A DNA stretch of 64,000 nt. Source: Diplonema japonicum (taxonomy: Eukaryota; Protista; Euglenozoa: Diplonemea). Location: contig OZ025738.1 in the NCBI GenBank assembly GCA_964019335.1, positions 124,001 through 188,000 on the forward strand, in the 5' to 3' direction. Below, one piece after another: positions 1 through 64,000 of the stretch; position 1 is the stretch's first letter, and each line of letters begins with the position of its first letter. A model generated the notes under the pieces. That model was not told where the DNA came from. It did no database searches and saw only the letters and a list, made by a program, of their open reading frames with translations. A program made the position numbers and the translations under genes.

Positions 1-1296
1 CGCTGTACCCGGCGCCACACGAATACCAACCCGCTGTCGCTGGTCCACCGCAACCCCAGCGTATTGCTGGTACTTCTGTGCCACCGAGACGGCCATCTCG
101 AGTGTCATACCCTTCTTCAGCCACACCACGCTGTCAGAGGTCTCATCCATCGGCAGCCTTGCGGTGATCCCGTCCTTGCCACTCCTACCTAGTAGCTCCG
201 GTGCTCTGTTGGATGCCACACAGACCGTGGTCTTCGCGCACTCCGGGTATACCCTCGGCCTGGAGAGGTCGAAGTCCTTACCTCCAACCCAGGTGGTGAA
301 CATTTTGTTGGCCTCATCCAACGAGGACTTCTTGTGTAGCGTGAGATGCACCAGCGTCGTGCACTTCTTCTTGATGGTTTCCGCCTGTCTTGCCATGGGG
401 GCGAGATCGGACCAACCCATATGTGACATCCAAACTGTCAGTGATGTCGTGCCGGAGCGGTCTGGAAGGTCAAACGCGACTTGTTGCTTCTTGCCAGGGA
501 TCGCTGGTAGCGGTTGGCGGGAGATGAGAGTGAGGTGCTCCGGTTTGTGGTGCGACAGGTGCCATTCGCACGCTGCCATGTCTTCCTGCTCGACTAGCAT
601 GACACCACAGCAGTTTTCCGTCACACCGATGATGTCTGTAATGATCGGGAATGTCCAATCCAATTCGCGCAGCTTCAAGTTCGCAAATGTTTTCGGTGGG
701 AGGGGTTCCTTCCCGGCGATCATCTCCGGGAGGGATGCGGTCTCCGGCCGTACCAGGACTGGGTTGGTCGTCAACAGGCCGTCCGGGCCGTCCGCGTCTT
801 CCTTCTTCAGGGCGTAGTATTCACCCCCGATCTCAGCCAGCCAGCCGACTGGCACCCCCTGCGCGTGGCCAATCATCTGTGTAGTGATGACCTCCCCGTC
901 CGTCTTGACGAGCCCAATGGGCGCGCCAATGCGCTCCGCGTAAGCGAGGATGGCGACTTCGTCGCCCCTTGCATTCCACTTCCTCAGGCTCGCGACGTAG
1001 TCGTCGAGCCTGACGGCAAGGAACCTCGCGTACAGCTCCTTGTTCGACTCCATCACCGACGCAACCAACTCGCGGATCGTCGCTTCGGCGCTTACCTCTC
1101 CGTGTCTGATAAAGGAGAGACAGCGAAATAGTTGTCCTCCTTGGTTACCGCATGAACGCAGGCGGAAACCGTAGCTCCTCACCTGCCCGTCGTACCACTT
1201 ACGCACCTGATGTGCCCACCCCTTCTCGCTCGTCTCTTCGCGGCCGAAGCCCCCGGGCGGCGCCTCCGAGGAGGCGGACGAGCCGGGTTTTGTCAT
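1..1296 (-). mobile_element. 5' part of a LINE ORF1 (OTU-like N-terminus plus gag-like region), running off the window start
   Basis: My translation from ATG 1296 (MTKPGSSASS...) is open for 432 codons to position 1; it is absent from the ORF track because it has no stop in the window. Its C-terminal part (GRSGKDGITARLP..VVWLKKGMTLEMAV..RVGIR) aligns by eye with ORF1 of the 28956-35517 LINE (GTSGRGGVFVKP..VAWLPKETTLKEAL..RLGVR). Confidence 0.8.
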
Positions 1297-1498
1297 TTTG
1301 AATGATTTGATAGTTTACCCAGTAACCCCCCCGAAAAAAAAAACGGGGCAAAAAGATCATCCTTTTTCCTTTCTTTTTTCCTCTTTTTTGTTTAACCTCA
1401 CGCCAGTTTGCAGCGAGGAGAAAGAAAAAAAAAAAAAAAAGAAAATCGGATTTTTTACGTCATCCCCCCCCCTCTTATCTTTTTTTTTCTTCCGTCGC

Positions 1499-1960
1499 TC
1501 AACACACCACACAGACGGCACACTGCACATCGCAACCAGGGTCACTATCTATCGGGAGGGAAAGGCACTCTAGCTCGAGATCGTTGGGGATGTTGTGCTT
1601 TATGCACACCGAGTCGAGGAGGGTTCGGAGGGCAGGCAGGTGCTTGGTCAAAGTTGCGTCCTCCCTCAAGGGCAGGGCTACAGTGAGGTGAACCCCCTCA
1701 AAGAGGAGAATACACTCACTTGAAGTTGCCTGAAACCGTGCGCCCGTGATCTTGTGCATCATCAGAGAGCCGTTGCAGGTCAGTCTGGCTGCTCCACTGG
1801 CGTCCTTCCCAAACACAACCCACCCTGCCCCCGCAGGCCTTGGGTCGAGAAATCTCACAACCGGTTCTGAAAAACCATCGTTATCACCGGTCCTTGCTTC
1901 TTGCGTGTTCTGTTCCTTGAGCCACGCCATGCATGGCCCTGGACAGGCGGCCATCTTCAC
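1499..1960 (-). CDS. hypothetical protein
   Basis: GC-rich ORF between AT-rich tracts, on the common coding strand; no recognisable motif. Confidence 0.3.
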   Translation of the reverse strand: MKMAACPGPCMAWLKEQNTQEARTGDNDGFSEPVVRFLDPRPAGAGWVVFGKDASGAARLTCNGSLMMHKITGARFQATSSECILLFEGVHLTVALPLREDATLTKHLPALRTLLDSVCIKHNIPNDLELECLSLPIDSDPGCDVQCAVCVVC

Positions 1961-2140
1961 CCATCCAGTGGTGTCCTGAATTTTCTTTTTTTTTCTTGTA
2001 TTTCAAAAAAAAAAAAAAAGAAACGAATAAAAATCTCGTTGAACAAATAGAAAAGAAGAAGAAAAAAGAAAAAAAGAAAAAAAAAAAAGGACCTCGAGAC
2101 AGAAGTCTCATCTCCCCCCCCCCCCGTAGAACAAAAAGAA

Positions 2141-2206
2141 AATATGAGTTAAAGGAAGTCTTTGTGAGACGCCCCCTTGTTCTCATCTTCTACCTGCACC
2201 TATCCC
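2141..2206 (-). mobile_element. LINE family B 3' terminus (last codons plus hairpin 3' UTR)
   Basis: Matches the 3' ends at 9850, 17369 and 23600 (GGGATAGGTGCAGGTAG..ATGAGAACAAGGGGGCGTCTCACAAAGACTTCCTTTAACTCATAT). Confidence 0.85.
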
Positions 2207-2979
2207 GAAGAAAAGAGTAGTGGTAGCGTTGTTTTGACGTATCCCTCTACAGGTTACTCCCGCACGGCGTGTGACAATAAAATCGTCTCTTTCATTTGTT
2301 TTCTCTTTTTTTTGAATAAAGAAAAAAATAAAAAATATGGCGTGTGTTTATTCATTGTTTGTTGTGCAAAATGGTTACAAGCCCTTCGAACAAGGGATTA
2401 TGTGTAACACATAAGTACTGCCAAAATATTTTCCCACCATAAAAAAAAAAAAAAAAAAAGAAAAATCAGATCGTTAACCGTTTGGTACTACACAATTAAA
2501 GGCCGCTTTTACAAAGACCAGCCAAGAGTCAACAAGAAAAAAAAAAAAAAAAAAGGAAGAAAAAAGAAAAAGAAGGATAGCAGGGACACGGGGCCAAGGG
2601 AAGGGAAGGGGTAGAGACCCCCCCCTCTGCGCGTGTGCCAAAGGGGAAAAGAAATATGTGTATGAGGCAAAAAAAAAAAAAAAAAAAAAGGATGTGTTTT
2701 GTAAATCCGTCGATTCTTTCTCTCTCACACTGGGCACGAACCCCGTGAGAAAAAGGAAAGCAAAATCTTTTTCTCTTCTTTCTTCTTTTATATCCTTACA
2801 AGAACCAAGGACAACACTGAAACCGAGCAAGACCCTTTGTGGAGGTGGATAAACAAAAAAAAAGAGAGGTCAAGGGGGGGGGGGGGGGGGGGGGGGAAGC
2901 CGTTCGGGTCCGTCGTCGCTGCTGATCGCAAAAAATCTGAAATATATGTAAACGATTACGTCACACTTTTCTATGGGAG

Positions 2980-3013
<34 letters not shown>

Positions 3014-3062
3014 AGAGAAGATAATAGTACAGATATAGAGAATCCCCCCCCCCCCCCCCCCC

Positions 3063-3983
3063 CTACCCTCCAGCGTCTCCGCCTTGCAAGTTGAGGTGCC
3101 GTGCAACGCCTGCGGCAATCCCCTGCGCTGCCTTATTTATGCCATCTTCGCTGAGTCGATAGTCCTTTCCGAACTCAAGCTGGATGCACTCCACACCTTG
3201 AAAGCTCGCCAGCCCATAACACTGCACGGTCCACCCTCCTGAAAACCCCGGTTTTTCACTGAACCCTTCCTTCGGGTGGACGTCAACAGCACGAGACACC
3301 ATCCCAGCAAGAACAGGGTGTCCATAAGGAGTGTCAACCAATGTACAGGTCCGTCCATGCCCAGTTCCTCGGTACGTGATATTCGGCGACCTTGAATCCC
3401 CATGCCCGTGGATATCAAGGAGAAGCGCTGATTTCGAGCCAATCTTCTTAATACATGTTTCTACTAAAGAGTGATATGAATAGTAATACAGATTGCCTTG
3501 CCGTGAACCCTGCGCATAGGCAAGGGAAGGTGCCCTGTTTAGATCCACGTATCGCCTGTGGCATTTTGCCACAACGTAGAATGGTTTGATGCCGTAGTTG
3601 CGGTGGAGGAGTTCCACTGCAGAGAGTGCTACCTTGTCGGTGCTGATGTCGCCTGTTTTGCTGAACTTGACCCCAGCAGGGTACCATGATGGGAATGTCC
3701 GGATTTCGCCGTGAGGGAGCGCGGTCCTTCCCCCGTGAGGAGCGGTTAGGATCACAGGAACGTTTCCCTCCGTGCAGAACTCGAACAGCCCCGGGTTGTC
3801 CTTCAAGTACTGCCTCACCTCGGAGACAGTAGGAACTGCGCTCATCTCTGGAAAGACATCCTTCTTCCTTGCTTCTTCGGTGTTGGACACGTTGCGCAGC
3901 TTCGTCTCCTCTACCTCTCCGACGTGCGCTGGGTCTCGAAGCAGTAGGCTCGTTCGCACCGAGGACAGGTCCTTGGACTCCAT
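3063..3983 (-). CDS. N-formylglutamate amidohydrolase (FGase/HutG-like) family protein
   Basis: Motifs TAPHGG, HRRYVDLNR, YH, LLLDIHG and CIQLE. Probable start is MESKD at 3983; the upstream ORF extension is a T-tract. Confidence 0.75.
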   Translation of the reverse strand: MESKDLSSVRTSLLLRDPAHVGEVEETKLRNVSNTEEARKKDVFPEMSAVPTVSEVRQYLKDNPGLFEFCTEGNVPVILTAPHGGRTALPHGEIRTFPSWYPAGVKFSKTGDISTDKVALSAVELLHRNYGIKPFYVVAKCHRRYVDLNRAPSLAYAQGSRQGNLYYYSYHSLVETCIKKIGSKSALLLDIHGHGDSRSPNITYRGTGHGRTCTLVDTPYGHPVLAGMVSRAVDVHPKEGFSEKPGFSGGWTVQCYGLASFQGVECIQLEFGKDYRLSEDGINKAAQGIAAGVARHLNLQGGDAGG

Positions 3984-4189
3984 CTTTCCTTTTCTTTTTA
4001 ATTCTTCCTGTATTATAATGGGATAATAATAATAAATAAAAAGGGAAAAGAAGAAGAAAAAAAAAAAAAGAGGCGCTTTCATTTGTTTGCGTCACGTCAG
4101 CTCTTTTAAAATTCAAGGGAGGGAAACTGCCGAGCTTTTTTTCTTTCTTTTCTTCGTTGATCTTTACCCCTCATCCAAAAAGAAAATTT

Positions 4190-4700
4190 GATAAATTTCG
4201 GTGTGCGGGTGGGTGCTCACCGTTCAGGGAGAAATTCACACTAATCGGTCACCGTTCTGCGGTTGCTGTCTGGTGCCTGCGGTGGCTGTTTGTCGCGATG
4301 AGATGGACGGCATCTGGGCGAGAAACATTGCTTGGAGTCGTGCTAGGTAGGGGGCGGTTTGGCTCGAGGAGTAGAGTGGTCTCCTGTCGTAGCCGTGTGT
4401 CGTCCTGCCTGCGTACCATCTTAGGCTTTTCAGCCACCTGAGGACGCTCTTCATGTAGAACATTAGGACCTTTCCCGACGCTCCGTTCGATTTCAACAGC
4501 TCCACTGTGGGCACAGTGTGCTGCTTCCCCGTTGTGATCTCATCCCACGGGTTGGTGGTGAGGATTCTGGTGCTCCGTTCAGCCGCTCTGGCGTCTCGTC
4601 TTGACACGACATCCAACAGGTATCGTTGCACGACTGCCGCCTGTTGCTTCGCAGCCCCCGTTGCGCCCCTTGGAATGATCCCGTGGAGGGCGGTCACTGC
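4190..4700 (-). mobile_element. 5'-truncated LINE (family C), ORF2 C-terminus and 3' end
   Basis: LHGIIPRG..QRYLLDVVSRRD..VLRWLKSLRW matches LHAILPRG..QRYLAVVVEKRD..LLQWLSQLRW of the full LINE. The 3' 80 bp recur at 40191-40270 and 43342-43421. Confidence 0.75.
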
Positions 4701-4825
4701 AGGTAGCTGAAATGGTTTTAAGTTAGGATGAAGAAGCGAAGAAATAGATAAAAAGGGGTGGGAAAGAATAAATACTGCATACGAAAACAGAGAGTCGAGT
4801 AAAAAAGGGAAAAGGTGACTGACAT

Positions 4826-6640
4826 CCTCAAGAGGAGCCTCCCACGTACCAGGAATTAAGCAGAGGTTGCTTCCATGGCCCGTATCAGTCTATCGCCAGA
4901 AAGAATAATGAAAATAACATAACAAAGAGAAGGGGAGAAGAAACGGAAAAAGACGGCTTGGTCATCAGAGAATGTTGACCCAAATGCGTCGGCGGACGCA
5001 GTTTAACGTCATACCCGGGACGGAAACCATGTCGGGAGAGCAGAAGGGAAGTTAAAAGTCAAGAAGTGGAAAAGGAAAAGGCGGAAACTAAAATCATAGG
5101 GTGCGAGGTCTGTGAGACCCTGCATAGCCTATCGCCCTCGTAGCACGCCGGGCCGGCAATCCTACATTGCGTAGGGTCGTCTCCAGTAGTTCCTAGTTGT
5201 AGGAGTTCAGCACAGTCGACCACTGTGACTCGCTGTAGTAGAGGTGCAAGCCCTGGACATGCAGCTGAGGTCAAAGACGGCCTCGCCCTGGGAAAGGAAG
5301 CCCAGGTGTCGAAGCTCATCCAGGTCCTCAGGGCCGTCGACGTCTGCTTCCCTGGTGAGCCTCTTAAGGGCGACAAGTCCAGTGACTCTGGTGTTCGGCC
5401 TCGTCGCGGCGAGATCCCGTTTGGCCGCGGGAAGGGCGGGGCCGTCTTCGGGTTCCGGGCGTTTGTTCCTCTGCCCGTTGTAGGTGAGCAGGAGAGGGGT
5501 CCTCCCTGGAGTCCTAGTCTCGTCACCTCTTGGGGCCTCGGAACCGAAGAGTGGGTGTTTCCAGCCGCCTTGGGCGAAGAACTCCGACCACCACTGTTGC
5601 TGTACCGCGGTGTTCAGCCCCGAGTGCCATTCGTGAGACAACCGAAGACGTTCGGTGGTAGGCAACGCCTTGTGCGCAATCAGAAGAAGCTGTTCCTGGT
5701 TGGCGACGGTTGCCTGTTGGTCGGCAGTTCTATCCGTGTCACGGGCCTCGAGCAGCAGTTGATGTGGAGAGGTGTCCAGGTGCATCGGGAGGGGACCGAC
5801 CGACAGGAGCTGACGCTGGTGTTCGTCCAAGAGCTCCGGGTGTCGCCGGAAGTAGACCAAGAGACTGAGGTATCGATCCATCCGTCTCTGGAGGGCCCTT
5901 CGGTTGAGGGCTTCCTGATCAAAACCCTGTGACTGCTCGCGCAGGATGAGAAGATCCCCATCGCCTGTGGAGGAACTCTTACCACGACGGCTTTCGTGCT
6001 CGTAAGCAGTGCCGTCGTGCTTCTTCTTGCGCGAGGGTCTGTCCGGGGAGTCCTGCGTGAGGTCGATCATTTCTAAACCACCATCCGCCTGGTGAGGGTC
6101 TAGGGGAGCGTCTGCCTCGGCTCGGGCCACGGGCGGCTCCAGGGTCAACGTCGTGTCTCTCTGGGCGTTGACCACCGGTTGAAGCGTCGCGTGTCCCATG
6201 GCGGGAGCCATCGGCGTATCCATCCCGAGTCCGATGTTCTCATGGACGGACGTGATGCAAGGAGTGAGCTGTACCTGGCGGGCGCCGAGGGGGGCGTCTG
6301 CCAGAACGGGCGTTGTCACGGCTCGGGCGAGCGATGACTCCACAGCCGACGTTGTCACAATCTGGGAGCCGACCACTGGTTGGAGTGTCACGTGTCCCAT
6401 GGTAGACGACGGCATCGGTGTGTCACTCCCGTGTAGGTCACTTCGTGTCATCCCGCCATATCTTTCGTTTGTCAGGGCAGCTCTCGCTGGTGCACATTCC
6501 CACAGGGCGTGCTCCGTGACTTCTGTCGTCGTCTGGCATCGATGGTCGCAGACGTCGCACGCAAGAGACGAGCTTTCCACACCCTCACGTTCATCCAATT
6601 GCTTCCCCCACACTCGAGGGTGTACCGTGAACACTGCACC
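4826..6640 (-). mobile_element. 5'-truncated LINE (family D') with C-terminal Zn finger, long tail and structured 3' UTR
   Basis: ORF 5207-6634 has CDVC..EHALWEC and RYLSLLVYFRR. Its 3' region shares two motifs (GCCCTCGTAGC.CGCCGGGCC and GCCTCCCACGT..AGCAGAGG.TGC, + strand) with the TSD-flanked insertions at 24395 and 56440. Confidence 0.65.
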
Positions 6641-6686
6641 GCAGAAAGAAAAAAAAAGAGAGAAGAAGAGAGAAAGAGAGTTGAGT

Positions 6687-6723
<37 letters not shown>

Positions 6724-6856
6724 CGCACCCACTAGTGGGTTGGAAGTGTCTCGAGACGCTCACCCGGGTACTCAGGACCGTACTGGTGTTCTCATTCCAC
6801 AAGCTTTGCTGGTTGTTTGGCACTTTACACTCTTTTTTTATTTTTTATTTTTATTA

Positions 6857-7214
6857 TCACGTTATAGGGGTGGGGTAAAACTTGTTCAGGGGGGCTTTTT
6901 TATTTTCACTGCTGCGTCTGTCTCGTCGGCTGCTGTGGTGGGGGATGGGATCTCGGGATTCTGAATGAATCAGCCGCCTTCTGATTGACTTGCTACTTCG
7001 GCAGGTTAGATGGTTGTTGTGGAGTTGTTGCGGAGGGGGGCAGGTCCCCGGTGTCTTTGAGGTATTGGATTGCTTTTCGTGGGTTCTCCACAAGGATGTG
7101 TCTCAGCGTCAGGGTGTCGAAGTGTTTGTCCCTGCTTGCTTTGGATGACGGGCAGTCTAGGAAGAGATGTTGGAGGGTTCGCTTCGTGTTGGGGCCGCAG
7201 TGTTGTGTTTCCAC
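6857..7214 (-). mobile_element. Ingi/I-like LINE 3' fragment
   Basis: TLQHLFLDCP..ENPRKAIQYLKDTG resembles the C-terminus at 54612-55007. A second copy lies at about 50523-50845. Confidence 0.65.
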
Positions 7215-7360
7215 CCTCCTTCTCCTCGATCAGAAAAGATAGGGCGAAGGGAAGCACGGATAATTCCTTTTAAAAGGTCATGTTTCTCTTTCCTTCCACA
7301 ATATTCCGATTTCTTGCCCCCCCCCCCGCGTCGAGCAAAGAAGTACGGGAAACAGAAACA

Positions 7361-7503
7361 TAATTCTTTATGACTATATGTCTTTGTTGTTCGCACGAGC
7401 AAAAAAAAAGGTTTTTAAAAAGCTGCGAAGGTTTTTTGCTGCGGCACAAGTTGCATATAGTTATAAAATCATTTTTCTGAAAGATTTAAATATTTGTAAC
7501 AAA
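7361..7503. repeat. palindromic ~140-bp MITE-like repeat (inverted copy at 61208-61345)
   Basis: Near-identical reverse-complement copy at 61208-61345. Internal inverted repeats ATGACTATATG/CATATAGTTAT and AGCAAAAA/TTTTTGCT. Confidence 0.7.
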
Positions 7504-7582
7504 AAAAAAGAAAAAAACAGTACAAAACAAATAATATCAAGGTAGAGATTAATCCTGCAAGCTGTTCTTCTTTTTTTTCGTT

Positions 7583-9727
7583 TCAGGAATGTGTAACCAT
7601 GAGATATGCAACTAGCACAAAAGCCTGGAACATTAAAAGCAAAGCCGAGAGGAACCAGAAATACCTCAAGCGCCCGTCCCTAGTACACCAAATTAGTTTC
7701 AGCGTCTCAAGGCATCTCTTGTTGTTCTCTGCCCACCATCCACGTCCCTCTTGCAACATTGACATCTTCCTCTCATGGGGTGGCACCCCACTGTTGCCCA
7801 AAAACTCCTTTCCGACAACCTTAACACTGCTTCTAATGTGGGTAAGATCGATGGTGGCCAAGGACGGGGTGTCGTAAAGAACATAACTGCCGACTTTTTC
7901 CACATGGAGCAAACCGCAGATATCCAACGTGCGGAGTGAACTGCAGCCTCTTAGTACAGAATCCCCGAAGGACGTGACCCCCTTCAGGGGGGTGGCATCC
8001 ACAGCATGCAGAGACACACACCCACTCATAAAGTGAGCACTCACATCTGCCACGCCCTGCAAGGGACTCAAATCCACACCCACTAACGCACTGCAGTTTC
8101 TAAGAAAGCTGGACCCCACCCCCATGAGGTCGGGAGGAAGATGAACAGAGGTGAGGGAGGTACAGTTCTCCAGAAAACTTTCTCCGATCCACCTGACGTG
8201 GCGAAGCCCGCTAAGATCCACTGTGCGTACAGCACTGCAACCACTCAAGAACTCATCAGGCAAACTAGAGGCCACGTTCTGCAAAGAGTTCAAATTCACA
8301 CACATCAAAGCCGGGCAGTCTTTCAGAAAACAGTTGGAAATTCCTCTCACGTTTGGAGGCAGGTCCACTGAAGTGAGGGAGGTGCAGTTGTCTAGAAACC
8401 TCTCCGCGACGTGCAAGAGGTGGCGCATCTGGCTGACATCCACACTCCTTACAGACCTGCAGCCGCGCATGAAGCATCTACCCACGAACATCACCTCCCT
8501 CAGGTTCTTCAAACAGTTCACGTCCACCAAGGCCCCGCAGTCTTCGAGAAAACCAGAGCCTATCTCTGCGAGATTCGGTGAAAGATCCACAGAGGTGAGG
8601 GAACAACAGCCCGATAAAAAGCCGTCCTTGAGGCACATGAGGCGTTGCAGGTGGCTCGCGTCCACAACCTGCAAGGACTCGCAGCCGCTCATGAAGAGGT
8701 CACCCAAAATGGTCAGATTCTGCAGGGGGCGCAAGTCCACTGATTTCAAGGCCTTGCAGTCTTTGAGAAACTCGCTTCCAATATTTGTTAAGAAAGAGGA
8801 CGGGAGAAGCACTGTGGTGAGACGCTCGTTACCTGACAGGAACGCATCACCCAGGAAAGTTACATTCCGCAAAGGGCTCAAATCTGCACAGGGCAAGACC
8901 CTGCAGCCGCTGAGAAAGCGAGAACCGATCTCCGAGACGCTTGGGGGAAATCCTACAGAAGTGAGGGAGGTGCAGTTCTCTAGAAAACCCTCCTTGAGGC
9001 GCATGAGGCGGTGCAGGTAGCTCGCGTCCACAACCTGCAAGGACTCGCAGCCGCTCAGGAAACACCTGCCCACACGGGTCACGTTCTGCAAGGTGCTCAA
9101 GCCAACCGATGGCAGGTCCCTGCAGTCCTTGAGAAAGTCGTCCCCGATGTTGGTTGTAAAGGAAGAGGGAAGGTGTAACGTGGTTAAACTCCCGCTGCCC
9201 GAAAGGAAGCGATCACCTACAGATCTCACATGGTGGAGCTCCGCAAGGTCCACAGAGACTAACCGGCTGTTGCTCAGGAAGGAATCGCCAATCGACGTGA
9301 CAGATGCACGGCTAGTCACTCTGAGGTGTCGCAGTGCGGGGGGCAAGGGAAAGCGTTCTGAAGGGAGATCAAGGCAGCTTGTTCCTGAGGCATCGACCAC
9401 CAGTACCAGGTTGGGGTTCTCCTGCACTCGCTGTAGGATCTCCGGGCGTCGCATCAACAGCTGCCACACTCTGACACACATTGTGTTTGCACCGTCGATG
9501 TATTGCATCTCCAGCTCGCAGCCCTCCTCAACCCCAAGTTGCTGCATCTCCTCCCCTTCGTGCTCTTCGCCCAGAACCTCTCCTTCGTAGCTCAACAGAA
9601 ACGTTCCCTCCTCCGCAGCAGCAGCATCTGCCGCCTTCCTGTACAGGTCCTTCACAGTGTCAGGGCCGGCTAGTTTCACTTCGTGCCTCACGTTGCCAGG
9701 CGTTCTGATGAACCCAGAGAGGGGCAT
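7583..9727 (-). CDS. Ubl-domain + BspA-like leucine-rich-repeat protein with C-terminal TM helix
   Basis: N-terminal HEVKLAGPDTVKDLY..FLLSYEGEVL..LGVEEGCEL (ubiquitin-like), many IGxxFLxxCxSLxSVDL repeats, hydrophobic C-terminus. Start MPLSG at 9727; the longer ORF start lies in a LINE 3' end. Confidence 0.85.
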   Translation of the reverse strand: MPLSGFIRTPGNVRHEVKLAGPDTVKDLYRKAADAAAAEEGTFLLSYEGEVLGEEHEGEEMQQLGVEEGCELEMQYIDGANTMCVRVWQLLMRRPEILQRVQENPNLVLVVDASGTSCLDLPSERFPLPPALRHLRVTSRASVTSIGDSFLSNSRLVSVDLAELHHVRSVGDRFLSGSGSLTTLHLPSSFTTNIGDDFLKDCRDLPSVGLSTLQNVTRVGRCFLSGCESLQVVDASYLHRLMRLKEGFLENCTSLTSVGFPPSVSEIGSRFLSGCRVLPCADLSPLRNVTFLGDAFLSGNERLTTVLLPSSFLTNIGSEFLKDCKALKSVDLRPLQNLTILGDLFMSGCESLQVVDASHLQRLMCLKDGFLSGCCSLTSVDLSPNLAEIGSGFLEDCGALVDVNCLKNLREVMFVGRCFMRGCRSVRSVDVSQMRHLLHVAERFLDNCTSLTSVDLPPNVRGISNCFLKDCPALMCVNLNSLQNVASSLPDEFLSGCSAVRTVDLSGLRHVRWIGESFLENCTSLTSVHLPPDLMGVGSSFLRNCSALVGVDLSPLQGVADVSAHFMSGCVSLHAVDATPLKGVTSFGDSVLRGCSSLRTLDICGLLHVEKVGSYVLYDTPSLATIDLTHIRSSVKVVGKEFLGNSGVPPHERKMSMLQEGRGWWAENNKRCLETLKLIWCTRDGRLRYFWFLSALLLMFQAFVLVAYLMVTHS

Positions 9728-9849
9728 GTTGCTGAATTCTTTTATTACGCTTTCCTTTTTTCTTCTTTGCCCCTGTGCTTGTCTTGAATGGTTCAGAAGT
9801 GAAATAAAAGAAGAAGGAGAAGCATAAACAATTAACGGGATGAAAATAA

Positions 9850-10605
9850 ATATATATGAGTTAAAGGAAGTCTTTGTGAGACGCCCCCTTGTTCTCATCT
9901 TCTACCTGCACCTATCCCCTTTCAGCAGCGGTTTCTCCTCCTTTGGTGGTCTTGCCGGCCTTCTCCCCAGCCTGGCCGCTCTTTCTCTTCGTTCTCTTGC
10001 CCATTGTCCTTTCAACGCCTCTAGGTCATGCTTGGTCTTCGGTGATGCAAATATCGCCCTCCTGTTCCATCCGATCACCGCCTTTGTCCTCCCGATGGAT
10101 CGTAGTGTGTGCACCCTTGTGCTCGGCTCAGCTGGGAAGGCCCTCCTTCCTTTCACCTTCTTCAGACCCTCCCTAGCTCCCATGTGTGCCAGATCTTCTT
10201 CATCAGTCCATGCAATCTCCTCGCTTTCTGCTGTACTTCTGCGAGATCCCCCAGCTTCCCTCCAAGGGTCTTCCCGGTCACGTTCTCGAAATCCAGTGCC
10301 AGCTCCACCGTCGACACTGACGTGTTCCTGCTGCCTGCATACCAGCGCAGTTGCCGCATCCACCTCAGCACCTCCTTCGTGTACTCACGTAGGACATCCC
10401 CTGCCGGTAGCTTGCCGAAGTCCTTGTCCGACGGTACTGGGTGTTCTTGTCCTTGTGTGATCTCCAGCCACTGGTGTGTGTGGTACGCCTCCTGCCTCTT
10501 CGCTTGTAGGGCTAATAAAGAAATTACAACCCGTTCGTGCAGTTGGCTGCCTATTAACATCTGCTCTTCCACTACGGGTGATGACCGACGAGGAGGTCAA
10601 CAGCG
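9850..10605 (-). mobile_element. 5'-truncated LINE family B
   Basis: Frameshifted VLRWMRQLRW..STVELALDFE..RRAFPAEP..IGWNRRAIFA..KGDRCR* is homologous to the full LINE C-terminus and ends in the family hairpin. Confidence 0.85.
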
Positions 10606-10757
10606 AACAACAACACACTGCTGCCCTTCATAAAAGAAAACTACAATTCTTTTTATTTCCTTCCCCTGGTCAACCCCGTCCCACCCACGGAGACCATCGA
10701 TCGACGTGAGAGACTTGTTCCCGTTCATGAAATAATCCCCAATCTCCGCAACACCCT

Positions 10758-12015
<1,258 letters not shown>

Positions 12016-12059
12016 CCCAAATTACCAGCCCCTGAACTTAAAAAAGAAATGGGGCTTAA

Positions 12060-12491
12060 ACTGTCGGTGCCTCATCTAAAAACGACGGTTTCTAGTTTGT
12101 AGCATCTATCCAAGAAGAAATCACCGATGGACTTAATATTGGTCATCGCATTCGAGTCGATGGTTTCTTTTTCTAAGCCCCACATCCACTACCAGAACAA
12201 GTTCAGGGTCAGCTGACACAAGACCCTCAAGCTCAGTCAGACCTTCTGAGCTCTTTAGCTCCTCCAGCTGAACGGTTCTCATCAAGCCCTCCACGAGCCC
12301 AACTCCCTAAAGCTCTTCCGCCGTTCCTGTCAAGGACCTCACCCTCCCAAACCAGTTAGAACCTGCCTCCTGAGTAAACCAGCAGCACACCCCGCCTTCT
12401 TGTACAGGCTCCCCACCGTCTCCTTCCCCGACACTTCCACATCGTGAAAAATGTTCGCCCCTTTATCCAAACTCGTTCTCTTTCCATTCAT
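12060..12491 (-). pseudogene. Ubl-LRR gene 5' remnant (paralog of 48835-49986)
   Basis: High DNA similarity to 49660-49945 (HDVEVSGKE.VGSLYKKA; LEGLVSADPELVLVV), with frameshifts and truncation. Confidence 0.8.
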
Positions 12492-12810
12492 GTTCTTTTC
12501 TTTTCTTTCTCCCCCCCCCCCCCCACACTTTTGTTTTTATTTTGCTTGTCTTGAAGACTTCTGAAGTGAAATGAAGAAGAAGAAGAAGAAGAAGAAGAAG
12601 AAGCAGAGGATCCTCAAAAGAACCCACTGTAAAGATAATGTTTTCTCGTCAAGAGAAAGTGACGAGAATAAAAAGGGACAACACCAAATACCCAAAAAAA
12701 GTACTGAAAATTCACTAAGATTCCAGGGGTGGGGGGGGGAGGGACTTTTTCTGTTTCTGGCCGGCGGTGACTGTAAACCTCCCCCCCCCCCCCCCCCCCC
12801 CCCCTCCAAC

Positions 12811-14196
12811 TTAACGCATGCAGCCTTCAAGGAAGATAAGCGCGCGTTTGTGTTTCCCCCCCTGCTTCTTTGCCTCGTCGTAGGGCGTCCTGCCGTAGAA
12901 GTCCTCTGAGCTGGGGTTTTGTTTGTGCGTCTTGATCAGAAGCTTCATGGCGTCAACGTGGCCTGCAGCAGCTGCGGAGTGTAGAGGTGTCCGGCCGTCC
13001 TTCTTCCGGACATCGTGGCACTGATGATGCTCATTGATGAACAGTTGCATTGCTGCAACGTGCCCCTTCGACGCAGCGTAGTGAAGCGGCGTACTGCCGT
13101 CGTTGCAAGCTGCACGCGGGTCGAACTTGCATACGCTGATCAGCAGCTCTATGATCTCGATGCTGCCGTTCGCTGCTGCTGAGTGGAGGGGTGTGCCTCC
13201 GAGGTTGTTTTTCACTTCCTCCTGATTCTCACCGTGCGCAGCAGAGAGCGCTCTCGTTGCTTCGTGATGCCCCTTCAACGCGGCGAGGTGCAACGGGGTC
13301 CACCCATCATCGCTCCTCACACTGGGCTTTTGGTTCCTCGTTTCAACAAGGTACTTTATCAGATCAACATGGCCGCCCCACGCTGCCGCGTGCAAAGCTG
13401 TCCACCCGTTGTATGTCTTGGCATCAACACCTTTCTCGCAAGCTCTTACAAGACGCAGCACGACCTTCACATGACCGTTCCATGCAGCGGCGTGAATAGG
13501 GGTCCAACCTCGCTTTGACCTGAGCGTGGGGCTTTGCTTGTATCGTTTCAGCAAGATATCCACAGTGCCTTCATGTCCCCCTTCGGCTGCAGCGTGTAAA
13601 GGTGTCCAACCGTCTTTTGTGGCTTGACCGGGTTTTTGTTTGTGCTTATCGATTAGAAGCCTCATAGCAGGGTCACGCCCGCACCATGCCGCGGAGTGAA
13701 CTGGCGTCCAATCGTTGTCAGCCTGCGCTCCTGGGTCTTGATTATGTTTTGTGATCAAACAGGTTATGATATCTTCGTTGCCGCCTTCAGCAGCAGAGTG
13801 CAAGAGTGTCCTTTGATCACTGTTCTTCAGGCTGGGATCGTGTTCTTTGAGAAGCAGCTGCACGCTTCTGAGATCGCCGTTTCTGGCTGCGTGGTGCAGG
13901 GCGAGCCTTGCTTCTTCTTTTGTGAGAGGCTTCTGTTCGTCAGAGAAGGGTACGAACAGGACCTGAACATGTTCCCCGTCAGCAGTGAACACCTTGTCCT
14001 TAGGAGCCTCAATGTACCCGAACGTGTCGTGTAATGTCTGCACACGGCGTGCTGGGCCAAGCTCTTCGAATTCTTTTTCAGCCGCCATTCGAATTTCTTC
14101 CACCCCCGCCCCCTTCGGGACAGTGATGTGCCTCGTCTTGTTGTTAACACCCGGCGACACCGCGATGACCAACAGAGAGATCCCACATTGTGACAT
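12811..14196 (-). CDS. ankyrin-repeat protein (~11 repeats) with possible Ubl-like N-terminus
   Basis: Repeated GWTPLHAAAxxGH motifs. Start MSQCG at 14196. Confidence 0.88.
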   Translation of the reverse strand: MSQCGISLLVIAVSPGVNNKTRHITVPKGAGVEEIRMAAEKEFEELGPARRVQTLHDTFGYIEAPKDKVFTADGEHVQVLFVPFSDEQKPLTKEEARLALHHAARNGDLRSVQLLLKEHDPSLKNSDQRTLLHSAAEGGNEDIITCLITKHNQDPGAQADNDWTPVHSAAWCGRDPAMRLLIDKHKQKPGQATKDGWTPLHAAAEGGHEGTVDILLKRYKQSPTLRSKRGWTPIHAAAWNGHVKVVLRLVRACEKGVDAKTYNGWTALHAAAWGGHVDLIKYLVETRNQKPSVRSDDGWTPLHLAALKGHHEATRALSAAHGENQEEVKNNLGGTPLHSAAANGSIEIIELLISVCKFDPRAACNDGSTPLHYAASKGHVAAMQLFINEHHQCHDVRKKDGRTPLHSAAAAGHVDAMKLLIKTHKQNPSSEDFYGRTPYDEAKKQGGKHKRALIFLEGCMR

Positions 14197-14906
14197 CTTT
14201 TGAAAGACAGAGTAAAAAGAAAAAACGAACCCCACCCTGTGTGGTGATTTCCTTCTGTACAAAAAGAAAAAAAAAAGGAATTAGTGGTGCCATGCGGAAT
14301 GTGACACAGCGGCCACCCTTGTGAAACTTCGACCCGAAGCCCCCCCCAAGTCCCCTGTGGTCCCGTAGAAAGTAAAAGTGGGTAGGTAAAGAAACCTTTA
14401 AATAGGGAGAGGGTCACAGAAGCAATTAAAAAAACACCAACTGGAGAGTGTGTTGTGGAAGGCTTAAGGCCGCGGGAGAACCCACCTCCTTGTTCAATGT
14501 AATGGGATAGGGACTCCGTAGGGAGATGCCAACTGGCGCCACGCGTAGGGTGGGTTCCACCCCCGTTCAGGTTTCCCCACGTGTACGGCTTAAGAACGAG
14601 AGTTCAAGGGGAGAAAGAAAAACAGATCGGGCGTTCGGAACGCATTCATTACGGCCTGCTGAAAATAGCAATCTTTAGTGGGGTGTTAGAGGGGAAGGTC
14701 TTAGAGATCTGAGGCGTAAAAACTCTGCTTTCTTCGAAAAATGGGGGGGGGGGGCACAGAAAACAATTCAAATAACTGGAGAACAGTAAGATAGCTTTGG
14801 TGCGCGAAGAGTGTTGGAACATATTTGTCCGAAAAAAAAAAAAAGAGAAGGAAGAAAAAAAAGACCCCCCCCCATGTTCTACCTGAAGCATATCAGTCCA
14901 TGTTCG

Positions 14907-16454
14907 TTAACCCCCTGCGAGGTGGTAATATGCCCCCTTTTCCCAAATCTTCTTTTTTTCTTTCAATACCTCGGCAAGAATTTCGGCAAGCTCTCCAGAA
15001 TTGTTCCGGGCATCTCTGTCCGCCCCGTACTCGATCAGGCACTCTGCTACCTTCTTACTACGTGCTCTGTGCAAAGGAGTTTCTCCCTGGGCATCTCTTG
15101 CTCCGACATCGGCCCCACGCTGGAGGAGGGTACGAACATGCCACTCCAAATCCCTTTGGCACACACAGTGGAGGAGCGACCTTCCCTCTGCAGTCAGCAC
15201 CTTGGGATCAGCCCCTTTCTCGAGAAGGAGCGAGAAGGCATTCTTCGATCCAGCATGAAAGAGAGGTGTCTCGCCCTTCGCATCCTTCGCATTGACGTCA
15301 ACACCCTGATCGATCAGAAGGCTGATTACCTTTTCCTTCAGGCAGCTTGCGTGCAGTACCGTTCCACCTAGTTCATCTCTCAACGTGGGATCTGCCCCAT
15401 GGTGGAGGAGGACACGCACACACTCCTCTTGTTTGTGATTCTCCCTGCATTTGTGTAAAGGCGTCTCCCCATTGAGGTTCCTCGAATTCACGTCCGCCCC
15501 GTTCTGAACTAAGAGGGGTACTAGCATCACGTGCGCACCAATTTCACATGAAAGATGTAGGGGTGTGTTGCCCCTTTTGTCTTTTGCATTGGGATCGGCT
15601 CCTTTTTCCAAAAAGAATGTGCAATCCCCCACCGACCTGCAAAGATGAAGAACAGTGTTTCCCTCTGCATCCGCAGCATTGATGTCCGCCCCGTACCTGA
15701 GGAGGAGCGGGACCCAATCGTACTTCTTGCTGAGGCACACTAAATGAAGAGGCGCTGCACCGATGCTGTTCCTCGCATTGGGGTCGGCTCCCTTCTCCAA
15801 GAGCGTGGTGCATGCCTGAACCGAACACATAGACAGGTGAAGTGCTGTGTTTCCATTGCAGTCCTTGTGGCCCACATCTACGAAGGACGCCAGTCGGGGG
15901 ATCATGCTGGGGTGGCGTGCGAAGCTTTTCAACAATGCCATCTGACTGACTCCTATGGAGCTCATCAGGAGTACTTCCGCTACTCCCAGAAATCTAACAT
16001 TCATGGCCTCACTGAAAATCACTTCGATCTCCTTTGCATCTGCAAGACCTGCCTCGAGCATCCAGTTCACGATCTCGCAGAACTCGGGGTCCCCCTGCTG
16101 ACTAGTAGAGAACCTGCTCATGCGTAAGGCCTTTGCCACTGCTTCCATCCCTTTCCCCGCCCACCCTCGCGCTGCGAGGTGCTGAAGTGTTATCTCCTTC
16201 TTGTCCAACTCCACGTTTAGCTGGCTGCCGTCCTCGAAAGGGAGATCGCCGACCAGCCTCGATGTGTCATCGCCAGCACAGACGACCTCACCCTCAAATG
16301 TCAGTGATATCGTTTGTGGGTTGAGCCCTACAGACTGCGCCGCCCGTTCCCTCACAGTAGCCATCTCTTCCCTCCCCCCCGCTTGTACCTCCACCGTCTC
16401 CTTGTTGGGGAACACCACCAGCAGCGTCACTGTGGGGTTCTGTGTCTGGAACAT
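14907..16454 (-). CDS. Ubl-domain + ankyrin-repeat protein
   Basis: N-terminal ubiquitin-like segment (LTFEGEVV..LPFEDGSQLNV) and GNTPLH/GETPLH..GADPNA repeats. Confidence 0.88.
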   Translation of the reverse strand: MFQTQNPTVTLLVVFPNKETVEVQAGGREEMATVRERAAQSVGLNPQTISLTFEGEVVCAGDDTSRLVGDLPFEDGSQLNVELDKKEITLQHLAARGWAGKGMEAVAKALRMSRFSTSQQGDPEFCEIVNWMLEAGLADAKEIEVIFSEAMNVRFLGVAEVLLMSSIGVSQMALLKSFARHPSMIPRLASFVDVGHKDCNGNTALHLSMCSVQACTTLLEKGADPNARNSIGAAPLHLVCLSKKYDWVPLLLRYGADINAADAEGNTVLHLCRSVGDCTFFLEKGADPNAKDKRGNTPLHLSCEIGAHVMLVPLLVQNGADVNSRNLNGETPLHKCRENHKQEECVRVLLHHGADPTLRDELGGTVLHASCLKEKVISLLIDQGVDVNAKDAKGETPLFHAGSKNAFSLLLEKGADPKVLTAEGRSLLHCVCQRDLEWHVRTLLQRGADVGARDAQGETPLHRARSKKVAECLIEYGADRDARNNSGELAEILAEVLKEKKKIWEKGAYYHLAGG

Positions 16455-17165
16455 TACTTTTCTTCTTTTCTTCCTTTCCTCTTCACCGTGTATGGTAGAT
16501 TACTGTGAATGTGTCATATAGGCAGACCGAGCAAAAAAGAAAATGCTATAATTGCTGATTAATCTTAAGACGATGAACCTTGTGGTATTGACCTGCCGTG
16601 AAAATCCTCAAAAAGGTTCACATGCTGCTTGCTTGCCGGTATATCATGAAACCTTCACTCGGAAACATCTGCCCCCTCCGTGCATATCACCAAAAGACGG
16701 CTCAGCTTCTCAGGTTTCACACACTTTGCCAAGTTCTATGGTTGCCTAAGCGCTGCTTCGATTTTGGGCGTGTCCCTGCCTAGGTCTTATGGCTGAGAGT
16801 AAGGTTTGCGTACCTCTTCGTGGATGCTGTGGAACTGAGTTGGAATTCTGTTGGAATCTCCAGATGAAGAGTCTTCATGAAGATCAAACCTGCTTAATCC
16901 TCTCTGTTCACTAGGGCCGGGGAAGTACTAATGCGTGTAAAGTGCTATGTTGAAGAGGCATCTCTGGAACATGATTGTGTGTATATTTTATATTTTCAGC
17001 TTCTCTGTTTCTTTTGTCCCCCCTCCCCTCCCCTCCCTGTGTTTTGCGTCAAAAAGCCTTATTTTTCCCGGCTCTATGAGGGAACGCAAATAAATAAGTA
17101 AATAAAAAACACAAAGGAAAAGAGAAAAGCTACACTTCGGAGGGGGGGAGGGGGAAAAATAAGGG

Positions 17166-17197
<32 letters not shown>

Positions 17198-17368
17198 CAA
17201 CCTAGTTTGGCGGCTTCACCTTTGTGTTTTGTGCACACGAGTGGTGTTTCTTTTTATACCTATAGTAAATTACTCTTCACGCTGCCATCAGTTGGTTTTT
17301 CTTTTTTTCTTTTTTTCTTTTTCTTTTAGTCACGACAAAAATAACACTTTTTGTCAAAACTAAAAAAA

Positions 17369-17890
17369 ATATATGAGTTAAAGGAAGTCTTTGTGAGACG
17401 CCCCCTTGTTCTCATGCTCTACCTGCACCTATCCCCCTTCAGCAGCGGTTTCTCCTTCTTCGGTGGTCGTGCCGGCCTCCTCCCCAGCTTGGCTACTTTT
17501 TCCCTTCTTTCCTTTGCCCATTGCTTCCCCAGCTCCTCCAGGTCGTACTTGGTCTTCGTTGATGCAAAGATTGCTCTTCTACTCCACCCGATCGCCGCCT
17601 TCGTCCCTCCGATTGATCGCAGCGTATGTACTCTCTTGCATGGTTCAGCAGGGAAGGCCCTCCTTCCTTTCACCTTCTTCTGCAGTCTCCCTAGTTCCCA
17701 TGTGTTCCACACCTTCTTCATCACCGTGTGCAGTCTCCTGGCCTTCTGTCGCACCTCTGCCAACTCCCCTAGCTTCCCTCCAAGGGATTTCTGGGTCACG
17801 TTTTCGAAATCCAGCGCCAGCTCCACCGTCGACACTGCCGTGCTTCTGTTCCCTCCATACCAGCGCAGCTGCTTGAGCCATTTCAGCACC
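17369..17890 (-). mobile_element. 5'-truncated LINE family B
   Basis: ORF 17419-17892 VLKWLKQLRW...KGDRCR* plus the hairpin 3' UTR. Confidence 0.88.
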
Positions 17891-18071
17891 AAAAAAAGAA
17901 AGTGGGAAAGGAGGGATATAAGTTTTTAGGAGGAAAAAAACAAAAAAAAATTATGAAAAAAAAAAAAAACGTGGTAGTCAAAAAAAAAAAATCTTTTTTT
18001 TTACAAAAGGGGGGGGACCCTGATTACACTTTTTTTTTCCCAAACACTTCTCTTTTTTTTTTTTTTTTTTT

Positions 18072-18626
18072 CTAATGCCCAATCCTAACCGCGTGGGGGA
18101 CGACCCTGTCCGAAAGGAAGTCCTGCCCGGGTCTGATTGTACAGATACCGTTTTTGACAAGAGGTTCGTTACCTTCATCGACAAAGCCCGGGGTGTAGTA
18201 CATCTTGATGAAACGGTGCTCTCTGTGCGGGTCGGGCACAACATACTGGGCACGTGAGCCGTTTTGCGCCTGAATCCACATCCACCAAAACCAGGTAAAG
18301 AAGGCGAAGAAGAAGGCTGCAGGGTAGGGGAACCCCCCGGGGATCTCTTGATCGTTGGGGGGGGTCATATCGGGGATCTTGTCAGCTGCCCTGTAGTTGT
18401 GCGACTCAGATTGGAACATCCCGGTCCTCTCCTTGAGCTTAGCGTAGGACCACCCTTGGTCCTTCCTCGCCTGCATCTTCCTCCTCATATCTCTGAAGCC
18501 TTCTCCTTTCTTTTCGGAGGCCATGTGTATTTCAGCAAGCCTTGTTGAGCTGTAGGCCTTCAGCTCTTCCGGTGCTGCCCACACACGTGCGGGCCCACCG
18601 AGACGTACAAATGTCCGTCTCAACAT
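18072..18626 (-). CDS. small single-TM protein with mitochondrial-type presequence
   Basis: MLRR-type N-terminus, one aromatic TM segment (AAFFFAFFTWFWWMWI), clean ORF preceded by an intergenic tract. Confidence 0.7.
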   Translation of the reverse strand: MLRRTFVRLGGPARVWAAPEELKAYSSTRLAEIHMASEKKGEGFRDMRRKMQARKDQGWSYAKLKERTGMFQSESHNYRAADKIPDMTPPNDQEIPGGFPYPAAFFFAFFTWFWWMWIQAQNGSRAQYVVPDPHREHRFIKMYYTPGFVDEGNEPLVKNGICTIRPGQDFLSDRVVPHAVRIGH

Positions 18627-19849
18627 CTTTTTTTTTTTTTTCCTTTTTTTTTTTTTTTCTTTTTTACTGTGGAGGGGAGAAAATGAAGAAGAAAAAAAAG
18701 AAGGGGGGGCGGGAAAAAAAAAAAAAAAAAAAAAAAAAAACTAGTTTGGCCCGCTTTTCATTTTTTTTTTCTTTTGTATGTGCGTTCACGAGGGGGAATT
18801 TCTACATAATAAAAAAAAAAAAAAAATAGCTCATTATTTTGCACTTTGCCATCAACTAGTTTTTCTAGTCTCGACAATAATATTTGTTAAAACAAAACAA
18901 AAAAAAAAAGAAGAAAGAAAGCCCACATGAGACCTCACATGTTTCTTTTCTTTTTTTCTCCCCTTCTTCTTCTTTTTATATTTCATTTTCTTGTCGCAGA
19001 AAAAAAACTCGGTCTGTGTCTCTTCTTCTTTTTTAAAATAGATTCTCCAAAAAGAAAATATTAAAAAAAAAGACTGGGTCTATTTATTTTCTTTTTTCTT
19101 TTTGGAGGACACGGACTAAAGGGGGGGACGAGCACTGGCAAGGTACCAACTAAGGAGTTATCTCTAAGTCTTGCTGAATACGCGTATCATGCCATGTTTT
19201 TTTTTTTTTTTTTTTTTTTTTAATTCCACTTCCTTTTCGACTTGCTAAGGCCGTACCCTATGCCATGTTTTGATTTTCTCTCTTCGCTCTTTTTCCAAAT
19301 AATATCTCGAGGGGGGGGGGTTCTGGTACTAATGTTCTTTTCTTTTTTTTTTGATATAAGTACAACAACAACAGTCTTCTGTCATAAGAAAATAAATAAA
19401 AAAAAATAAAATAGAACGTAAAAAAAGTAACGGTAGCACCAAGGGGGTGGGGGTCAACATAACATAACAAAAGGGGGAAAGAAAGAAGGGGAAAAGGGGG
19501 AGGGGGTTCTTAGTTCTCCCGCAACTGAGAACCGCAAGTGCTGTTTGTTCTTTTTTTTTCTTTTTCTTTTTGCGCTAAAAAAAAATTGGAAGAAAAAAAA
19601 AAAGCATGTTTTACTTTAAAAAAAGAGTAATTCACTTAGCTACCCGAAGTACTGGAAAAAAAGAAAACGAAGAACTCTCGGTACTTTTCTTGGGCATAAA
19701 GTGACTTACCCCCCCCAAAGAAAAAAAGAAAAGAAAAGAAAACGAGATTAGATTAGGTCGACAAACTGAAAGAGGTAAAACAGCAAAAAGAAAAAGTGTT
19801 TGTCATCTCTCTTTTTTTCTTTTCTTTCTTTTTTTTTTTCCCACCGGCA

Positions 19850-19888
<39 letters not shown>

Positions 19889-19961
19889 GTGTGCAAATAG
19901 AACATCTTGCTGATACAAAACAAAAAAAAACAAAAAAAAAAGAAATTCCTTTTTTTCCTTT

Positions 19962-21934
19962 CTAAACATCCATGTCACCATCCACCTCCTTCCTCCTCTT
20001 CTCCAAAGCGACAGCAAGGTCAAGATCAATCTCACCAAGCTCGTCAACTACTGGTGGTCCTGCCCTAACAGCACGTTTGGTCTTACTACCGGAACTCGGG
20101 ATATTTACGTCAACCTTTTTTTAAATTTTTATTTTTTTTTATACAAACACACCTCTTCCTCCTCTACTGACTGTAGTACAATACACGCTGACCCAGATGG
20201 GATCACAGAAACGTCTTGAGACGTCCTTCCGTTTAAAATCTGTGCCACGGGAACGCTTAAACTGGTGGACCCCAGCAGAAGCGTAGCACCAGAAAATATT
20301 TCAACGACAATGTGCAGCATCTCACCAGGGTTCTGAAGGCTGAAGACAATACCGGAATCCTCCCCAATCGATACCATTCTTTGCACATCGCCCCCCTTCC
20401 CCGCATAGGAAGGAACAGACACCAACAAGAACTCATCACCCCCTACCCGTACACCGGTAACACTGCGAACCGACACCTTAAAGGCTACATTATTGGGGGT
20501 TAGAATACGAGCCTCGTGTGTATGGGTGGCGGGAAGAGCGAGAAGCGGGTTTAAAGCAGGAGCCTCATCATGTCGGTTGGGAGACACCAGTGAGGCACCG
20601 TTCAAAGTTGGGGGAAGATTGTTGTCCTCTTCCCATTGTTGTGCCAAACGGGTTCTTCTGTTGTCTTCTGAGGCCCGTAATGCGTTTTCTACCAGCGAAG
20701 CAAGCCCGTCGTCGGACGAGATAGAAATTGACATTGGCGAGGCAGGCCTGTCGAATGCGGTACAGAGAAGCTCTCTGTCACCCGGGAACTCTCGTACAAG
20801 TTCGACAAACGCGAAGTTTAAAGGATCTTCAGATATTGAAGCAGCGCGTGATGCAAGGTCGTAGGAGTCCACCCAGCTGGCGGTGCCGTGCTTCATACTT
20901 TTAAAGGATTCAATGCGGCGTTGTACTTCAGTTCGAAGGCCGTGTATTGGGTCCGGTAGACGGGGGTCCCACCCAACTGAATCGTTGTTGTTGTTATTAT
21001 TGTTCGTTGGGAGCAACGGTTCAGAAGACACAACCCGCTCAGCGGCGGTTCTTTCCTGACGAGCCCTCGCGTCCCTCCGGCCCTTCCAATACACGATTAA
21101 GTAAAGCCACACCCCTACGGTCAGCAACGCCACAACTATTGTCAGTAAGCCAGGTATAGGTATTGTTTCGTCTTCCGCCTTCGGTGTCAAAGCTTTCAAC
21201 GATTCGCAGGGTATTTCATAAGACCCTCCTGTGAAGTCGGTCGAGCAGGTATCGCAAGGTTTTGTAACGTACTCCTTTTCCGGTGGTGGAAGTTGCCGGG
21301 TGCACAAAGCGTCTTGATACCCGAGAACCGTCGCTGACGCCCATGATTGCTGGTCGGTTTTAGTTGTAATGATTTTAAAGTACCCTTTGGAGGGTTCTGC
21401 CGCCCCGCAGCGCATTCTCGGTACGCATTTGTTCAGCGGGACGCCCATGGGTAGACCTTTGCAGTCAGACTCGCAAGAGTTGATTTGAACACCACATGGG
21501 GTTGTCACTGCATCGATCGGTTTTTTGGAGTCAGGGGACGATGTTGGTTTGACCACCCATCTGGAGTGTTTTTCAAAAATATCTCCAGAGGTTTGTTTGC
21601 GTGCTAGGTAGTGGCATGACGAGTTGGAAAGATTCTCCTCCCGAGTTAATATGTCTGGTCCCCCTAGTGCCCAGCCTCCGCCGCCTTTTGCGCACCAATA
21701 TATATAATGTGATCCGTAGTCGCTCCATTCTGTGCCTAGCTGGCTAACGCCTGTCCAGTAGGTTGGCTTTTCGTTGACCCGCCTTGTAGGGTGTCGTGCC
21801 CACCATCTGTTGTTGTAGACCTCGTCAGTGAAACCTTCGATTTTAAGCGCGTCGCCTTTGCATTTTATTTCTTCTGCTGCGGTGATTCGGAGTGCGGCGG
21901 TGCAGAAAACAGCCGCGGTCAGAAGAGCCTTCAT
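19962..21934 (-). CDS. type I membrane protein (signal peptide, Cys-rich ectodomain, TM, C2-like tail); two exons 21934-20153 and 20114-19962
   Basis: Signal peptide MKALLTAAVFC and TM GLLTIVVALLTVGVWLYLIV. A 38-nt GT..AG intron at 20152-20115 joins EEEE to an open 50-aa exon (VDVNIPSSG...GDMDV*). Confidence 0.75.
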
Positions 21935-22327
21935 TGTTCCTTCTTGTTTTCTCGTCGCGCTCCCCACCCCACCCACCGGGTGAGGTGTCTATTTTTTTCT
22001 TTTTCTTTTTTCTTTCTTTCTTGTTTCCTTGTTCTTTTATTTATACTCCCCCCTTGTTGTGGCAATTGTGGTAAAAATATCAAAATCAGAAAACCAAAAA
22101 AAAAAAAAAAATACGTGAGTTGGGAAGGGGGAGGGGGGGTGGCATTTTCTTTTTTTCCTTTTTTCTTTTATTATTTCACTACGATTGTCTTTTTCTCCAC
22201 ACACATGGCCAATATTACTTTAGCACACCTCCCTGAGATAAAGAAAAAGAAAGATGGAAAAAAAAAAGGGGGGGAGGGGGTGAAAGGGGGAGAAGAATCT
22301 ATTCTCTTTTATTTTATGTCGGTCACC

Positions 22328-22522
22328 TTACCCAAAGTTCACGGAGGTAATCTTCTTGCTGCCCTCATCCACGTGTACGTTGAGCCTCTCAGGCCTGTAG
22401 TCCATCGTAGCCATCGCATTACCTACTAGCACTCTGTAAGCACTGGAGACTGAGGCTATGTCGGAGTCCGTCACTCCATCACTACCATAAGTCTTTCCGA
22501 CCAGAGACTGCGCCGCTGACAT
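22328..22522 (-). CDS. peptidase inhibitor I78 family protein
   Basis: RVL...MATMDYRPERLNVHVD...ITSVNFG signature. Confidence 0.85.
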   Translation of the reverse strand: MSAAQSLVGKTYGSDGVTDSDIASVSSAYRVLVGNAMATMDYRPERLNVHVDEGSKKITSVNFG

Positions 22523-22537
22523 CTTTCTCCCTTTCTG

Positions 22538-23474
22538 TCATGTGGATTGAAAAAAGAAAACAACAACATAAAAATAAAAAAGAAACATGTCCTCTCTGAG
22601 AACAGCGTCGTGCGGCACCGGTTCAGATGGTACTGCCAGTGCCAACGCTTCCGGGCGTCGCCTCGCTCGTCGCGTACTAAGAAAGCTCAAGGAGACCTTC
22701 GCTCTGGATGGTGTACCAGCCGTTAATGTTTCTACGCTGTGCTGGTCCATCTGCCTGTGGACACAATGACACCATGCTCATGGGTGGGCACCGTCTGGTC
22801 GAGCTGGAACTTCACGTCGCAGGAGTACGGCTCCCACCCGTCGGCAAGAAGCTTCGCGGCGAATGTTGCCGGGCTGGGCGAGGTGTCGTCACGGCCGTGT
22901 AGATGAAAGCGAAAAGATCGCACTTCGCGAAGCGCATCTCCAAGTACACGTTGGGGATCTGCCCCAAACGCCCGACCAGAGATTCGGCAAAGTTCAGGAA
23001 CGCAGAGTTGTCGATGTCCGGCCTGTTCACGTTTCATATCGTGTTCAGGGTTGGCTTGCTTAGCCCCTTGTCTTCAACCGCAGTGTCCGCGTTTTGAGTT
23101 TCAGCTTTTCAGACGCGCTTGCCATGTTGTAGCTGCACCCACCGTTCCCGTCGTCGTTGGTGCACACACTGGCGTCCCCACTGGTTCGTCTTCTGTGCAC
23201 CGGGAGAGGGTTTGTTGTTATGTTCGGTTTCCGGCTGCTTTTCCACCGCTTCGACTCCTTGTTCTTCCGTTGGCTCATCTGCCGTCTCCAGACCTCTCGG
23301 CTGCATGTATCGTTGTACCGTCATCCTGAACCTGCCAAGCTCACCGTGCAACCGTCATTCCGATTCCCTCTTTGCTGTCTCTTCACGTGCCGTTCCTGCC
23401 TGGCAGTATATCGAGATGCTCGTGCTGGCTGTCCGATGGGTGCCCCGTGGAGGCGTTCGCGTTGGTCTGATTCA
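22538..23474 (-). pseudogene. degraded gene of unknown family (MNQT.. start paralogous to 59667)
   Basis: GC-rich fragmented ORFs; the 5' end matches 59615-59667. Confidence 0.4.
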
Positions 23475-23599
23475 TTTCTTTTCTTTGTTTTTTGTTTATC
23501 AGTCCACCCACCTTTTTTTGTTTTTTGTGTATCAGTCCACCCACCTTCTTTTCCTTCTTTCTTTTTCTTTTCTTTTTAAAAAAAACACAATGGAATATA

Positions 23600-24100
23600 A
23601 TATATATGAGTTAAAGGAAGTCTTTGTGAGACGCCCCCTTGTTCTCATGCTCTACCTGCATCTATCCCCCTTCAGCAGCGGTTTCTCCTTCTTCGGTGGT
23701 CGTGCCGGCCTCCTCCCCAGCTTGGCTACTTTTTCCCTTCTTTCCTTTGCCCATTGCTTCCCCAGCTCCTCCAGGTCGTACTTGGTCTTCGTTGATGCAA
23801 AGATTGCTCTTCTACTCCACCCGATCACCGCCTTCGTCCCTCCGATTGATCGCAGCGTATGTACTCTCTTGCATGGTTCAGCAGGGAAGGCCCTCCTTCC
23901 TTTCACCTTCTTCTGCAGTCTCCCTAGCTCCCATGTGTTCCACACCTTCTTCATTACCGTGTGCAGTCTTCTGGCCTTCTGTCGCACCTCTGCCAACTCC
24001 CCTAGCTTCCCTCCAAGGACTTCTGGGTCACGTTTTCGAAGTCCAGCGCCAGCTCTACCGTCGACACTGCCGTGTTCCTGTTCCCTCCATACCAGCGCAG
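23600..24100 (-). mobile_element. 5'-truncated LINE family B
   Basis: Near-identical to 17369-17870, with a 1-nt frameshift. Confidence 0.88.
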
Positions 24101-24394
24101 CCTCAAGAGGAGCCTCCCACGTACCAGGAATTAAGCAGAGGTTGCGCCTTCTGCATATAATTATTTATTAATAGAAAGAGGAATAAAAAAGGGGGGGGGG
24201 GAAGAATCGTGTGAGAGGGGAACTGAAACTCTTTCTCTTTTTTTTCTTCAAAAAATGGAGGGCAAGGTGAGAGGGGGGGCTTAAAGAAAAAGGTTATCAA
24301 ATCTCTTTCCTTCTTTCTTTTTTCACAACAAAAGCAGGAAAACATCTATATCCTGTCACGGGGGGGAAAGATGCTACAACTCACGCTTTACTCT

Positions 24395-24677
24395 TGGTAA
24401 ACGTTCTCTTCTTTCAATCGATTGTTATATGTACTTATAAAATATAAAATATAGCGCGCATTCGACGACACTGATCAAGCGACTGGCACCTTCCGAAGAA
24501 GGGCCTCCCACGTCCGCCGGGTTGAGCAGAGGATGCCCCGGGGCGGCCGTTCCAGTCTGATCATGTCGCACTATAATATATGCTCTCATCTCCAAGGAGA
24601 AAAGAGGTTTTTTGCCCTCGTAGCTCGCCGGGCCAGCACTCTTACTTGCGTAAGGTCTTGGTGGTTCTTGGGGGGTG
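24395..24677 (-). mobile_element. LINE family D 3'-UTR-only insertion with 12-bp TSD
   Basis: Near-identical to 56440-56720. Flanked by ACGCTTTACTCT (24383-24394 and 24678-24689); the paralog at 62150-62170 shows the empty site. Confidence 0.9.
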
Positions 24678-24682
24678 ACGCT

Positions 24683-27600
24683 TTACTCTGTGTTGCTGTT
24701 TTGTGTCACGTCACCGTCGCTGAGAGCCTTCTTCACATCAGCTTTTCCTTCCGTGATGAGGATGTGTAATGCGTCGGTGTGCTCTTTACTAGCCGCTCTG
24801 CTATACGGGGTAGCACCGTTGTTGTCGGCCTTGTTCACATCTGCTTTTCCCTCCGTGATGAGGATACGTAATGAGTCAGCGAGCCCATTCTGAGCCGCCA
24901 TGAAACACGGGGTAGCACCGTTGTTGTCGGCCTTGTTCACATCTGCATTTCCCTCTGTGATGAGGATACGTAATGTGTCAACCTGTCCATTTTGAGCCGC
25001 CATGAAACACGGGGTAGCACCGTTCTTGTTGGCCTTGTCCACATCTGCCTTTCCTTCAGTGATGAGGATACGTAATGAGTCAGCGTGTCCATTCTGAGCC
25101 GCCATGAAACACGGGGTAGCACCGTTGTTGTCGGCCTTGTTCACATCTGCATTTCCCTCTGTGATGAGGATACGTAATGCGTCAACCTGTCCATTTTGAG
25201 CCGCCATGAAACACGGGGTAGCACCGTTCTTGTTGGCCTTGTCCACATCTGCCTTTCCTTCCGTGATGAGGATACGTAATGAGTCAGCGTGTCCATTCTG
25301 AGCCGCCATGAAACACGGGGTAGTACCGTTTTTGTCCTTGTTCACATCTGCCTTTCCCTCCGTGATGAGGATACGTAATGCGTCAGCGTGTCCATTCTGA
25401 GCCGCCATGTAACACGGGGTAGAACCGTTGTTGTTGGCCATGTTCACATCTGCCTTTCCCTCCGTGATGAGGATACGTAATGCGTCAACCTGTCCATTTT
25501 GAGCCGCCATGAAACACGGGGTAGCACCGTTCTTGTTGGCCTTGTTCACATCTGCCTTTCCTTCTGTGATGAGGATACGTAATGAGTCAGCGTGTCCATT
25601 CTGAGCCGCCATGAAACACGGGGTAGTACCGTTTTTGTCCTTGTTCACATCTGCCTTTCCCACCGTGATGAGGATACGTAATGCGTCAGCGTGTCCATTC
25701 TGAGCCGCCATGTAACACGGGGTAGAACCGTTGTTGTCCTTGTTCACATCTGCATTTCCCTCTGTGATGAGGATACGTAATGAGTCAGCGTGTCCATTCT
25801 GAGCCGCCACGAAACACGGGGTAGCACCGTCGTTTTCTGCCTTGTTCACATCTGCCTTTCCTTCAGTGATTAGGAAACGTAATGCGTCAGCGTGCCCATT
25901 CTGAGCCGCCGCGTAACATGGGGTAGTACCGTAGTCGTCGGCCTCGTTCACATCAACCTTTCCCTCCGTGATGAGGATACGTAATACGTCAACCTGTCCA
26001 TTAAGAGCCGCCATGACACACGGGGGCGCTTTAGAGACATCTTGCGTTACAAGATGATCGGCAATCCATTTCAGCCCTTCATGAAGCCCGGCGCCAGTCG
26101 CCAGTGTGCACGGCATTACACAAGCGTCTCCTTCCAGACCGCAAGCACGGGTCGTTTTTCCGTTAGAATTATCTTCTAAAACAAGAACCGGTGCATGAGG
26201 CATCTCATGGGGGATTTCCGTCCAGAGTTCAGTACTACTGTCCTTCAAGAGCGTCACTGCCTTCCCCAATGTCGTTTTCTCGCCGTGTAAAGGTACCAGC
26301 TGCACCATTGTACCGCCTATGCTAATTGGGGACTTCATGGCTTTATCCACTCCGATGCCTAACCACAGTGCTACGGCTTCTAGCAAGTACTCCGTTCCCA
26401 AAAACTGAGGGAGCACACCGCTGTCCTTGAGCCGTGACAGTTGTGATGCTAACCCGCACGTGTAAGCCTCGGGGATGATGTTGTAAAAACACGTCGTTGG
26501 TGCGAATCTTCCGCCGTCGGACAACGTGAGCTGTTCTTCCCATGACACCGCCCGGCCGTCTACAGGAGCGGGGGACATCTCCCACGGCGTCCCGACCGTG
26601 AGAGGGATGGGCGACAGCATAGGGCTCGCTACGTGCACCTTCTCCGGACTGTTGCTCGTCATGAAAAAAACGTGTGTTTTCGATTTGTTGTACGCCTCAA
26701 AGACACCTTTGGTGTTCTGCCCTGCAGCATGACTGAATATCGCAGCATGGCTTTTCGGTTTGAACATTCGTATTGTTTTTCTAACAATGTGTCTGCTGCC
26801 GTCCATGGGGGTGTCCTCTACATGCGGGCGTCCGTCGACCTCGAAAACGGAGATCCGCTTCACGCCGTCGTCCAGCATTACACTGCAAGCCCACGACGCC
26901 ACATCAGGGGACACTGTGTTCGCCCCGTTCTCGACCCCAATCTGGACCACCTTGTCAGCGAATGTGATGTCAACGTGGCTGCTCTCATCGCTAGGCTGCT
27001 CCCCAACACTTCCCTTCCGTGCTTGGGGTAAGAGAGTATTGAGCATCCAATGCTTTTCATCTTCTATGTACACAGACGTGAATATTGAACCAGATCCCTT
27101 GCACAACCCACGTATTGCATGGGCATACTTCAGTAGTGACTGAGATGGGGTGATAATGTACACGGCGTGCCTGGAGCTTATCGAACGCATGAACTTCTTT
27201 TCACCGCCGTGGATGAACTCGGAGGTTGTTAAAACAACAACGTGAAATGGGCTCGGCGGCTTGTTATCGTCCACGTCTTCCTCCGGCACGTCGTTCAACG
27301 TTGTGACAAAATTGAACGCCAGCTTCAATTCAGGGTTTTCAATTAGATCCGCCGCACGGGCTGTGTCACCTAAGACGGCAACGAAAGGGTTGACCACCCT
27401 ACACGCTAGAGCAACAACCATTTCACGAACGTTCTGACCGGTCTTTGCGGAAACATTGAAGTGGAGGGAGAGAGGCGGGGCGTTTTCTCTCACCCATTCT
27501 GCGTACTGTTTCTGAATTGGGCTGTCGGGGCCGTCTAGGTCTGTCTTGTTTACCACGAATGCGATGACTGTTCCTTTCACGCATAGCTCTTTCGTGCTGT

Positions 27601-27931
27601 TATATGTATCTCGAAGCCTCTCGACACCTCCTTCTGTGCAATCCCCAACATAAACAACAGCCTTTATCCCACGAAAGTACGAGTCACGGATTGCGAAGAA
27701 CCTCTCATCGCCAGAGGTGTCCCACATTTGTAGCTTGGCAGGGGGGTTAGTTTCATTGACAACATGAACTAAGAAGTCGATCCCGACGGTGCGAACGGTG
27801 TTGGTTTCCATTTCCTTGTTGGGGCTTGCGATCCTCTTCACGAGGCACGACTTCCCCACTGTTCCATTACCCACGAAGAGCACCTTTGTCAACGTTGCCT
27901 TTTGCGGTACATTGTCCTCTTCATCACTCAT
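24683..27931 (-). CDS. Rab-like small GTPase + unknown middle region + Arf-like remnant + ~13 ankyrin repeats
   Basis: G1 GNGTVGKS, TVGIDF, WDTSG, NKTD and SAK motifs; PCTLATGAGLHEGLKWIADHL resembles an Arf C-terminus; 33-34-aa GATPCFMAAQNGHADSLRILITEGKADVN repeats. Confidence 0.88.
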   Translation of the reverse strand: MSDEEDNVPQKATLTKVLFVGNGTVGKSCLVKRIASPNKEMETNTVRTVGIDFLVHVVNETNPPAKLQMWDTSGDERFFAIRDSYFRGIKAVVYVGDCTEGGVERLRDTYNSTKELCVKGTVIAFVVNKTDLDGPDSPIQKQYAEWVRENAPPLSLHFNVSAKTGQNVREMVVALACRVVNPFVAVLGDTARAADLIENPELKLAFNFVTTLNDVPEEDVDDNKPPSPFHVVVLTTSEFIHGGEKKFMRSISSRHAVYIITPSQSLLKYAHAIRGLCKGSGSIFTSVYIEDEKHWMLNTLLPQARKGSVGEQPSDESSHVDITFADKVVQIGVENGANTVSPDVASWACSVMLDDGVKRISVFEVDGRPHVEDTPMDGSRHIVRKTIRMFKPKSHAAIFSHAAGQNTKGVFEAYNKSKTHVFFMTSNSPEKVHVASPMLSPIPLTVGTPWEMSPAPVDGRAVSWEEQLTLSDGGRFAPTTCFYNIIPEAYTCGLASQLSRLKDSGVLPQFLGTEYLLEAVALWLGIGVDKAMKSPISIGGTMVQLVPLHGEKTTLGKAVTLLKDSSTELWTEIPHEMPHAPVLVLEDNSNGKTTRACGLEGDACVMPCTLATGAGLHEGLKWIADHLVTQDVSKAPPCVMAALNGQVDVLRILITEGKVDVNEADDYGTTPCYAAAQNGHADALRFLITEGKADVNKAENDGATPCFVAAQNGHADSLRILITEGNADVNKDNNGSTPCYMAAQNGHADALRILITVGKADVNKDKNGTTPCFMAAQNGHADSLRILITEGKADVNKANKNGATPCFMAAQNGQVDALRILITEGKADVNMANNNGSTPCYMAAQNGHADALRILITEGKADVNKDKNGTTPCFMAAQNGHADSLRILITEGKADVDKANKNGATPCFMAAQNGQVDALRILITEGNADVNKADNNGATPCFMAAQNGHADSLRILITEGKADVDKANKNGATPCFMAAQNGQVDTLRILITEGNADVNKADNNGATPCFMAAQNGLADSLRILITEGKADVNKADNNGATPYSRAASKEHTDALHILITEGKADVKKALSDGDVTQNSNTE

Positions 27932-28337
27932 TTCTTTCCCCTAATTCTGTAAAAAATTAAAAAAAATAAAAAAAAAAGATGGAGGTGACACGGAACGAGA
28001 TACTTCATTTGATGACTTCATCGGGGCACAGCTCGAGATCGGTTAAGAGCTCATGGTGATGGGAGAGAAGGGACACAAGACATATACGCGAAAGAGCTGC
28101 AAAAGATCGCGGGGACATACGCCAAAGAAAAGAAAAACAAAACACAGAAGGAGAATTTAAAAAAAAAGGAGGGGGCACAATATAATGACAGCCCTTATTG
28201 GGCTCTCTTCATTTGCGCTTGGCACCAATGGAACAGCTGAGGGGTGGCCATCGGTTGTTTTTTTTTTTTTTTTGGAAAGGGAAGAATGAAAGAAAAAAGA
28301 AAATGGTGGCTAGAGATAAAAAAAAATAGCTATTTAT

Positions 28338-28846
28338 TGCCAACAAATTATGAGTTATTATTTAACTCGAGTTCCCGAATTTTTTGCACGAGGGCCCGCA
28401 GGGCCCGTGCAAAAAAAACAGTAACGAGAGTTAAATAATGGCTCATTTGGCGGCAAGTAAGTCGTTTTATTTCACTCTTCGTCATTTGAGTCACTCACTC
28501 TCACTGCTTTCACTGCTGTTTCTTTCCACGCAGGTCAGCCTTTTTGGGGATTTTCCTAAGGTAATATGGGGTTGCTATTTCGCCGTGGCATTTAAAGGGG
28601 AAGTAAAGCACTTATTCCCACTTTTAAGGGCTGGAATGGCCTCAGATGGCCAAAAATAGTCAAAATACCCCGCCCCCAAATAAATTTTTCAAGGGGTTGG
28701 GTACATTTCTTTCCACGACAAGATCATTTTTTCACTCTGAAGCCCCATAATTTAACTCCAAAATCTCATAATTTAACTAGTTGCCGTTTCGCGTTAAATT
28801 ATGAGGCCCTTAGTGAGTGAAGAAAATGACGAAGAGTGAAATAAAA
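28338..28846. repeat. nested inverted-repeat element (MITE-like)
   Basis: ~100-bp hairpin at 28350-28446; 23-bp IR TTTTATTTCACTCTTCGTCATTT (28465-28487 and 28824-28846); 13-bp IR hairpin at 28765-28805. Confidence 0.75.
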
Positions 28847-29010
28847 AAAACAAAAAGCATAGAAGTTAGATAGGATTTATTGAACTGTATCTTCAATTGT
28901 GTGAGAATAAAAAAAAAAACCGTCTTCGATGTTGAACAAATGCAAAAAAAAAAAACTCAAAGTACAGGACAAGCCCCCCGCTAGAGGGCCGCCCTATGGG
29001 AGGGGGGGGT

Positions 29011-32000
29011 CTATCTGTTAATACTCCCCTTCTGGAGCATTGCTTTCATTCCGATTGAGGCCGTGAGCGTCTTGCGGAGTCGTGTGATGCGGTCCCGCTT
29101 GTAGTCGGCTTTCAATTCCATTAGCTTGTCGTGCGTGGAGCGGGTGGCGAAAATAGGCCTCCTGGAGAAACCAATAGCTGCCTTTCCTCCAATGGCGATG
29201 AGGGACTTCACTCTTTTTCTCTCGTCCGCTGGGAAGGGGCGTCGCTTCTTCCGTGCCCTGCATGCTGTGTTTATCTTTACGATGAGAGCTTTGATTCTGC
29301 GCGCCCTATCTTCCAGCAGGCCTCCCAAAGACTTTCCGGTCGTCCATTCGAAGTCAATGGCCAGTTCCACCGCCGACACCTCCGAGGTGGTGTCCTTCTC
29401 CACCCAGCGCAGTTGTGACAACCATTGTAGCAGCGGGTTCAGGTACTGGGACAGGACCCCGCTCACTCCTTCGAGCTCGCCAGCTATCGGAACGGGGCAT
29501 TTCTTACCTACCACATTTCGAATCCACGGTAGCGGCTGTGTGTTGACATCCTCCTTCTGCATGAGCTCTACGTCTCGTTTCTCAACCACCACGGCTAAGT
29601 ATCGTTGCAGCTTGTCTAGGTACGCAAAGTCATGTCCTCTCGGCAGAATCGCGTGCAATTCCAGACATTGGGGCCATCCTGTCCTGTTGCGCAGTGGTTC
29701 CAAGCCGTCCTGTGCTAGCTCTTCCTGTGCGCAGGCGCACTCGTAGAGTTGGTGGCGGAGTAGGGTTACCGTGTCCGGGTACGGTGATTCACACAGGTCG
29801 CACCTGAACCCTTGTGTGCGTGATACTGTCGTTGTTGGGACTTGGCTTATGCTCTCTTCGACTTCTTCGGTGCCGTCACCTTCTGGTGCCAGGGGGACGC
29901 TTCTTTGATTCGTTCCTGCATGCGGGCTAAGGTAGGGGACCCGTCTCAGGCAGTAGGACATGAGCGGGTCTTTGGCTGTTTTCCATAGTTGGTTGGTTTT
30001 GGGATCCGCTCCCGCCTCCATCCCTCTCACTGTGTTCCTCTCGCCAGCGACCTGCTCCGGGCTTTCCTCACCGCGTCCCTAAAGACGTGTCCGCGTTCGG
30101 CCCAGGGTTTGTTCCCACAGTCTAGCAATTGCGCCCAGCTCCATCCTATATAGGGGAGCCACCGACAGACCAGGTTGCCTACTGGTCCCATCGGGGTGGA
30201 CCCCGTGCCGTACCCCGCAGCGATCCGCATGCATCTCTGTCGTAGTCGTTCGTCGTCGAGCGCTCCGGACACCACCTTCAGGGAGTGGTATATCACATAG
30301 GAGAGGGGATCGTTTGTGTGCCCCTTCAAGAGGACTGTGTTCACTGCGGTAGGAGAGCGTCCACGGTGGTGAGGGCCCCATAGGTTGCATGTTACCCTTG
30401 TCGACAATTTCTTGAGCGTCTCGTCACATGGGGGGGAGAACGGTCCGCTGTAGAGGCATGACGGAAGAATCGTCGTGCTGACCATGTGTGCTTTCGTCTC
30501 GAAGGCTAACCTCGTGCAACCCAGCCGGTCTAGCGAGTCAAGCGCATTCGCGGTCGGTTTGTTCCATTTCGTCCCTGTCCTGCGCGTGTTGATTTTCACG
30601 CCAAGCCCTTTGAGGTCCGACACCGTCTTGTATGGTACAGGTACTTCCGAGCCTTTCTTCATCGCCGTTCGGTCTCCCACGACTCTCGACTTGAACCCTT
30701 CCGCGGTGCCAAAGCCCACCGTCTTTTCCTCGTTGACCTGCATCTCCGTCAGGTCGCAAAACTCTAGAGTCCCTTCGACCGCTGCCTGCAGTGAGTCCCG
30801 CAGCTTCGCTAACAGATAGGCGTCGTCGGCATATGCTAGCACCTCGGCGTCCGGCGCTACCTGCTCGACGGCCCGTATCATGATGGACAGCAAGGCGTTG
30901 ATGATGATGACCGACAGCGGGCACCCCTGGAGGATTCCGTTTGTGGCCTCAAACGTGTCACCAACTCCTATGGGGTACTTGAACCTCCTCGTGATCTGGG
31001 AGTACATCCCTTGGAGTGCTCTTCCTATAGATTCGTCCATTCCCAGGGCGCTCATGAGGTCAAGGGACAGCTGTTGTGGCACCAGGTCGAAGCACTTTCT
31101 AAAATCCAGGGCCAGTCCCTCCAGCGGCTCCCCATCCACCAAAGCCAGCTCCAGCTTGGTACACAGTTCCATGAGGGCTGTCGTCGTACTGTGCTTGGGC
31201 CTAAACCCGTGCTGTCTCGGCGTGATCCAACGTTCCTGCCAGTCAAGGACACCCTTCAGCCTCGTACTCTTGATCACTTCCCTCAGCTGTTCCGCTGTGA
31301 TCGAAGTACGCGACATTAGGGTTTTCTTGATCATGTTCCCGTAGCGCTGTGCAAATCGTTCGTACTGTGGCTCGTCCTCTGGTGTCCGTGGAGAAAAGAC
31401 GCCCGACCAAGCGATCACCTCGTCCATCTTCCGTAGGTTTGCGGTCACTCCACCATCTGCCGTCTCAACCACATCTGTCCTTTGGTTTGGGTGGTCTTTG
31501 ATCCAGGCTGTGATGTGTCTGCGCTCCTTCCCAAAATCAGAGCGTATTGAACGTTCGTATGCTTTCGCCTGCATGTTCTTGCGGCATAGGAGCAGCTCCG
31601 ACAACATTCCCTGGGAGTAGTCCTCAGCTATTTCAAGCTCCCCCCTGATGCTATCAATACTCCCTGTCGCGTCGATCTTGCAGAACTCGACCTTCAGCTC
31701 TTCCCCTAGCGTCGTTATGTTTCTGAGCGCGTTCCGTATCTCCACCGGGAGCGGCCCGCAGTGTCCACCCTCATAGAGTTTCAACATTTGCTGTTTTGCA
31801 CTTCGAATTTTGAGCTTCAACTTCTCAAGCCGCTGTTGTCGATTTGTTGCCGCCCCGACTGCCGACTCCGTTGACCTCGCACTCAGCTCTGACCTCGTAG
31901 GCTCCCGTACCTTGCCCCTCCCGGTGTATACGTTGCGTACCGGTCCCATGTACCCATGTAGTAGGTATTGTTCCGCAAGGTCTGATATCTCTGAGAAAGC

Positions 32001-33038
32001 TTCGGTTGGCCTCTGTGCTGCAATGAACTCACGGTACCTCGACTTCTGCATCAGTGTCTCCGCTATTCCGACTGGCGCCTTCTTGGTCTTTGGTATCTCC
32101 TGCGGGACGGTGTATCTTAGGACTTCTTGTCGAAAGGCTGGGATGTTGAGTGTTACCGACAGGCATCGGTGGTCCGACCCGGAGATAGCCTCGCTTACTC
32201 CGCAATGCTCGAGCCCCTGGGCCGCGATGTTGTTCAACAGTACCCTATCAACCCGCGTATTGCAATTGGTTCTGACAAGTGTGCTCTCTACCTGTACTCC
32301 ATCCCTCCGAGCACAGAATGCAGCGGCGTCTATCCAGTCCGTCTGTAAAGCCCTCCTTAGTGTGGCGGATCGGGTTTCGTCCGTGTTGAAGTCCCCCACT
32401 ACTGCCACCAGCACGTCTCCCAGCTCGAACTTGAGTCGGTGTAGTAGGTAATGGAGAAGCTCTTCACGGTACTTTGCCTTCGTCGGGTCTTGGCCTGAGT
32501 GGCAGTATACATTCACCAGGTGGAGCCATCGCTTGTTCCCATCAAGTGAGATCTTTACGTGTGACCATCTGTCTTTATGCGGCCCAGTCGTTTCACAGAT
32601 CACCGCTGTCCGTGGTTTCTTCACAAAGGTCCCCAATCCGCCTCGCTTCGCTATCGTCAGAGACGTGACACCTTTGGTCTCCCTCCCTGGTTGTGGTTTG
32701 CTCCAGAATCTGGTGTACTGTCTGCCCCAAACATCATCTCTCAGCACGTGCTCGATCTCCAGCTGCGTCTGTGCCGTGAGGGCAGTTTCTTGGATGCAGA
32801 ACGCGTCCGGGAGGACAGTAGAGTACTCACCCAGCCGGTTGTTCAGTGCTGAGCCGTTGTGTGTGAGAATGGTGAAACTCTCTCGACCTGGTCCGGGGTG
32901 GGGTTCGACACCCTGTTCGATGAGGCGCTCAAACTTCTTGTCAGATAGACGTATCGGGTCGTATTTGGACGGACGGGAATGGGAATGGAGTGGAGGGAGT
33001 GGGTTTGAGGGGTGGGTTTGGGGGGAGTTCTCCTGGAG
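29011..33038 (-). pseudogene. family A ORF2: 2A-like peptide, APE, RT (internally deleted), Zn finger; frameshift at ~30030
   Basis: Open from 33038, right after the ORF1 TGA, to 30027; continues in another frame 30030-29011. The early RT motifs appear missing between VIK and STRLKG. Confidence 0.85.
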
Positions 33039-35199
33039 TCACTGCTCGCATTGCTCGCATCCGCGGCACTTTACCCTCTTGCAGTTCGGTATTATGCAGG
33101 TCTGCGCTGGGTTGCTTTTCGTGATGTTCCCGTCACAGTAGTGGCACACCCCCTTCCAGTTTTGGTACGTCCCGTTGTAGACGTGGCATACGCCCCTGCC
33201 CAGGCAGTCGTTGATGTCGGGGCCCTCGTCCAGGTCGATGTCGGTGTCATCGTCAGTTGGGGGGGGACCCAAGTCATCTTCCGTCTCCATGTCATCGTTT
33301 TCTCCCCCCTCGGCTAGCGAACGGGGCTGGTCTCTGTCCAGTCTCGAGACCGTCGCTTCCGTGAGAGCCTTTATCTGCTCGGTGAGAGCCGTCATCTGGG
33401 CGCGCATCTGCTGGACCTCCCCTCGCAGCTGCGCGTTCTCTCTCCGTAGCTCGACCACTTCCGTTGATGGCTCATCCCTGCTCGGTTCCGCCGCCAGCTT
33501 GCGGATCGCATTTTCAATGGCCGTAAGGCGGTCCTCAACAGCCGGGGTACCTGCCATCCTCGTCGTGGTGGACGTCTTTTCGGACTTCGGAGGGGCGACC
33601 TTTTTCGGGGGGGCAACCTTCTTTTCTGTAGTAGGAGGCTTGTGGCTTGGCTGGGTGGACCCCGTCACTGCACCAAGGTAGGACTTGCCTGTGGCTGCGA
33701 CCCCTGTCTTCGGTCTTCCCCATGACTGTGCAGTTGGTGTCTTCTTAATGGGCGGGCCTCCCACGTCGGGTGCTATCCTGCAGTGGAGAATCTGTCCTGT
33801 CGGGGATGTGATCCTCAGCGTCGTGGTTGGGGGTGTGCCTCCTCGGATGTACCAACACCTCAGGTTGTTGGTCCAGCCCCCGTGTAGAGGAACGGCCTCC
33901 CACTTCATGCTACGGAGTATTAACTCCACGTGCTCTACGCCGCATTGCCCGTACAGGCCCGTCAGTCGCCACCTCGGCTCCCCATGCTGTCCGCGCTGTC
34001 GTTCATCTTCGCCCAACACCTTGTCAAGGAGCGCGGTCTTCTTCTCCTCAGACGTCCTCACACCGAGGCGGCAGTCCGACTCACGAAGTGCTAGCCCCTG
34101 CTTTTCCGCCTCTGCCAGCTCTAGCGCTTCCTTCAATGTGGTCTCCTTCGGGAGCCAGGCGACGGGGGACCTCGGCACGTCCTTCGGCTTGACAAAGACA
34201 CCTCCCCTCCCGGACGTGCCCACGAACCTGTCGAGGCTGGCTCTTGGGATCGTCGCGAGCACGTCTATTCTCGGGGTCGGTCCTTCCATGATCCTGTCGA
34301 TCCTGTGGACCGTCTTGCAGCCTAAGCCCTGGAGGAGCTTTCGGGGTTCGGAGGTCACCTGCTCCCACCTCTGGGTTGAGGTGTGTGTCTTCGAGAAGAC
34401 GATCGCTACACGTGTGAACCTTGCGCCCAGGTCGATGTCCACTGTGTCCTTCGATGCGCACATGGAAATCTTCCCGCTCACTACGAACAAGAACATCTTT
34501 CTGTTGGTGAACTCACCGTCTGCCTTGAGTACGATGTCGTACTCGTGTCGTTCTGTGCCGCGGCGCTTGAGGATGAGCGCCTTGTTCCCGTCCCATCCCA
34601 TCTCCTTGGCCTCTCTTGCGTTTTCTTCGGTTGCGATGGCAACCCCGTCCTTCCCCGCCACCAGCTCTTCCCACGACACGAAGGGCTGGTCAAACTGCCC
34701 CTGCTCCAGCGACCAGCGTTTCGCTGCTTGTGGTACTTTCTGCGGCGGCTTGCTGTTTGGTCCTCTCCAGGATCTCGCCTCACCGTCCGAGATCGGAATG
34801 TCTACTCGCGGCAGTTTGAACTGCTGTACTGCTTTTTTCAGAACGTTTACGTTGAACGGTTCTGACGCGTTGAGATAAGCCCGACCGTCGAAGGCGACGT
34901 GGATGGGTAGCTTTTTGGACTCTCCCGAGATAGGTGAGACTGCGAGGGCGCCGTTATCGACCGTCAACAAGCGGACTGTCCTTCGCGTGCTGGGTGCAGT
35001 AGGTGTCGTAGTTCCCGGTGACGTTTACTTGGTATTCTTCGCTTCCTCGCAACTCTTGTATCATGCGGCGTCTAATGTCGCTTCCCTTCTTCCCTAGCTT
35101 CTCTCCGACCACTCCGTAGAAGGAGTTCCCGTTCCCGTTCCCGTACGCCTTTCTGTGCGCCGTCATCCCGAAGCCCTTCATAGCTTTTAAAATGTCCAT
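33039..35199 (-). pseudogene. family A ORF1 (frameshift/deletion near 34960)
   Basis: 81-aa and 643-aa ORFs in different frames; homologous to ORF 1-1296. Confidence 0.8.
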
Positions 35200-35479
35200 G
35201 GTTGACGTGGACCGCTGATGCTGAAATTGATGCTGTTGATGTGTTGTTTGCGCTCTTCTCTCCTTCCCTTCCTTGTACTAACCTAGAAACCTTTACCCTT
35301 CCTAAACTTATACACTTCCTTTGACCCTACACTTCTGTTTACTTTTATTTCCGTTACACTTTTACACTTCTTCTAAATCTTTATACTCCGTTGAACCTTG
35401 ATGTCGCGTTCTCACTTCCAATATTTGTATTTTCTTTTCAAACCGTTGCTGTGTGAACTTTATCGGCACGGTCGGACAC

Positions 35480-35517
35480 CAATAAAGTACAGAAACTGTA
35501 GCTTTAGAATCGTTGGT
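35480..35517 (-). ncRNA. spliced-leader (mini-exon) sequence, 38 of 39 nt, fused to the LINE 5' UTR
   Basis: ACCAACGATTCTAAAGCTACAGTTTCTGTACTTTATTG carries the kinetoplastid/diplonemid SL 3' half CAGTTTCTGTACT.TATTG and an AACCAACG-type 5' half (diplonemid type, from memory). Confidence 0.92.
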
Positions 35518-35820
35518 AAAAAAAAAAAGAAAAAAAAAGAAGAGAGTGGGGATAAAAGAGATTCCTGTCTCTACTTAAAAGAAAAACTAGAATAGGAGAA
35601 TTATTAAAAAAAATAAAATAAAAATGTATCAGCGCATTTCATCAAAAAGAAGGTTTTTTTCCCACGCAAGAATCTTTTAAAAAAAAAAAGGTATATTATC
35701 AAGGCCCCCCACCCCCCCTTGAGGACCACCTTCTTTATAATATTAATTGCTAAAAAAAAAAAAAAAAGTAGGGATTAGCATCGTTTTTGAGAGTTTTATC
35801 CACCATCCTTTTCAACATTT

Positions 35821-36495
35821 TCAATTCCGAGCAGGAGCAGAAGGCTGTGTGGCACCATATTGCTCCTGTTGTTGAGGAGCCGTCGGTTGTTCCCCAGCAG
35901 GAGGGTAAGCAGGCTCCCCCTTCTGAGGCGGTGTTGAAACAGGTACAGGGACAGGTGCAGGGACAGGTGCTGGTACAGGAGTGCCCACAATGTATCCAGG
36001 CTGGACTGTCTGAAGCTCTACCTGTTGAGGCTGTTGCTGAGGAGGAGGAATGCTGGGACGGCAGCAGCAGTACCCAGGGGTCATGTACTGGTGGGAGGCT
36101 TGTCTGTGGACCTGGCACATGACACAGAGAGAGCACCAGAATGAGGCACAACAGTCGCGAACCACAGTGCCCTCGATCCCGTACTTCTTCCTCGCCTTGT
36201 CGCGCATCGCCCAAGAGAACACGAACATGGGGAGGCTCCCTATCAACCCAAATGTTGCGTACCCCAGGGTCCCCAGCAGGCACACCCCACAGGACACAGG
36301 GATGTTCTTCGTCTCTGCATGGTCCTGGCACACCGCCTCGTAGTAGTTCCCTGTCATGCAGTACCCGCACCACAGGGTGTCGCAGCAGAGCCCCATGTCC
36401 TGGAAGCAGTCGAACAGGCCGTGCTGCCAGTCGTTCCGTTGGTCAAAGGGGGCAGTCGTCGTGGGGGCAGCGGCGGTAGCTTCAGGTGTCATCAT
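35821..36495 (-). CDS. PLAC8/cornifelin-family Cys-rich protein, copy 1
   Basis: WQHGLFDCFQD..CC..WC; R.KYGIEG...DCC..FWC..C..CQ..R; Pro/Gln-rich tail. Confidence 0.9.
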   Translation of the reverse strand: MMTPEATAAAPTTTAPFDQRNDWQHGLFDCFQDMGLCCDTLWCGYCMTGNYYEAVCQDHAETKNIPVSCGVCLLGTLGYATFGLIGSLPMFVFSWAMRDKARKKYGIEGTVVRDCCASFWCSLCVMCQVHRQASHQYMTPGYCCCRPSIPPPQQQPQQVELQTVQPGYIVGTPVPAPVPAPVPVPVSTPPQKGEPAYPPAGEQPTAPQQQEQYGATQPSAPARN

Positions 36496-37391
36496 GGTGT
36501 TAAGGTGGAAAAGAACAGGAAACCTAAAAAAAAAAAGGGGATTTGATGAGACGGTAGGTAAGGAAAAAAAAAAGGACATAGTAATTATTGAGAATTCTTT
36601 TTTCTTTTCATTTTCTTCTTCTTGTTTCTTTTTTCTTTCCGGACTTGGCCGTGTTGGAAAAAAAAAAAGAGAATATTAAAAAAAAAATGAAAAACAAAAA
36701 AAAGAACAAAGATAGGAATCAAAAAAAAAAAAAAAAAAACAAGAAACGAGAGTTGTAATTACGAAGCTAGAAATCTCTCGCCATTTTCTTCTTTTTTCTT
36801 TTTCATTCTTTTTTACGGAGAATATAATGCTTTAGGCTAGGATCGCATATCAGCTTTCTTTTCTTTTTTTTTTTTTAAAGATCGCTTGTGTCACTTTTTC
36901 TTCTTTATCTCTTGCGGGTGGAAACGTAAAAAGTAAAAAAAGGGGTAAAAAAAAGGGAGGGGGGAAACCACAGTTTGAATGCTTTAGAAAAAAAAAGGGG
37001 GGGAGAGGGTTAGTGGAACTATTGAGGCAACAATAAAAAAAAGCAAAAGAGAGGAACCTGAGAGGAAGAACAAAAAAAAAAAGAAGAAAAGAGGGTACTA
37101 GAAGAGATGGCCTACCACCCCCTCTTTTCCCGTTTTCTTGTTTATGTTTATCATATCTACCAGCATTCAAGGATCCTATGGTTTTTTTCCCCCCTTCTTC
37201 TTCTCCTTTCTGTATCGCGAAGTAGACTATTTGCAACCCTGGGGGGAAACAAAACAGCTGCTTCTTTTCCTACTCCTTTTTTTTTTTCTTTCTTTTTTTT
37301 ATCTCCGCCATAGGAAAAATTCAAAATAACAATTCTATTGCTTCGCTTTTACAGCAACCTTCATTTTTCTCTTTTCTATTCTTTTCTTACC

Positions 37392-38024
37392 CTAAGCCTG
37401 TTGTTGAGGAGCCGTCGGTTGTTCCCCAGCAGGAGGGTAAGCAGGCTCCCCCTTCTGAGGCGGTGTTGAAACAGGTACAGGGACAGGTGCAGGGACAGGT
37501 GCTGGTACAGGAGTGCCCACAATGTATCCAGGCTGGACTGTCTGAAGCTCTACCTGTTGAGGCTGTTGCTGAGGAGGAGGAATGCTGGGACGGCAGCAGC
37601 AGTACCCAGGGGTCATGTACTGGTGGGAGGCTTGTCTGTGGACCTGGCACATGACACAGAGAGAGCACCAGAATGAGGCACAACAGTCGCGAACCACAGT
37701 GCCCTCGATCCCGTACTTCTTCCTCGCCTTGTCGCGCATTGCCCAAGAGAACACGAACATGGGGAGGCTCCCTATCAACCCAAATGTTGCGTACCCCAGG
37801 GTCCCCAGCAGGCACACCCCACAGGACACAGGGATGTTCTTCGTCTCTGCATGGTCCTGGCACACCGCCTCGTAGTAGTTCCCTGTCATGCAGTACCCGC
37901 ACCACAAGGTGTCGCAGCAGAGCCCCATGTCCTGGAAGCAGTCGAACAGGCCGTGCTGCCAGTCGTTCCGTTGGTCAAAGGGGGCAGTCGTCGTGGGGGC
38001 AGCGGCGGAAGGTTGCGAAGTCAT
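37392..38024 (-). CDS. PLAC8-family protein, copy 2
   Basis: Near-identical to copy 1. Confidence 0.9.
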   Translation of the reverse strand: MTSQPSAAAPTTTAPFDQRNDWQHGLFDCFQDMGLCCDTLWCGYCMTGNYYEAVCQDHAETKNIPVSCGVCLLGTLGYATFGLIGSLPMFVFSWAMRDKARKKYGIEGTVVRDCCASFWCSLCVMCQVHRQASHQYMTPGYCCCRPSIPPPQQQPQQVELQTVQPGYIVGTPVPAPVPAPVPVPVSTPPQKGEPAYPPAGEQPTAPQQQA

Positions 38025-38410
38025 TTTCTTCTTTTCTTTTTCTTTTAAAAAACCTGTTATTATTTTGTGTTTTTGAGTAAATCGGTTTACAGGGGGGGGG
38101 AAAGTATAAAGAGGTTAGAATAAATAGCTTTTTCTTCTCGTTTCCTCTTTTTCTTTCTTCGTGGAAATAGGGTGAGAAAGAAGAACAAGAAGAAATTCAC
38201 TATGACAGGAAAGTGGTTAGAGGAGGGCTCAAAAAGACTTAAGAGAATCTGATTTTAAAAAAAGAAAATGGGAGTCTTTTGCTTTTTTTTTCTTATTTTA
38301 TCCCATTATCTTTGATAGAAAATACGAGCGGAGAGGAACTAGCCGTTGTTTGAACGGTGCTGCCAAAAGAAAATAAAAAAAGAAAAGAAGAGGTAAACAA
38401 AAGAAAAAAA

Positions 38411-38458
38411 ATATATGAGTTAAAGGAAGTCTTCGGGAGACGCCCCCTTGTTCTCATC
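38411..38458 (-). mobile_element. hairpin-only family B remnant (also 39995-40042, 41562-41609, 43146-43193)
   Basis: Only the ~48-nt 3' hairpin is present, between A/T tracts. Confidence 0.8.
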
Positions 38459-38983
38459 AAAAAAAAAAAGAAAAAGAAATATATAGCGCTCGAGTAAAAA
38501 GAAAAAAGAGAAGTACAATTGTTTACTCGGGAGGGGGGCGGGGGGTAGATTGTATTTTCTATCCTTTTTCTTTTCTTCATAACCAGATTGCTTATCGGAA
38601 TAAGAAGAAAAAAAAGAACTACCGCTTGCCCGCTTCAATTTGTTGCTACCGTCAACTAGTGTTGTAGTTTTGACAGCAACATTGTTAAAACAAAATCGAT
38701 AGAAGAGAAAGCGTAATAACACCCAGCAATAACAGCCAGTTGCCAATATAGCCCGCAAATAAAAATAAAAAGGGAGAAAGAAGTGGGTAGCAACGGCCCA
38801 CCGCGGTGGCGTGCCTACCTAATGATGCTCCCCTTTTGGGGTCGTTCCCCGCTACCCACTACAGTGCCTAGCTGACAAAAGTAAAAGAAGGGGGTGGAAG
38901 ACCATCTATAAATCCAAAAACTAAAACTTTCATATTTGTCGTAAGTAAAGGAACGTTTCTTTCTTTTTTTTCTTCTTTGTACC

Positions 38984-39616
38984 TTAAGCCTGTTGTTGAG
39001 GAGCCGTCGGTTGTTCCCCAGCAGGAGGGTAAGCAGGCTCCCCCTTCTGAGGCGGTGTTGAAACAGGTACAGGGACAGGTGCAGGGACAGGTGCTGGTAC
39101 AGGAGTGCCCACAATGTATCCAGGCTGGACTGTCTGAAGCTCTACCTGTTGAGGCTGTTGCTGAGGAGGAGGAATGCTGGGACGGCAGCAGCAGTACCCA
39201 GGGGTCATGTACTGGTGGGAGGCTTGTCTGTGGACCTGGCACATGACACAGAGAGAGCACCAGAATGAGGCACAACAGTCGCGAACCACAGTGCCCTCGA
39301 TCCCGTACTTCTTCCTCGCCTTGTCGCGCATTGCCCAAGAGAACACGAACATGGGGAGGCTTCCTATCAGCCCAAATGTTGCGTACCCCAGGGTCCCCAG
39401 CAGGCACACCCCACAGGACACAGGGATGTTCTTCGTCTCTGCATGGTCCTGGCACACCGCCTCGTAGTAGTTCCCTGTCATGCAGTACCCGCACCACAGG
39501 GTGTCGCAGCAGAGCCCCATGTCCTGGAAGCAGTCGAACAGGCCGTGCTGCCAGTCGTTCCGTTGGTCAAAGGGGGCAGTCGTCGTGGGGGCAGCGGCGG
39601 AAGGTTGCGAAGTCAT
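38984..39616 (-). CDS. PLAC8-family protein, copy 3
   Basis: Near-identical to copy 2. Confidence 0.9.
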   Translation of the reverse strand: MTSQPSAAAPTTTAPFDQRNDWQHGLFDCFQDMGLCCDTLWCGYCMTGNYYEAVCQDHAETKNIPVSCGVCLLGTLGYATFGLIGSLPMFVFSWAMRDKARKKYGIEGTVVRDCCASFWCSLCVMCQVHRQASHQYMTPGYCCCRPSIPPPQQQPQQVELQTVQPGYIVGTPVPAPVPAPVPVPVSTPPQKGEPAYPPAGEQPTAPQQQA

Positions 39617-40557
39617 TTTCTTCTTAAAAACCCTGTTATTATTTGTGTTTTTGAGTAAATCGGTTTACAGGGGGGGAAGGTATAAAGAGGTTAGAATAAA
39701 TAGCTTTTCTTCTCGTTTCCTTTTTTTCTTCTTCGTGGAGATAGGGTGAGAAAAGAAAGAAAGGAACGAAGAACAAGAAGAAATTCACTATGACAGGAAA
39801 GTGGTTAGAGGAGGGCTCAAAAAGACCTAAGAGAATCTGATTTAAAAAAGAAAATGGGAGTCTTTTGCTTTTTTTCTTATTTTATCCCATTATCTTTGAT
39901 AGAAAATACGAGCGGAAAGAGGAACTAGCCTTTGCTTGAACGTGCTGCCAAAAAGAAATAAAAAAAAGAAAAGAACAGGTAAACAAAAGAAAAGATATAT
40001 GAGTTAAAGGAAGTCTTTGTGGGACGCCCCCTTGTTCTCATCAAAAAAAAAAGAAATATATAGCGCTCGAGTAAAAAGAAAAAAGAGAAGTACAATTGTT
40101 TACTCGGGAGGGGGGCGGGGGGTAGATTGTATTTTTTATCTTTTCTCTTTTCTTCATAACCAGATTGCTTATCGGAATAAGAAGAAACTCGATAAAATTT
40201 CAGTGTGCATGGGGGTGCTCACTGTTCAGGAAGAAATTCACACTAATCGGTCACCGTTCTGCGGTTGCTGAAGAAAAGAAAACTAGCTTGCCTGCTTCAA
40301 TATTTGTTGCTAGTTTGTAGTTTTGACAACAACATTGTTAATTCAAAATCGATAGAAGAGAAAGCCTGCACTAAAAAAGACGAAGTGGTTAGCAACGGCC
40401 CACCGCGGTGGCGTGCCTACCTTTCTGATGCTCCCCCTTCTGAAAAAGAAGGGGGTAGAAGACCATCTATAAAATCCCAAAACCGAGTTAAGGATTATAT
40501 CCCTCACATTGTATCGCATACAGTGCTTTTTCTTTCTTCTTTTTTTTTCTTTGTACC

Positions 40558-41175
40558 TCAAACCTGTTGAGGAGCCGTCGGCTGTTCCCCAGCAGGAGGG
40601 TAAGCAGGCTCCCCCTTCTGAGACGGTGTTGAAACAGGTACAGGGACAGGTGCTGGTACAGGAGTGCCCACAATGTATCCAGGCTGGACTGTCTGAAGCT
40701 CTACCTGTTGAGGCTGTTGCTGAGGAGGAGGAATGCTGGGACGGCAGCAGCAGTACCCAGGGGTCATGTACTGGTGGGAGGCTTGTCTGTGGACCTGGCA
40801 CATGACACAGAGAGAGCACCAGAATGAGGCACAACAGTCGCGAACCACAGTGCCCTCGATCCCGTACTTCTTCCTCGCCTTGTCGCGCATTGCCCAAGAG
40901 AACACGAACATGGGGAGGCTCCCTATCAACCCAAATGTTGCGTACCCCAGGGTCCCCAGCAGGCACACCCCACAGGACACAGGGATGTTCTTCGTCTCTG
41001 CATGGTCCTGGCACACCGCCTCGTAGTAGTTCCCTGTCATGCAGTACCCGCACCACAAGGTGTCGCAGCAGAGCCCCATGTCCTGGAAGCAGTCGAACAG
41101 GCCGTGCTGCCAGTCGTTCCGTTGGTCAAAGGGGGCAGTCGTCGTGGGGGCAGCGGCGGAAGGTTGCGAAGTCAT
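40558..41175 (-). CDS. PLAC8-family protein, copy 4 (chimeric)
   Basis: 5' SNPs as in copy 2, 3' end as in copy 6. Confidence 0.9.
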   Translation of the reverse strand: MTSQPSAAAPTTTAPFDQRNDWQHGLFDCFQDMGLCCDTLWCGYCMTGNYYEAVCQDHAETKNIPVSCGVCLLGTLGYATFGLIGSLPMFVFSWAMRDKARKKYGIEGTVVRDCCASFWCSLCVMCQVHRQASHQYMTPGYCCCRPSIPPPQQQPQQVELQTVQPGYIVGTPVPAPVPVPVSTPSQKGEPAYPPAGEQPTAPQQV

Positions 41176-42134
41176 TTTCTTCTTTTCTTTTTCTTTTAAA
41201 AAACCTGTTATTATTTTGTGTTTTTGAGTAAATCGGTTTACAGGGGGGGGGAAAGTATAAAGAGGTTAGAATAAATAGCTTTTTCTTCTCGTTTCCTCTT
41301 TTTCTTTCTTCGTGGAAATAGGGTGAGAAAGAAGAACAAGAAGAAATTCACTATGACAGGAAAGTGGTTAGAGGAGGGCTCAAAAAGACTTAAGAGAATC
41401 TGATTTTAAAAAAAGAAAATGGGAGTCTTTTGCTTTTTTTTTCTTATTTTATCCCATTATCTTTGATAGAAAATACGAGCGGAGAGGAACTAGCCGTTGT
41501 TTGAACGGTGCTGCCAAAAGAAAATAAAAAAAGAAAAGAAGAGGTAAACAAAAGAAAAAAAATATATGAGTTAAAGGAAGTCTTCGGGAGACGCCCCCTT
41601 GTTCTCATCAAAAAAAAAAAGAAAAAGAAATATATAGCGCTCGAGTAAAAAGAAAAAAGAGAAGTACAATTGTTTACTCGGGAGGGGGGCGGGGGGTAGA
41701 TTGTATTTTCTATCCTTTTTCTTTTCTTCATAACCAGATTGCTTATCGGAATAAGAAGAAAAAAAAGAACTACCGCTTGCCCGCTTCAATTTGTTGCTAC
41801 CGTCAACTAGTGTTGTAGTTTTGACAGCAACATTGTTAAAACAAAATCGATAGAAGAGAAAGCGTAATAACACCCAGCAATAACAGCCAGTTGCCAATAT
41901 AGCCCGCAAATAAAAATAAAAAGGGAGAAAGAAGTGGGTAGCAACGGCCCACCGCGGTGGCGTGCCTACCTAATGATGCTCCCCTTTTGGGGTCGTTCCC
42001 CGCTACCCACTACAGTGCCTAGCTGACAAAAGTAAAAGAAGGGGGTGGAAGACCATCTATAAATCCAAAAACTAAAACTTTCATATTTGTCGTAAGTAAA
42101 GGAACGTTTCTTTCTTTTTTTTCTTCTTTGTACC

Positions 42135-42767
42135 TTAAGCCTGTTGTTGAGGAGCCGTCGGTTGTTCCCCAGCAGGAGGGTAAGCAGGCTCCCCCTTCTG
42201 AGGCGGTGTTGAAACAGGTACAGGGACAGGTGCAGGGACAGGTGCTGGTACAGGAGTGCCCACAATGTATCCAGGCTGGACTGTCTGAAGCTCTACCTGT
42301 TGAGGCTGTTGCTGAGGAGGAGGAATGCTGGGACGGCAGCAGCAGTACCCAGGGGTCATGTACTGGTGGGAGGCTTGTCTGTGGACCTGGCACATGACAC
42401 AGAGAGAGCACCAGAATGAGGCACAACAGTCGCGAACCACAGTGCCCTCGATCCCGTACTTCTTCCTCGCCTTGTCGCGCATTGCCCAAGAGAACACGAA
42501 CATGGGGAGGCTTCCTATCAGCCCAAATGTTGCGTACCCCAGGGTCCCCAGCAGGCACACCCCACAGGACACAGGGATGTTCTTCGTCTCTGCATGGTCC
42601 TGGCACACCGCCTCGTAGTAGTTCCCTGTCATGCAGTACCCGCACCACAGGGTGTCGCAGCAGAGCCCCATGTCCTGGAAGCAGTCGAACAGGCCGTGCT
42701 GCCAGTCGTTCCGTTGGTCAAAGGGGGCAGTCGTCGTGGGGGCAGCGGCGGAAGGTTGCGAAGTCAT
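42135..42767 (-). CDS. PLAC8-family protein, copy 5
   Basis: Same as copy 3, offset by 3151 bp. Confidence 0.9.
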   Translation of the reverse strand: MTSQPSAAAPTTTAPFDQRNDWQHGLFDCFQDMGLCCDTLWCGYCMTGNYYEAVCQDHAETKNIPVSCGVCLLGTLGYATFGLIGSLPMFVFSWAMRDKARKKYGIEGTVVRDCCASFWCSLCVMCQVHRQASHQYMTPGYCCCRPSIPPPQQQPQQVELQTVQPGYIVGTPVPAPVPAPVPVPVSTPPQKGEPAYPPAGEQPTAPQQQA

Positions 42768-43708
42768 TTTCTTCTTAAAAACCCTGTTATTATTTGTGTT
42801 TTTGAGTAAATCGGTTTACAGGGGGGGAAGGTATAAAGAGGTTAGAATAAATAGCTTTTCTTCTCGTTTCCTTTTTTTCTTCTTCGTGGAGATAGGGTGA
42901 GAAAAGAAAGAAAGGAACGAAGAACAAGAAGAAATTCACTATGACAGGAAAGTGGTTAGAGGAGGGCTCAAAAAGACCTAAGAGAATCTGATTTAAAAAA
43001 GAAAATGGGAGTCTTTTGCTTTTTTTCTTATTTTATCCCATTATCTTTGATAGAAAATACGAGCGGAAAGAGGAACTAGCCTTTGCTTGAACGTGCTGCC
43101 AAAAAGAAATAAAAAAAAGAAAAGAACAGGTAAACAAAAGAAAAGATATATGAGTTAAAGGAAGTCTTTGTGGGACGCCCCCTTGTTCTCATCAAAAAAA
43201 AAAGAAATATATAGCGCTCGAGTAAAAAGAAAAAAGAGAAGTACAATTGTTTACTCGGGAGGGGGGCGGGGGGTAGATTGTATTTTTTATCTTTTCTCTT
43301 TTCTTCATAACCAGATTGCTTATCGGAATAAGAAGAAACTCGATAAAATTTCAGTGTGCATGGGGGTGCTCACTGTTCAGGAAGAAATTCACACTAATCG
43401 GTCACCGTTCTGCGGTTGCTGAAGAAAAGAAAACTAGCTTGCCTGCTTCAATATTTGTTGCTAGTTTGTAGTTTTGACAACAACATTGTTAATTCAAAAT
43501 CGATAGAAGAGAAAGCCTGCACTAAAAAAGACGAAGTGGTTAGCAACGGCCCACCGCGGTGGCGTGCCTACCTTTCTGATGCTCCCCCTTCTGAAAAAGA
43601 AGGGGGTAGAAGACCATCTATAAAATCCCAAAACCGAGTTAAGGATTATATCCCTCACATTGTATCGCATACAGTGCTTTTTCTTTCTTCTTTTTTTTTC
43701 TTTGTACC

Positions 43709-44311
43709 TCAAACCTGTTGAGGAGCCGTCGGCTGTTCCCCAGCAGGAGGGTAAGCAGGCTCCCCCTTCTGAGACGGTGTTGAAACAGGTACAGGGACAG
43801 GTGCTGGTACAGGAGTGCCCACAATGTATCCAGGCTGGACTGTCTGAAGCTCTACCTGTTGAGGCTGTTGCTGAGGAGGAGGAATGCTGGGACGGCAGCA
43901 GCAGTACCCAGGGGTCATGTACTGGTGGGAGGCTTGTCTGTGGACCTGGCACATGACACAGAGAGAGCACCAGAATGAGGCACAACAGTCGCGAACCACA
44001 GTGCCCTCGATCCCGTACTTCTTCCTCGCCTTGTCGCGCATTGCCCAAGAGAACACGAACATGGGGAGGCTTCCTATCAGCCCAAATGTTGCGTACCCCA
44101 GGGTCCCCAGCAGGCACACCCCACAGGACACAGGGATGTTCTTCGTCTCTGCATGGTCCTGGCACACCGCCTCGTAGTAGTTCCCTGTCATGCAGTACCC
44201 GCACCACAGGGTGTCGCAGCAGAGCCCCATGTCCTGGAAGCAGTCGAACAGGCCGTGCTGCCAGTCGTTCCGTTGGTCAAAGGGGGCAGTCGTCGTGGGG
44301 GCAGCGGACAT
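43709..44311 (-). CDS. PLAC8-family protein, copy 6
   Basis: Same motifs as the other copies. Confidence 0.9.
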   Translation of the reverse strand: MSAAPTTTAPFDQRNDWQHGLFDCFQDMGLCCDTLWCGYCMTGNYYEAVCQDHAETKNIPVSCGVCLLGTLGYATFGLIGSLPMFVFSWAMRDKARKKYGIEGTVVRDCCASFWCSLCVMCQVHRQASHQYMTPGYCCCRPSIPPPQQQPQQVELQTVQPGYIVGTPVPAPVPVPVSTPSQKGEPAYPPAGEQPTAPQQV

Positions 44312-45283
44312 TTTTCTTTTTTTTTTTTTGAAATCTGTTTTTTATACAATTGTTTTTCTTTCTTTTTAGTTTCAGCGAAAAACAAAGAATGAGAAAAGAG
44401 AAACAAAATGAGGGGCGGGGAGGGGGGAGGGGGGGAGGGGAACTCAAAGTAAAAGACAAGTCCCACTTGAGGGCTGCCTCTAGGAGTGAGTTTCAATTAA
44501 TTTTGCTCTCTTGGCTTGCTCCGTCCAAGGATGGGTACAACCTTGTACTGTCTCTCTAGAAGCTTGTAAAAAAAAAAAATAAAAAAAATATAAAAGGAAC
44601 GTTCGGAAGGAGAGACCTTGTAGTGTGCAGTGTGCACACACAGCCAAAGCAGGGCTGCCAGTACTGCCCACGCGACTGTACTCCCATCCCATAAAAGTTA
44701 AAAAAAGAAAAGAAAAAAACGAGAAAAAAAAAAAGAAGAAGAAGAACATACACTTTTCTTTCTTTCTTTTCTTCTCCTTCTAGAAGGAAAAGGCGGCCTT
44801 CGCACCGGGTAAACCAAACCACCAAAACCCCAAAGAACTCCTCGGTACTTCTTCTTTTTCTTTTCGTTTTCGCTTTTGTTTTATATAATCATAAATAAAT
44901 ATATATAAAAACAACCCCAAAGAACACCATGCGTCGGATAATGTAAAAAGCCACCTCGTTTAATTCCTATTCTCAATCTCGCGTTTTTCTTTTTTTTGCT
45001 GTTAAAAAAAAGGGAAAGGAAAACGGAAAAACAAAAAAAAAAGAAAAATATTTATGACACAATCCTTTTTTTTTAAATCTTTCTTTTTATTAGTCCCGGG
45101 TGGTATCTATTTTTTCTTTTTTTTTTTTTTTTCTTTTTTTTTTTTTGCACTTTTGAGGAAAAAAAAAAAAGAAAAAAAAAGTCAAGTAAATTTCTTTTTT
45201 TAAAAAGAGAGGGAGAACAACATAACTGGTATGACTTTTTTTATTCTTTTTTTTTTTTTTTTTTGTAACTTGTAAACATTTTT

Positions 45284-45985
45284 CTAAACAGCCTCGGCAG
45301 GCGGTGCTGTACCATGTACGGGCTGGGGGTGGTACTGTTGTGGTGGAACAGAGTATGCCGGTTGCTGCTGAGGCGCAGGATAACCCTGCTGCTGAGGCGG
45401 AGGCGCCGGGTAACCCCCCTGCTGAGGCGCAGGATAACCCTGCTGCTGAGGCGGAGGTGCAGGATAACCCCCCTGCTGCTTTGGGTAAGGACCGGGCTGC
45501 CCCTGAACAGGCTGGCCCTGAGAAGGCTGCCCTTGAACATACCCATTCTGAGCTACCACGGCAGGCTGGTACTGAATGTTGGGTTTGCAACAGCAGTACC
45601 CAGGGCTGAGGCTATGCTTGGAAGCTTCACGGTGCACCTGGCAAAGGACGCACGCAGAACACCAGAAAGAAGCACAGAAATCCTGGCAGCAGTCCCCGGC
45701 TATACCATACTTCCCTCTAGTTTTGCTGCGCATGCACCATGCAAAGGCCATCAGAGGCAAGTTGCCTATCAAAGGGCTCACCCAGTAAAAACCCAAACCG
45801 AGTACCAAACAACCACAGGCTATGGGGCAGTTCGTCGCGTATGCCCTGCTGTTGTACAAAGACTCGTAGTAGTTCCCAGTCATGCATAACGCGCACCAGC
45901 AAGTGTCGCAGCAAAGCCCTGTGTCATCGAAACACCCGCACAGGCCGGCTTCCCAAGCTTTACTCTGAAACGGTGCGTTAGCCAT
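45284..45985 (-). CDS. PLAC8-family protein, divergent copy 7 with QQGYPAP repeats
   Basis: WEAGLCGCFDD..; start MANAP at 45985. Confidence 0.88.
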   Translation of the reverse strand: MANAPFQSKAWEAGLCGCFDDTGLCCDTCWCALCMTGNYYESLYNSRAYATNCPIACGCLVLGLGFYWVSPLIGNLPLMAFAWCMRSKTRGKYGIAGDCCQDFCASFWCSACVLCQVHREASKHSLSPGYCCCKPNIQYQPAVVAQNGYVQGQPSQGQPVQGQPGPYPKQQGGYPAPPPQQQGYPAPQQGGYPAPPPQQQGYPAPQQQPAYSVPPQQYHPQPVHGTAPPAEAV

Positions 45986-46105
45986 TTTCTTTTTTTTCTT
46001 TTCCCTTTTGAAAGCTTGTATTGAAAAAATGTTGTTGAAAAAAAAAAAAAGAAAGAAAAAAGAAAAAACTAGTTTGGCGCTCCATTTGTTTGTGCGCACG
46101 AGCGG

Positions 46106-48697
46106 TCCACTTATGAACACGCCCCCCCCCTCCCCGCCGCGTGTCCCTTAGATCACAGATTCGTCTTAGCGAACCTTGGCCAGGAGTGGGGTGAGCCGCC
46201 AGCGCGCTCGTGCCAAGGAAAAAACATGTCACAACCTAGTGTACGCATCCGCCGGGTTCTCCCGGGACCTCACGTAGAACCCAGACACCTCGCTTTGCGC
46301 CTCCTCCGCGATCTCTCGGCCCTGGCACAGCATCTCGAGGCCTTCCGCCAAGCACCAAGAACGACAGTGCTGTCGATACCCACGTGAAGCACCACGTTCC
46401 GGAGACCCAACACCCGAAAAGCAAATTCTAGCAGTTCCAGCAGGGCATACATCTTCAATCGAGCAATGGCCGCTCCCGCCAAGGCTCGCGGTATACGTCC
46501 CCACCTGACGGTCTCTTCCCGTCGAGCATTAGCATGCAGCACCACCCCGTCAAGCTGGCATCCGTGAAGGCCTCGAGCCTTACTGTAGGTCGCTCGGCCC
46601 ACCGCTTCCATTCGTTCTGTCTCAACTCTTCGAAAGCGGCCCGCAACGCACGTTGCACCGACGCTGGTATCATTATGAGTGTAGTCCAAAAACCCGCTCG
46701 ACTAGCAGCATCGAGGTCCTTGCCTTTGCATACACCCGACATCCACCTAAGGATGGACTTGAACCTGAAAAGAGGGAGGGCCAGCGCATGAGCTCGCCAA
46801 AGTACAAGACCGCAGAGCCTCCACCACCTCCGAAGCTGTAGGGGTCTGTCAAACACGAAGCTCCTGAAACAGCCGGTGTTCGGGCAACCTCGGTTGCGTG
46901 TCCATCCACAACAGGAACTTGTCGATCTGCTTGTTCTGTGAACTTAAGACCAGGCTCTGGCCGCGACTGCTCAGGTCGGTTTTGCCCCCCACAAAGGGAA
47001 GCATCACCGAACCTTTCGGGGTGTCGTGATGTCCCTGCTCCACGTGCTTGACTAGGAGATTCTTCAAGTCGACCCACCGGCACACCGAAGCCAGCTGGAG
47101 GCTCAAGGCCCCCGCCAAGATGCCTCTCTTGGGGATCACCTCCTTCACTGCGGACATGGTCGGCACCCGGGCCATCTTGTCCTCGTGCGCGGAGTGGTCC
47201 GAGAGTTTTCGACTCAGGGATCGCCAAGAAGAAGTTGAAAAGGGGACCTCTCCGCCTGGCTGAAGTACGTCATATACTGCAGAGCCGAACTCGGGCTGAG
47301 GCGCTTCTCGTCGCGTAGACGCTGCACCCACATCGCAAAGCACATCTCCTTTGACAGGTGTGGCTGAATCCTCTGGAGTTGCTCGCGGAAGGCCTCCGAT
47401 CTTCGCATCACTGAGAGAAAAGCCTGACCCTTGTAAGCGGTGGACATCGTCTTTAGCGTGTTCTGCCGTAGCTCTGGAACTTCGCTCCCGTCGACAGAGT
47501 CCTTCTTGCGGATGGTTCCGCCACGGAGAAGATCGCTCCATGGGGAATCGGAAAGCGTTATAGTTGGAAGAGAGGAAGGAGGAGAGGGATTTTTTGATTG
47601 GGGAAGGAGGGGTTTGGGTTTCGGGGAGAGTGAGGCCGCGGCTCACTTTTTTGGAGTCGAGAAACTTCCCAACCTAGTCCCTCTTAGGGGTTCCACCTTG
47701 CCTGTTTCTCAACCTGTCTGCTTCCCTCTCCCTCTCCCGATCCTTCTTCAAGACCTCAAGCACGGCCTCCGTAGAGTTCATGTGCTTAAATGTAAGCCGT
47801 AGCTTTTTATCGGAGAAGTCCTCCCAGTGTGACCCGAAGAGATACCCCTCGTAAGCGCGGGCCTTCTGAATCCCGAGCCGGAAATTCTGGCCACACTCCG
47901 TGAGCACGCGCAGAGCTTCAAGCCGTAGCATGTAACTGTGCAGCGTCGGAAGTAGATCCTTAGACCATTTGCCTTCCTCGTCGCGAGCTACCCGTAGGTA
48001 GTGCCAGATCCGTGGCAACCCGCGTTGGCGTCACTCTCCGGCTTGTCCACGAAAGGACCGTAACGCAACGCGATCGCGGACAGGATTGCGTCTACCCCCG
48101 AAGGGCAATATCCAAGTAGGGGACCCACTCCACGACCCGCCGAATATCCAGGTCAAACGGGACCCTGGTCCTCTTCTCCTTGCGCAGAGCCGTTAATTCG
48201 GCCTCCAGCGCTTCATGCTTCAGGGCCATCGCGTCGTTCCTCGCCACCATCAGCTGCACCAAACGGCGTACCGTCGGATCAGCGTGGCTTTCCGCCTCCG
48301 TCAGCAAGTCTACCTCAGCGACCCCGCCAGTGTCCGTCATTTCCTCGCGCTCCTCGTCCTCCCCTTCCGCATGATCTGCCCCCTCGTCGGTGACAACTAA
48401 GTCAGCCCCATTGTCAACTTCCCAGCAACACGGAGGGCAAACCCAAAGCTCCTCTGAACTCGTGGGCAACTCGAAGCGCACCCGTAGGGCCTTCGTTTTC
48501 ATTTTTGCCCGTAGGCACTCGGGGGGTCCCCCACGCGTCCGCACCTCGCGCAATGGTTACCCAGATCATGGGCCCTGTCGCACGAGGGGAAGAACACACA
48601 GTCGTGACCGTGTTTCGGGGGTAGCCGAAGGAGGATATGTCGATGTCTCGACGTCCGTCCACTTAACCTTCCCTAGTTCGAACTCGTCCCTTGACAT
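46106..48697 (-). mobile_element. internally deleted VIPER/TATE/DIRS-like tyrosine-recombinase retroelement, flanked by a 21-bp direct repeat
   Basis: Order is gag-like (48553-47674), YR N-terminal part (SVCRWVDLKNL..GKTD), then RT thumb/RNase H (FTDASLTGW, IARLKMYA, IDSTVV, YVRSRENPADAYTR). TTTGTTTGTGCGCACGAGCGG at 46085-46105 and 48698-48718. Confidence 0.8.
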
Positions 48698-48834
48698 TTT
48701 GTTTGTGCGCACGAGCGGAATTTTACCTAATAAAATAGCTCATTACGCTGCCATCAACTAGTTTTTAGTCTCGACAATAATATTGTTAAAACAAAAACAA
48801 AAAAAAATAAAAACAAAAAGATTCTGAAGAGATT

Positions 48835-49986
48835 CTAAGTATTTTGTATTCTTACCCCCGCTGGCGCCTGAGCCCTCAAGAGCCAGCTTAAAGTAACACT
48901 GCCCCCTCTGAAAACGATGGTTTTTAGTTTTCCGCATCTCGACAAGAGACCATCACCAATGGAGGAAAGATTGGTCATCGAGCTCAAGTCGAGGGTTTCT
49001 AGTTTGCTGCACCCTAACAAGAACTCATGACCAATGGAGGAAAGATTGGTCATGGAGCTCAAATCGATGGTTTCCAGCTTTTCACACCCAGACAAGAAGA
49101 GAGAACTAATTGAAAAAAGATTTGCCATCGAACTCAAGTCGATGGCTTCTAGGTTGTAGCAGTCGGACAAGAAGCAAGAACCTATGGAATTAAGATTAGT
49201 CATCGAACTTAAGTCGATGGTCCGTAGCCTCTCGCACTCCGACAAGAAGCAAGAACCTATGGAATTAAGATTGGTCATCAAACTCAGGTCGATAGATACG
49301 AGCTCGCCGCACCCAAACAAGAAGTGAGAACCAATGGAAGAGAGATTGACCATCCCACTTAAATTGATAGTTACTAGACTGCTGCACCCTGACAAGAAGG
49401 CCACGCCAATGGCAGACAGATTGGTCATCGCATTCAAGTTGACGTTTCCCATCTTATCGCACCCTCTTAAAAAGTCATCACCAATGGTAGAAACATTGGG
49501 GAGGATGAGATCAACAGACGTCAAGCTGTAGCAATTCTGAAGAAACCTATCGTCTATACTTGTAACACAGCCTGTGGAGTCGGTGACAACGAGGAACCGA
49601 AGTCCAGAAGGGAAGTCCTTCTTGCACATTTCGACAGCTGGCGAGTCCCCTACCTCCACCACCAGAACCAGCTCAGGGTCAGCTGACACAAGACCCTCAA
49701 GCTCAGAAAAAACCACTTCTGAGGTCTTAAGCTCCTCCAGACGAACGGTTCTCATCTTCTTCGCCTCCACATGGACCACGGAGCCCTCCACGAGCCCAAC
49801 TTCCTGAAGCTCTTCACCGCCGTTCCTGTCAAGGACCTCACCCTCCCAAACCAGTTTGAACTTGCCTTCGAGTAAACCAGCAGCACACGCTGCCTTCTTG
49901 TACAGGCTCCCCACCGCCTCCTTCCCCGACACTTCCACATCGTGAACCCCGCCTCCCGTCTTCACGAACACTGTCATATCGTTCAT
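48835..49986 (-). CDS. Ubl-domain + BspA-like LRR protein
   Basis: MTVFVKT..DVEVSG..FKLVWEGEVL..GLVEGSVVHV plus 25-aa IDLSSMTNLSSIGxxFLSGC repeats. Confidence 0.9.
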   Translation of the reverse strand: MNDMTVFVKTGGGVHDVEVSGKEAVGSLYKKAACAAGLLEGKFKLVWEGEVLDRNGGEELQEVGLVEGSVVHVEAKKMRTVRLEELKTSEVVFSELEGLVSADPELVLVVEVGDSPAVEMCKKDFPSGLRFLVVTDSTGCVTSIDDRFLQNCYSLTSVDLILPNVSTIGDDFLRGCDKMGNVNLNAMTNLSAIGVAFLSGCSSLVTINLSGMVNLSSIGSHFLFGCGELVSIDLSLMTNLNSIGSCFLSECERLRTIDLSSMTNLNSIGSCFLSDCYNLEAIDLSSMANLFSISSLFLSGCEKLETIDLSSMTNLSSIGHEFLLGCSKLETLDLSSMTNLSSIGDGLLSRCGKLKTIVFRGGSVTLSWLLRAQAPAGVRIQNT

Positions 49987-50522
49987 TTTTTTCTTTTTTT
50001 CTGGTTATGTGTTTCTGTTTTTTTTTGTTTGTTCTGTTTTCTCCCAAGCCCTATCTTGTTAAGCAAATAGGATCGCTTTTCGGGCTTTTGTTTCTTTTTC
50101 TCTTGGTGGCGGAATGAAACCTAAAAATCAAAAGAAAAATAAAAGTAGGAATAGAAATAAGAAAAATAAAAATAAAAATGGGGCTTTGATTGCAACACTA
50201 AGTGGCGTTAAGCGTGCAACGAAGCACGAACTATCTACTTGATTACAGGGTGTTATGTCCACCACATAAAAACTCTATCTACTTCATTACAGGGTGTTGT
50301 TCATTCGCCGGACACTCTTTCTTTCCTTTTTATTCACAACACAAGAAAAAGGTAAAGGGAAAACAACTATCCATATCAAATAATCAATTTCTTTTGGCTA
50401 CTGCGGGCGCCGGACCTTAGTATCCATTTTTTCATTTCTTTTCACGTTATCGGGTGGGGAAAGTTCATTGAGGGCTTGCTTTTCTTTCTTTTTTTCCTTT
50501 TATTTTTCTTCTTTTTTTATAA

Positions 50523-50845
50523 TCACGTTATAGGGGTGGGAAAAAGTTTGTTCAGGGGGCTTTTTATTGTATTCTTTTATTCACACTGCTGCGTCTGATT
50601 GGCCGGGGGTAGGTAGGTTCTCTGCTTCTGCGAGAAACAGGATTGTACACTCTCTTGGGGATCAGGGATGGGATCTTGGGATTCTGATTAAATATCATAA
50701 GTGCCTCAGCCACCTTCTGATTGGCATGCTACTTCGGCAGGTTAGTTGGTTGTTGTAGAGTTGCTGCGGAGGGGGCAGGTCCCCAGTGTCTTCAAGTTAT
50801 TAGATTGCTTTTCGTGGGTTCTCCACAAGGATGTGTCTCAGCGTC
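50523..50845 (-). mobile_element. Ingi/I-like LINE 3' fragment (copy of 6857-7110)
   Basis: Direct DNA similarity to 6857-7110. Confidence 0.65.
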
Positions 50846-51000
50846 TGATAGGTCGGCTGCTGTGGTAGGGGGTAGGTCCTCTGCTCGCCGAGAAACAGGA
50901 TCGTTACAGGAACGTTACCCGGACACTCTTTCTTTCTTTTTTTCACGAACACAAGAAAAAGCAGGAAAACATCTATATCCCCGTACGGGGTGAAAAGGTG

Positions 51001-54000
51001 CTACAACTCACATTTCATTCTACGTTGATATTGTACTGCTTCGAGCGCCATCTTCACATCATCATTATGATCAGCCTTTCCTTCAGTGATGAGGATATTT
51101 AATGCATCAGCGTGTCCACTAAGAGCTGCCACGATACACGGGGTAACACCGTTGCTTTCCCTCCGTGATGATGATGCGTAATAAGTCGGCGCGTCCATTC
51201 TTAGCCGCCATGAAACACGGGGTAATACTGTCGTTGTTGGCCTTGTTCACATCTGCCTTTCCCTCCGTGATGAGGATACGTAATGCATCAGCGTGTCCAT
51301 TGTGAGCCGCCACGAAACACGGGGTAATACTGTCGTCGTCGGCCTCGTTCACATCTGCCTTTCCTTCCGTGATGAGTATACGTAATGCGTCAGCATGTCC
51401 ATTCTTAGCCGCCATGAAACACGGGGTAGCACCTTTGTTGTTGGCCTTGTTCACATCTGCCTTTCCTTCCGTGATGAGGATACGTAATGCGTCAGCGTGT
51501 CCATTTTGAGCCGCCATGAAACAAGGGGTAATACTGTTGTTGTTGGCCTTGTTCGCATCTGCCTTTCCCTCCGTGATAAGGATACGTAATGCATCAGCGT
51601 GTCCATAATGAGCCGCCAAGAAACACGGGGTAGCACCGATCCTGTTGGCCCTGTTCACGTTTGTCTTTCCCTCCGTGATGAGGATACGTAATGCATCAGC
51701 GTGTCCATTCTTAGCCGCCATGATACACGGGGTATTACCTTTGTAGCTGAACTTGTTCACATCTGTTTTTCCTTCAGTGATGAGGATGTGCAATGCGCCA
51801 GCGTGCCCATTCTGAGCCGCAATGAAACACGGGGTAGCACCGGTCGTTTTTGCCTTGTTCACATCTGCCGTTCCCTCCGTGATGAGGATACGTAATGAGT
51901 CAGCGTGTCCATTATGAGCCGCCACGAAACACGGGGTAATACTGTTGTTGTTCGACTTATTCACATCTGCCTTTCCCTCCGTGATGAGGAGTACGTAATG
52001 AGTCAGCGTGTCCATTCTGAGCCGCTATGAAACACGGGGTAGCACCTTTGTTGTTGACCTTGTTCACATCTGCCTTTCCTTCCGTGATGAGGATACGAAT
52101 GAGTCAGCATGTCCATTCTGAGCCGCCATGTGACACGGGGTAAAACCATTGTTGTCGGCCTTGTTCACATCAGGTTTTCCTTCCTTGATGAGGAAGCGTA
52201 ATGAGTCGATGTGGCCTTCTTGAGCCGCTTTTGAACACGGGGGTAGCACCGTCATTCGTGGTGTGGTTCACATCAACCTTTCCTTCCGTGATGAGGGTGT
52301 GCAATGCGTCCACGCAGTCGCGTTCAGCGGCGACAGAGCACGCAGTGCCGCCAGAGGCATCCACCGTATCCGCCGCCAGCCTCCCAGAGAGGAGGATATC
52401 CCACAGAAGGTCAGCCCGATTCCTTGCGGCCGCCGCATGAAGCACTGTCCACCCTTTACGTGGTCCCTCTTCCTCGTTCGCTCCCCAGAACATGTCGCCG
52501 AGTACCTGCACCACCTTGTCGAACACAGCCAGCTTGCAAGAACACGCAAGAAGCCCGACACCTGCTGTGTGAAGATACTTTGGTACCCCAGCAAGGTCCG
52601 CTCCCTTGCTCAGCAGAACTACCGCACTCTTCTCGTGGCTCCTGTCCTTGTTCATCCGCAACACTGCTGAGAGCGAAGCGTTCAGAGCCTCAGAGTGAGC
52701 TATAGGTGACAGGTTGGCACAGCACAGCGACACCACTGCTCGTTGTGCTCCAACTCTGCCGCCTCCTGAAGAACCGTCTTGCCGACTTCCACAACAGGCA
52801 TTGCCGTGCTGAGCGGGTAGTCTACAAACCTTCCTTCACGTGTCACCGGATGGAGTTCAAAGCTTTTGTTTATCGTGAGCTTCGTCTTGATCGTATCGAG
52901 GAGCTTCGCGTTGCGGACACGCTCCACCTGTGTCATGACGTCTCCAAGCCTGCCCCAGTGATAGAAGTCGATTTCCTGCAGCTCCACCACAACCACGCGA
53001 CGCATGCTTGTGTCGAGAGCCACCTCCAGCAGACGCATCACACCGATGTCAGGGCGACCCACCACCCGGAACTGGGTGTTCGCTGCGATCAGAACCTCCT
53101 TCTCCTCGGGGAAGCGGCTGAACCGGGCGATCCTCCGCCCAGTCTTAACCCGAAGAATGAGGATCGTCCCCCGAACCTCTTCGTCCCGACCGCACCCACC
53201 CGTCGTCCCAAGGAAGTCCCTCACCACCTCAGGGTCCTCACTTGCACTCGTGGGGTGCGGCATCGTCACCACTGCCCCCACAGAGTACAGCGACTCACTC
53301 ACCCGGAAGTCGATTGCACGGAACACGGTCCCCTCGTACTTCGGCTGCGACATCATTGCTCGGTGCAGGGAATAGGCGAAGTCCTTCATCGGCTCGTAGC
53401 GCCCCTGCTCCTGCTCCCCGTGGAACGCCAGGTCACGCATCGCCGCGTTCACCCCGTAGCACAAGGGGCTCTCCAGAGTGTACAGCCGAAGGTACGGCTC
53501 CGACTCCCCTCCACCTGCTGCACCGCCCACTTCGCAGCAAACTTCACATCACTCCTCGCAGTCATCGCACTCCCCATCGCAGCCTCCACCGTCGCCAGTA
53601 TCGGCCTTGCACACGACGCACCTTTGAAGAACTCGCTCCACCCTCGGTCCACCTCGATCTCGCCGACCCCGTCGCTGTACCGGCTCACTACTCCCTCGTT
53701 CGCTGCCACCACCCTTCCTCCAGCCACCTTTTTTATTTATTATTTTACTTTTCTACTTTTTCTTTTTATTCCTTGAACGCTTTCGCCGCTTTCAGAAGCT
53801 CTTCACGCGCCTCCGACATCAGTGATAACACGCAGTCCCCCACACCGCGCTTCAGGAACTCCTGCATCACAGCAATCACGCTGTGGCACAGTGCGTCGTG
53901 CCACTTCCCCATCGCCGTGTCCAGCTCCACCTCGATGGTGGTGGTTGCTGTACCCCCCACGCTGCTCGCCAACTGCCCACGCAGCTGCACCACCGCTTCC

Positions 54001-54035
54001 CACGCTATTTTCACAGCTCCCTCTCCCACTGTCAT
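51001..54035 (-). pseudogene. NAD:arginine ADP-ribosyltransferase (R-S-E) + ankyrin-repeat gene, frameshifted
   Basis: LRLYTLES..VNAAMR..YEGTVFRA..PTSAS..GTILIL..GRRIARFSRFPEEKEVLI..TQFRV followed by ITEGKADVN ankyrin repeats; several frameshifts; 44-nt intron-like insert at 53728-53771. Confidence 0.8.
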
Positions 54036-54489
54036 GGTTTCTTCTTCTTTTCTTTGTTGATAATTGCAGGTAGCTGAAATGATTTTAAGTTAGAATAGAG
54101 AAGCGGAGAAATAGATAAAAAGGGGTGGAAAAGAATAAATACTGCATACGAAAACAGAGAGTCGAATATAAAGGGAAAAAGGTGACTGACATCCTTCTGT
54201 GTGGATGTATGTTGTGAACATGTGAACAAACAAACTTTTTTTTTTTTAAATCTAACTCGTAAATGAGTCGCATTGTTGCTCTTGGGACGCTTCTAAGACC
54301 TGTGCCCTCACACGTATGTAAGGGTTCCCCTGCTGCTTCGTTTCCCACAGGCTTTTGTGGCTATTGTCTCCTATTTTTGCTTATTGAATCCCCGAGGCAC
54401 CACCCCAGGGTCTTCTTTTTTTTTTTGTTTTTTTTTTTTTTTTTCCAACAGAAGGGGGTAGGGGGGGGAGTAAATCAATCTTGTTCCCT

Positions 54490-55490
54490 CTTTTCCTTTT
54501 ACACTGTACTGGGTGGTGTGGTTCTTCTACCTGACCTTTCGGCTGCCTTGATCGGCTTTGCCATGACACTGCGGCCGGCGGATTTTGTTCGTGTTCTTTT
54601 CTTTTTGTGCTCTATTTGGACGCGATCTCTTCTTTTTTGTGTTCCAACTCTATGGTGCTCTCTAAAAACCTTACTGTGCTCTTCGGCTCCGTTAGCAGCG
54701 CATACTCGAGGGTTTTCTCTTGGAAGTGGTCTTCCCTTTCTTTTGCTGTCGCCGGGCATTCTAGCAGTAAATGCTCCAGCATCTTCTTTGCCCTCTTATC
54801 GCAGCGGGTACAATCTCGCGTTCTGTTTCCGTCTTCTCGATCTTTTATGATGGGGTGGTGTCCTGTCTTCAGACGGTTGATGGTGACCTCCTCCCTTCTG
54901 TCCAGTCCTACCATCCTCTTTGGAGCGTCCTTTCCTTGCGTTATCTTGTGGTAGACTGACTCTTTGCACATCTCGCTCTTCCATTTTGCGAATTCCTCTT
55001 TTGCCAAGCACCGCAGGTAATTCTTCGCTGCTGCTGAGCTCTTGCGTGTACTCCTGCTTGGTGCCTTCTCGTGCGAGGGTATCCGCTGTCTCGTTTCCCT
55101 CCACCCCGCAGTGGCTGGGTATGTAGCAGCAGGTTATGCGGTTCCCTCTCTTCAGCAGCTCGTGCAGGTGGTTCAGACCCTGTTCGTAATGCTTTCTGGT
55201 TGTCGTGCTGGCCCCTGCTTCAATTTCTGCAGACAAGACATCGAGTCTGTCAGGATGTTGATCTGCACATTGTTCTTTCCGGTCTTTAACAGCTGGATGA
55301 GTGCTTCCTCCATCGCCGTGAGTTCTGCTTGGAAGCTATCGCATGAGCTGCACACCCCTTTGCTGATTTTTATCTGTTCGCCTTCCATTTGTATGTTCAC
55401 GCCTGCACCCCCGTCCCCCTTCTCCACGGATCCGTCCGTGTACACGGTTATCGGGGGTGTGAAATGCTTACTGAGGATATCTTCGTTTTT
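54490..55490 (-). mobile_element. 5'-truncated Ingi/I-type LINE with RNase H and Zn finger
   Basis: YTDGS..AELTAM..LTDSMS..YIPSHCGVEGNETADTLA..RLKTGH..CTRC..EHLLLECP, with frameshifts. Confidence 0.88.
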
Positions 55491-55646
55491 TTTCTCGGGG
55501 GGAGGGGGGCTTTCTTATGTAGATGAGCGAAGGGGAAGCTGAACGGGTGTCAGGAAACGATGCAACACTCTTTACTTTTACAGGTTGCTTGCCTCACAGG
55601 AGGGCCGCGGAACTTTGCTGGTTGCTCCTCCTGTTGTGCTGGTTGC

Positions 55647-58568
55647 TCAGGGCACTCCTGTACCCCTAGTCTGAGGAATTCCACAACATCTTCTCTGTGT
55701 TCCACTGCCTGAAAGAAAACAGCTGCCGACGGTGGTGACATTGCGAAGGGGGCTCAGATCAATTGTTTTCAACAACTCGCAGTTGAGGAGAAACCCATGG
55801 CCAACCGACTGAATGTCCCACAAAGGACCCACATCCACAGTTGTTGGGACGGTGCATTCTGAGAGGAAATAGTCGACCCGAGATGTACGAGTAAAGGTGT
55901 TGTGCAGGGGGCTCAGATCGATAGATTTTAAAGAAGCACAACGAGACATGAAACAACTGTGGTTCATCCAGGTCACATTCTGCAAGGGGCTCAGATCGAC
56001 AGAAGCCAACGACTTGAGGCCACTGAGAAAAGAGGAGCCGACGGTGGTGACCTTGCGAAGGGGGCTCAGATCAACAGTCTTCAGAGAGGCCCCCAATAGA
56101 GGTTGTCGCACCGTTGCCCAGGACCTTGAGGTGCCGAAGCTTCGAGGGAAGCTTGCTTGTGAGCCTGTCATCAAGACAGTCCAGACCAGTGACATCCACA
56201 GCAAGAGGAAGCTCTTGATCCTCCTCAAGAAGCCTTGCAATCTCCATTTTTCGACTCGAGAGCTCCACATGACTGACATCAAGTGTTTTATTATGAATAC
56301 CGCACAAGAGAAGCTCGCTCCCCTGCCCCATCCCAAGCTGCTGGATCTCCTGCTCCTCCCCACCACCGCCAGATGTCCCATCATTATCCACAACACCTTC
56401 GAAGTGCAAGGAACATCCCCTCCTCTAAAGCAGAAGCCTTTGGTAAACGTTCTTCTTCTTTCAATCGATTGTTATATGTACTTATAAAATATAAAATATA
56501 GCGCGCATTCGACGACACTGATCAAGCGACTGGCACCTTCCGAAGAAGGGCCTCCCACGTCCGCCGGGTTGAGCAGAGGATGCCCCGGGGCGGCCGTTCC
56601 AGTCTGATCATGTCGCACTATATATATGTTCTCATCTCCAAGGAGAAAAGAGGTTTTTTGCCCTCGTAGCTCGCCGGGCCAGCTCTCTTACTTGCGTAAG
56701 GTCTTCGTGGTTCTTGGGGGGTGGCGCTGTCCCACATTATGCCACTGCAGCGTGGTGAAGAACAGCCAGTTAGTGGCCACGAAGTAGTGATCCTTCAAGG
56801 CTCTCATATCTCCGTGCCGCGTGAACTGCTGCCGTCTCTCGACGTCCCCCTTCGCCTTCCAGCCTTCCGAGTCATACCTGGCCATGATCCACGTCTTGTC
56901 AAAGTCCAGGATGAGGGCGAACCGGACAAACTTCATGTGAATCCCGAGTTCCTTCGCGGTTTTAGGCTCTTCGCCGAGCACGTGTTTGCAGACCCGTATC
57001 ATGGCTTCTGGCGTCCACTCCCCTTCCGCTTCGACGATCCCGGCCGTCGCCAGTTTCGTGTGGGAGAGCTTATCTTCCAGACCCGCTCGATGTTCTTCAG
57101 CCAGGGCGTGAACGGCGGCCTTGCCCGACCGTCGGTTCGCCCTGAGGAGGTCCAAGCGGTCTTTCTTCTTTGCGGGCTCCGCTTGTCCGTCGCACAACTG
57201 CCCGCGCTTCGCGCTCTTGGACCGCCATTTGACGAGCAGAGGTGGCGCTGGTGCACGATCTGTGCTGGTCCTTACCAGCTTGGTGTCGTGGCCAAGGTAC
57301 ACGTCCGGGCATGCGCCTCCCTTTCGCTTCTTCTTGTGGTGGCTTGCGAGGGGCGGGGCGGGGCTGGGGCTGAGTGTGGGGCCAGGGCTTCGTCGCCGTC
57401 GTGGGTAGTGAGGCATGCCAGTTCCAGCTCCTCCGTCCGTGGCGCAGGTTCCTCCGTTTCCGATGGCGGGGTCGAGGTCGGGGCAGAGACTTTGTCGCCG
57501 TCGTCGCCAGTCAGGTCTATGACCACCCTTTCATTTCCTTGTGCCTCCTGTGGTGTAGGCTCTGTTTTTATCGATGTCGGGGTCGAGATTGGGGCAGAGG
57601 CCACGTCGTCGTCGCCGGTCAGGTCTATGACCACCTTCAAATTTCTCTGTGCCTCATCGGTCCCCCGTGGGGCAGGTCTCGCTGATTGAGGATGGGGGTC
57701 GTCGTCTGTTTGCGTCGACTCTGTGGGTGGTGGCTCCAGCATGTACATGTCCCCCTGTGGGGGAGGAGGAGGTTCCGTCGCAGCAGTCAAATCCGCGGGT
57801 GGCTCCAGCATGTACATGTCTCTGCTGTGCTGTGTCAGCTCCGGCATGTACAGGTCGTCTGTAGCCGACAGACCGGCCAGGGGTGAGAATCGTTCTGGGG
57901 TGCGAGGGAAACACGCGGTCGTTGCGCTGTGTGCGCGTCCCGGTTGTGATCCGGGGCTTGACGTGCGACCTCTCGTGATGCCCCCACGACCTCGTTGGTG
58001 CCCCGGGACATCGGTCCACAGCAGACTCTGATGGACAGTCGTCGTTGTCCGCGTAAAAGAAGAAGAAGCAGAAAAAGAAGGAGGAGAAGTAGAAGTGCCC
58101 CGTCCTGACGCAGTCCTGCTACTGCTTTGCATCTGTCGTTGCGACATCGTCGTCAGAGCTAATTGCACCCAGGGCTCCGCTGTCGTCAAGAGGGGTGGTG
58201 GGGCGACCGCCTCCGTTGAGGGCTCGGGTTGCACCCATGTCGTCGATCCATGCTGCCCCAGAGGTTCAGACAGGTCCATCTGCACGGGGACTGGGTCTGT
58301 AACGGGGAGGGCATCAGCTTCGGGTAACGGGTCCGAGGCGAGGACCGGGTCAGACGCGGGGACCGGGTCTCTGGTGGAGGCTGCGCCTGATGTAGGAACC
58401 GGGTCTGCGGAGGGGATCGGACTAGAAGCGTGGACCGGGCCTGTGGTCCTCTAAAGCAGAAGCCTCTGCCGCCTTCCTGTACAGGTCCTTCACCCTGTCA
58501 AACCCAGACAGCTCCACCTCGTGCACCACATCCTCGTCGGCAGTCCTGATCAACACTGCGAGGCTCAT
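55647..58568 (-). pseudogene. Ubl-LRR pseudogene split by a LINE insertion
   Basis: MSLAVLIRTADEDVVHEVELSG..VKDLYRKAAEAS (58568-58447) resumes at 56439; VDLSPLRNVTTVG repeats; frameshifts. Confidence 0.8.
56440..58446 (-). mobile_element. 5'-truncated family D retroelement with 19-bp TSD
   Basis: TCCTCTAAAGCAGAAGCCT at 56421-56439 and 58447-58465; the 3' 280 bp is shared with 24395-24677. Confidence 0.88.
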
Positions 58569-59099
58569 GTTTTTGTGTTTTCTATTCCTTTCTTTTCAGC
58601 TTTGAATATCGTTGTAGTAAATATGTCGTAAGTCCCCAGTCCTCAGAAAGTAAAGAAAGGCAACTGATATTGCAAGTGGGAATCAGTTTTTGTCTGTTTT
58701 AAAACGAGAATCACAGAGTTGCTCTGCGGGTAACAGTGGCCTGCAATATTGATATTCCTTCGGCTACTTCCTTCTTGTGTTTGGTAGTGGTGAACGATGT
58801 TTAGGGGTATCATCTACCACTTAAAAAGGTGAGCCGAGGGAGAGGGAACAAGGGTTTAAAATCTTCTTTTGCAACACGTGCCTTCAACGTCTACCCAACC
58901 ACGCCAATAGAAAACAAAAACAACAACAACAGAAGAAACGGTCGAGATTACGCAAAGCGCTACAGTCCTCCACACCACCCCTATCCCGTTTCCCTCATCG
59001 TTCTCTCCTCCTCGTCCACCACCACCACTACCACCAGCAACAGCATCATGAGGGGTGGTTCTCTTCCTCAAGACACTAACCGGTTCAACATTCAGCCAC

Positions 59100-59667
59100 C
59101 TAACTGACACACATCCAGTCGAAGCGATTTCACAGGCGAAGTGGTTCCCAACAGTTCTGATAGATGTAAGCGAGGGGTTCCTATGGAGGAATCGACAACC
59201 GATAGTAGACACGCTGGTAAAGCCTTCAAGATCCACCGATGTGAGGGAGGGGTTCGCGCACAGGAACTCGTCGTTGAGCGATGTAAGATTGGCCAGACAG
59301 CCCCCGCCGGCAAATGACACAAGATCGCTGTTTGCAGACATGAAGCAGTTTTTTTTTTTGTGTACACGGGCTTCCATAAAGGCAGAAGGCCCCTATGCTC
59401 TGTGTCTTCCTTAACCCACTGAGATCGACTGTTGCGAGCGAACTGTTCTTGACCAAGAACTCGTCGTCTATCTCAACGAGGTCTCCCAACCCACCAGCAC
59501 CGGTGCTGAACCTTTCGAGAGCAGCACATCAGCAGCACATCCCGCCTTCTTGAGAAACTCGGCCCGAACATCACGAGGGTCATCCTGGTGCGGCTTCTTT
59601 GTCCACCAACATTTCGTGCTGGTCGTCCGATGGTGCCCCGTGAGGCGTCCGCACTGGTCTGATTCAT
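59100..59667 (-). pseudogene. degraded LRR gene
   Basis: IDDEFLVKNSSLATVDLSGL and LNDEFLCANPSLTSVDL fragments in different frames. Confidence 0.7.
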
Positions 59668-59677
59668 TTTCTCTTAA

Positions 59678-60687
59678 CTCATAACACTCCAAGGCGCAAA
59701 TATTTGTCGTTTTGAAAAATCGTTTTTTTCTCTAAGTACTTTTTCGTCCCCACGACCCCTGGATCTCCAAGAACGACTATAGTGAGGAGTTATTTTCAAC
59801 TGCAATTCATGTTGCACTGCATCACTTTACCTTGTTATCCACCCACCAAGTGGGTCCCAAATCCGAGTGGATAGGCGAAAAAACGCAAAATAACGGGTGT
59901 GCAGACTGTGTCCAAAAAACGCAAAGGTAAAGCCAAAACAGCTACGGACGAGGTCCAATCTTCATGGGTAAGGGAGTTGGTACCCATAGAGACCATAAAA
60001 TAGGCCAGTGGGGGGGAAAAAAGCTGTCCCGTGGTACGCAGAAACCTGACGACGCAAAATGATTATTCCTTCGGTTTTTTGATAAGAAGTTCACAGACGT
60101 CATCCAAGAAGAGACAAACAAGCATAAGGACGCTGAGATTGATAAGATTTCGAACCAGGACTCCACCGCTTTCTCGGATTGAGCATTATAATGGGTTTGC
60201 GGCGTGCCTAGAATTAGCAAACGTATTGGTCCACAGGACCCATGAAAATCCCCCTTTTCAGTAACATGAAGCCCAGGAGACGCTACCAGGAAATTAAAGT
60301 AGCCTCCACTTCACTCACACAGAAGAGTCAAATGGTGATGTGTTGTGGAAGACACGAGGGTTTCTGGACAGAATTGGTAACAAGGGCAAAAACAGCAGTC
60401 GTACCACTCTTCCATCACCCCAAAAAGGCTTCTTGACGATTTCGAGGCCGATATTCCACCCGCAAATAGGCACATTTTGACATGGTCGTTTTTGAGCACC
60501 CTACGGCCATTCAACTCTTCATCCCCTTTGTATTTTTATTAATTTTTGAGCTTTTTTTTAAATTTTCCTGGTCCAAAAAACCCGTTTTACCTGCAAACGG
60601 GGGTTAAATGCTGCCATTTTCCCCGTCAAATTATGAAAAGGAGCAAAAAAGGGTCCCCTATGTAGATAGGCCCCGGAGTGTTATGGG
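59678..60687. mobile_element. non-autonomous piggyBac-type element (TTAA TSD, ~13-17-bp TIR)
   Basis: TTAA|CTCATAACACTCC ... GGAGTGTTATGGG|TTAA (TSDs 59674-77 and 60688-91); the flanks rejoin to match the paralog at 23430-23510. Confidence 0.85.
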
Positions 60688-60943
60688 TTAAGTTTATTAT
60701 TTCTTTTTTCGTGTATCAGTCCGCCTACCTTTCTCTTTTCTTCTTCTTTTCTTTGAGGGAAAGTACTGATGGAATAAAGTAGGAAAAAAGAGGAAAGAAA
60801 AAGAAAAGGGGTTGGTCGGGGAAGTGGGGATGGGGAAATGGATAATTGGGTACGAAGCAGTGCATTGTTGCTGATGCAGTTCAAGACTGAAACTCGAGAG
60901 GAAAAGAATGTGAGTAGCTCACCCTAAAGTCTAAAAACAACAA

Positions 60944-61131
<188 letters not shown>

Positions 61132-62150
61132 AGTTAAATACTGTAAAACGAAAAAATCCGGAAGTGATCTTTCCGGCATTCTCCCCGGAATATTTTCTAT
61201 TTTTTTTTTTTGTTACAAATATTTATCTTTCAAAAAATGATTTTATAACTATATGCAACTTGTGCCGAGCAAAAAACTTTCGCAGCTTTTTAAAAACCTT
61301 TTTTGCTCGTGCGAACAACAAAGACATATAGTCATAAAGAATTATTTTCTTTTTTTTCTCCTTTGGTTGCCAGTCCTCGGGATTCTTTTTTTTTTTCTTT
61401 TTTTTTTTTATTGATGCACATGGGGGAATAGGATCGCTTTTCGGGGGGAATTACCTTTTGTTCTCTTTAAATCTTTCCTTTCTTTATCTCCTTTTTCTCT
61501 TTCTTTCTTTTTCTAAACACTAGAAAATGGTGGCGGAATGAAACCTAAAATCAAAAGAAAAATAAAGTAAGAATAGAAATGAAATTCACTATGATAGGAA
61601 CGAAGTGGTTAGCAACGGCCCGCAAATGAAAAGAAATAGGGCTTTGACTGCAACACCAAGTGGCGTTAAGCGTGCAACGACTATGGTACACGTTATTATC
61701 TCTTCCTCACGCTATCGATCTGCTGTTCATTCGCCGGATACTTTTTTTTTTGGTGGTGGGGATAACATGGAAATATAAAGAAGTACATCAGATGTGTTGT
61801 TCGCTGTTGACCTCCACGTCGGTCATCACCGGTAGCGCCCAAGTGGAAGAAGCAGATGCTCTGGGTGGCGAACAGGCAGCAAACTACACGGGCTCAGAAT
61901 CTTGGTTACCCGGGGCGCCCCGGATGGGGTTGAGCTGCACACCGCACGCATTAAGGACACGACGCGGAACGCAGAAGAAGCTACAGCTAGGCCGAGGTGC
62001 GCCCCCTGTAATCAAGTAAATGGTGCTTGTGCAGGGTGCCCCCACCGGCTTCCTTTAAATCATCGAGTTTTCTTTCTTTCTCTTATTCACAACACAAGAA
62101 AAAACAAGAAAACATCTATATCCCGTCACGGGGGGCAAAGATGCTACAAC

Positions 62151-64000
62151 TCATGCTTTACTCTTGTTGCTGTTTTGTGTCACGTCACCGTCGCTGAGAG
62201 CCTTCACATCAGCTTTTCCTTCCGTGATGAGGATGTGTAATGCGTCAGTGTGTTCGTTACTAGCCGCTCTGCTATACGGGGTAGCACCGTTGTTGTCGGC
62301 CATGTTCACATATGCCTTTCCTTCCATGATGAGGATATGTAATGCATCAGCGTGTCCATTCTCAGCCGCCATGAAACATGGGGTAGCACCGTAGTTGTTG
62401 GGCTTGTCCACATCTGCCTTTCCCTCCGTGATGAGGATACGTAATGAGTCAGCTTGTCCATTCTGAGCCGCCTTGAAACACGGGGTAGCACCACAGTTGT
62501 CGCCGATGTCCACATCTGCCTTTCCCTCCGTGATAAGGATACGTAATGCGTCAGCGCGTCCTGATTCAACCGCAATTATACACGGGGTATCACCGTAGCT
62601 GTTGGCCTTGTCCACATCTGCCTTTCCTTCCGTGATGAGGATACGTAATGAGTCAGCGTGTCCATTATGAGCCGCAATGACACACGGGGTAGTACCGTCG
62701 TTATTTGGCTTATTCACATCTGCCTTTCCCTCAGTGATAAGGATACGTAATGCGTCAACGCATCCATTCAGAACCGCCAAGAAACACGGGGTAGCACCGT
62801 TGTTGTCGGCCTTGTTCACATCTGCCTTTCCTTCCGTGATGAGGATACGTAATGAGTCAGTGTATCCATTCCGAGCCGCCATGATACACGGGGTAGTACC
62901 GTCGTTGTTGGCCTTGTTCACATCTGCCTTTCCCTCCGTGATGAGGATATGTAATGCGTCAGCGCGTCCTTCTTTAACCGCAATTATACACAGGGTATCA
63001 CCGTTGCTGTTGGCCTTGTTCACATCAGCCTTTCCTTCCGTGATGAGGATACGTAATGAGTCAACGTGTCCATTTTGAGCCGCTATGATACACGGGGTAT
63101 AACCATTGTTGCCGGCCTTGTCCACGTCTGCCTTTCCTTCCGTGATAAGGATACGTAATGCGTCAACGTATCCATTCTGAACCGCCACGAAACACGGGGT
63201 ATTACCGTAGTTGTCTGCCTTGTCCACATCTGCCTTTCCTTCCGTGATGAGGATACGTAATGAGTCAGCGTGTCCATTATGAGCCGCAATGACACACGGG
63301 GTAGTACCGTCGTTATTTGGATTATTCACATCTGCCTTTCCCTCAGTGATAAGGATACGTAATGCGTCAACGCATCCATTCAGAACCGCCAAGAAACACG
63401 GGGTAGCACCGTTGTTGTCGGCCTTGTCCACATCTGCCTTTCCTTCCGTGATGAGGATACGTAACGAGTCAGTGTATCCATTCCGAGCCGCCATGATACA
63501 CGGGGTAGTACCGTCGTTGTTGGCCTTGTTCACATCTGCCTTTCCCTCCGTGATGAGGATATGTAATGCGTCAGCGCGTCCTTCTTTAACCGCAATTATA
63601 CACAGGGTATCACCGTTGCTGTTGGCCTTGTTCACATCAGCCTTTCCTTCAGTGATGAGGATACGAAATGCGTCAACGTATCCATTCTGAGACGCGATGG
63701 AACATGGGGTATAATCGAATTTGTTGGCTTTGTCTACATCTGCCTTTCCTTCCGTGATGAGGATTCGTAATGCGTCAGCGCGTCCTTCTTGAGCCGCCAT
63801 GATACACGGGGTAGCACCGTTGTTGTTGGCCTTGTTCACATCTGCCTTTCCTTCCGTGATGAGGATACGTAATGAGTCAACGTATCCATTTTGAGCCGCC
63901 TTGAAACACGGGGTATAACCATTGTTGTCGGCCTTGTTCACATCTGCCTTTCCTTCGGTGACGAGGATACGTAATGCGTCAGCGCGTCCCGCATTCTCTC
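62151..64000 (-). CDS. ankyrin-repeat protein C-terminal part (34-aa ITEGKADVN repeats), 5' end outside the window
   Basis: Open to the window end; contains a 612-bp (6-unit) internal duplication. Confidence 0.9.
   Translation of the reverse strand, partial: ENAGRADALRILVTEGKADVNKADNNGYTPCFKAAQNGYVDSLRILITEGKADVNKANNNGATPCIMAAQEGRADALRILITEGKADVDKANKFDYTPCSIASQNGYVDAFRILITEGKADVNKANSNGDTLCIIAVKEGRADALHILITEGKADVNKANNDGTTPCIMAARNGYTDSLRILITEGKADVDKADNNGATPCFLAVLNGCVDALRILITEGKADVNNPNNDGTTPCVIAAHNGHADSLRILITEGKADVDKADNYGNTPCFVAVQNGYVDALRILITEGKADVDKAGNNGYTPCIIAAQNGHVDSLRILITEGKADVNKANSNGDTLCIIAVKEGRADALHILITEGKADVNKANNDGTTPCIMAARNGYTDSLRILITEGKADVNKADNNGATPCFLAVLNGCVDALRILITEGKADVNKPNNDGTTPCVIAAHNGHADSLRILITEGKADVDKANSYGDTPCIIAVESGRADALRILITEGKADVDIGDNCGATPCFKAAQNGQADSLRILITEGKADVDKPNNYGATPCFMAAENGHADALHILIMEGKAYVNMADNNGATPYSRAASNEHTDALHILITEGKADVKALSDGDVTQNSNKSKA

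What the first reader, a model, noticed from the sequence alone, without database searches (positions are those of the whole stretch)
32860..33050. ORF1-ORF2 junction: single in-frame TGA followed by a 2A-like StopGo motif before the endonuclease
Seen: ...CEQCEQ-TGA-CTC, then 38 open codons, then LIEQGVEPHPG|P (32924-32889), then the APE start FTILTHNG..IQET. There is no ATG between the stop and the APE motifs. Established: 2A peptides (DxExNPGP) precede the APE in L1Tc/Ingi-type elements, and UGA-C is a leaky stop context. Inference: two recoding steps, with readthrough setting the ORF2 level and ribosome skipping freeing APE-RT from ORF1. GVEPHPGP is non-canonical, so its activity is unproven.
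Basis: partly seen in the sequence, partly recalled or inferred. Interest (0 to 1): 0.8.

Follow-up and report, generated by a model that had tools for sequence, protein, structure and literature searches.

The report
Leaky-stop LINE with 2A-like peptide
A jumping gene (LINE retrotransposon) of a marine Diplonema flagellate keeps its two genes in one reading frame, split by a single UGA stop that every copy type examined shares, so its copying enzyme is likely made by ribosomes reading through that stop, and a 2A-like peptide just downstream may, untested, then release the enzyme as a separate protein.

Summary
The element is a decayed copy of a multi-copy APE-RT LINE family of a Diplonema species. 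The TGA is not a one-copy nonsense mutation: 7 of 7 contig records covering it keep TGA-CT, across three variant types 7-13% apart. The frame after it is kept. Codons 23-38 evolve as protein (8 synonymous, 2 not), codons 1-22 do not (3, 9). The motif is no oddity: it is the published class B 2A core (9 of 16 residues equal to active peptide B1) but lacks the Trp16 that class B needs, and PGP motifs precede the endonuclease across the clade. Readthrough is likelier (about 0.5) than AUG-independent restart (about 0.33). Against it: one variant type has an in-frame ATG, an ATA lies 22 codons before the motif end, no RNA structure is seen, and a sister family overlaps its ORFs out of frame. An in-frame TGA before the motif recurs in 4 of 8 readable lineages, not beyond chance. 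Both steps together: about 0.25. Each step is known separately in LINEs; my searches did not find the pair. The scan noted the same layout on another piece of this genome (e1-10630281).

The parts
33042..35024 (-). ORF1 frame (661 codons stop to stop; first ATG at 34601): coiled coil near 33400-33500, acidic stretch, Cys-rich C-terminus CxxCxG...CxxxNCKxxxCxxCxxC
   Evidence: (only weak coiled-coil Pfam hits below cut-off); homologous end read off-frame in sister family P0006
33039..33041 (-). Single in-frame TGA, context CAG-TGA-CTC (TGA-CTA in variant C)
   Evidence: unchanged in 7 of 7 covering contig records
32973..33038 (-). Proximal spacer, codons 1-22: C-rich (36 C of 66 nt), open in all three variant types, not conserved as protein, no AUG or near-cognate start; a CATTCC duplication here is 6 nt
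32925..32972 (-). Distal spacer, codons 23-38: conserved as protein (8 synonymous, 2 not); holds ATA at 32954 (codon 29) and, in variant B, AAG>ATG at 32939 (codon 34)
32889..32936 (-). 2A-like peptide KFERLIEQGVEPHPG|P: class B-type core, Lys instead of Trp at position 16
32100..32879 (-). APE endonuclease domain (NG..QET, GDFN, SDH)
30030..32099 (-). Linker and RT domain (YADD at 30833-30822); about 79 residues missing at 31267/8 in this copy
29011..30078 (-). ORF2 C-terminal part with a CxxC-x12-HxxxxC finger, cut off by a 4-nt loss at 30040 in this copy; stop TAG at 29013-29011, then a short 3' tail and a T tract
34954..35277 (-). Short upstream ORF (107 codons, ATG at 35199) overlapping the ORF1 frame; probably the true ORF1 start cut off by a lesion
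   Evidence: inference, not resolved in the contigs

Best explanation
This is the ORF1-ORF2 junction of a diplonemid APE-RT LINE family in which one shared UGA ends ORF1 and ORF2 follows in the same frame with no AUG, so ORF2 is likely made by a minority of ribosomes reading through the UGA, and the class B-like 2A peptide 50 codons on would, if active, release the endonuclease-RT chain from ORF1p. Shown: the stop, the frame, the missing AUG, the conservation of the stop across variant types, protein-level selection on codons 23-38, and the motif's place directly before the APE. Inferred: readthrough (about 0.5) and its role in keeping ORF2p scarce relative to ORF1p. Predicted and weakest: peptide-bond skipping at G|P on diplonemid ribosomes (about 0.45). 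If it fails, ORF2p stays fused to ORF1p or the peptide simply lowers output. The confidence given is for readthrough as the main route; both steps together are about 0.25.
For: TGA-CT unchanged in 7 of 7 covering records, in three variant types that differ from the window by 0, 24 and 14 letters in about 190. All listed junction indels are 6 nt. Codons 23-38: 8 synonymous of 10 changes against 28% expected, P 0.0009; the other two frames give 2 of 10 and 0 of 10. No AUG or near-cognate start in codons 1-22; first in-frame ATG at codon 330. +4 C in all types, and UGA-CUA in variant C, a described readthrough hexamer. An in-frame TGA after an ORF1-like frame and before a PGP-type motif recurs in distant relatives L001+L012 (both keep it, no AUG before the APE), L003 (TGA-CTG) and L008 (TGA-CAA). 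The two off-frame DNA loci (L002, L009) have an AUG within 40 nt after the ORF1 stop. Precedent: 12 Paramecium rows marked 'in-frame stop', read by the authors as readthrough. The motif matches active class B peptide B1 at 9 of 16 positions; relatives P0124 and P0132 carry the full Trp16 form.
Against: Codons 1-22 look neutral (3 synonymous, 9 not), so selection does not prove translation right after the stop; the 22/23 boundary was chosen after seeing the data. The two 6-nt gaps may be one event. An invariant in-frame ATA at codon 29 lies exactly one 2A length (22 codons) before the motif end, and variant B, the deepest contig in both X1 and X2, has an in-frame ATG at codon 34. No stable structure near the stop (|z| under 1.2 in 20 windows), and the window's UGA-CUC is not a classified motif. 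The layout is not fixed in the clade: P0006 overlaps in the -1 frame (inferred from protein), L002 and L009 are -1, L014 has five in-frame stops and an AUG. 4 of 8 in frame is not beyond one third by chance, and TGA is 56-84% of stop triplets in these loci. L003 and L008 are single copies, and L008 has an AUG two codons after PGP. Tca2's gag-UGA-pol junction alone did not direct readthrough in yeast. Lys16 and Gln9 depart from a consensus whose residues were all needed in human cells.
Confidence: 0.5

Rival explanations
1. Termination-reinitiation without an AUG, as proposed for mammalian L1. Ribosomes stop at the TGA, cross a C-rich unstructured spacer and restart at ATA29 (or ATG34 in variant B). 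The 2A-like peptide is then the N-terminal leader of ORF2, the usual place for LINE 2A peptides, and the shared frame is a coincidence or a relic.
For: Selection begins only near codon 23-29. ATA29 shows no change in any type, and B gained an ATG five codons on. The sister family P0006 has a Met 40 codons before its PGP end, with ORF2 in another frame; L002, L009 and L014 have nearby AUGs. LINE 2A peptides lie 40-80 aa from the ORF2 N-terminus. AUG-independent L1 ORF2 initiation and tolerant restart codons are described.
Against: Codons 23-28, upstream of the ATA, also lean synonymous (3 of 4, too few to weigh). ATA29 has C at -3 and +4. No frame-breaking indel or second in-frame stop is listed in the spacer of any type. 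L001 and L012 keep TGA in frame with no AUG, though they have GTG at +4 and +6.
Confidence: 0.33
2. An ORF2-only or stop-free mRNA is made by RNA processing: cis-splicing from the AGG|GTAAAG site at 33074 to an AG just after the stop, spliced-leader trans-splicing behind the pyrimidine-rich spacer, or an internal promoter as found in Tca2.
For: A phase-0 GT site at 33074 and phase-0 AGs at 33033 and 33030 exist. The spacer is 71% pyrimidine. Tca2's junction held a minor promoter. Diplonema has cis introns and a spliced leader (passages; own knowledge).
Against: No single AG in the spacer survives in all three types. A trans-spliced ORF2 mRNA would still have no AUG before the APE. No DNA contig shows the joined form (table 5 empty), although a spliced mRNA making ORF2p should be copied back preferentially (own knowledge, cis preference).
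Confidence: 0.07
3. A nonsense mutation (TGC>TGA) in a single-ORF element ORF1-2A-ORF2, so that all copies seen are dead or are mobilised in trans.
For: The TGA lies in the Cys register of a 9-nt repeat. This copy has three other lesions. Stop-free ORF1p-2A-ORF2p proteins are reported in Cordylochernes. L006 shows that chance in-frame stops occur in such contigs.
Against: All three variant types keep the stop while the sequence downstream kept evolving under purifying selection. The sister family's ORF1 ends at the homologous Cys-rich motif. No longer or fused homologue of ORF1 was found (weak evidence). An origin from TGC is compatible with the best explanation.
Confidence: 0.05
4. UGA is decoded as selenocysteine, extending the CxxCxxCxx register to a fourth (seleno)cysteine.
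For: Register of the cysteines before the stop.
Against: No SECIS or other family hit in 28600-35900 at E up to 5 except one chance lncRNA match. The codons after TGA are not conserved as protein. L003 and L008 have no such register.
Confidence: 0.03

Closest known systems
Paramecium tetraurelia non-LTR retrotransposons, Group 3 (PMC5405496; passages and supplement rows seen)
   Same: ORF1 and an APE-RT ORF2 in one frame separated by one stop; readthrough proposed from consensus sequences; sister groups use other frames or reinitiation.
   Different: Ciliate clade. No NPGP or HPGP found in the supplementary text held (whether the protein file was held in full is unchecked). Readthrough not tested in the passages seen.
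2A-bearing APE-type LINEs: L1Tc, Ingi, CR1, L2, Rex1, Crack (PMC3708506, parts 1-2 of 6; PMC3894237, part 1 of 3; PMC5814959, passages)
   Same: A PGP-ending peptide in frame just before the APE, within 40-80 residues of the ORF2 start.
   Different: Those mostly lack ORF1 and carry GD(V/I)ExNPGP; L1Tc has one ORF, RNase H and a 5' ribozyme. Here there is an ORF1, a stop in frame before the peptide, no AUG, no RNase H hit.
Class B 2A peptides, e.g. B1 from Symbiodinium microadriaticum, 55% skipping in HEK293T (PMC12338488; parts 2-3 of 8 and supplement rows)
   Same: L12, E10, G8, E6, P5, H4, PGP (9 of 16 positions; T11 too in variant B). GVEPHPGP itself occurs in 12 rows of Table S2.
   Different: Trp16, called invariant and needed in register, is Lys; Phe stands at 15, as in sister family P0006; E9 is Gln. 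QGVEP occurs in none of the 4 files searched.
ORF1p-2A-ORF2p elements of Cordylochernes scorpioides (PMC13405545, preprint; passages)
   Same: A 2A-like peptide between ORF1p and ORF2p domains.
   Different: Described as one protein; no intervening stop in the passages seen.
Candida albicans Tca2 (PMC2194720; abstract and outline)
   Same: Retrotransposon with an in-frame UGA between structural and enzymatic ORFs.
   Different: LTR element with a predicted pseudoknot; junction sequence alone gave no readthrough in yeast; no 2A mentioned in the abstract.

Membership tests
APE-type non-LTR retrotransposon | APE followed by RT in ORF2 | tested here: met
   PF03372 E 4.4e-9, PF00078 E 3.1e-19; best solved relatives of P0003 are R2 and L1 proteins
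APE-type non-LTR retrotransposon | Many dispersed copies, more 3' than 5' ends | tested here: met
   Summed contig depth in X1 falls from about 2,500 at the 3' end to 18-38 over 34208-35292 (depth is no copy number)
APE-type non-LTR retrotransposon | Target-site duplication | tested here: inconclusive
   None evident among the 20 repeat families shown of at least 60; 5' end not fixed
L1Tc/Ingi type | Single ORF without ORF1 | tested here: not met
   661-codon ORF1 frame upstream of the stop
L1Tc/Ingi type | RNase H after RT | tested here: not met
   No Pfam hit at E up to 0.1 in 30030-33038 beyond APE and RT, none in 29014-30078
L1Tc/Ingi type | 5' Pr77 / HDV-like ribozyme | tested here: inconclusive
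   No Rfam hit; Rfam may hold no model for it
Class A (canonical) 2A | GD(V/I)ExNPGP core | tested here: not met
   QGVEPHPGP: G for D, H for N
Class B 2A | EEGIE-like centre, Pro5, N/H4, PGP | tested here: met
   EQGVE-P-H-PGP; 9 of 16 equal to B1
Class B 2A | Invariant Trp at position 16, in register | tested here: not met
   Lys16, Phe15
Class B 2A | Measured skipping at G|P | not testable with these tools
   needs a reporter
LINE 2A-like peptides (Odon 2013) | In frame, 40-80 aa into ORF2, just before the APE | tested here: met
   ends 50 codons after the stop, 4 codons before FTILTHNG
Type II readthrough signal | UGA-CUA or UGA-CGG | tested here: inconclusive
   window and variant B have UGA-CUC; variant C has UGA-CUA
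Type II readthrough signal | Downstream stimulatory stem-loop | tested here: not met
   20 windows of 120 nt, z between -0.93 and +1.14; long-range pairing not tested
Paramecium Group 3-like junction | One in-frame stop shared by the copies of a family | tested here: met
   7 of 7 covering records; works like it, not shown to be the same clade
Selenoprotein UGA | SECIS element | tested here: inconclusive
   no Rfam hit

The most novel reading that the evidence does not exclude
A protist LINE clade repeatedly uses a two-step recoding cassette: UGA readthrough sets how little ORF2p is made, and a StopGo peptide of a new Trp-less, Phe15 subtype (FxRL[IT]xQG[IV]xP[NH]PGP) cuts it free during translation. 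This gives an AUG-free, protease-free way to make a separate endonuclease-RT starting at Pro, and families switch between this cassette, -1 overlap with an AUG, and direct OTU fusion.
Probability: 0.25. Interest if true: 0.75.

Novelty: new variant of a known kind. Interest (0 to 1): 0.5.

Why it matters
How LINEs translate ORF2 from a two-gene mRNA is still unsettled. Here the candidate signals sit in 150 nt, and natural variants differ at the informative places (UGA-CUC against UGA-CUA; ATG34 present or absent), so a few reporters could separate readthrough from restart. If both steps are real, it is a serial readthrough-plus-StopGo device that my literature searches did not find in a retrotransposon, and a 2A subtype without the Trp thought essential for class B. 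If only one is real, it extends a known feature to diplonemids.

Tried and rejected
No whole genome is held for this window, so copies were read only as Logan contigs. No RNA holder was listed; this says nothing about expression. The first laying was truncated (1,517 differences not shown) and was not used for the stop. I first read the lack of listed changes in the motif and in 33046-33077 as nucleotide conservation and dropped this: 4 of 24 letters of variant B and 3 of 14 of C are not listed, probably because they lie near aligned ends or under the 5% share, so invariance of the motif codons in B and C is not shown; PGP in B rests on one loose end. Rows were assigned to B or C by matching depth values. 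ORF1 found no homologue at near or longer lengths, and only Atlas leads under 0.9 (CCHC and RRM clusters). The first metagenome scan and the viral scan found no relative. An OTU-like look of the 35277-34954 ORF, seen by eye, was not supported by Pfam or by tblastn with three OTU domains. A GVEAHPGP match at +5311 is on the strand opposite to the LINE remnant there and was taken as chance. No tRNA gene in the window, so the tRNA-targeting reported for other families in this genome does not apply here. The LINE clade could not be named: no reference library of elements is on hand. P0012 and P0017 were left out of the tree because my pattern did not find their APE start.

Full report
Observation. 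Every detail of the finding is in the sequence. On the minus strand a 661-codon frame ends CEQCEQ-TGA (33041-33039), followed by CTC, 38 open codons, LIEQGVEPHPGP (32924-32889) and FTILTHNG..IQET. The first in-frame ATG after the stop is codon 330, past the APE. The downstream frame is an APE-RT protein.

What it is. Its closest protein relatives are named Diplonema japonicum transcripts (P0001-P0003: 61% identity over 506 residues and 73% over 317), and another D. japonicum protein (P0006) matches a second element in the window at up to 95%. The host is therefore a Diplonema, most likely that species. The family is multi-copy and 5'-truncated: summed contig depth in run X1 falls from about 2,500 at the 3' end to 18-38 near the 5' end (depth is no copy number). 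The window copy is dead for other reasons: about 79 RT residues are missing at 31267/8, 4 nt are missing at 30040, and the 5' ORF is in two frames. That made a nonsense mutation a serious possibility.

Is the stop shared? I laid four runs on 32880-33080 (tables complete). Ten contig records were laid and 7 cover the stop. They fall into the window type (A), type B (24 other letters and a 6-nt gap in 190 nt; the deepest contig in X1 and X2) and type C (14 letters and a 6-nt gap). None differs at 33037-33041. X1 and X2 may include the window's source; X11 and X12 are shallow and near-identical to A. Invariance of three letters at this divergence is unremarkable alone. What counts is that the lineages kept the stop while the region downstream stayed under selection. 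Of 25 distinct listed differences, codons 23-38 carry 8 synonymous and 2 non-synonymous changes (28% synonymous expected, P 0.0009; other frames 2 of 10 and 0 of 10), codons 1-22 carry 3 and 9, the motif 0 and 1 (I>T), the ORF1 end 2 and 0. The boundary was chosen after seeing the data, and 7 of 38 letters were not placed. The two 6-nt gaps may be one CATTCC duplication in type A; a further 6-nt insertion follows PGP. The nonsense-mutation reading is rejected.

Does ORF1 really end here? In the sister family P0006, the residues before its motif are compatible, in the +1 frame, with the window's CxxxNCKxxxCxxC at exactly one place; the background was 3 of 218,928 positions, all one site. So ORF1 ends at a homologous Cys-rich motif there too, but ORF2 lies in the -1 frame with a Met 40 codons before the PGP end. 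This is inferred from a predicted protein; the five isoforms are not independent.

Relatives with DNA. Scans gave 17 loci. Nine start inside ORF2 and 8 reach upstream of the APE. L001 and L012 (one family) both have an ORF1-like frame, TGA, 40 codons, a canonical GDVEQNPGP and no AUG before the APE; their spacer has 6 synonymous and 5 other changes, and GTG at +4 and +6. L003 has TGA-CTG after a coiled-coil and Cys-rich frame, then 2,463 open codons (first Met at 51, degenerate motif at 325). L008 has TGA-CAA 76 codons before the motif end, with an AUG two codons after it. L002 and L009 overlap in the -1 frame with an AUG 38 and 26 nt after the stop. L014 has five in-frame stops and an AUG. 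L013 is open to the contig end. With the window and P0006, 4 of 8 readable two-ORF lineages have a single in-frame TGA. That is suggestive but within chance, as TGA makes up 56-84% of stop triplets in these loci. P0007 and P0008 fuse an OTU domain straight to the APE. An APE tree of 25 rows puts the window with P0005, then with P0006-P0008 (98/93), and scatters the in-frame cases. The junction is evolutionarily labile.

The peptide. Among 150 listed hits, 51 had an APE start with at least 14 residues upstream, and 31 of these had an [NHL]PG motif within 90 residues: 14 GEAx(N/H/L)PG, 10 GD(V/I)xx(N/H)PGP, 3 G(I/V)xx(N/H)PGP, 4 loose matches. The motif is thus clade-wide and often degenerate, which could also mean a role other than skipping. 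The window's form is the class B core of Rao et al. 2025: 9 of 16 residues equal B1 (WVRDLTEEGIEPHPGP, 55% skipping), and GVEPHPGP is in 12 rows of their table. But Trp16 was invariant, its loss or shift abolished activity in human cells, His4 was weaker than Asn, and 8 of 17 class B peptides were active. Here position 16 is Lys and 15 is Phe, as in P0006, while P0124 and P0132 have Trp16. It works like a class B peptide at best; it is not a member by that paper's definition.

Mechanism. Shown: shared stop, shared frame, no AUG in types A and C, translated distal linker, motif before the APE. Ribosomes must enter ORF2 upstream of the motif. Readthrough is the simplest route (about 0.5): there is no near-cognate start in codons 1-22, +4 is C, type C has UGA-CUA, and Paramecium Group 3 is a precedent. 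Restart is close behind (about 0.33): ATA29 would give a 22-residue leader, type B has ATG34, no structure flanks the stop, and L1 ORF2 is thought to initiate without its AUG. Tca2 shows that an in-frame UGA need not be read through by local signals. Splicing, a dead single ORF and selenocysteine are unlikely. Skipping is about 0.45; the preprint by passage reports that most LINE 2A-like peptides it tested lowered protein output, so attenuation is a further possible role.

Known and new. In-frame-stop LINEs, 2A before the APE, and ORF1p-2A-ORF2p fusions are each in print. Seven searches did not list a paper describing a stop plus a 2A in series in a retrotransposon; the library lacks most subscription papers and Repbase reports, and I did not look at the preprint's supplements. 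Papers seen: PMC3708506 parts 1-2 of 6; PMC3894237 part 1 of 3; PMC12338488 passages, parts 2-3 of 8 and a supplement search; PMC5405496 passages and two supplement searches; PMC2194720 abstract and outline; passages only of PMC13405545, PMC5972666, PMC10275272, PMC5009743, PMC13517186, PMC5814959, PMC10161547 and PMC8310308. The scan's note e1-10630281 reports the same layout on another piece of this genome and gave me the Paramecium lead; my two sequence look-ups found no look-alike, so I cannot say whether it is the same family.

Verdict. A real, family-wide junction; a new variant of known LINE translation strategies; readthrough likely but not shown, skipping doubtful. Interest 0.5.

Noticed in passing
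P0006 (residues 520-586); L002 1005-1200; L009 2412-2606: All three off-frame junctions have ORF2 in the -1 frame with a long open overlap, so -1 frameshifting is as possible there as restart at the nearby AUG.
   Followed up: partly
window 33068-33033 (-): The TGA falls in the Cys register of a 9-nt repeat (TGC GAG CAA / TGC GAG CAG / TGA CTC CAG); the stop may have arisen from a TGC and then been kept.
   Followed up: partly
window 32888, loose ends in X2: One variant type appears to continue the motif with a second PGP (HPGP-EPGP-ESFTI); read from a two-contig consensus, so uncertain.
   Followed up: no
P0007, P0008, P0017: Sister LINE families with an OTU domain fused directly to the APE; P0007 and P0008 have a degenerate RGN(S/L)PGP between them.
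   Followed up: partly
window 4239-6715, 9905-12000, 17422-17898, 23022-24125 (-): Remnants of other LINE families (P0009- and P0006-like); the 9.9-12 kb copy joins ORF1 straight to the ORF2 tail and has a long (CAA)n expansion in ORF1.
   Followed up: partly
L014 about 500-830: Two 2A-like motifs: GDVAENPGP off-frame at the ORF1 end and GDVEYNPGP before the APE; the contig is a eukaryote-type LINE inside an archaeal MAG, as L013 and L015-L017 are inside bacterial MAGs (likely binning contamination).
   Followed up: no
window 35800-46200 (-): Tandem array of at least six near-identical Cys-rich genes that look PLAC8-like (name from memory, not searched), with differing C-termini.
   Followed up: no
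window 24683-27940 (-), 51070-52316, 62150-64000: A 1,082-aa gene with a small-GTPase-like N-terminus and a long ankyrin-like repeat tail (labels by eye); related repeat arrays recur twice more in the window.
   Followed up: no
window 1-1314 (-): Open frame of 438 codons with a weak match to the OTU-APE region of P0017 (E 7e-12) but no Pfam hit; possibly the start of another element.
   Followed up: partly

Follow-up and report, generated by a model that had tools for sequence, protein, structure and literature searches.

The host spliced leader as the probable inherited 5′ end of a LINE family in Diplonema japonicum

The window analysed here, that is the whole stretch of 64,000 nucleotides of Diplonema japonicum DNA (contig OZ025738.1, positions 124,001 to 188,000), carries on its minus strand a LINE of 6.56 kb running from position 35517 to position 28956, whose features are collected in Table 1. 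Both reading frames of the element are damaged: ORF1 by a deletion and a frameshift at a place where sister copies stay open, and ORF2 by a shift of frame near 30030, where some sister copies are open. Pfam recognised in ORF2 both an endonuclease (Exo_endo_phos, 3.4e-6) and a reverse transcriptase domain (RVT_1, 2.5e-19), and in a structure comparison the reverse transcriptase (RT) matched the R2 and L1 ORF2p chains. The window copy is a defective member of an APE-type non-LTR retrotransposon family and not an element of the SLACS/CZAR kind, as had been claimed in a preliminary description of this DNA. The only database relatives retrieved by protein search (P0001, P0003) showed 58% identity to ORF2 and 43% to ORF1. 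As both proteins come from ORFs of one and the same Trinity gene of a EukProt transcriptome, another protist transcribes a related bicistronic LINE.

Table 1. Features of the LINE (window positions) and loci of the host SL RNA genes (contig positions).
Feature	Position	Strand	Basis or remark
T11 run, directly 5′ of the element	35518..35528	-	half of the probable oligo(T) target (or of its duplication) lying upstream
Spliced-leader (SL) head: exon of the host SL (39 nt), from nt 2 to nt 39	35480..35517	-	identity to the exon of SL RNA genes L011/L029
Hairpin over the SL/GT junction	35454..35491	-	find_repeats arms and MFE folds of sister heads
Module of 78 nt that follows the SL (element nt 39-116)	35402..35479	-	about 90-94% identity between subfamilies
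5′ UTR, 280 nt	35200..35479	-	ATG at +280/281 in sister copies
ORF1, coiled-coil, Cys-rich C-terminus; broken here	33039..35199	-	stop at 34954-34956 after deletion/frameshift
ORF2, main part	30027..32747	-	Pfam: APE about 32169-32654, RT about 30708-31259
ORF2, C-terminal part, in another frame in the window copy	29011..30030	-	continuous in some sister copies
3′ UTR, 55 nt, ending ...CCTGTACTTTGAG, without poly(A)	28956..29010	-	same end in 28/28 sister loci where found
T12 run, directly 3′ of the element	28944..28955	-	half of the probable oligo(T) target lying downstream, or copy of a U tail
SL RNA genes	C4:650075, C15:779065, C15:779417, C51:59128, C59:512400, C59:512746		upstream region

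The first 38 nt of the element, which directly follow the T11 run, match nucleotides 2-39 of the host SL exon at 100% and miss only its first A, so that the earlier claim of a LINE beginning with 38 of the 39 SL nucleotides behind eleven Ts was confirmed. A 19-mer of the SL had this single match in the window and none in 100 shuffles. The head is followed by GTGTCCGACC... (hence a GTGTCC start) and leads to the ATG of ORF1 at +280 (35199). The arrangement of Sm site and T-terminator typical of an SL RNA gene was absent downstream of the SL in the window LINE, in agreement with what had been noticed before, and the whole 6.56-kb element contains no run of five or more T, of which only 0.7 would be expected at its T content of 16%, a number too low for the lack of such runs to speak for transcription terminated at T runs.

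To place this head among the SL sequences of the host, 62.5 Mb in 132 contigs were scanned, in an assembly that is near chromosome-level and from which haplotigs had been purged (PMC13598402). Six SL RNA gene loci were found. All share a conserved upstream stretch, an exon of 39 nt and an intron starting GTACCC, as well as an Sm-like site, the terminal hairpin and, about 100 nt past the exon, a T run; in two of them, L011 and L029, the exon stands directly before the GTACCCAATC intron (GTACCC...). Four of the genes form two pairs, on C15 and C59, with members about 350 bp apart, and a 5S rRNA gene adjoins the locus L029. The upstream motif occurs six times in the genome, with a GTACCC intron at 6/6, and none of the six genes is interrupted by an insertion. 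The 38-mer of the window is the host SL, as it is identical to the exon of these genes; a published 39-nt euglenozoan SL differs from it at two positions (PMC3795323). The preliminary description had named two findings that would speak against it, namely a host leader different from the 38-mer and an SL gene intron starting GTGTCCGACC; the leader is the same, and the intron of all six genes starts GTACCC. Comparison with the true genes, which had also been proposed, showed an intron and an upstream region unlike the flanks of the LINE. An SL gene interrupted by a LINE is thus largely refuted, the real intron being GTACCC and the genes' own upstream region being absent at the LINE heads.

SL sequence is far more abundant in the genome than its genes. 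The 3′ half of the SL occurs 232 times, and 258 matches were counted for a 13-nt SL core preceded by a purine at −7; the GTACCC intron follows the core at 8 of the 200 places listed. About 250 SL copies lie on repeats against six recognisable SL RNA genes, a ratio of about 40:1. The heads are carried by several repeat families: SL/GTGTCC, to which the window LINE belongs, a sister family with SL/GTATCGACC, families with SL/GTCGTTCGTG, SL/GTCGTCTGTG and SL/GTGGTGGGGATAAC, others, and singletons. For the window-LINE family we sampled 41 loci, namely every one of the 39 exact GTGTCCGACCGTGCC sites together with additional hits found by BLAST. The flanks differ at all 41 and the junction ...TATTG/GTGTCC is present at every one: 24 loci have a full SL, 14 a truncated SL (only SL nt ~25-39, after a T run), two an SL plus a relic, and one an alternative junction. 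No AG acceptor precedes GTGTCC at any of the 41, no SL-less copy that could act as a master was found among the 39 exact and 26 BLAST hits, and no copy of the family lies behind the SL-gene upstream region. The SL/GTGTCC junction gave 0 matches in a metagenome scan.

Several SL-bearing repeats show peculiarities of their own. The related families SL/GTCGTTCGTG (about 50 of the 200 listed places) and SL/GTCGTCTGTG (about 25) are clustered near contig ends, no further than about 10 kb away, their body facing the end and their SL proximal (e.g., L005, L008-L010, L012, L018, L021, L022, L024); some copies are chained or chimeric, and one set recurs every ~10.66 kb on C24 (C24:7163-39098). The ends of contigs C5, C63, C2 and C11 (L012:1-300, L037:1-300 and the last 300 nt of L005 and L024) carry (CCCGCAAA)n arrays of an 8-mer, which read 5′ to 3′ towards the end at left and right contig ends alike, so that the C-rich strand runs to the 3′ terminus, a polarity opposite to that of canonical telomeres. 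In L024 such an array is fused directly to a truncated SL (...CTTTAT/CCCGCAAA). Moreover, at least 14 repeat copies read GTTTTTA followed by CTGTACTTTATTG and GCAGGTTGTTTT (e.g., C1:657305, C9:67591 and C15:164506), and represent yet another family holding the 13-nt SL 3′ core, without the SL 5′ half.

A first look at the 3′ end of the LINE gave 426 candidates genome-wide, and the 40 that were scored are 98-100% identical, which points to a very young family. At 28/28 sister loci where the 3′ end was found, it reads ...TTTGAG and is followed by T4-T43, poly(A) being absent. T runs were observed on both sides of full and truncated copies, and the length of the duplication is unreadable within the homopolymer. 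In 21 sister copies truncated at their 5′ end, the truncation points are spread over element nt 5063 to 6325; a T run directly adjoins 17 of these copies and lies within 2-7 nt of three others. Since T runs flank randomly truncated copies too, they are most likely the insertion target and not a splice signal, and the family would thus choose oligo(T) tracts for its insertions, the T strand carrying its sense strand. Insertion would begin with a nick of the bottom strand in the A tract and with priming by U residues at the 3′ end of the RNA, plausibly read from the T run downstream of the parent copy. A search for empty sites found none, the 3′ flank entering another high-copy repeat.

Two further features lie at or near this end of the element. 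A short repeat of about 220 nt starts about 88 nt past the 3′ flank (window 28640-28856); a first look across the genome gave 555 candidates for it, with identities of 86-93%, among them a tandem set with 2.5-kb spacing on C63. The last bases of the element (CCTGTACTTTGAG; window 28956-28975, minus strand) have the 9-mer CTGTACTTT in common with the 3′ half of the SL (35480-35493, minus strand); one sister subfamily has CCTCCACTTTGAG in its place, and the sharing may be due to chance.

The alignment of 5′ ends, which the preliminary description had suggested together with a search for T tracts and AG acceptors, found the SL at all 41 loci, while the T tract is most likely a target and no AG acceptor stood before GTGTCC at any of them. 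Of 25 full heads, 16 start at A2, three at A1 and four at C3. Twelve of the 25, in every subfamily, have an extra CC before the head, which is essentially absent from the 21 random 5′ truncations, and in L014 the head shows three AACC units. The sequence CC+(A)ACCAACG is consistent with slippage at the cDNA end on an AACC/AAC repeat. A useful comparison is offered by L004:1481-1700 (C2:150556...), a retrocopy of unspliced SL RNA that comprises the exon from A2 and about 85 nt of intron, fused to unrelated sequence and sitting behind an A-rich/T flank; it is a U6-L1-like template-switch chimera, and as such serves as a control for the 5′-end signature. The presence of the CC signature at full heads and not at truncations suggests that the template RNA ends at SL nt 1 and that the RT usually stops one nucleotide short. 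The earlier proposal that loss of the first A reflects an RT stop near the cap is in keeping with these starts at A2, in L004 as in the LINE, and may be right.

The conservation of the head extends beyond the leader. The SL and the next 78 nt are about 90-94% identical across subfamilies that share only 75-80% identity in their ORF1 DNA and are unalignable over the rest of the 5′ UTR; within this head the SL itself is identical in all subfamilies, and the following 78 nt differ by 6-10%. Since the same SL/GTGTCC junction occurs in diverged subfamilies, it predates their split. In two subfamilies (L057-L071), which share GTCAATAGGTAATACGG after the arm described below, the heads begin at SL nt ~25-27, directly after the T run, in 14/15 copies, and the sole full-headed copy shows 0.0% divergence over 600 nt from the truncated ones. 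L054 and L056 are internally deleted, SINE-like derivatives of about 0.9-1.3 kb that retain the SL head, the ORF1 start and the 3′ end.

The module can also pair with the leader. The 3′ end of the SL plus one G (35479-35488) pairs with an anti-SL arm, CCGATAAAGT (35457-35466), across a 12-nt loop, so that the hairpin covers the SL/GT junction; on the window head find_repeats gave arms of 13 nt, 85% complementary, with 12 nt between. The arm reads CCAATAAAGT in sister copies, the window copy having a G.U change, and the hairpin is present in the MFE folds of most sister heads. The exact 10-nt anti-SL match in the 280-nt UTR of sister copies was equalled in 32 of 2000 shuffles. Arm changes in young copies are A-to-G and retain G.U pairing, and no double compensatory changes were seen in these copies. 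The 138-nt head as a whole folds no more stably than shuffles (z −0.09), the local hairpin alone standing out. Rfam gave nothing credible on the head and the 3′ UTR, with no HDV-like ribozyme (none at E<=10) and no SL RNA family.

The preliminary description had proposed that the RNA of the element acquires its leader by trans-splicing and is then copied back into DNA. For the window copy this found no support as a routine, given the 0/41 acceptors and the missing SL-less master, but in some variants the traces are clear. L042 reads SL, TTTCTGTACTTTATTG, GTGTCC, and L053 reads SL, CTACAG...TATTG, GTGTCC; their relics, of 16 or 22 nt, begin exactly after two AGs within the old SL. In L041 the SL is joined after CACTCAG of the 5′ UTR of its subfamily, and in two copies of the sister family (C37:577806 and C69:310248) after ACCAG. 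Since in these variants the SL directly follows a parental AG, trans-splicing followed by reverse transcription does occur, and transcripts running through SL-headed copies are probably sometimes trans-spliced at ordinary AG acceptors before being turned into DNA again. Those junctions that lie within the UTR could alternatively stem from cis-splicing, with the G/GT of the head as donor. Doubles of SL and relic are found in 2/41 copies and make up about 3% of heads; being distinct and rare, re-trans-spliced products are not the main source of new copies.

Taken together, the invariant junction without acceptor, the lack of a master, be it SL-less or driven by a promoter, and the fact that the junction is older than the subfamily splits argue that the element now inherits its SL, which the preliminary description had offered as its alternative and which turned out to fit better. 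We consider it probable that trans-splicing led to a single capture of the SL, which has since become a heritable 5′ module and is maintained along with a complementary anti-SL hairpin. We infer both the single ancient capture and the manner in which the RNA 5′ end is produced. An ancestor of the family would have gained the leader when its trans-spliced RNA was reverse-transcribed almost to the cap; from then on the SL would have been passed on with the element, full-length template RNAs carrying a genome-encoded leader that is kept letter-perfect together with the downstream arm, which would pair with its 3′ end over the SL/GU junction. An element RNA ending in the SL would presumably be treated as a normal mRNA, i.e., capped, exported and translated, with no need for trans-splicing. 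Its 5′ end might arise from an internal promoter starting at SL +1, which is our preferred guess, or from processing of read-through RNA. A bolder version, which we put forward tentatively and which is perhaps rather doubtful, sees in the LINE an oversized mimic of an SL RNA gene: a promoter in the SL and 78-nt module would start at its own SL, so that the RNA would be born with a leader, and possibly with the hypermodified cap, without trans-splicing; the hairpin would block the SL/GU donor, and transcription would stop within the T run downstream, leaving the RNA with a U tail able to anneal to the A strand of the next oligo(T) target.

An inherited head is not free of difficulties. A perfect SL beside a drift of 6-10% in the next 78 nt needs strong selection or periodic refreshment from the host SL pool, and, as most copies are without A1, a gradual 5′ erosion would be predicted, which is not seen unless the few A1-bearing copies are the sources. 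Truncated heads predominate (14/15) in two subfamilies despite a full-headed copy with 0.0% divergence. Finally, SL heads stand on unrelated families, which trans-splicing of read-through RNA would explain economically. This last point, together with the pristine SL of all young copies, the variant junctions placed exactly after parental AGs (the five variant copies listed above) and the heads starting at A2 as in the retrocopy L004, would be accounted for if the leader were added anew in each cycle, that is if one or a few SL-less masters with AG/GTGTCC, lying in polycistrons, were trans-spliced and reverse-transcribed, and the SL-headed copies were dead on arrival. We regard this as unlikely, because no SL-less copy appeared among the 39 exact and 26 BLAST matches in a near chromosome-level assembly, and because each of at least five diverged subfamilies would require a hidden master of its own; the purged haplotigs (PMC13598402) leave room for a master present in a single haplotype.

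The letter-perfect SL of diverged subfamilies could also be explained if an inherited leader were refreshed. Read-through from the upstream T run, used as a polypyrimidine tract, would undergo trans-splicing at the CAG inside the old SL, and the resulting direct repeat would collapse during reverse transcription; or the RT would switch by homology to an SL-bearing RNA, and in either case a perfect single SL would be regenerated. SL plus relic copies are found in the window-LINE family and in other families, and a T run followed by the first AGs is the textbook arrangement of a kinetoplastid-type acceptor, which the heads resemble; the chimeras L004 and L024 show template switching by the RTs of this genome. 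On the other hand, doubles are so rare that a 16-nt repeat would need to collapse with great efficiency, and the CC slippage signature indicates a template ending at the start of the SL, a point that holds equally for trans-spliced RNA. All in all, we judge regular refreshment to be quite improbable. Still further from our preferred account, and in our opinion very improbable indeed, is a descent of the head from an SL gene, either hit by a LINE or copied as unspliced SL RNA that was fused by template switching and then diverged. SL/GT does resemble the exon/intron boundary of the gene, the anti-SL arm recalls a TTTATTG...CAATAAA pairing that is possible in the real SL RNA, and L004 is an example of unspliced SL RNA retro-fused to other sequence. 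Yet the introns differ (GTACCC in the gene, GTGTCC in the LINE), the similarity of the 105 nt after the SL to the SL RNA intron is not above that of shuffles (z about −0.7), the upstream region is found at six loci, each of them an ordinary SL gene, the T-rich flank differs from one LINE head to the next, and the Sm-site/terminator arrangement is absent.

An inherited SL head has partial parallels in known systems. In the literature searched, no published description of an SL-headed LINE in Euglenozoa was found: SL relics were reported only for dinoflagellate retrogenes, and for Euglenozoa Pr77 and SLACS-type elements; the D. japonicum genome note mentions neither the SL nor repeats (PMC13598402). 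The relics of DinoSL in dinoflagellate retrogenes, described as 'mRNA recycling' (PMC5585692, PMC6050394, PMC12014239), are likewise DNA-encoded leaders at the 5′ end of retro-copied sequence, and their stacked, truncated forms start after an AG within the old leader, as they do here in L042, L053, L017 and L026. However, DinoSL tags host retrogenes and is re-added in each round via an acceptor, whereas here autonomous LINE families share an invariant, acceptor-less junction and, unlike DinoSL relics, a hairpin arm complementary to the SL. Of the traits of a dinoflagellate-type relic, a source locus with AG/GTGTCC was missing among the 39 exact and 26 BLAST hits for the canonical junction, only the variants L041, L042 and L053 having their SL joined at an AG acceptor, and poly(A) was absent at the 28 sister loci with a 3′ end.

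The ingi/L1Tc, RIME, NARTc, DIRE and SIDER elements of trypanosomatids carry the Pr77 hallmark (L1TcRz), and in L1Tc Pr77 is an internal Pol II promoter, bound by the SL-gene factors TBP and SNAP50, that sets the RNA's 5′ end (PMC1874656, PMC4748587, PMC3185411, PMC8190864). As in the present case, these are euglenozoan APE-type LINEs with the first ~80-120 nt conserved among diverged elements. They are without an SL, which heads the window LINE, and their transcripts are unspliced; they end in poly(A), in contrast with the oligo(T) flank found here. Moreover, the CGTG downstream promoter element of Pr77 lies at +25 to +28 (PMC4748587), whereas in the window LINE CGTG occupies +49-52 as counted from the SL start (+10-13 past the SL), and the HDV-like ribozyme of Pr77/L1TcRz elements has no counterpart in its head by Rfam. 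On these two grounds, the mismatched CGTG and the missing ribozyme, we rejected the assignment to the Pr77-hallmark elements.

The SLACS, CZAR and CRE elements use a restriction-like endonuclease and occupy a fixed exon position within SL RNA genes. They too are euglenozoan non-LTR elements physically linked to SL sequence, but the window LINE has an APE, belongs to a family scattered over T tracts and has the SL for its own 5′ end (all but nt 1 in the window copy). Membership in this group was likewise rejected, given the APE, the T-run flanks at 41 loci and the 0/6 interrupted SL genes. A last parallel is given by the SINEs and L1 chimeras with heads from small RNAs, such as tRNA, 7SL, 5S and U6-L1 (PMC7245038), in which, as probably here, a 5′ head derived from a host small RNA is inherited with the retroposon. 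Those heads give a Pol III promoter to non-autonomous elements; here the 39-nt SL exon heads an autonomous LINE, and its promoter role is putative.

The abundance of these heads has consequences for work on the host, in that the ~250 repeat-borne SL copies are a concern for the annotation of SL genes and for the mapping of SL reads in diplonemids. At the same time, SL-headed copies are a DNA record of the trans-splicing acceptors that were used and of RT stops at the capped end. To our knowledge, each mRNA of Euglenozoa needs the SL and its special cap for translation, and how the autonomous retrotransposons of this group meet that requirement is a long-standing question. If our reading is true, a LINE with a built-in, letter-perfect host leader and an arm that pairs with it would be a new solution to the 5′-end problem of LINEs, and the SL-headed LINE lineage would be a natural reporter of SL function.
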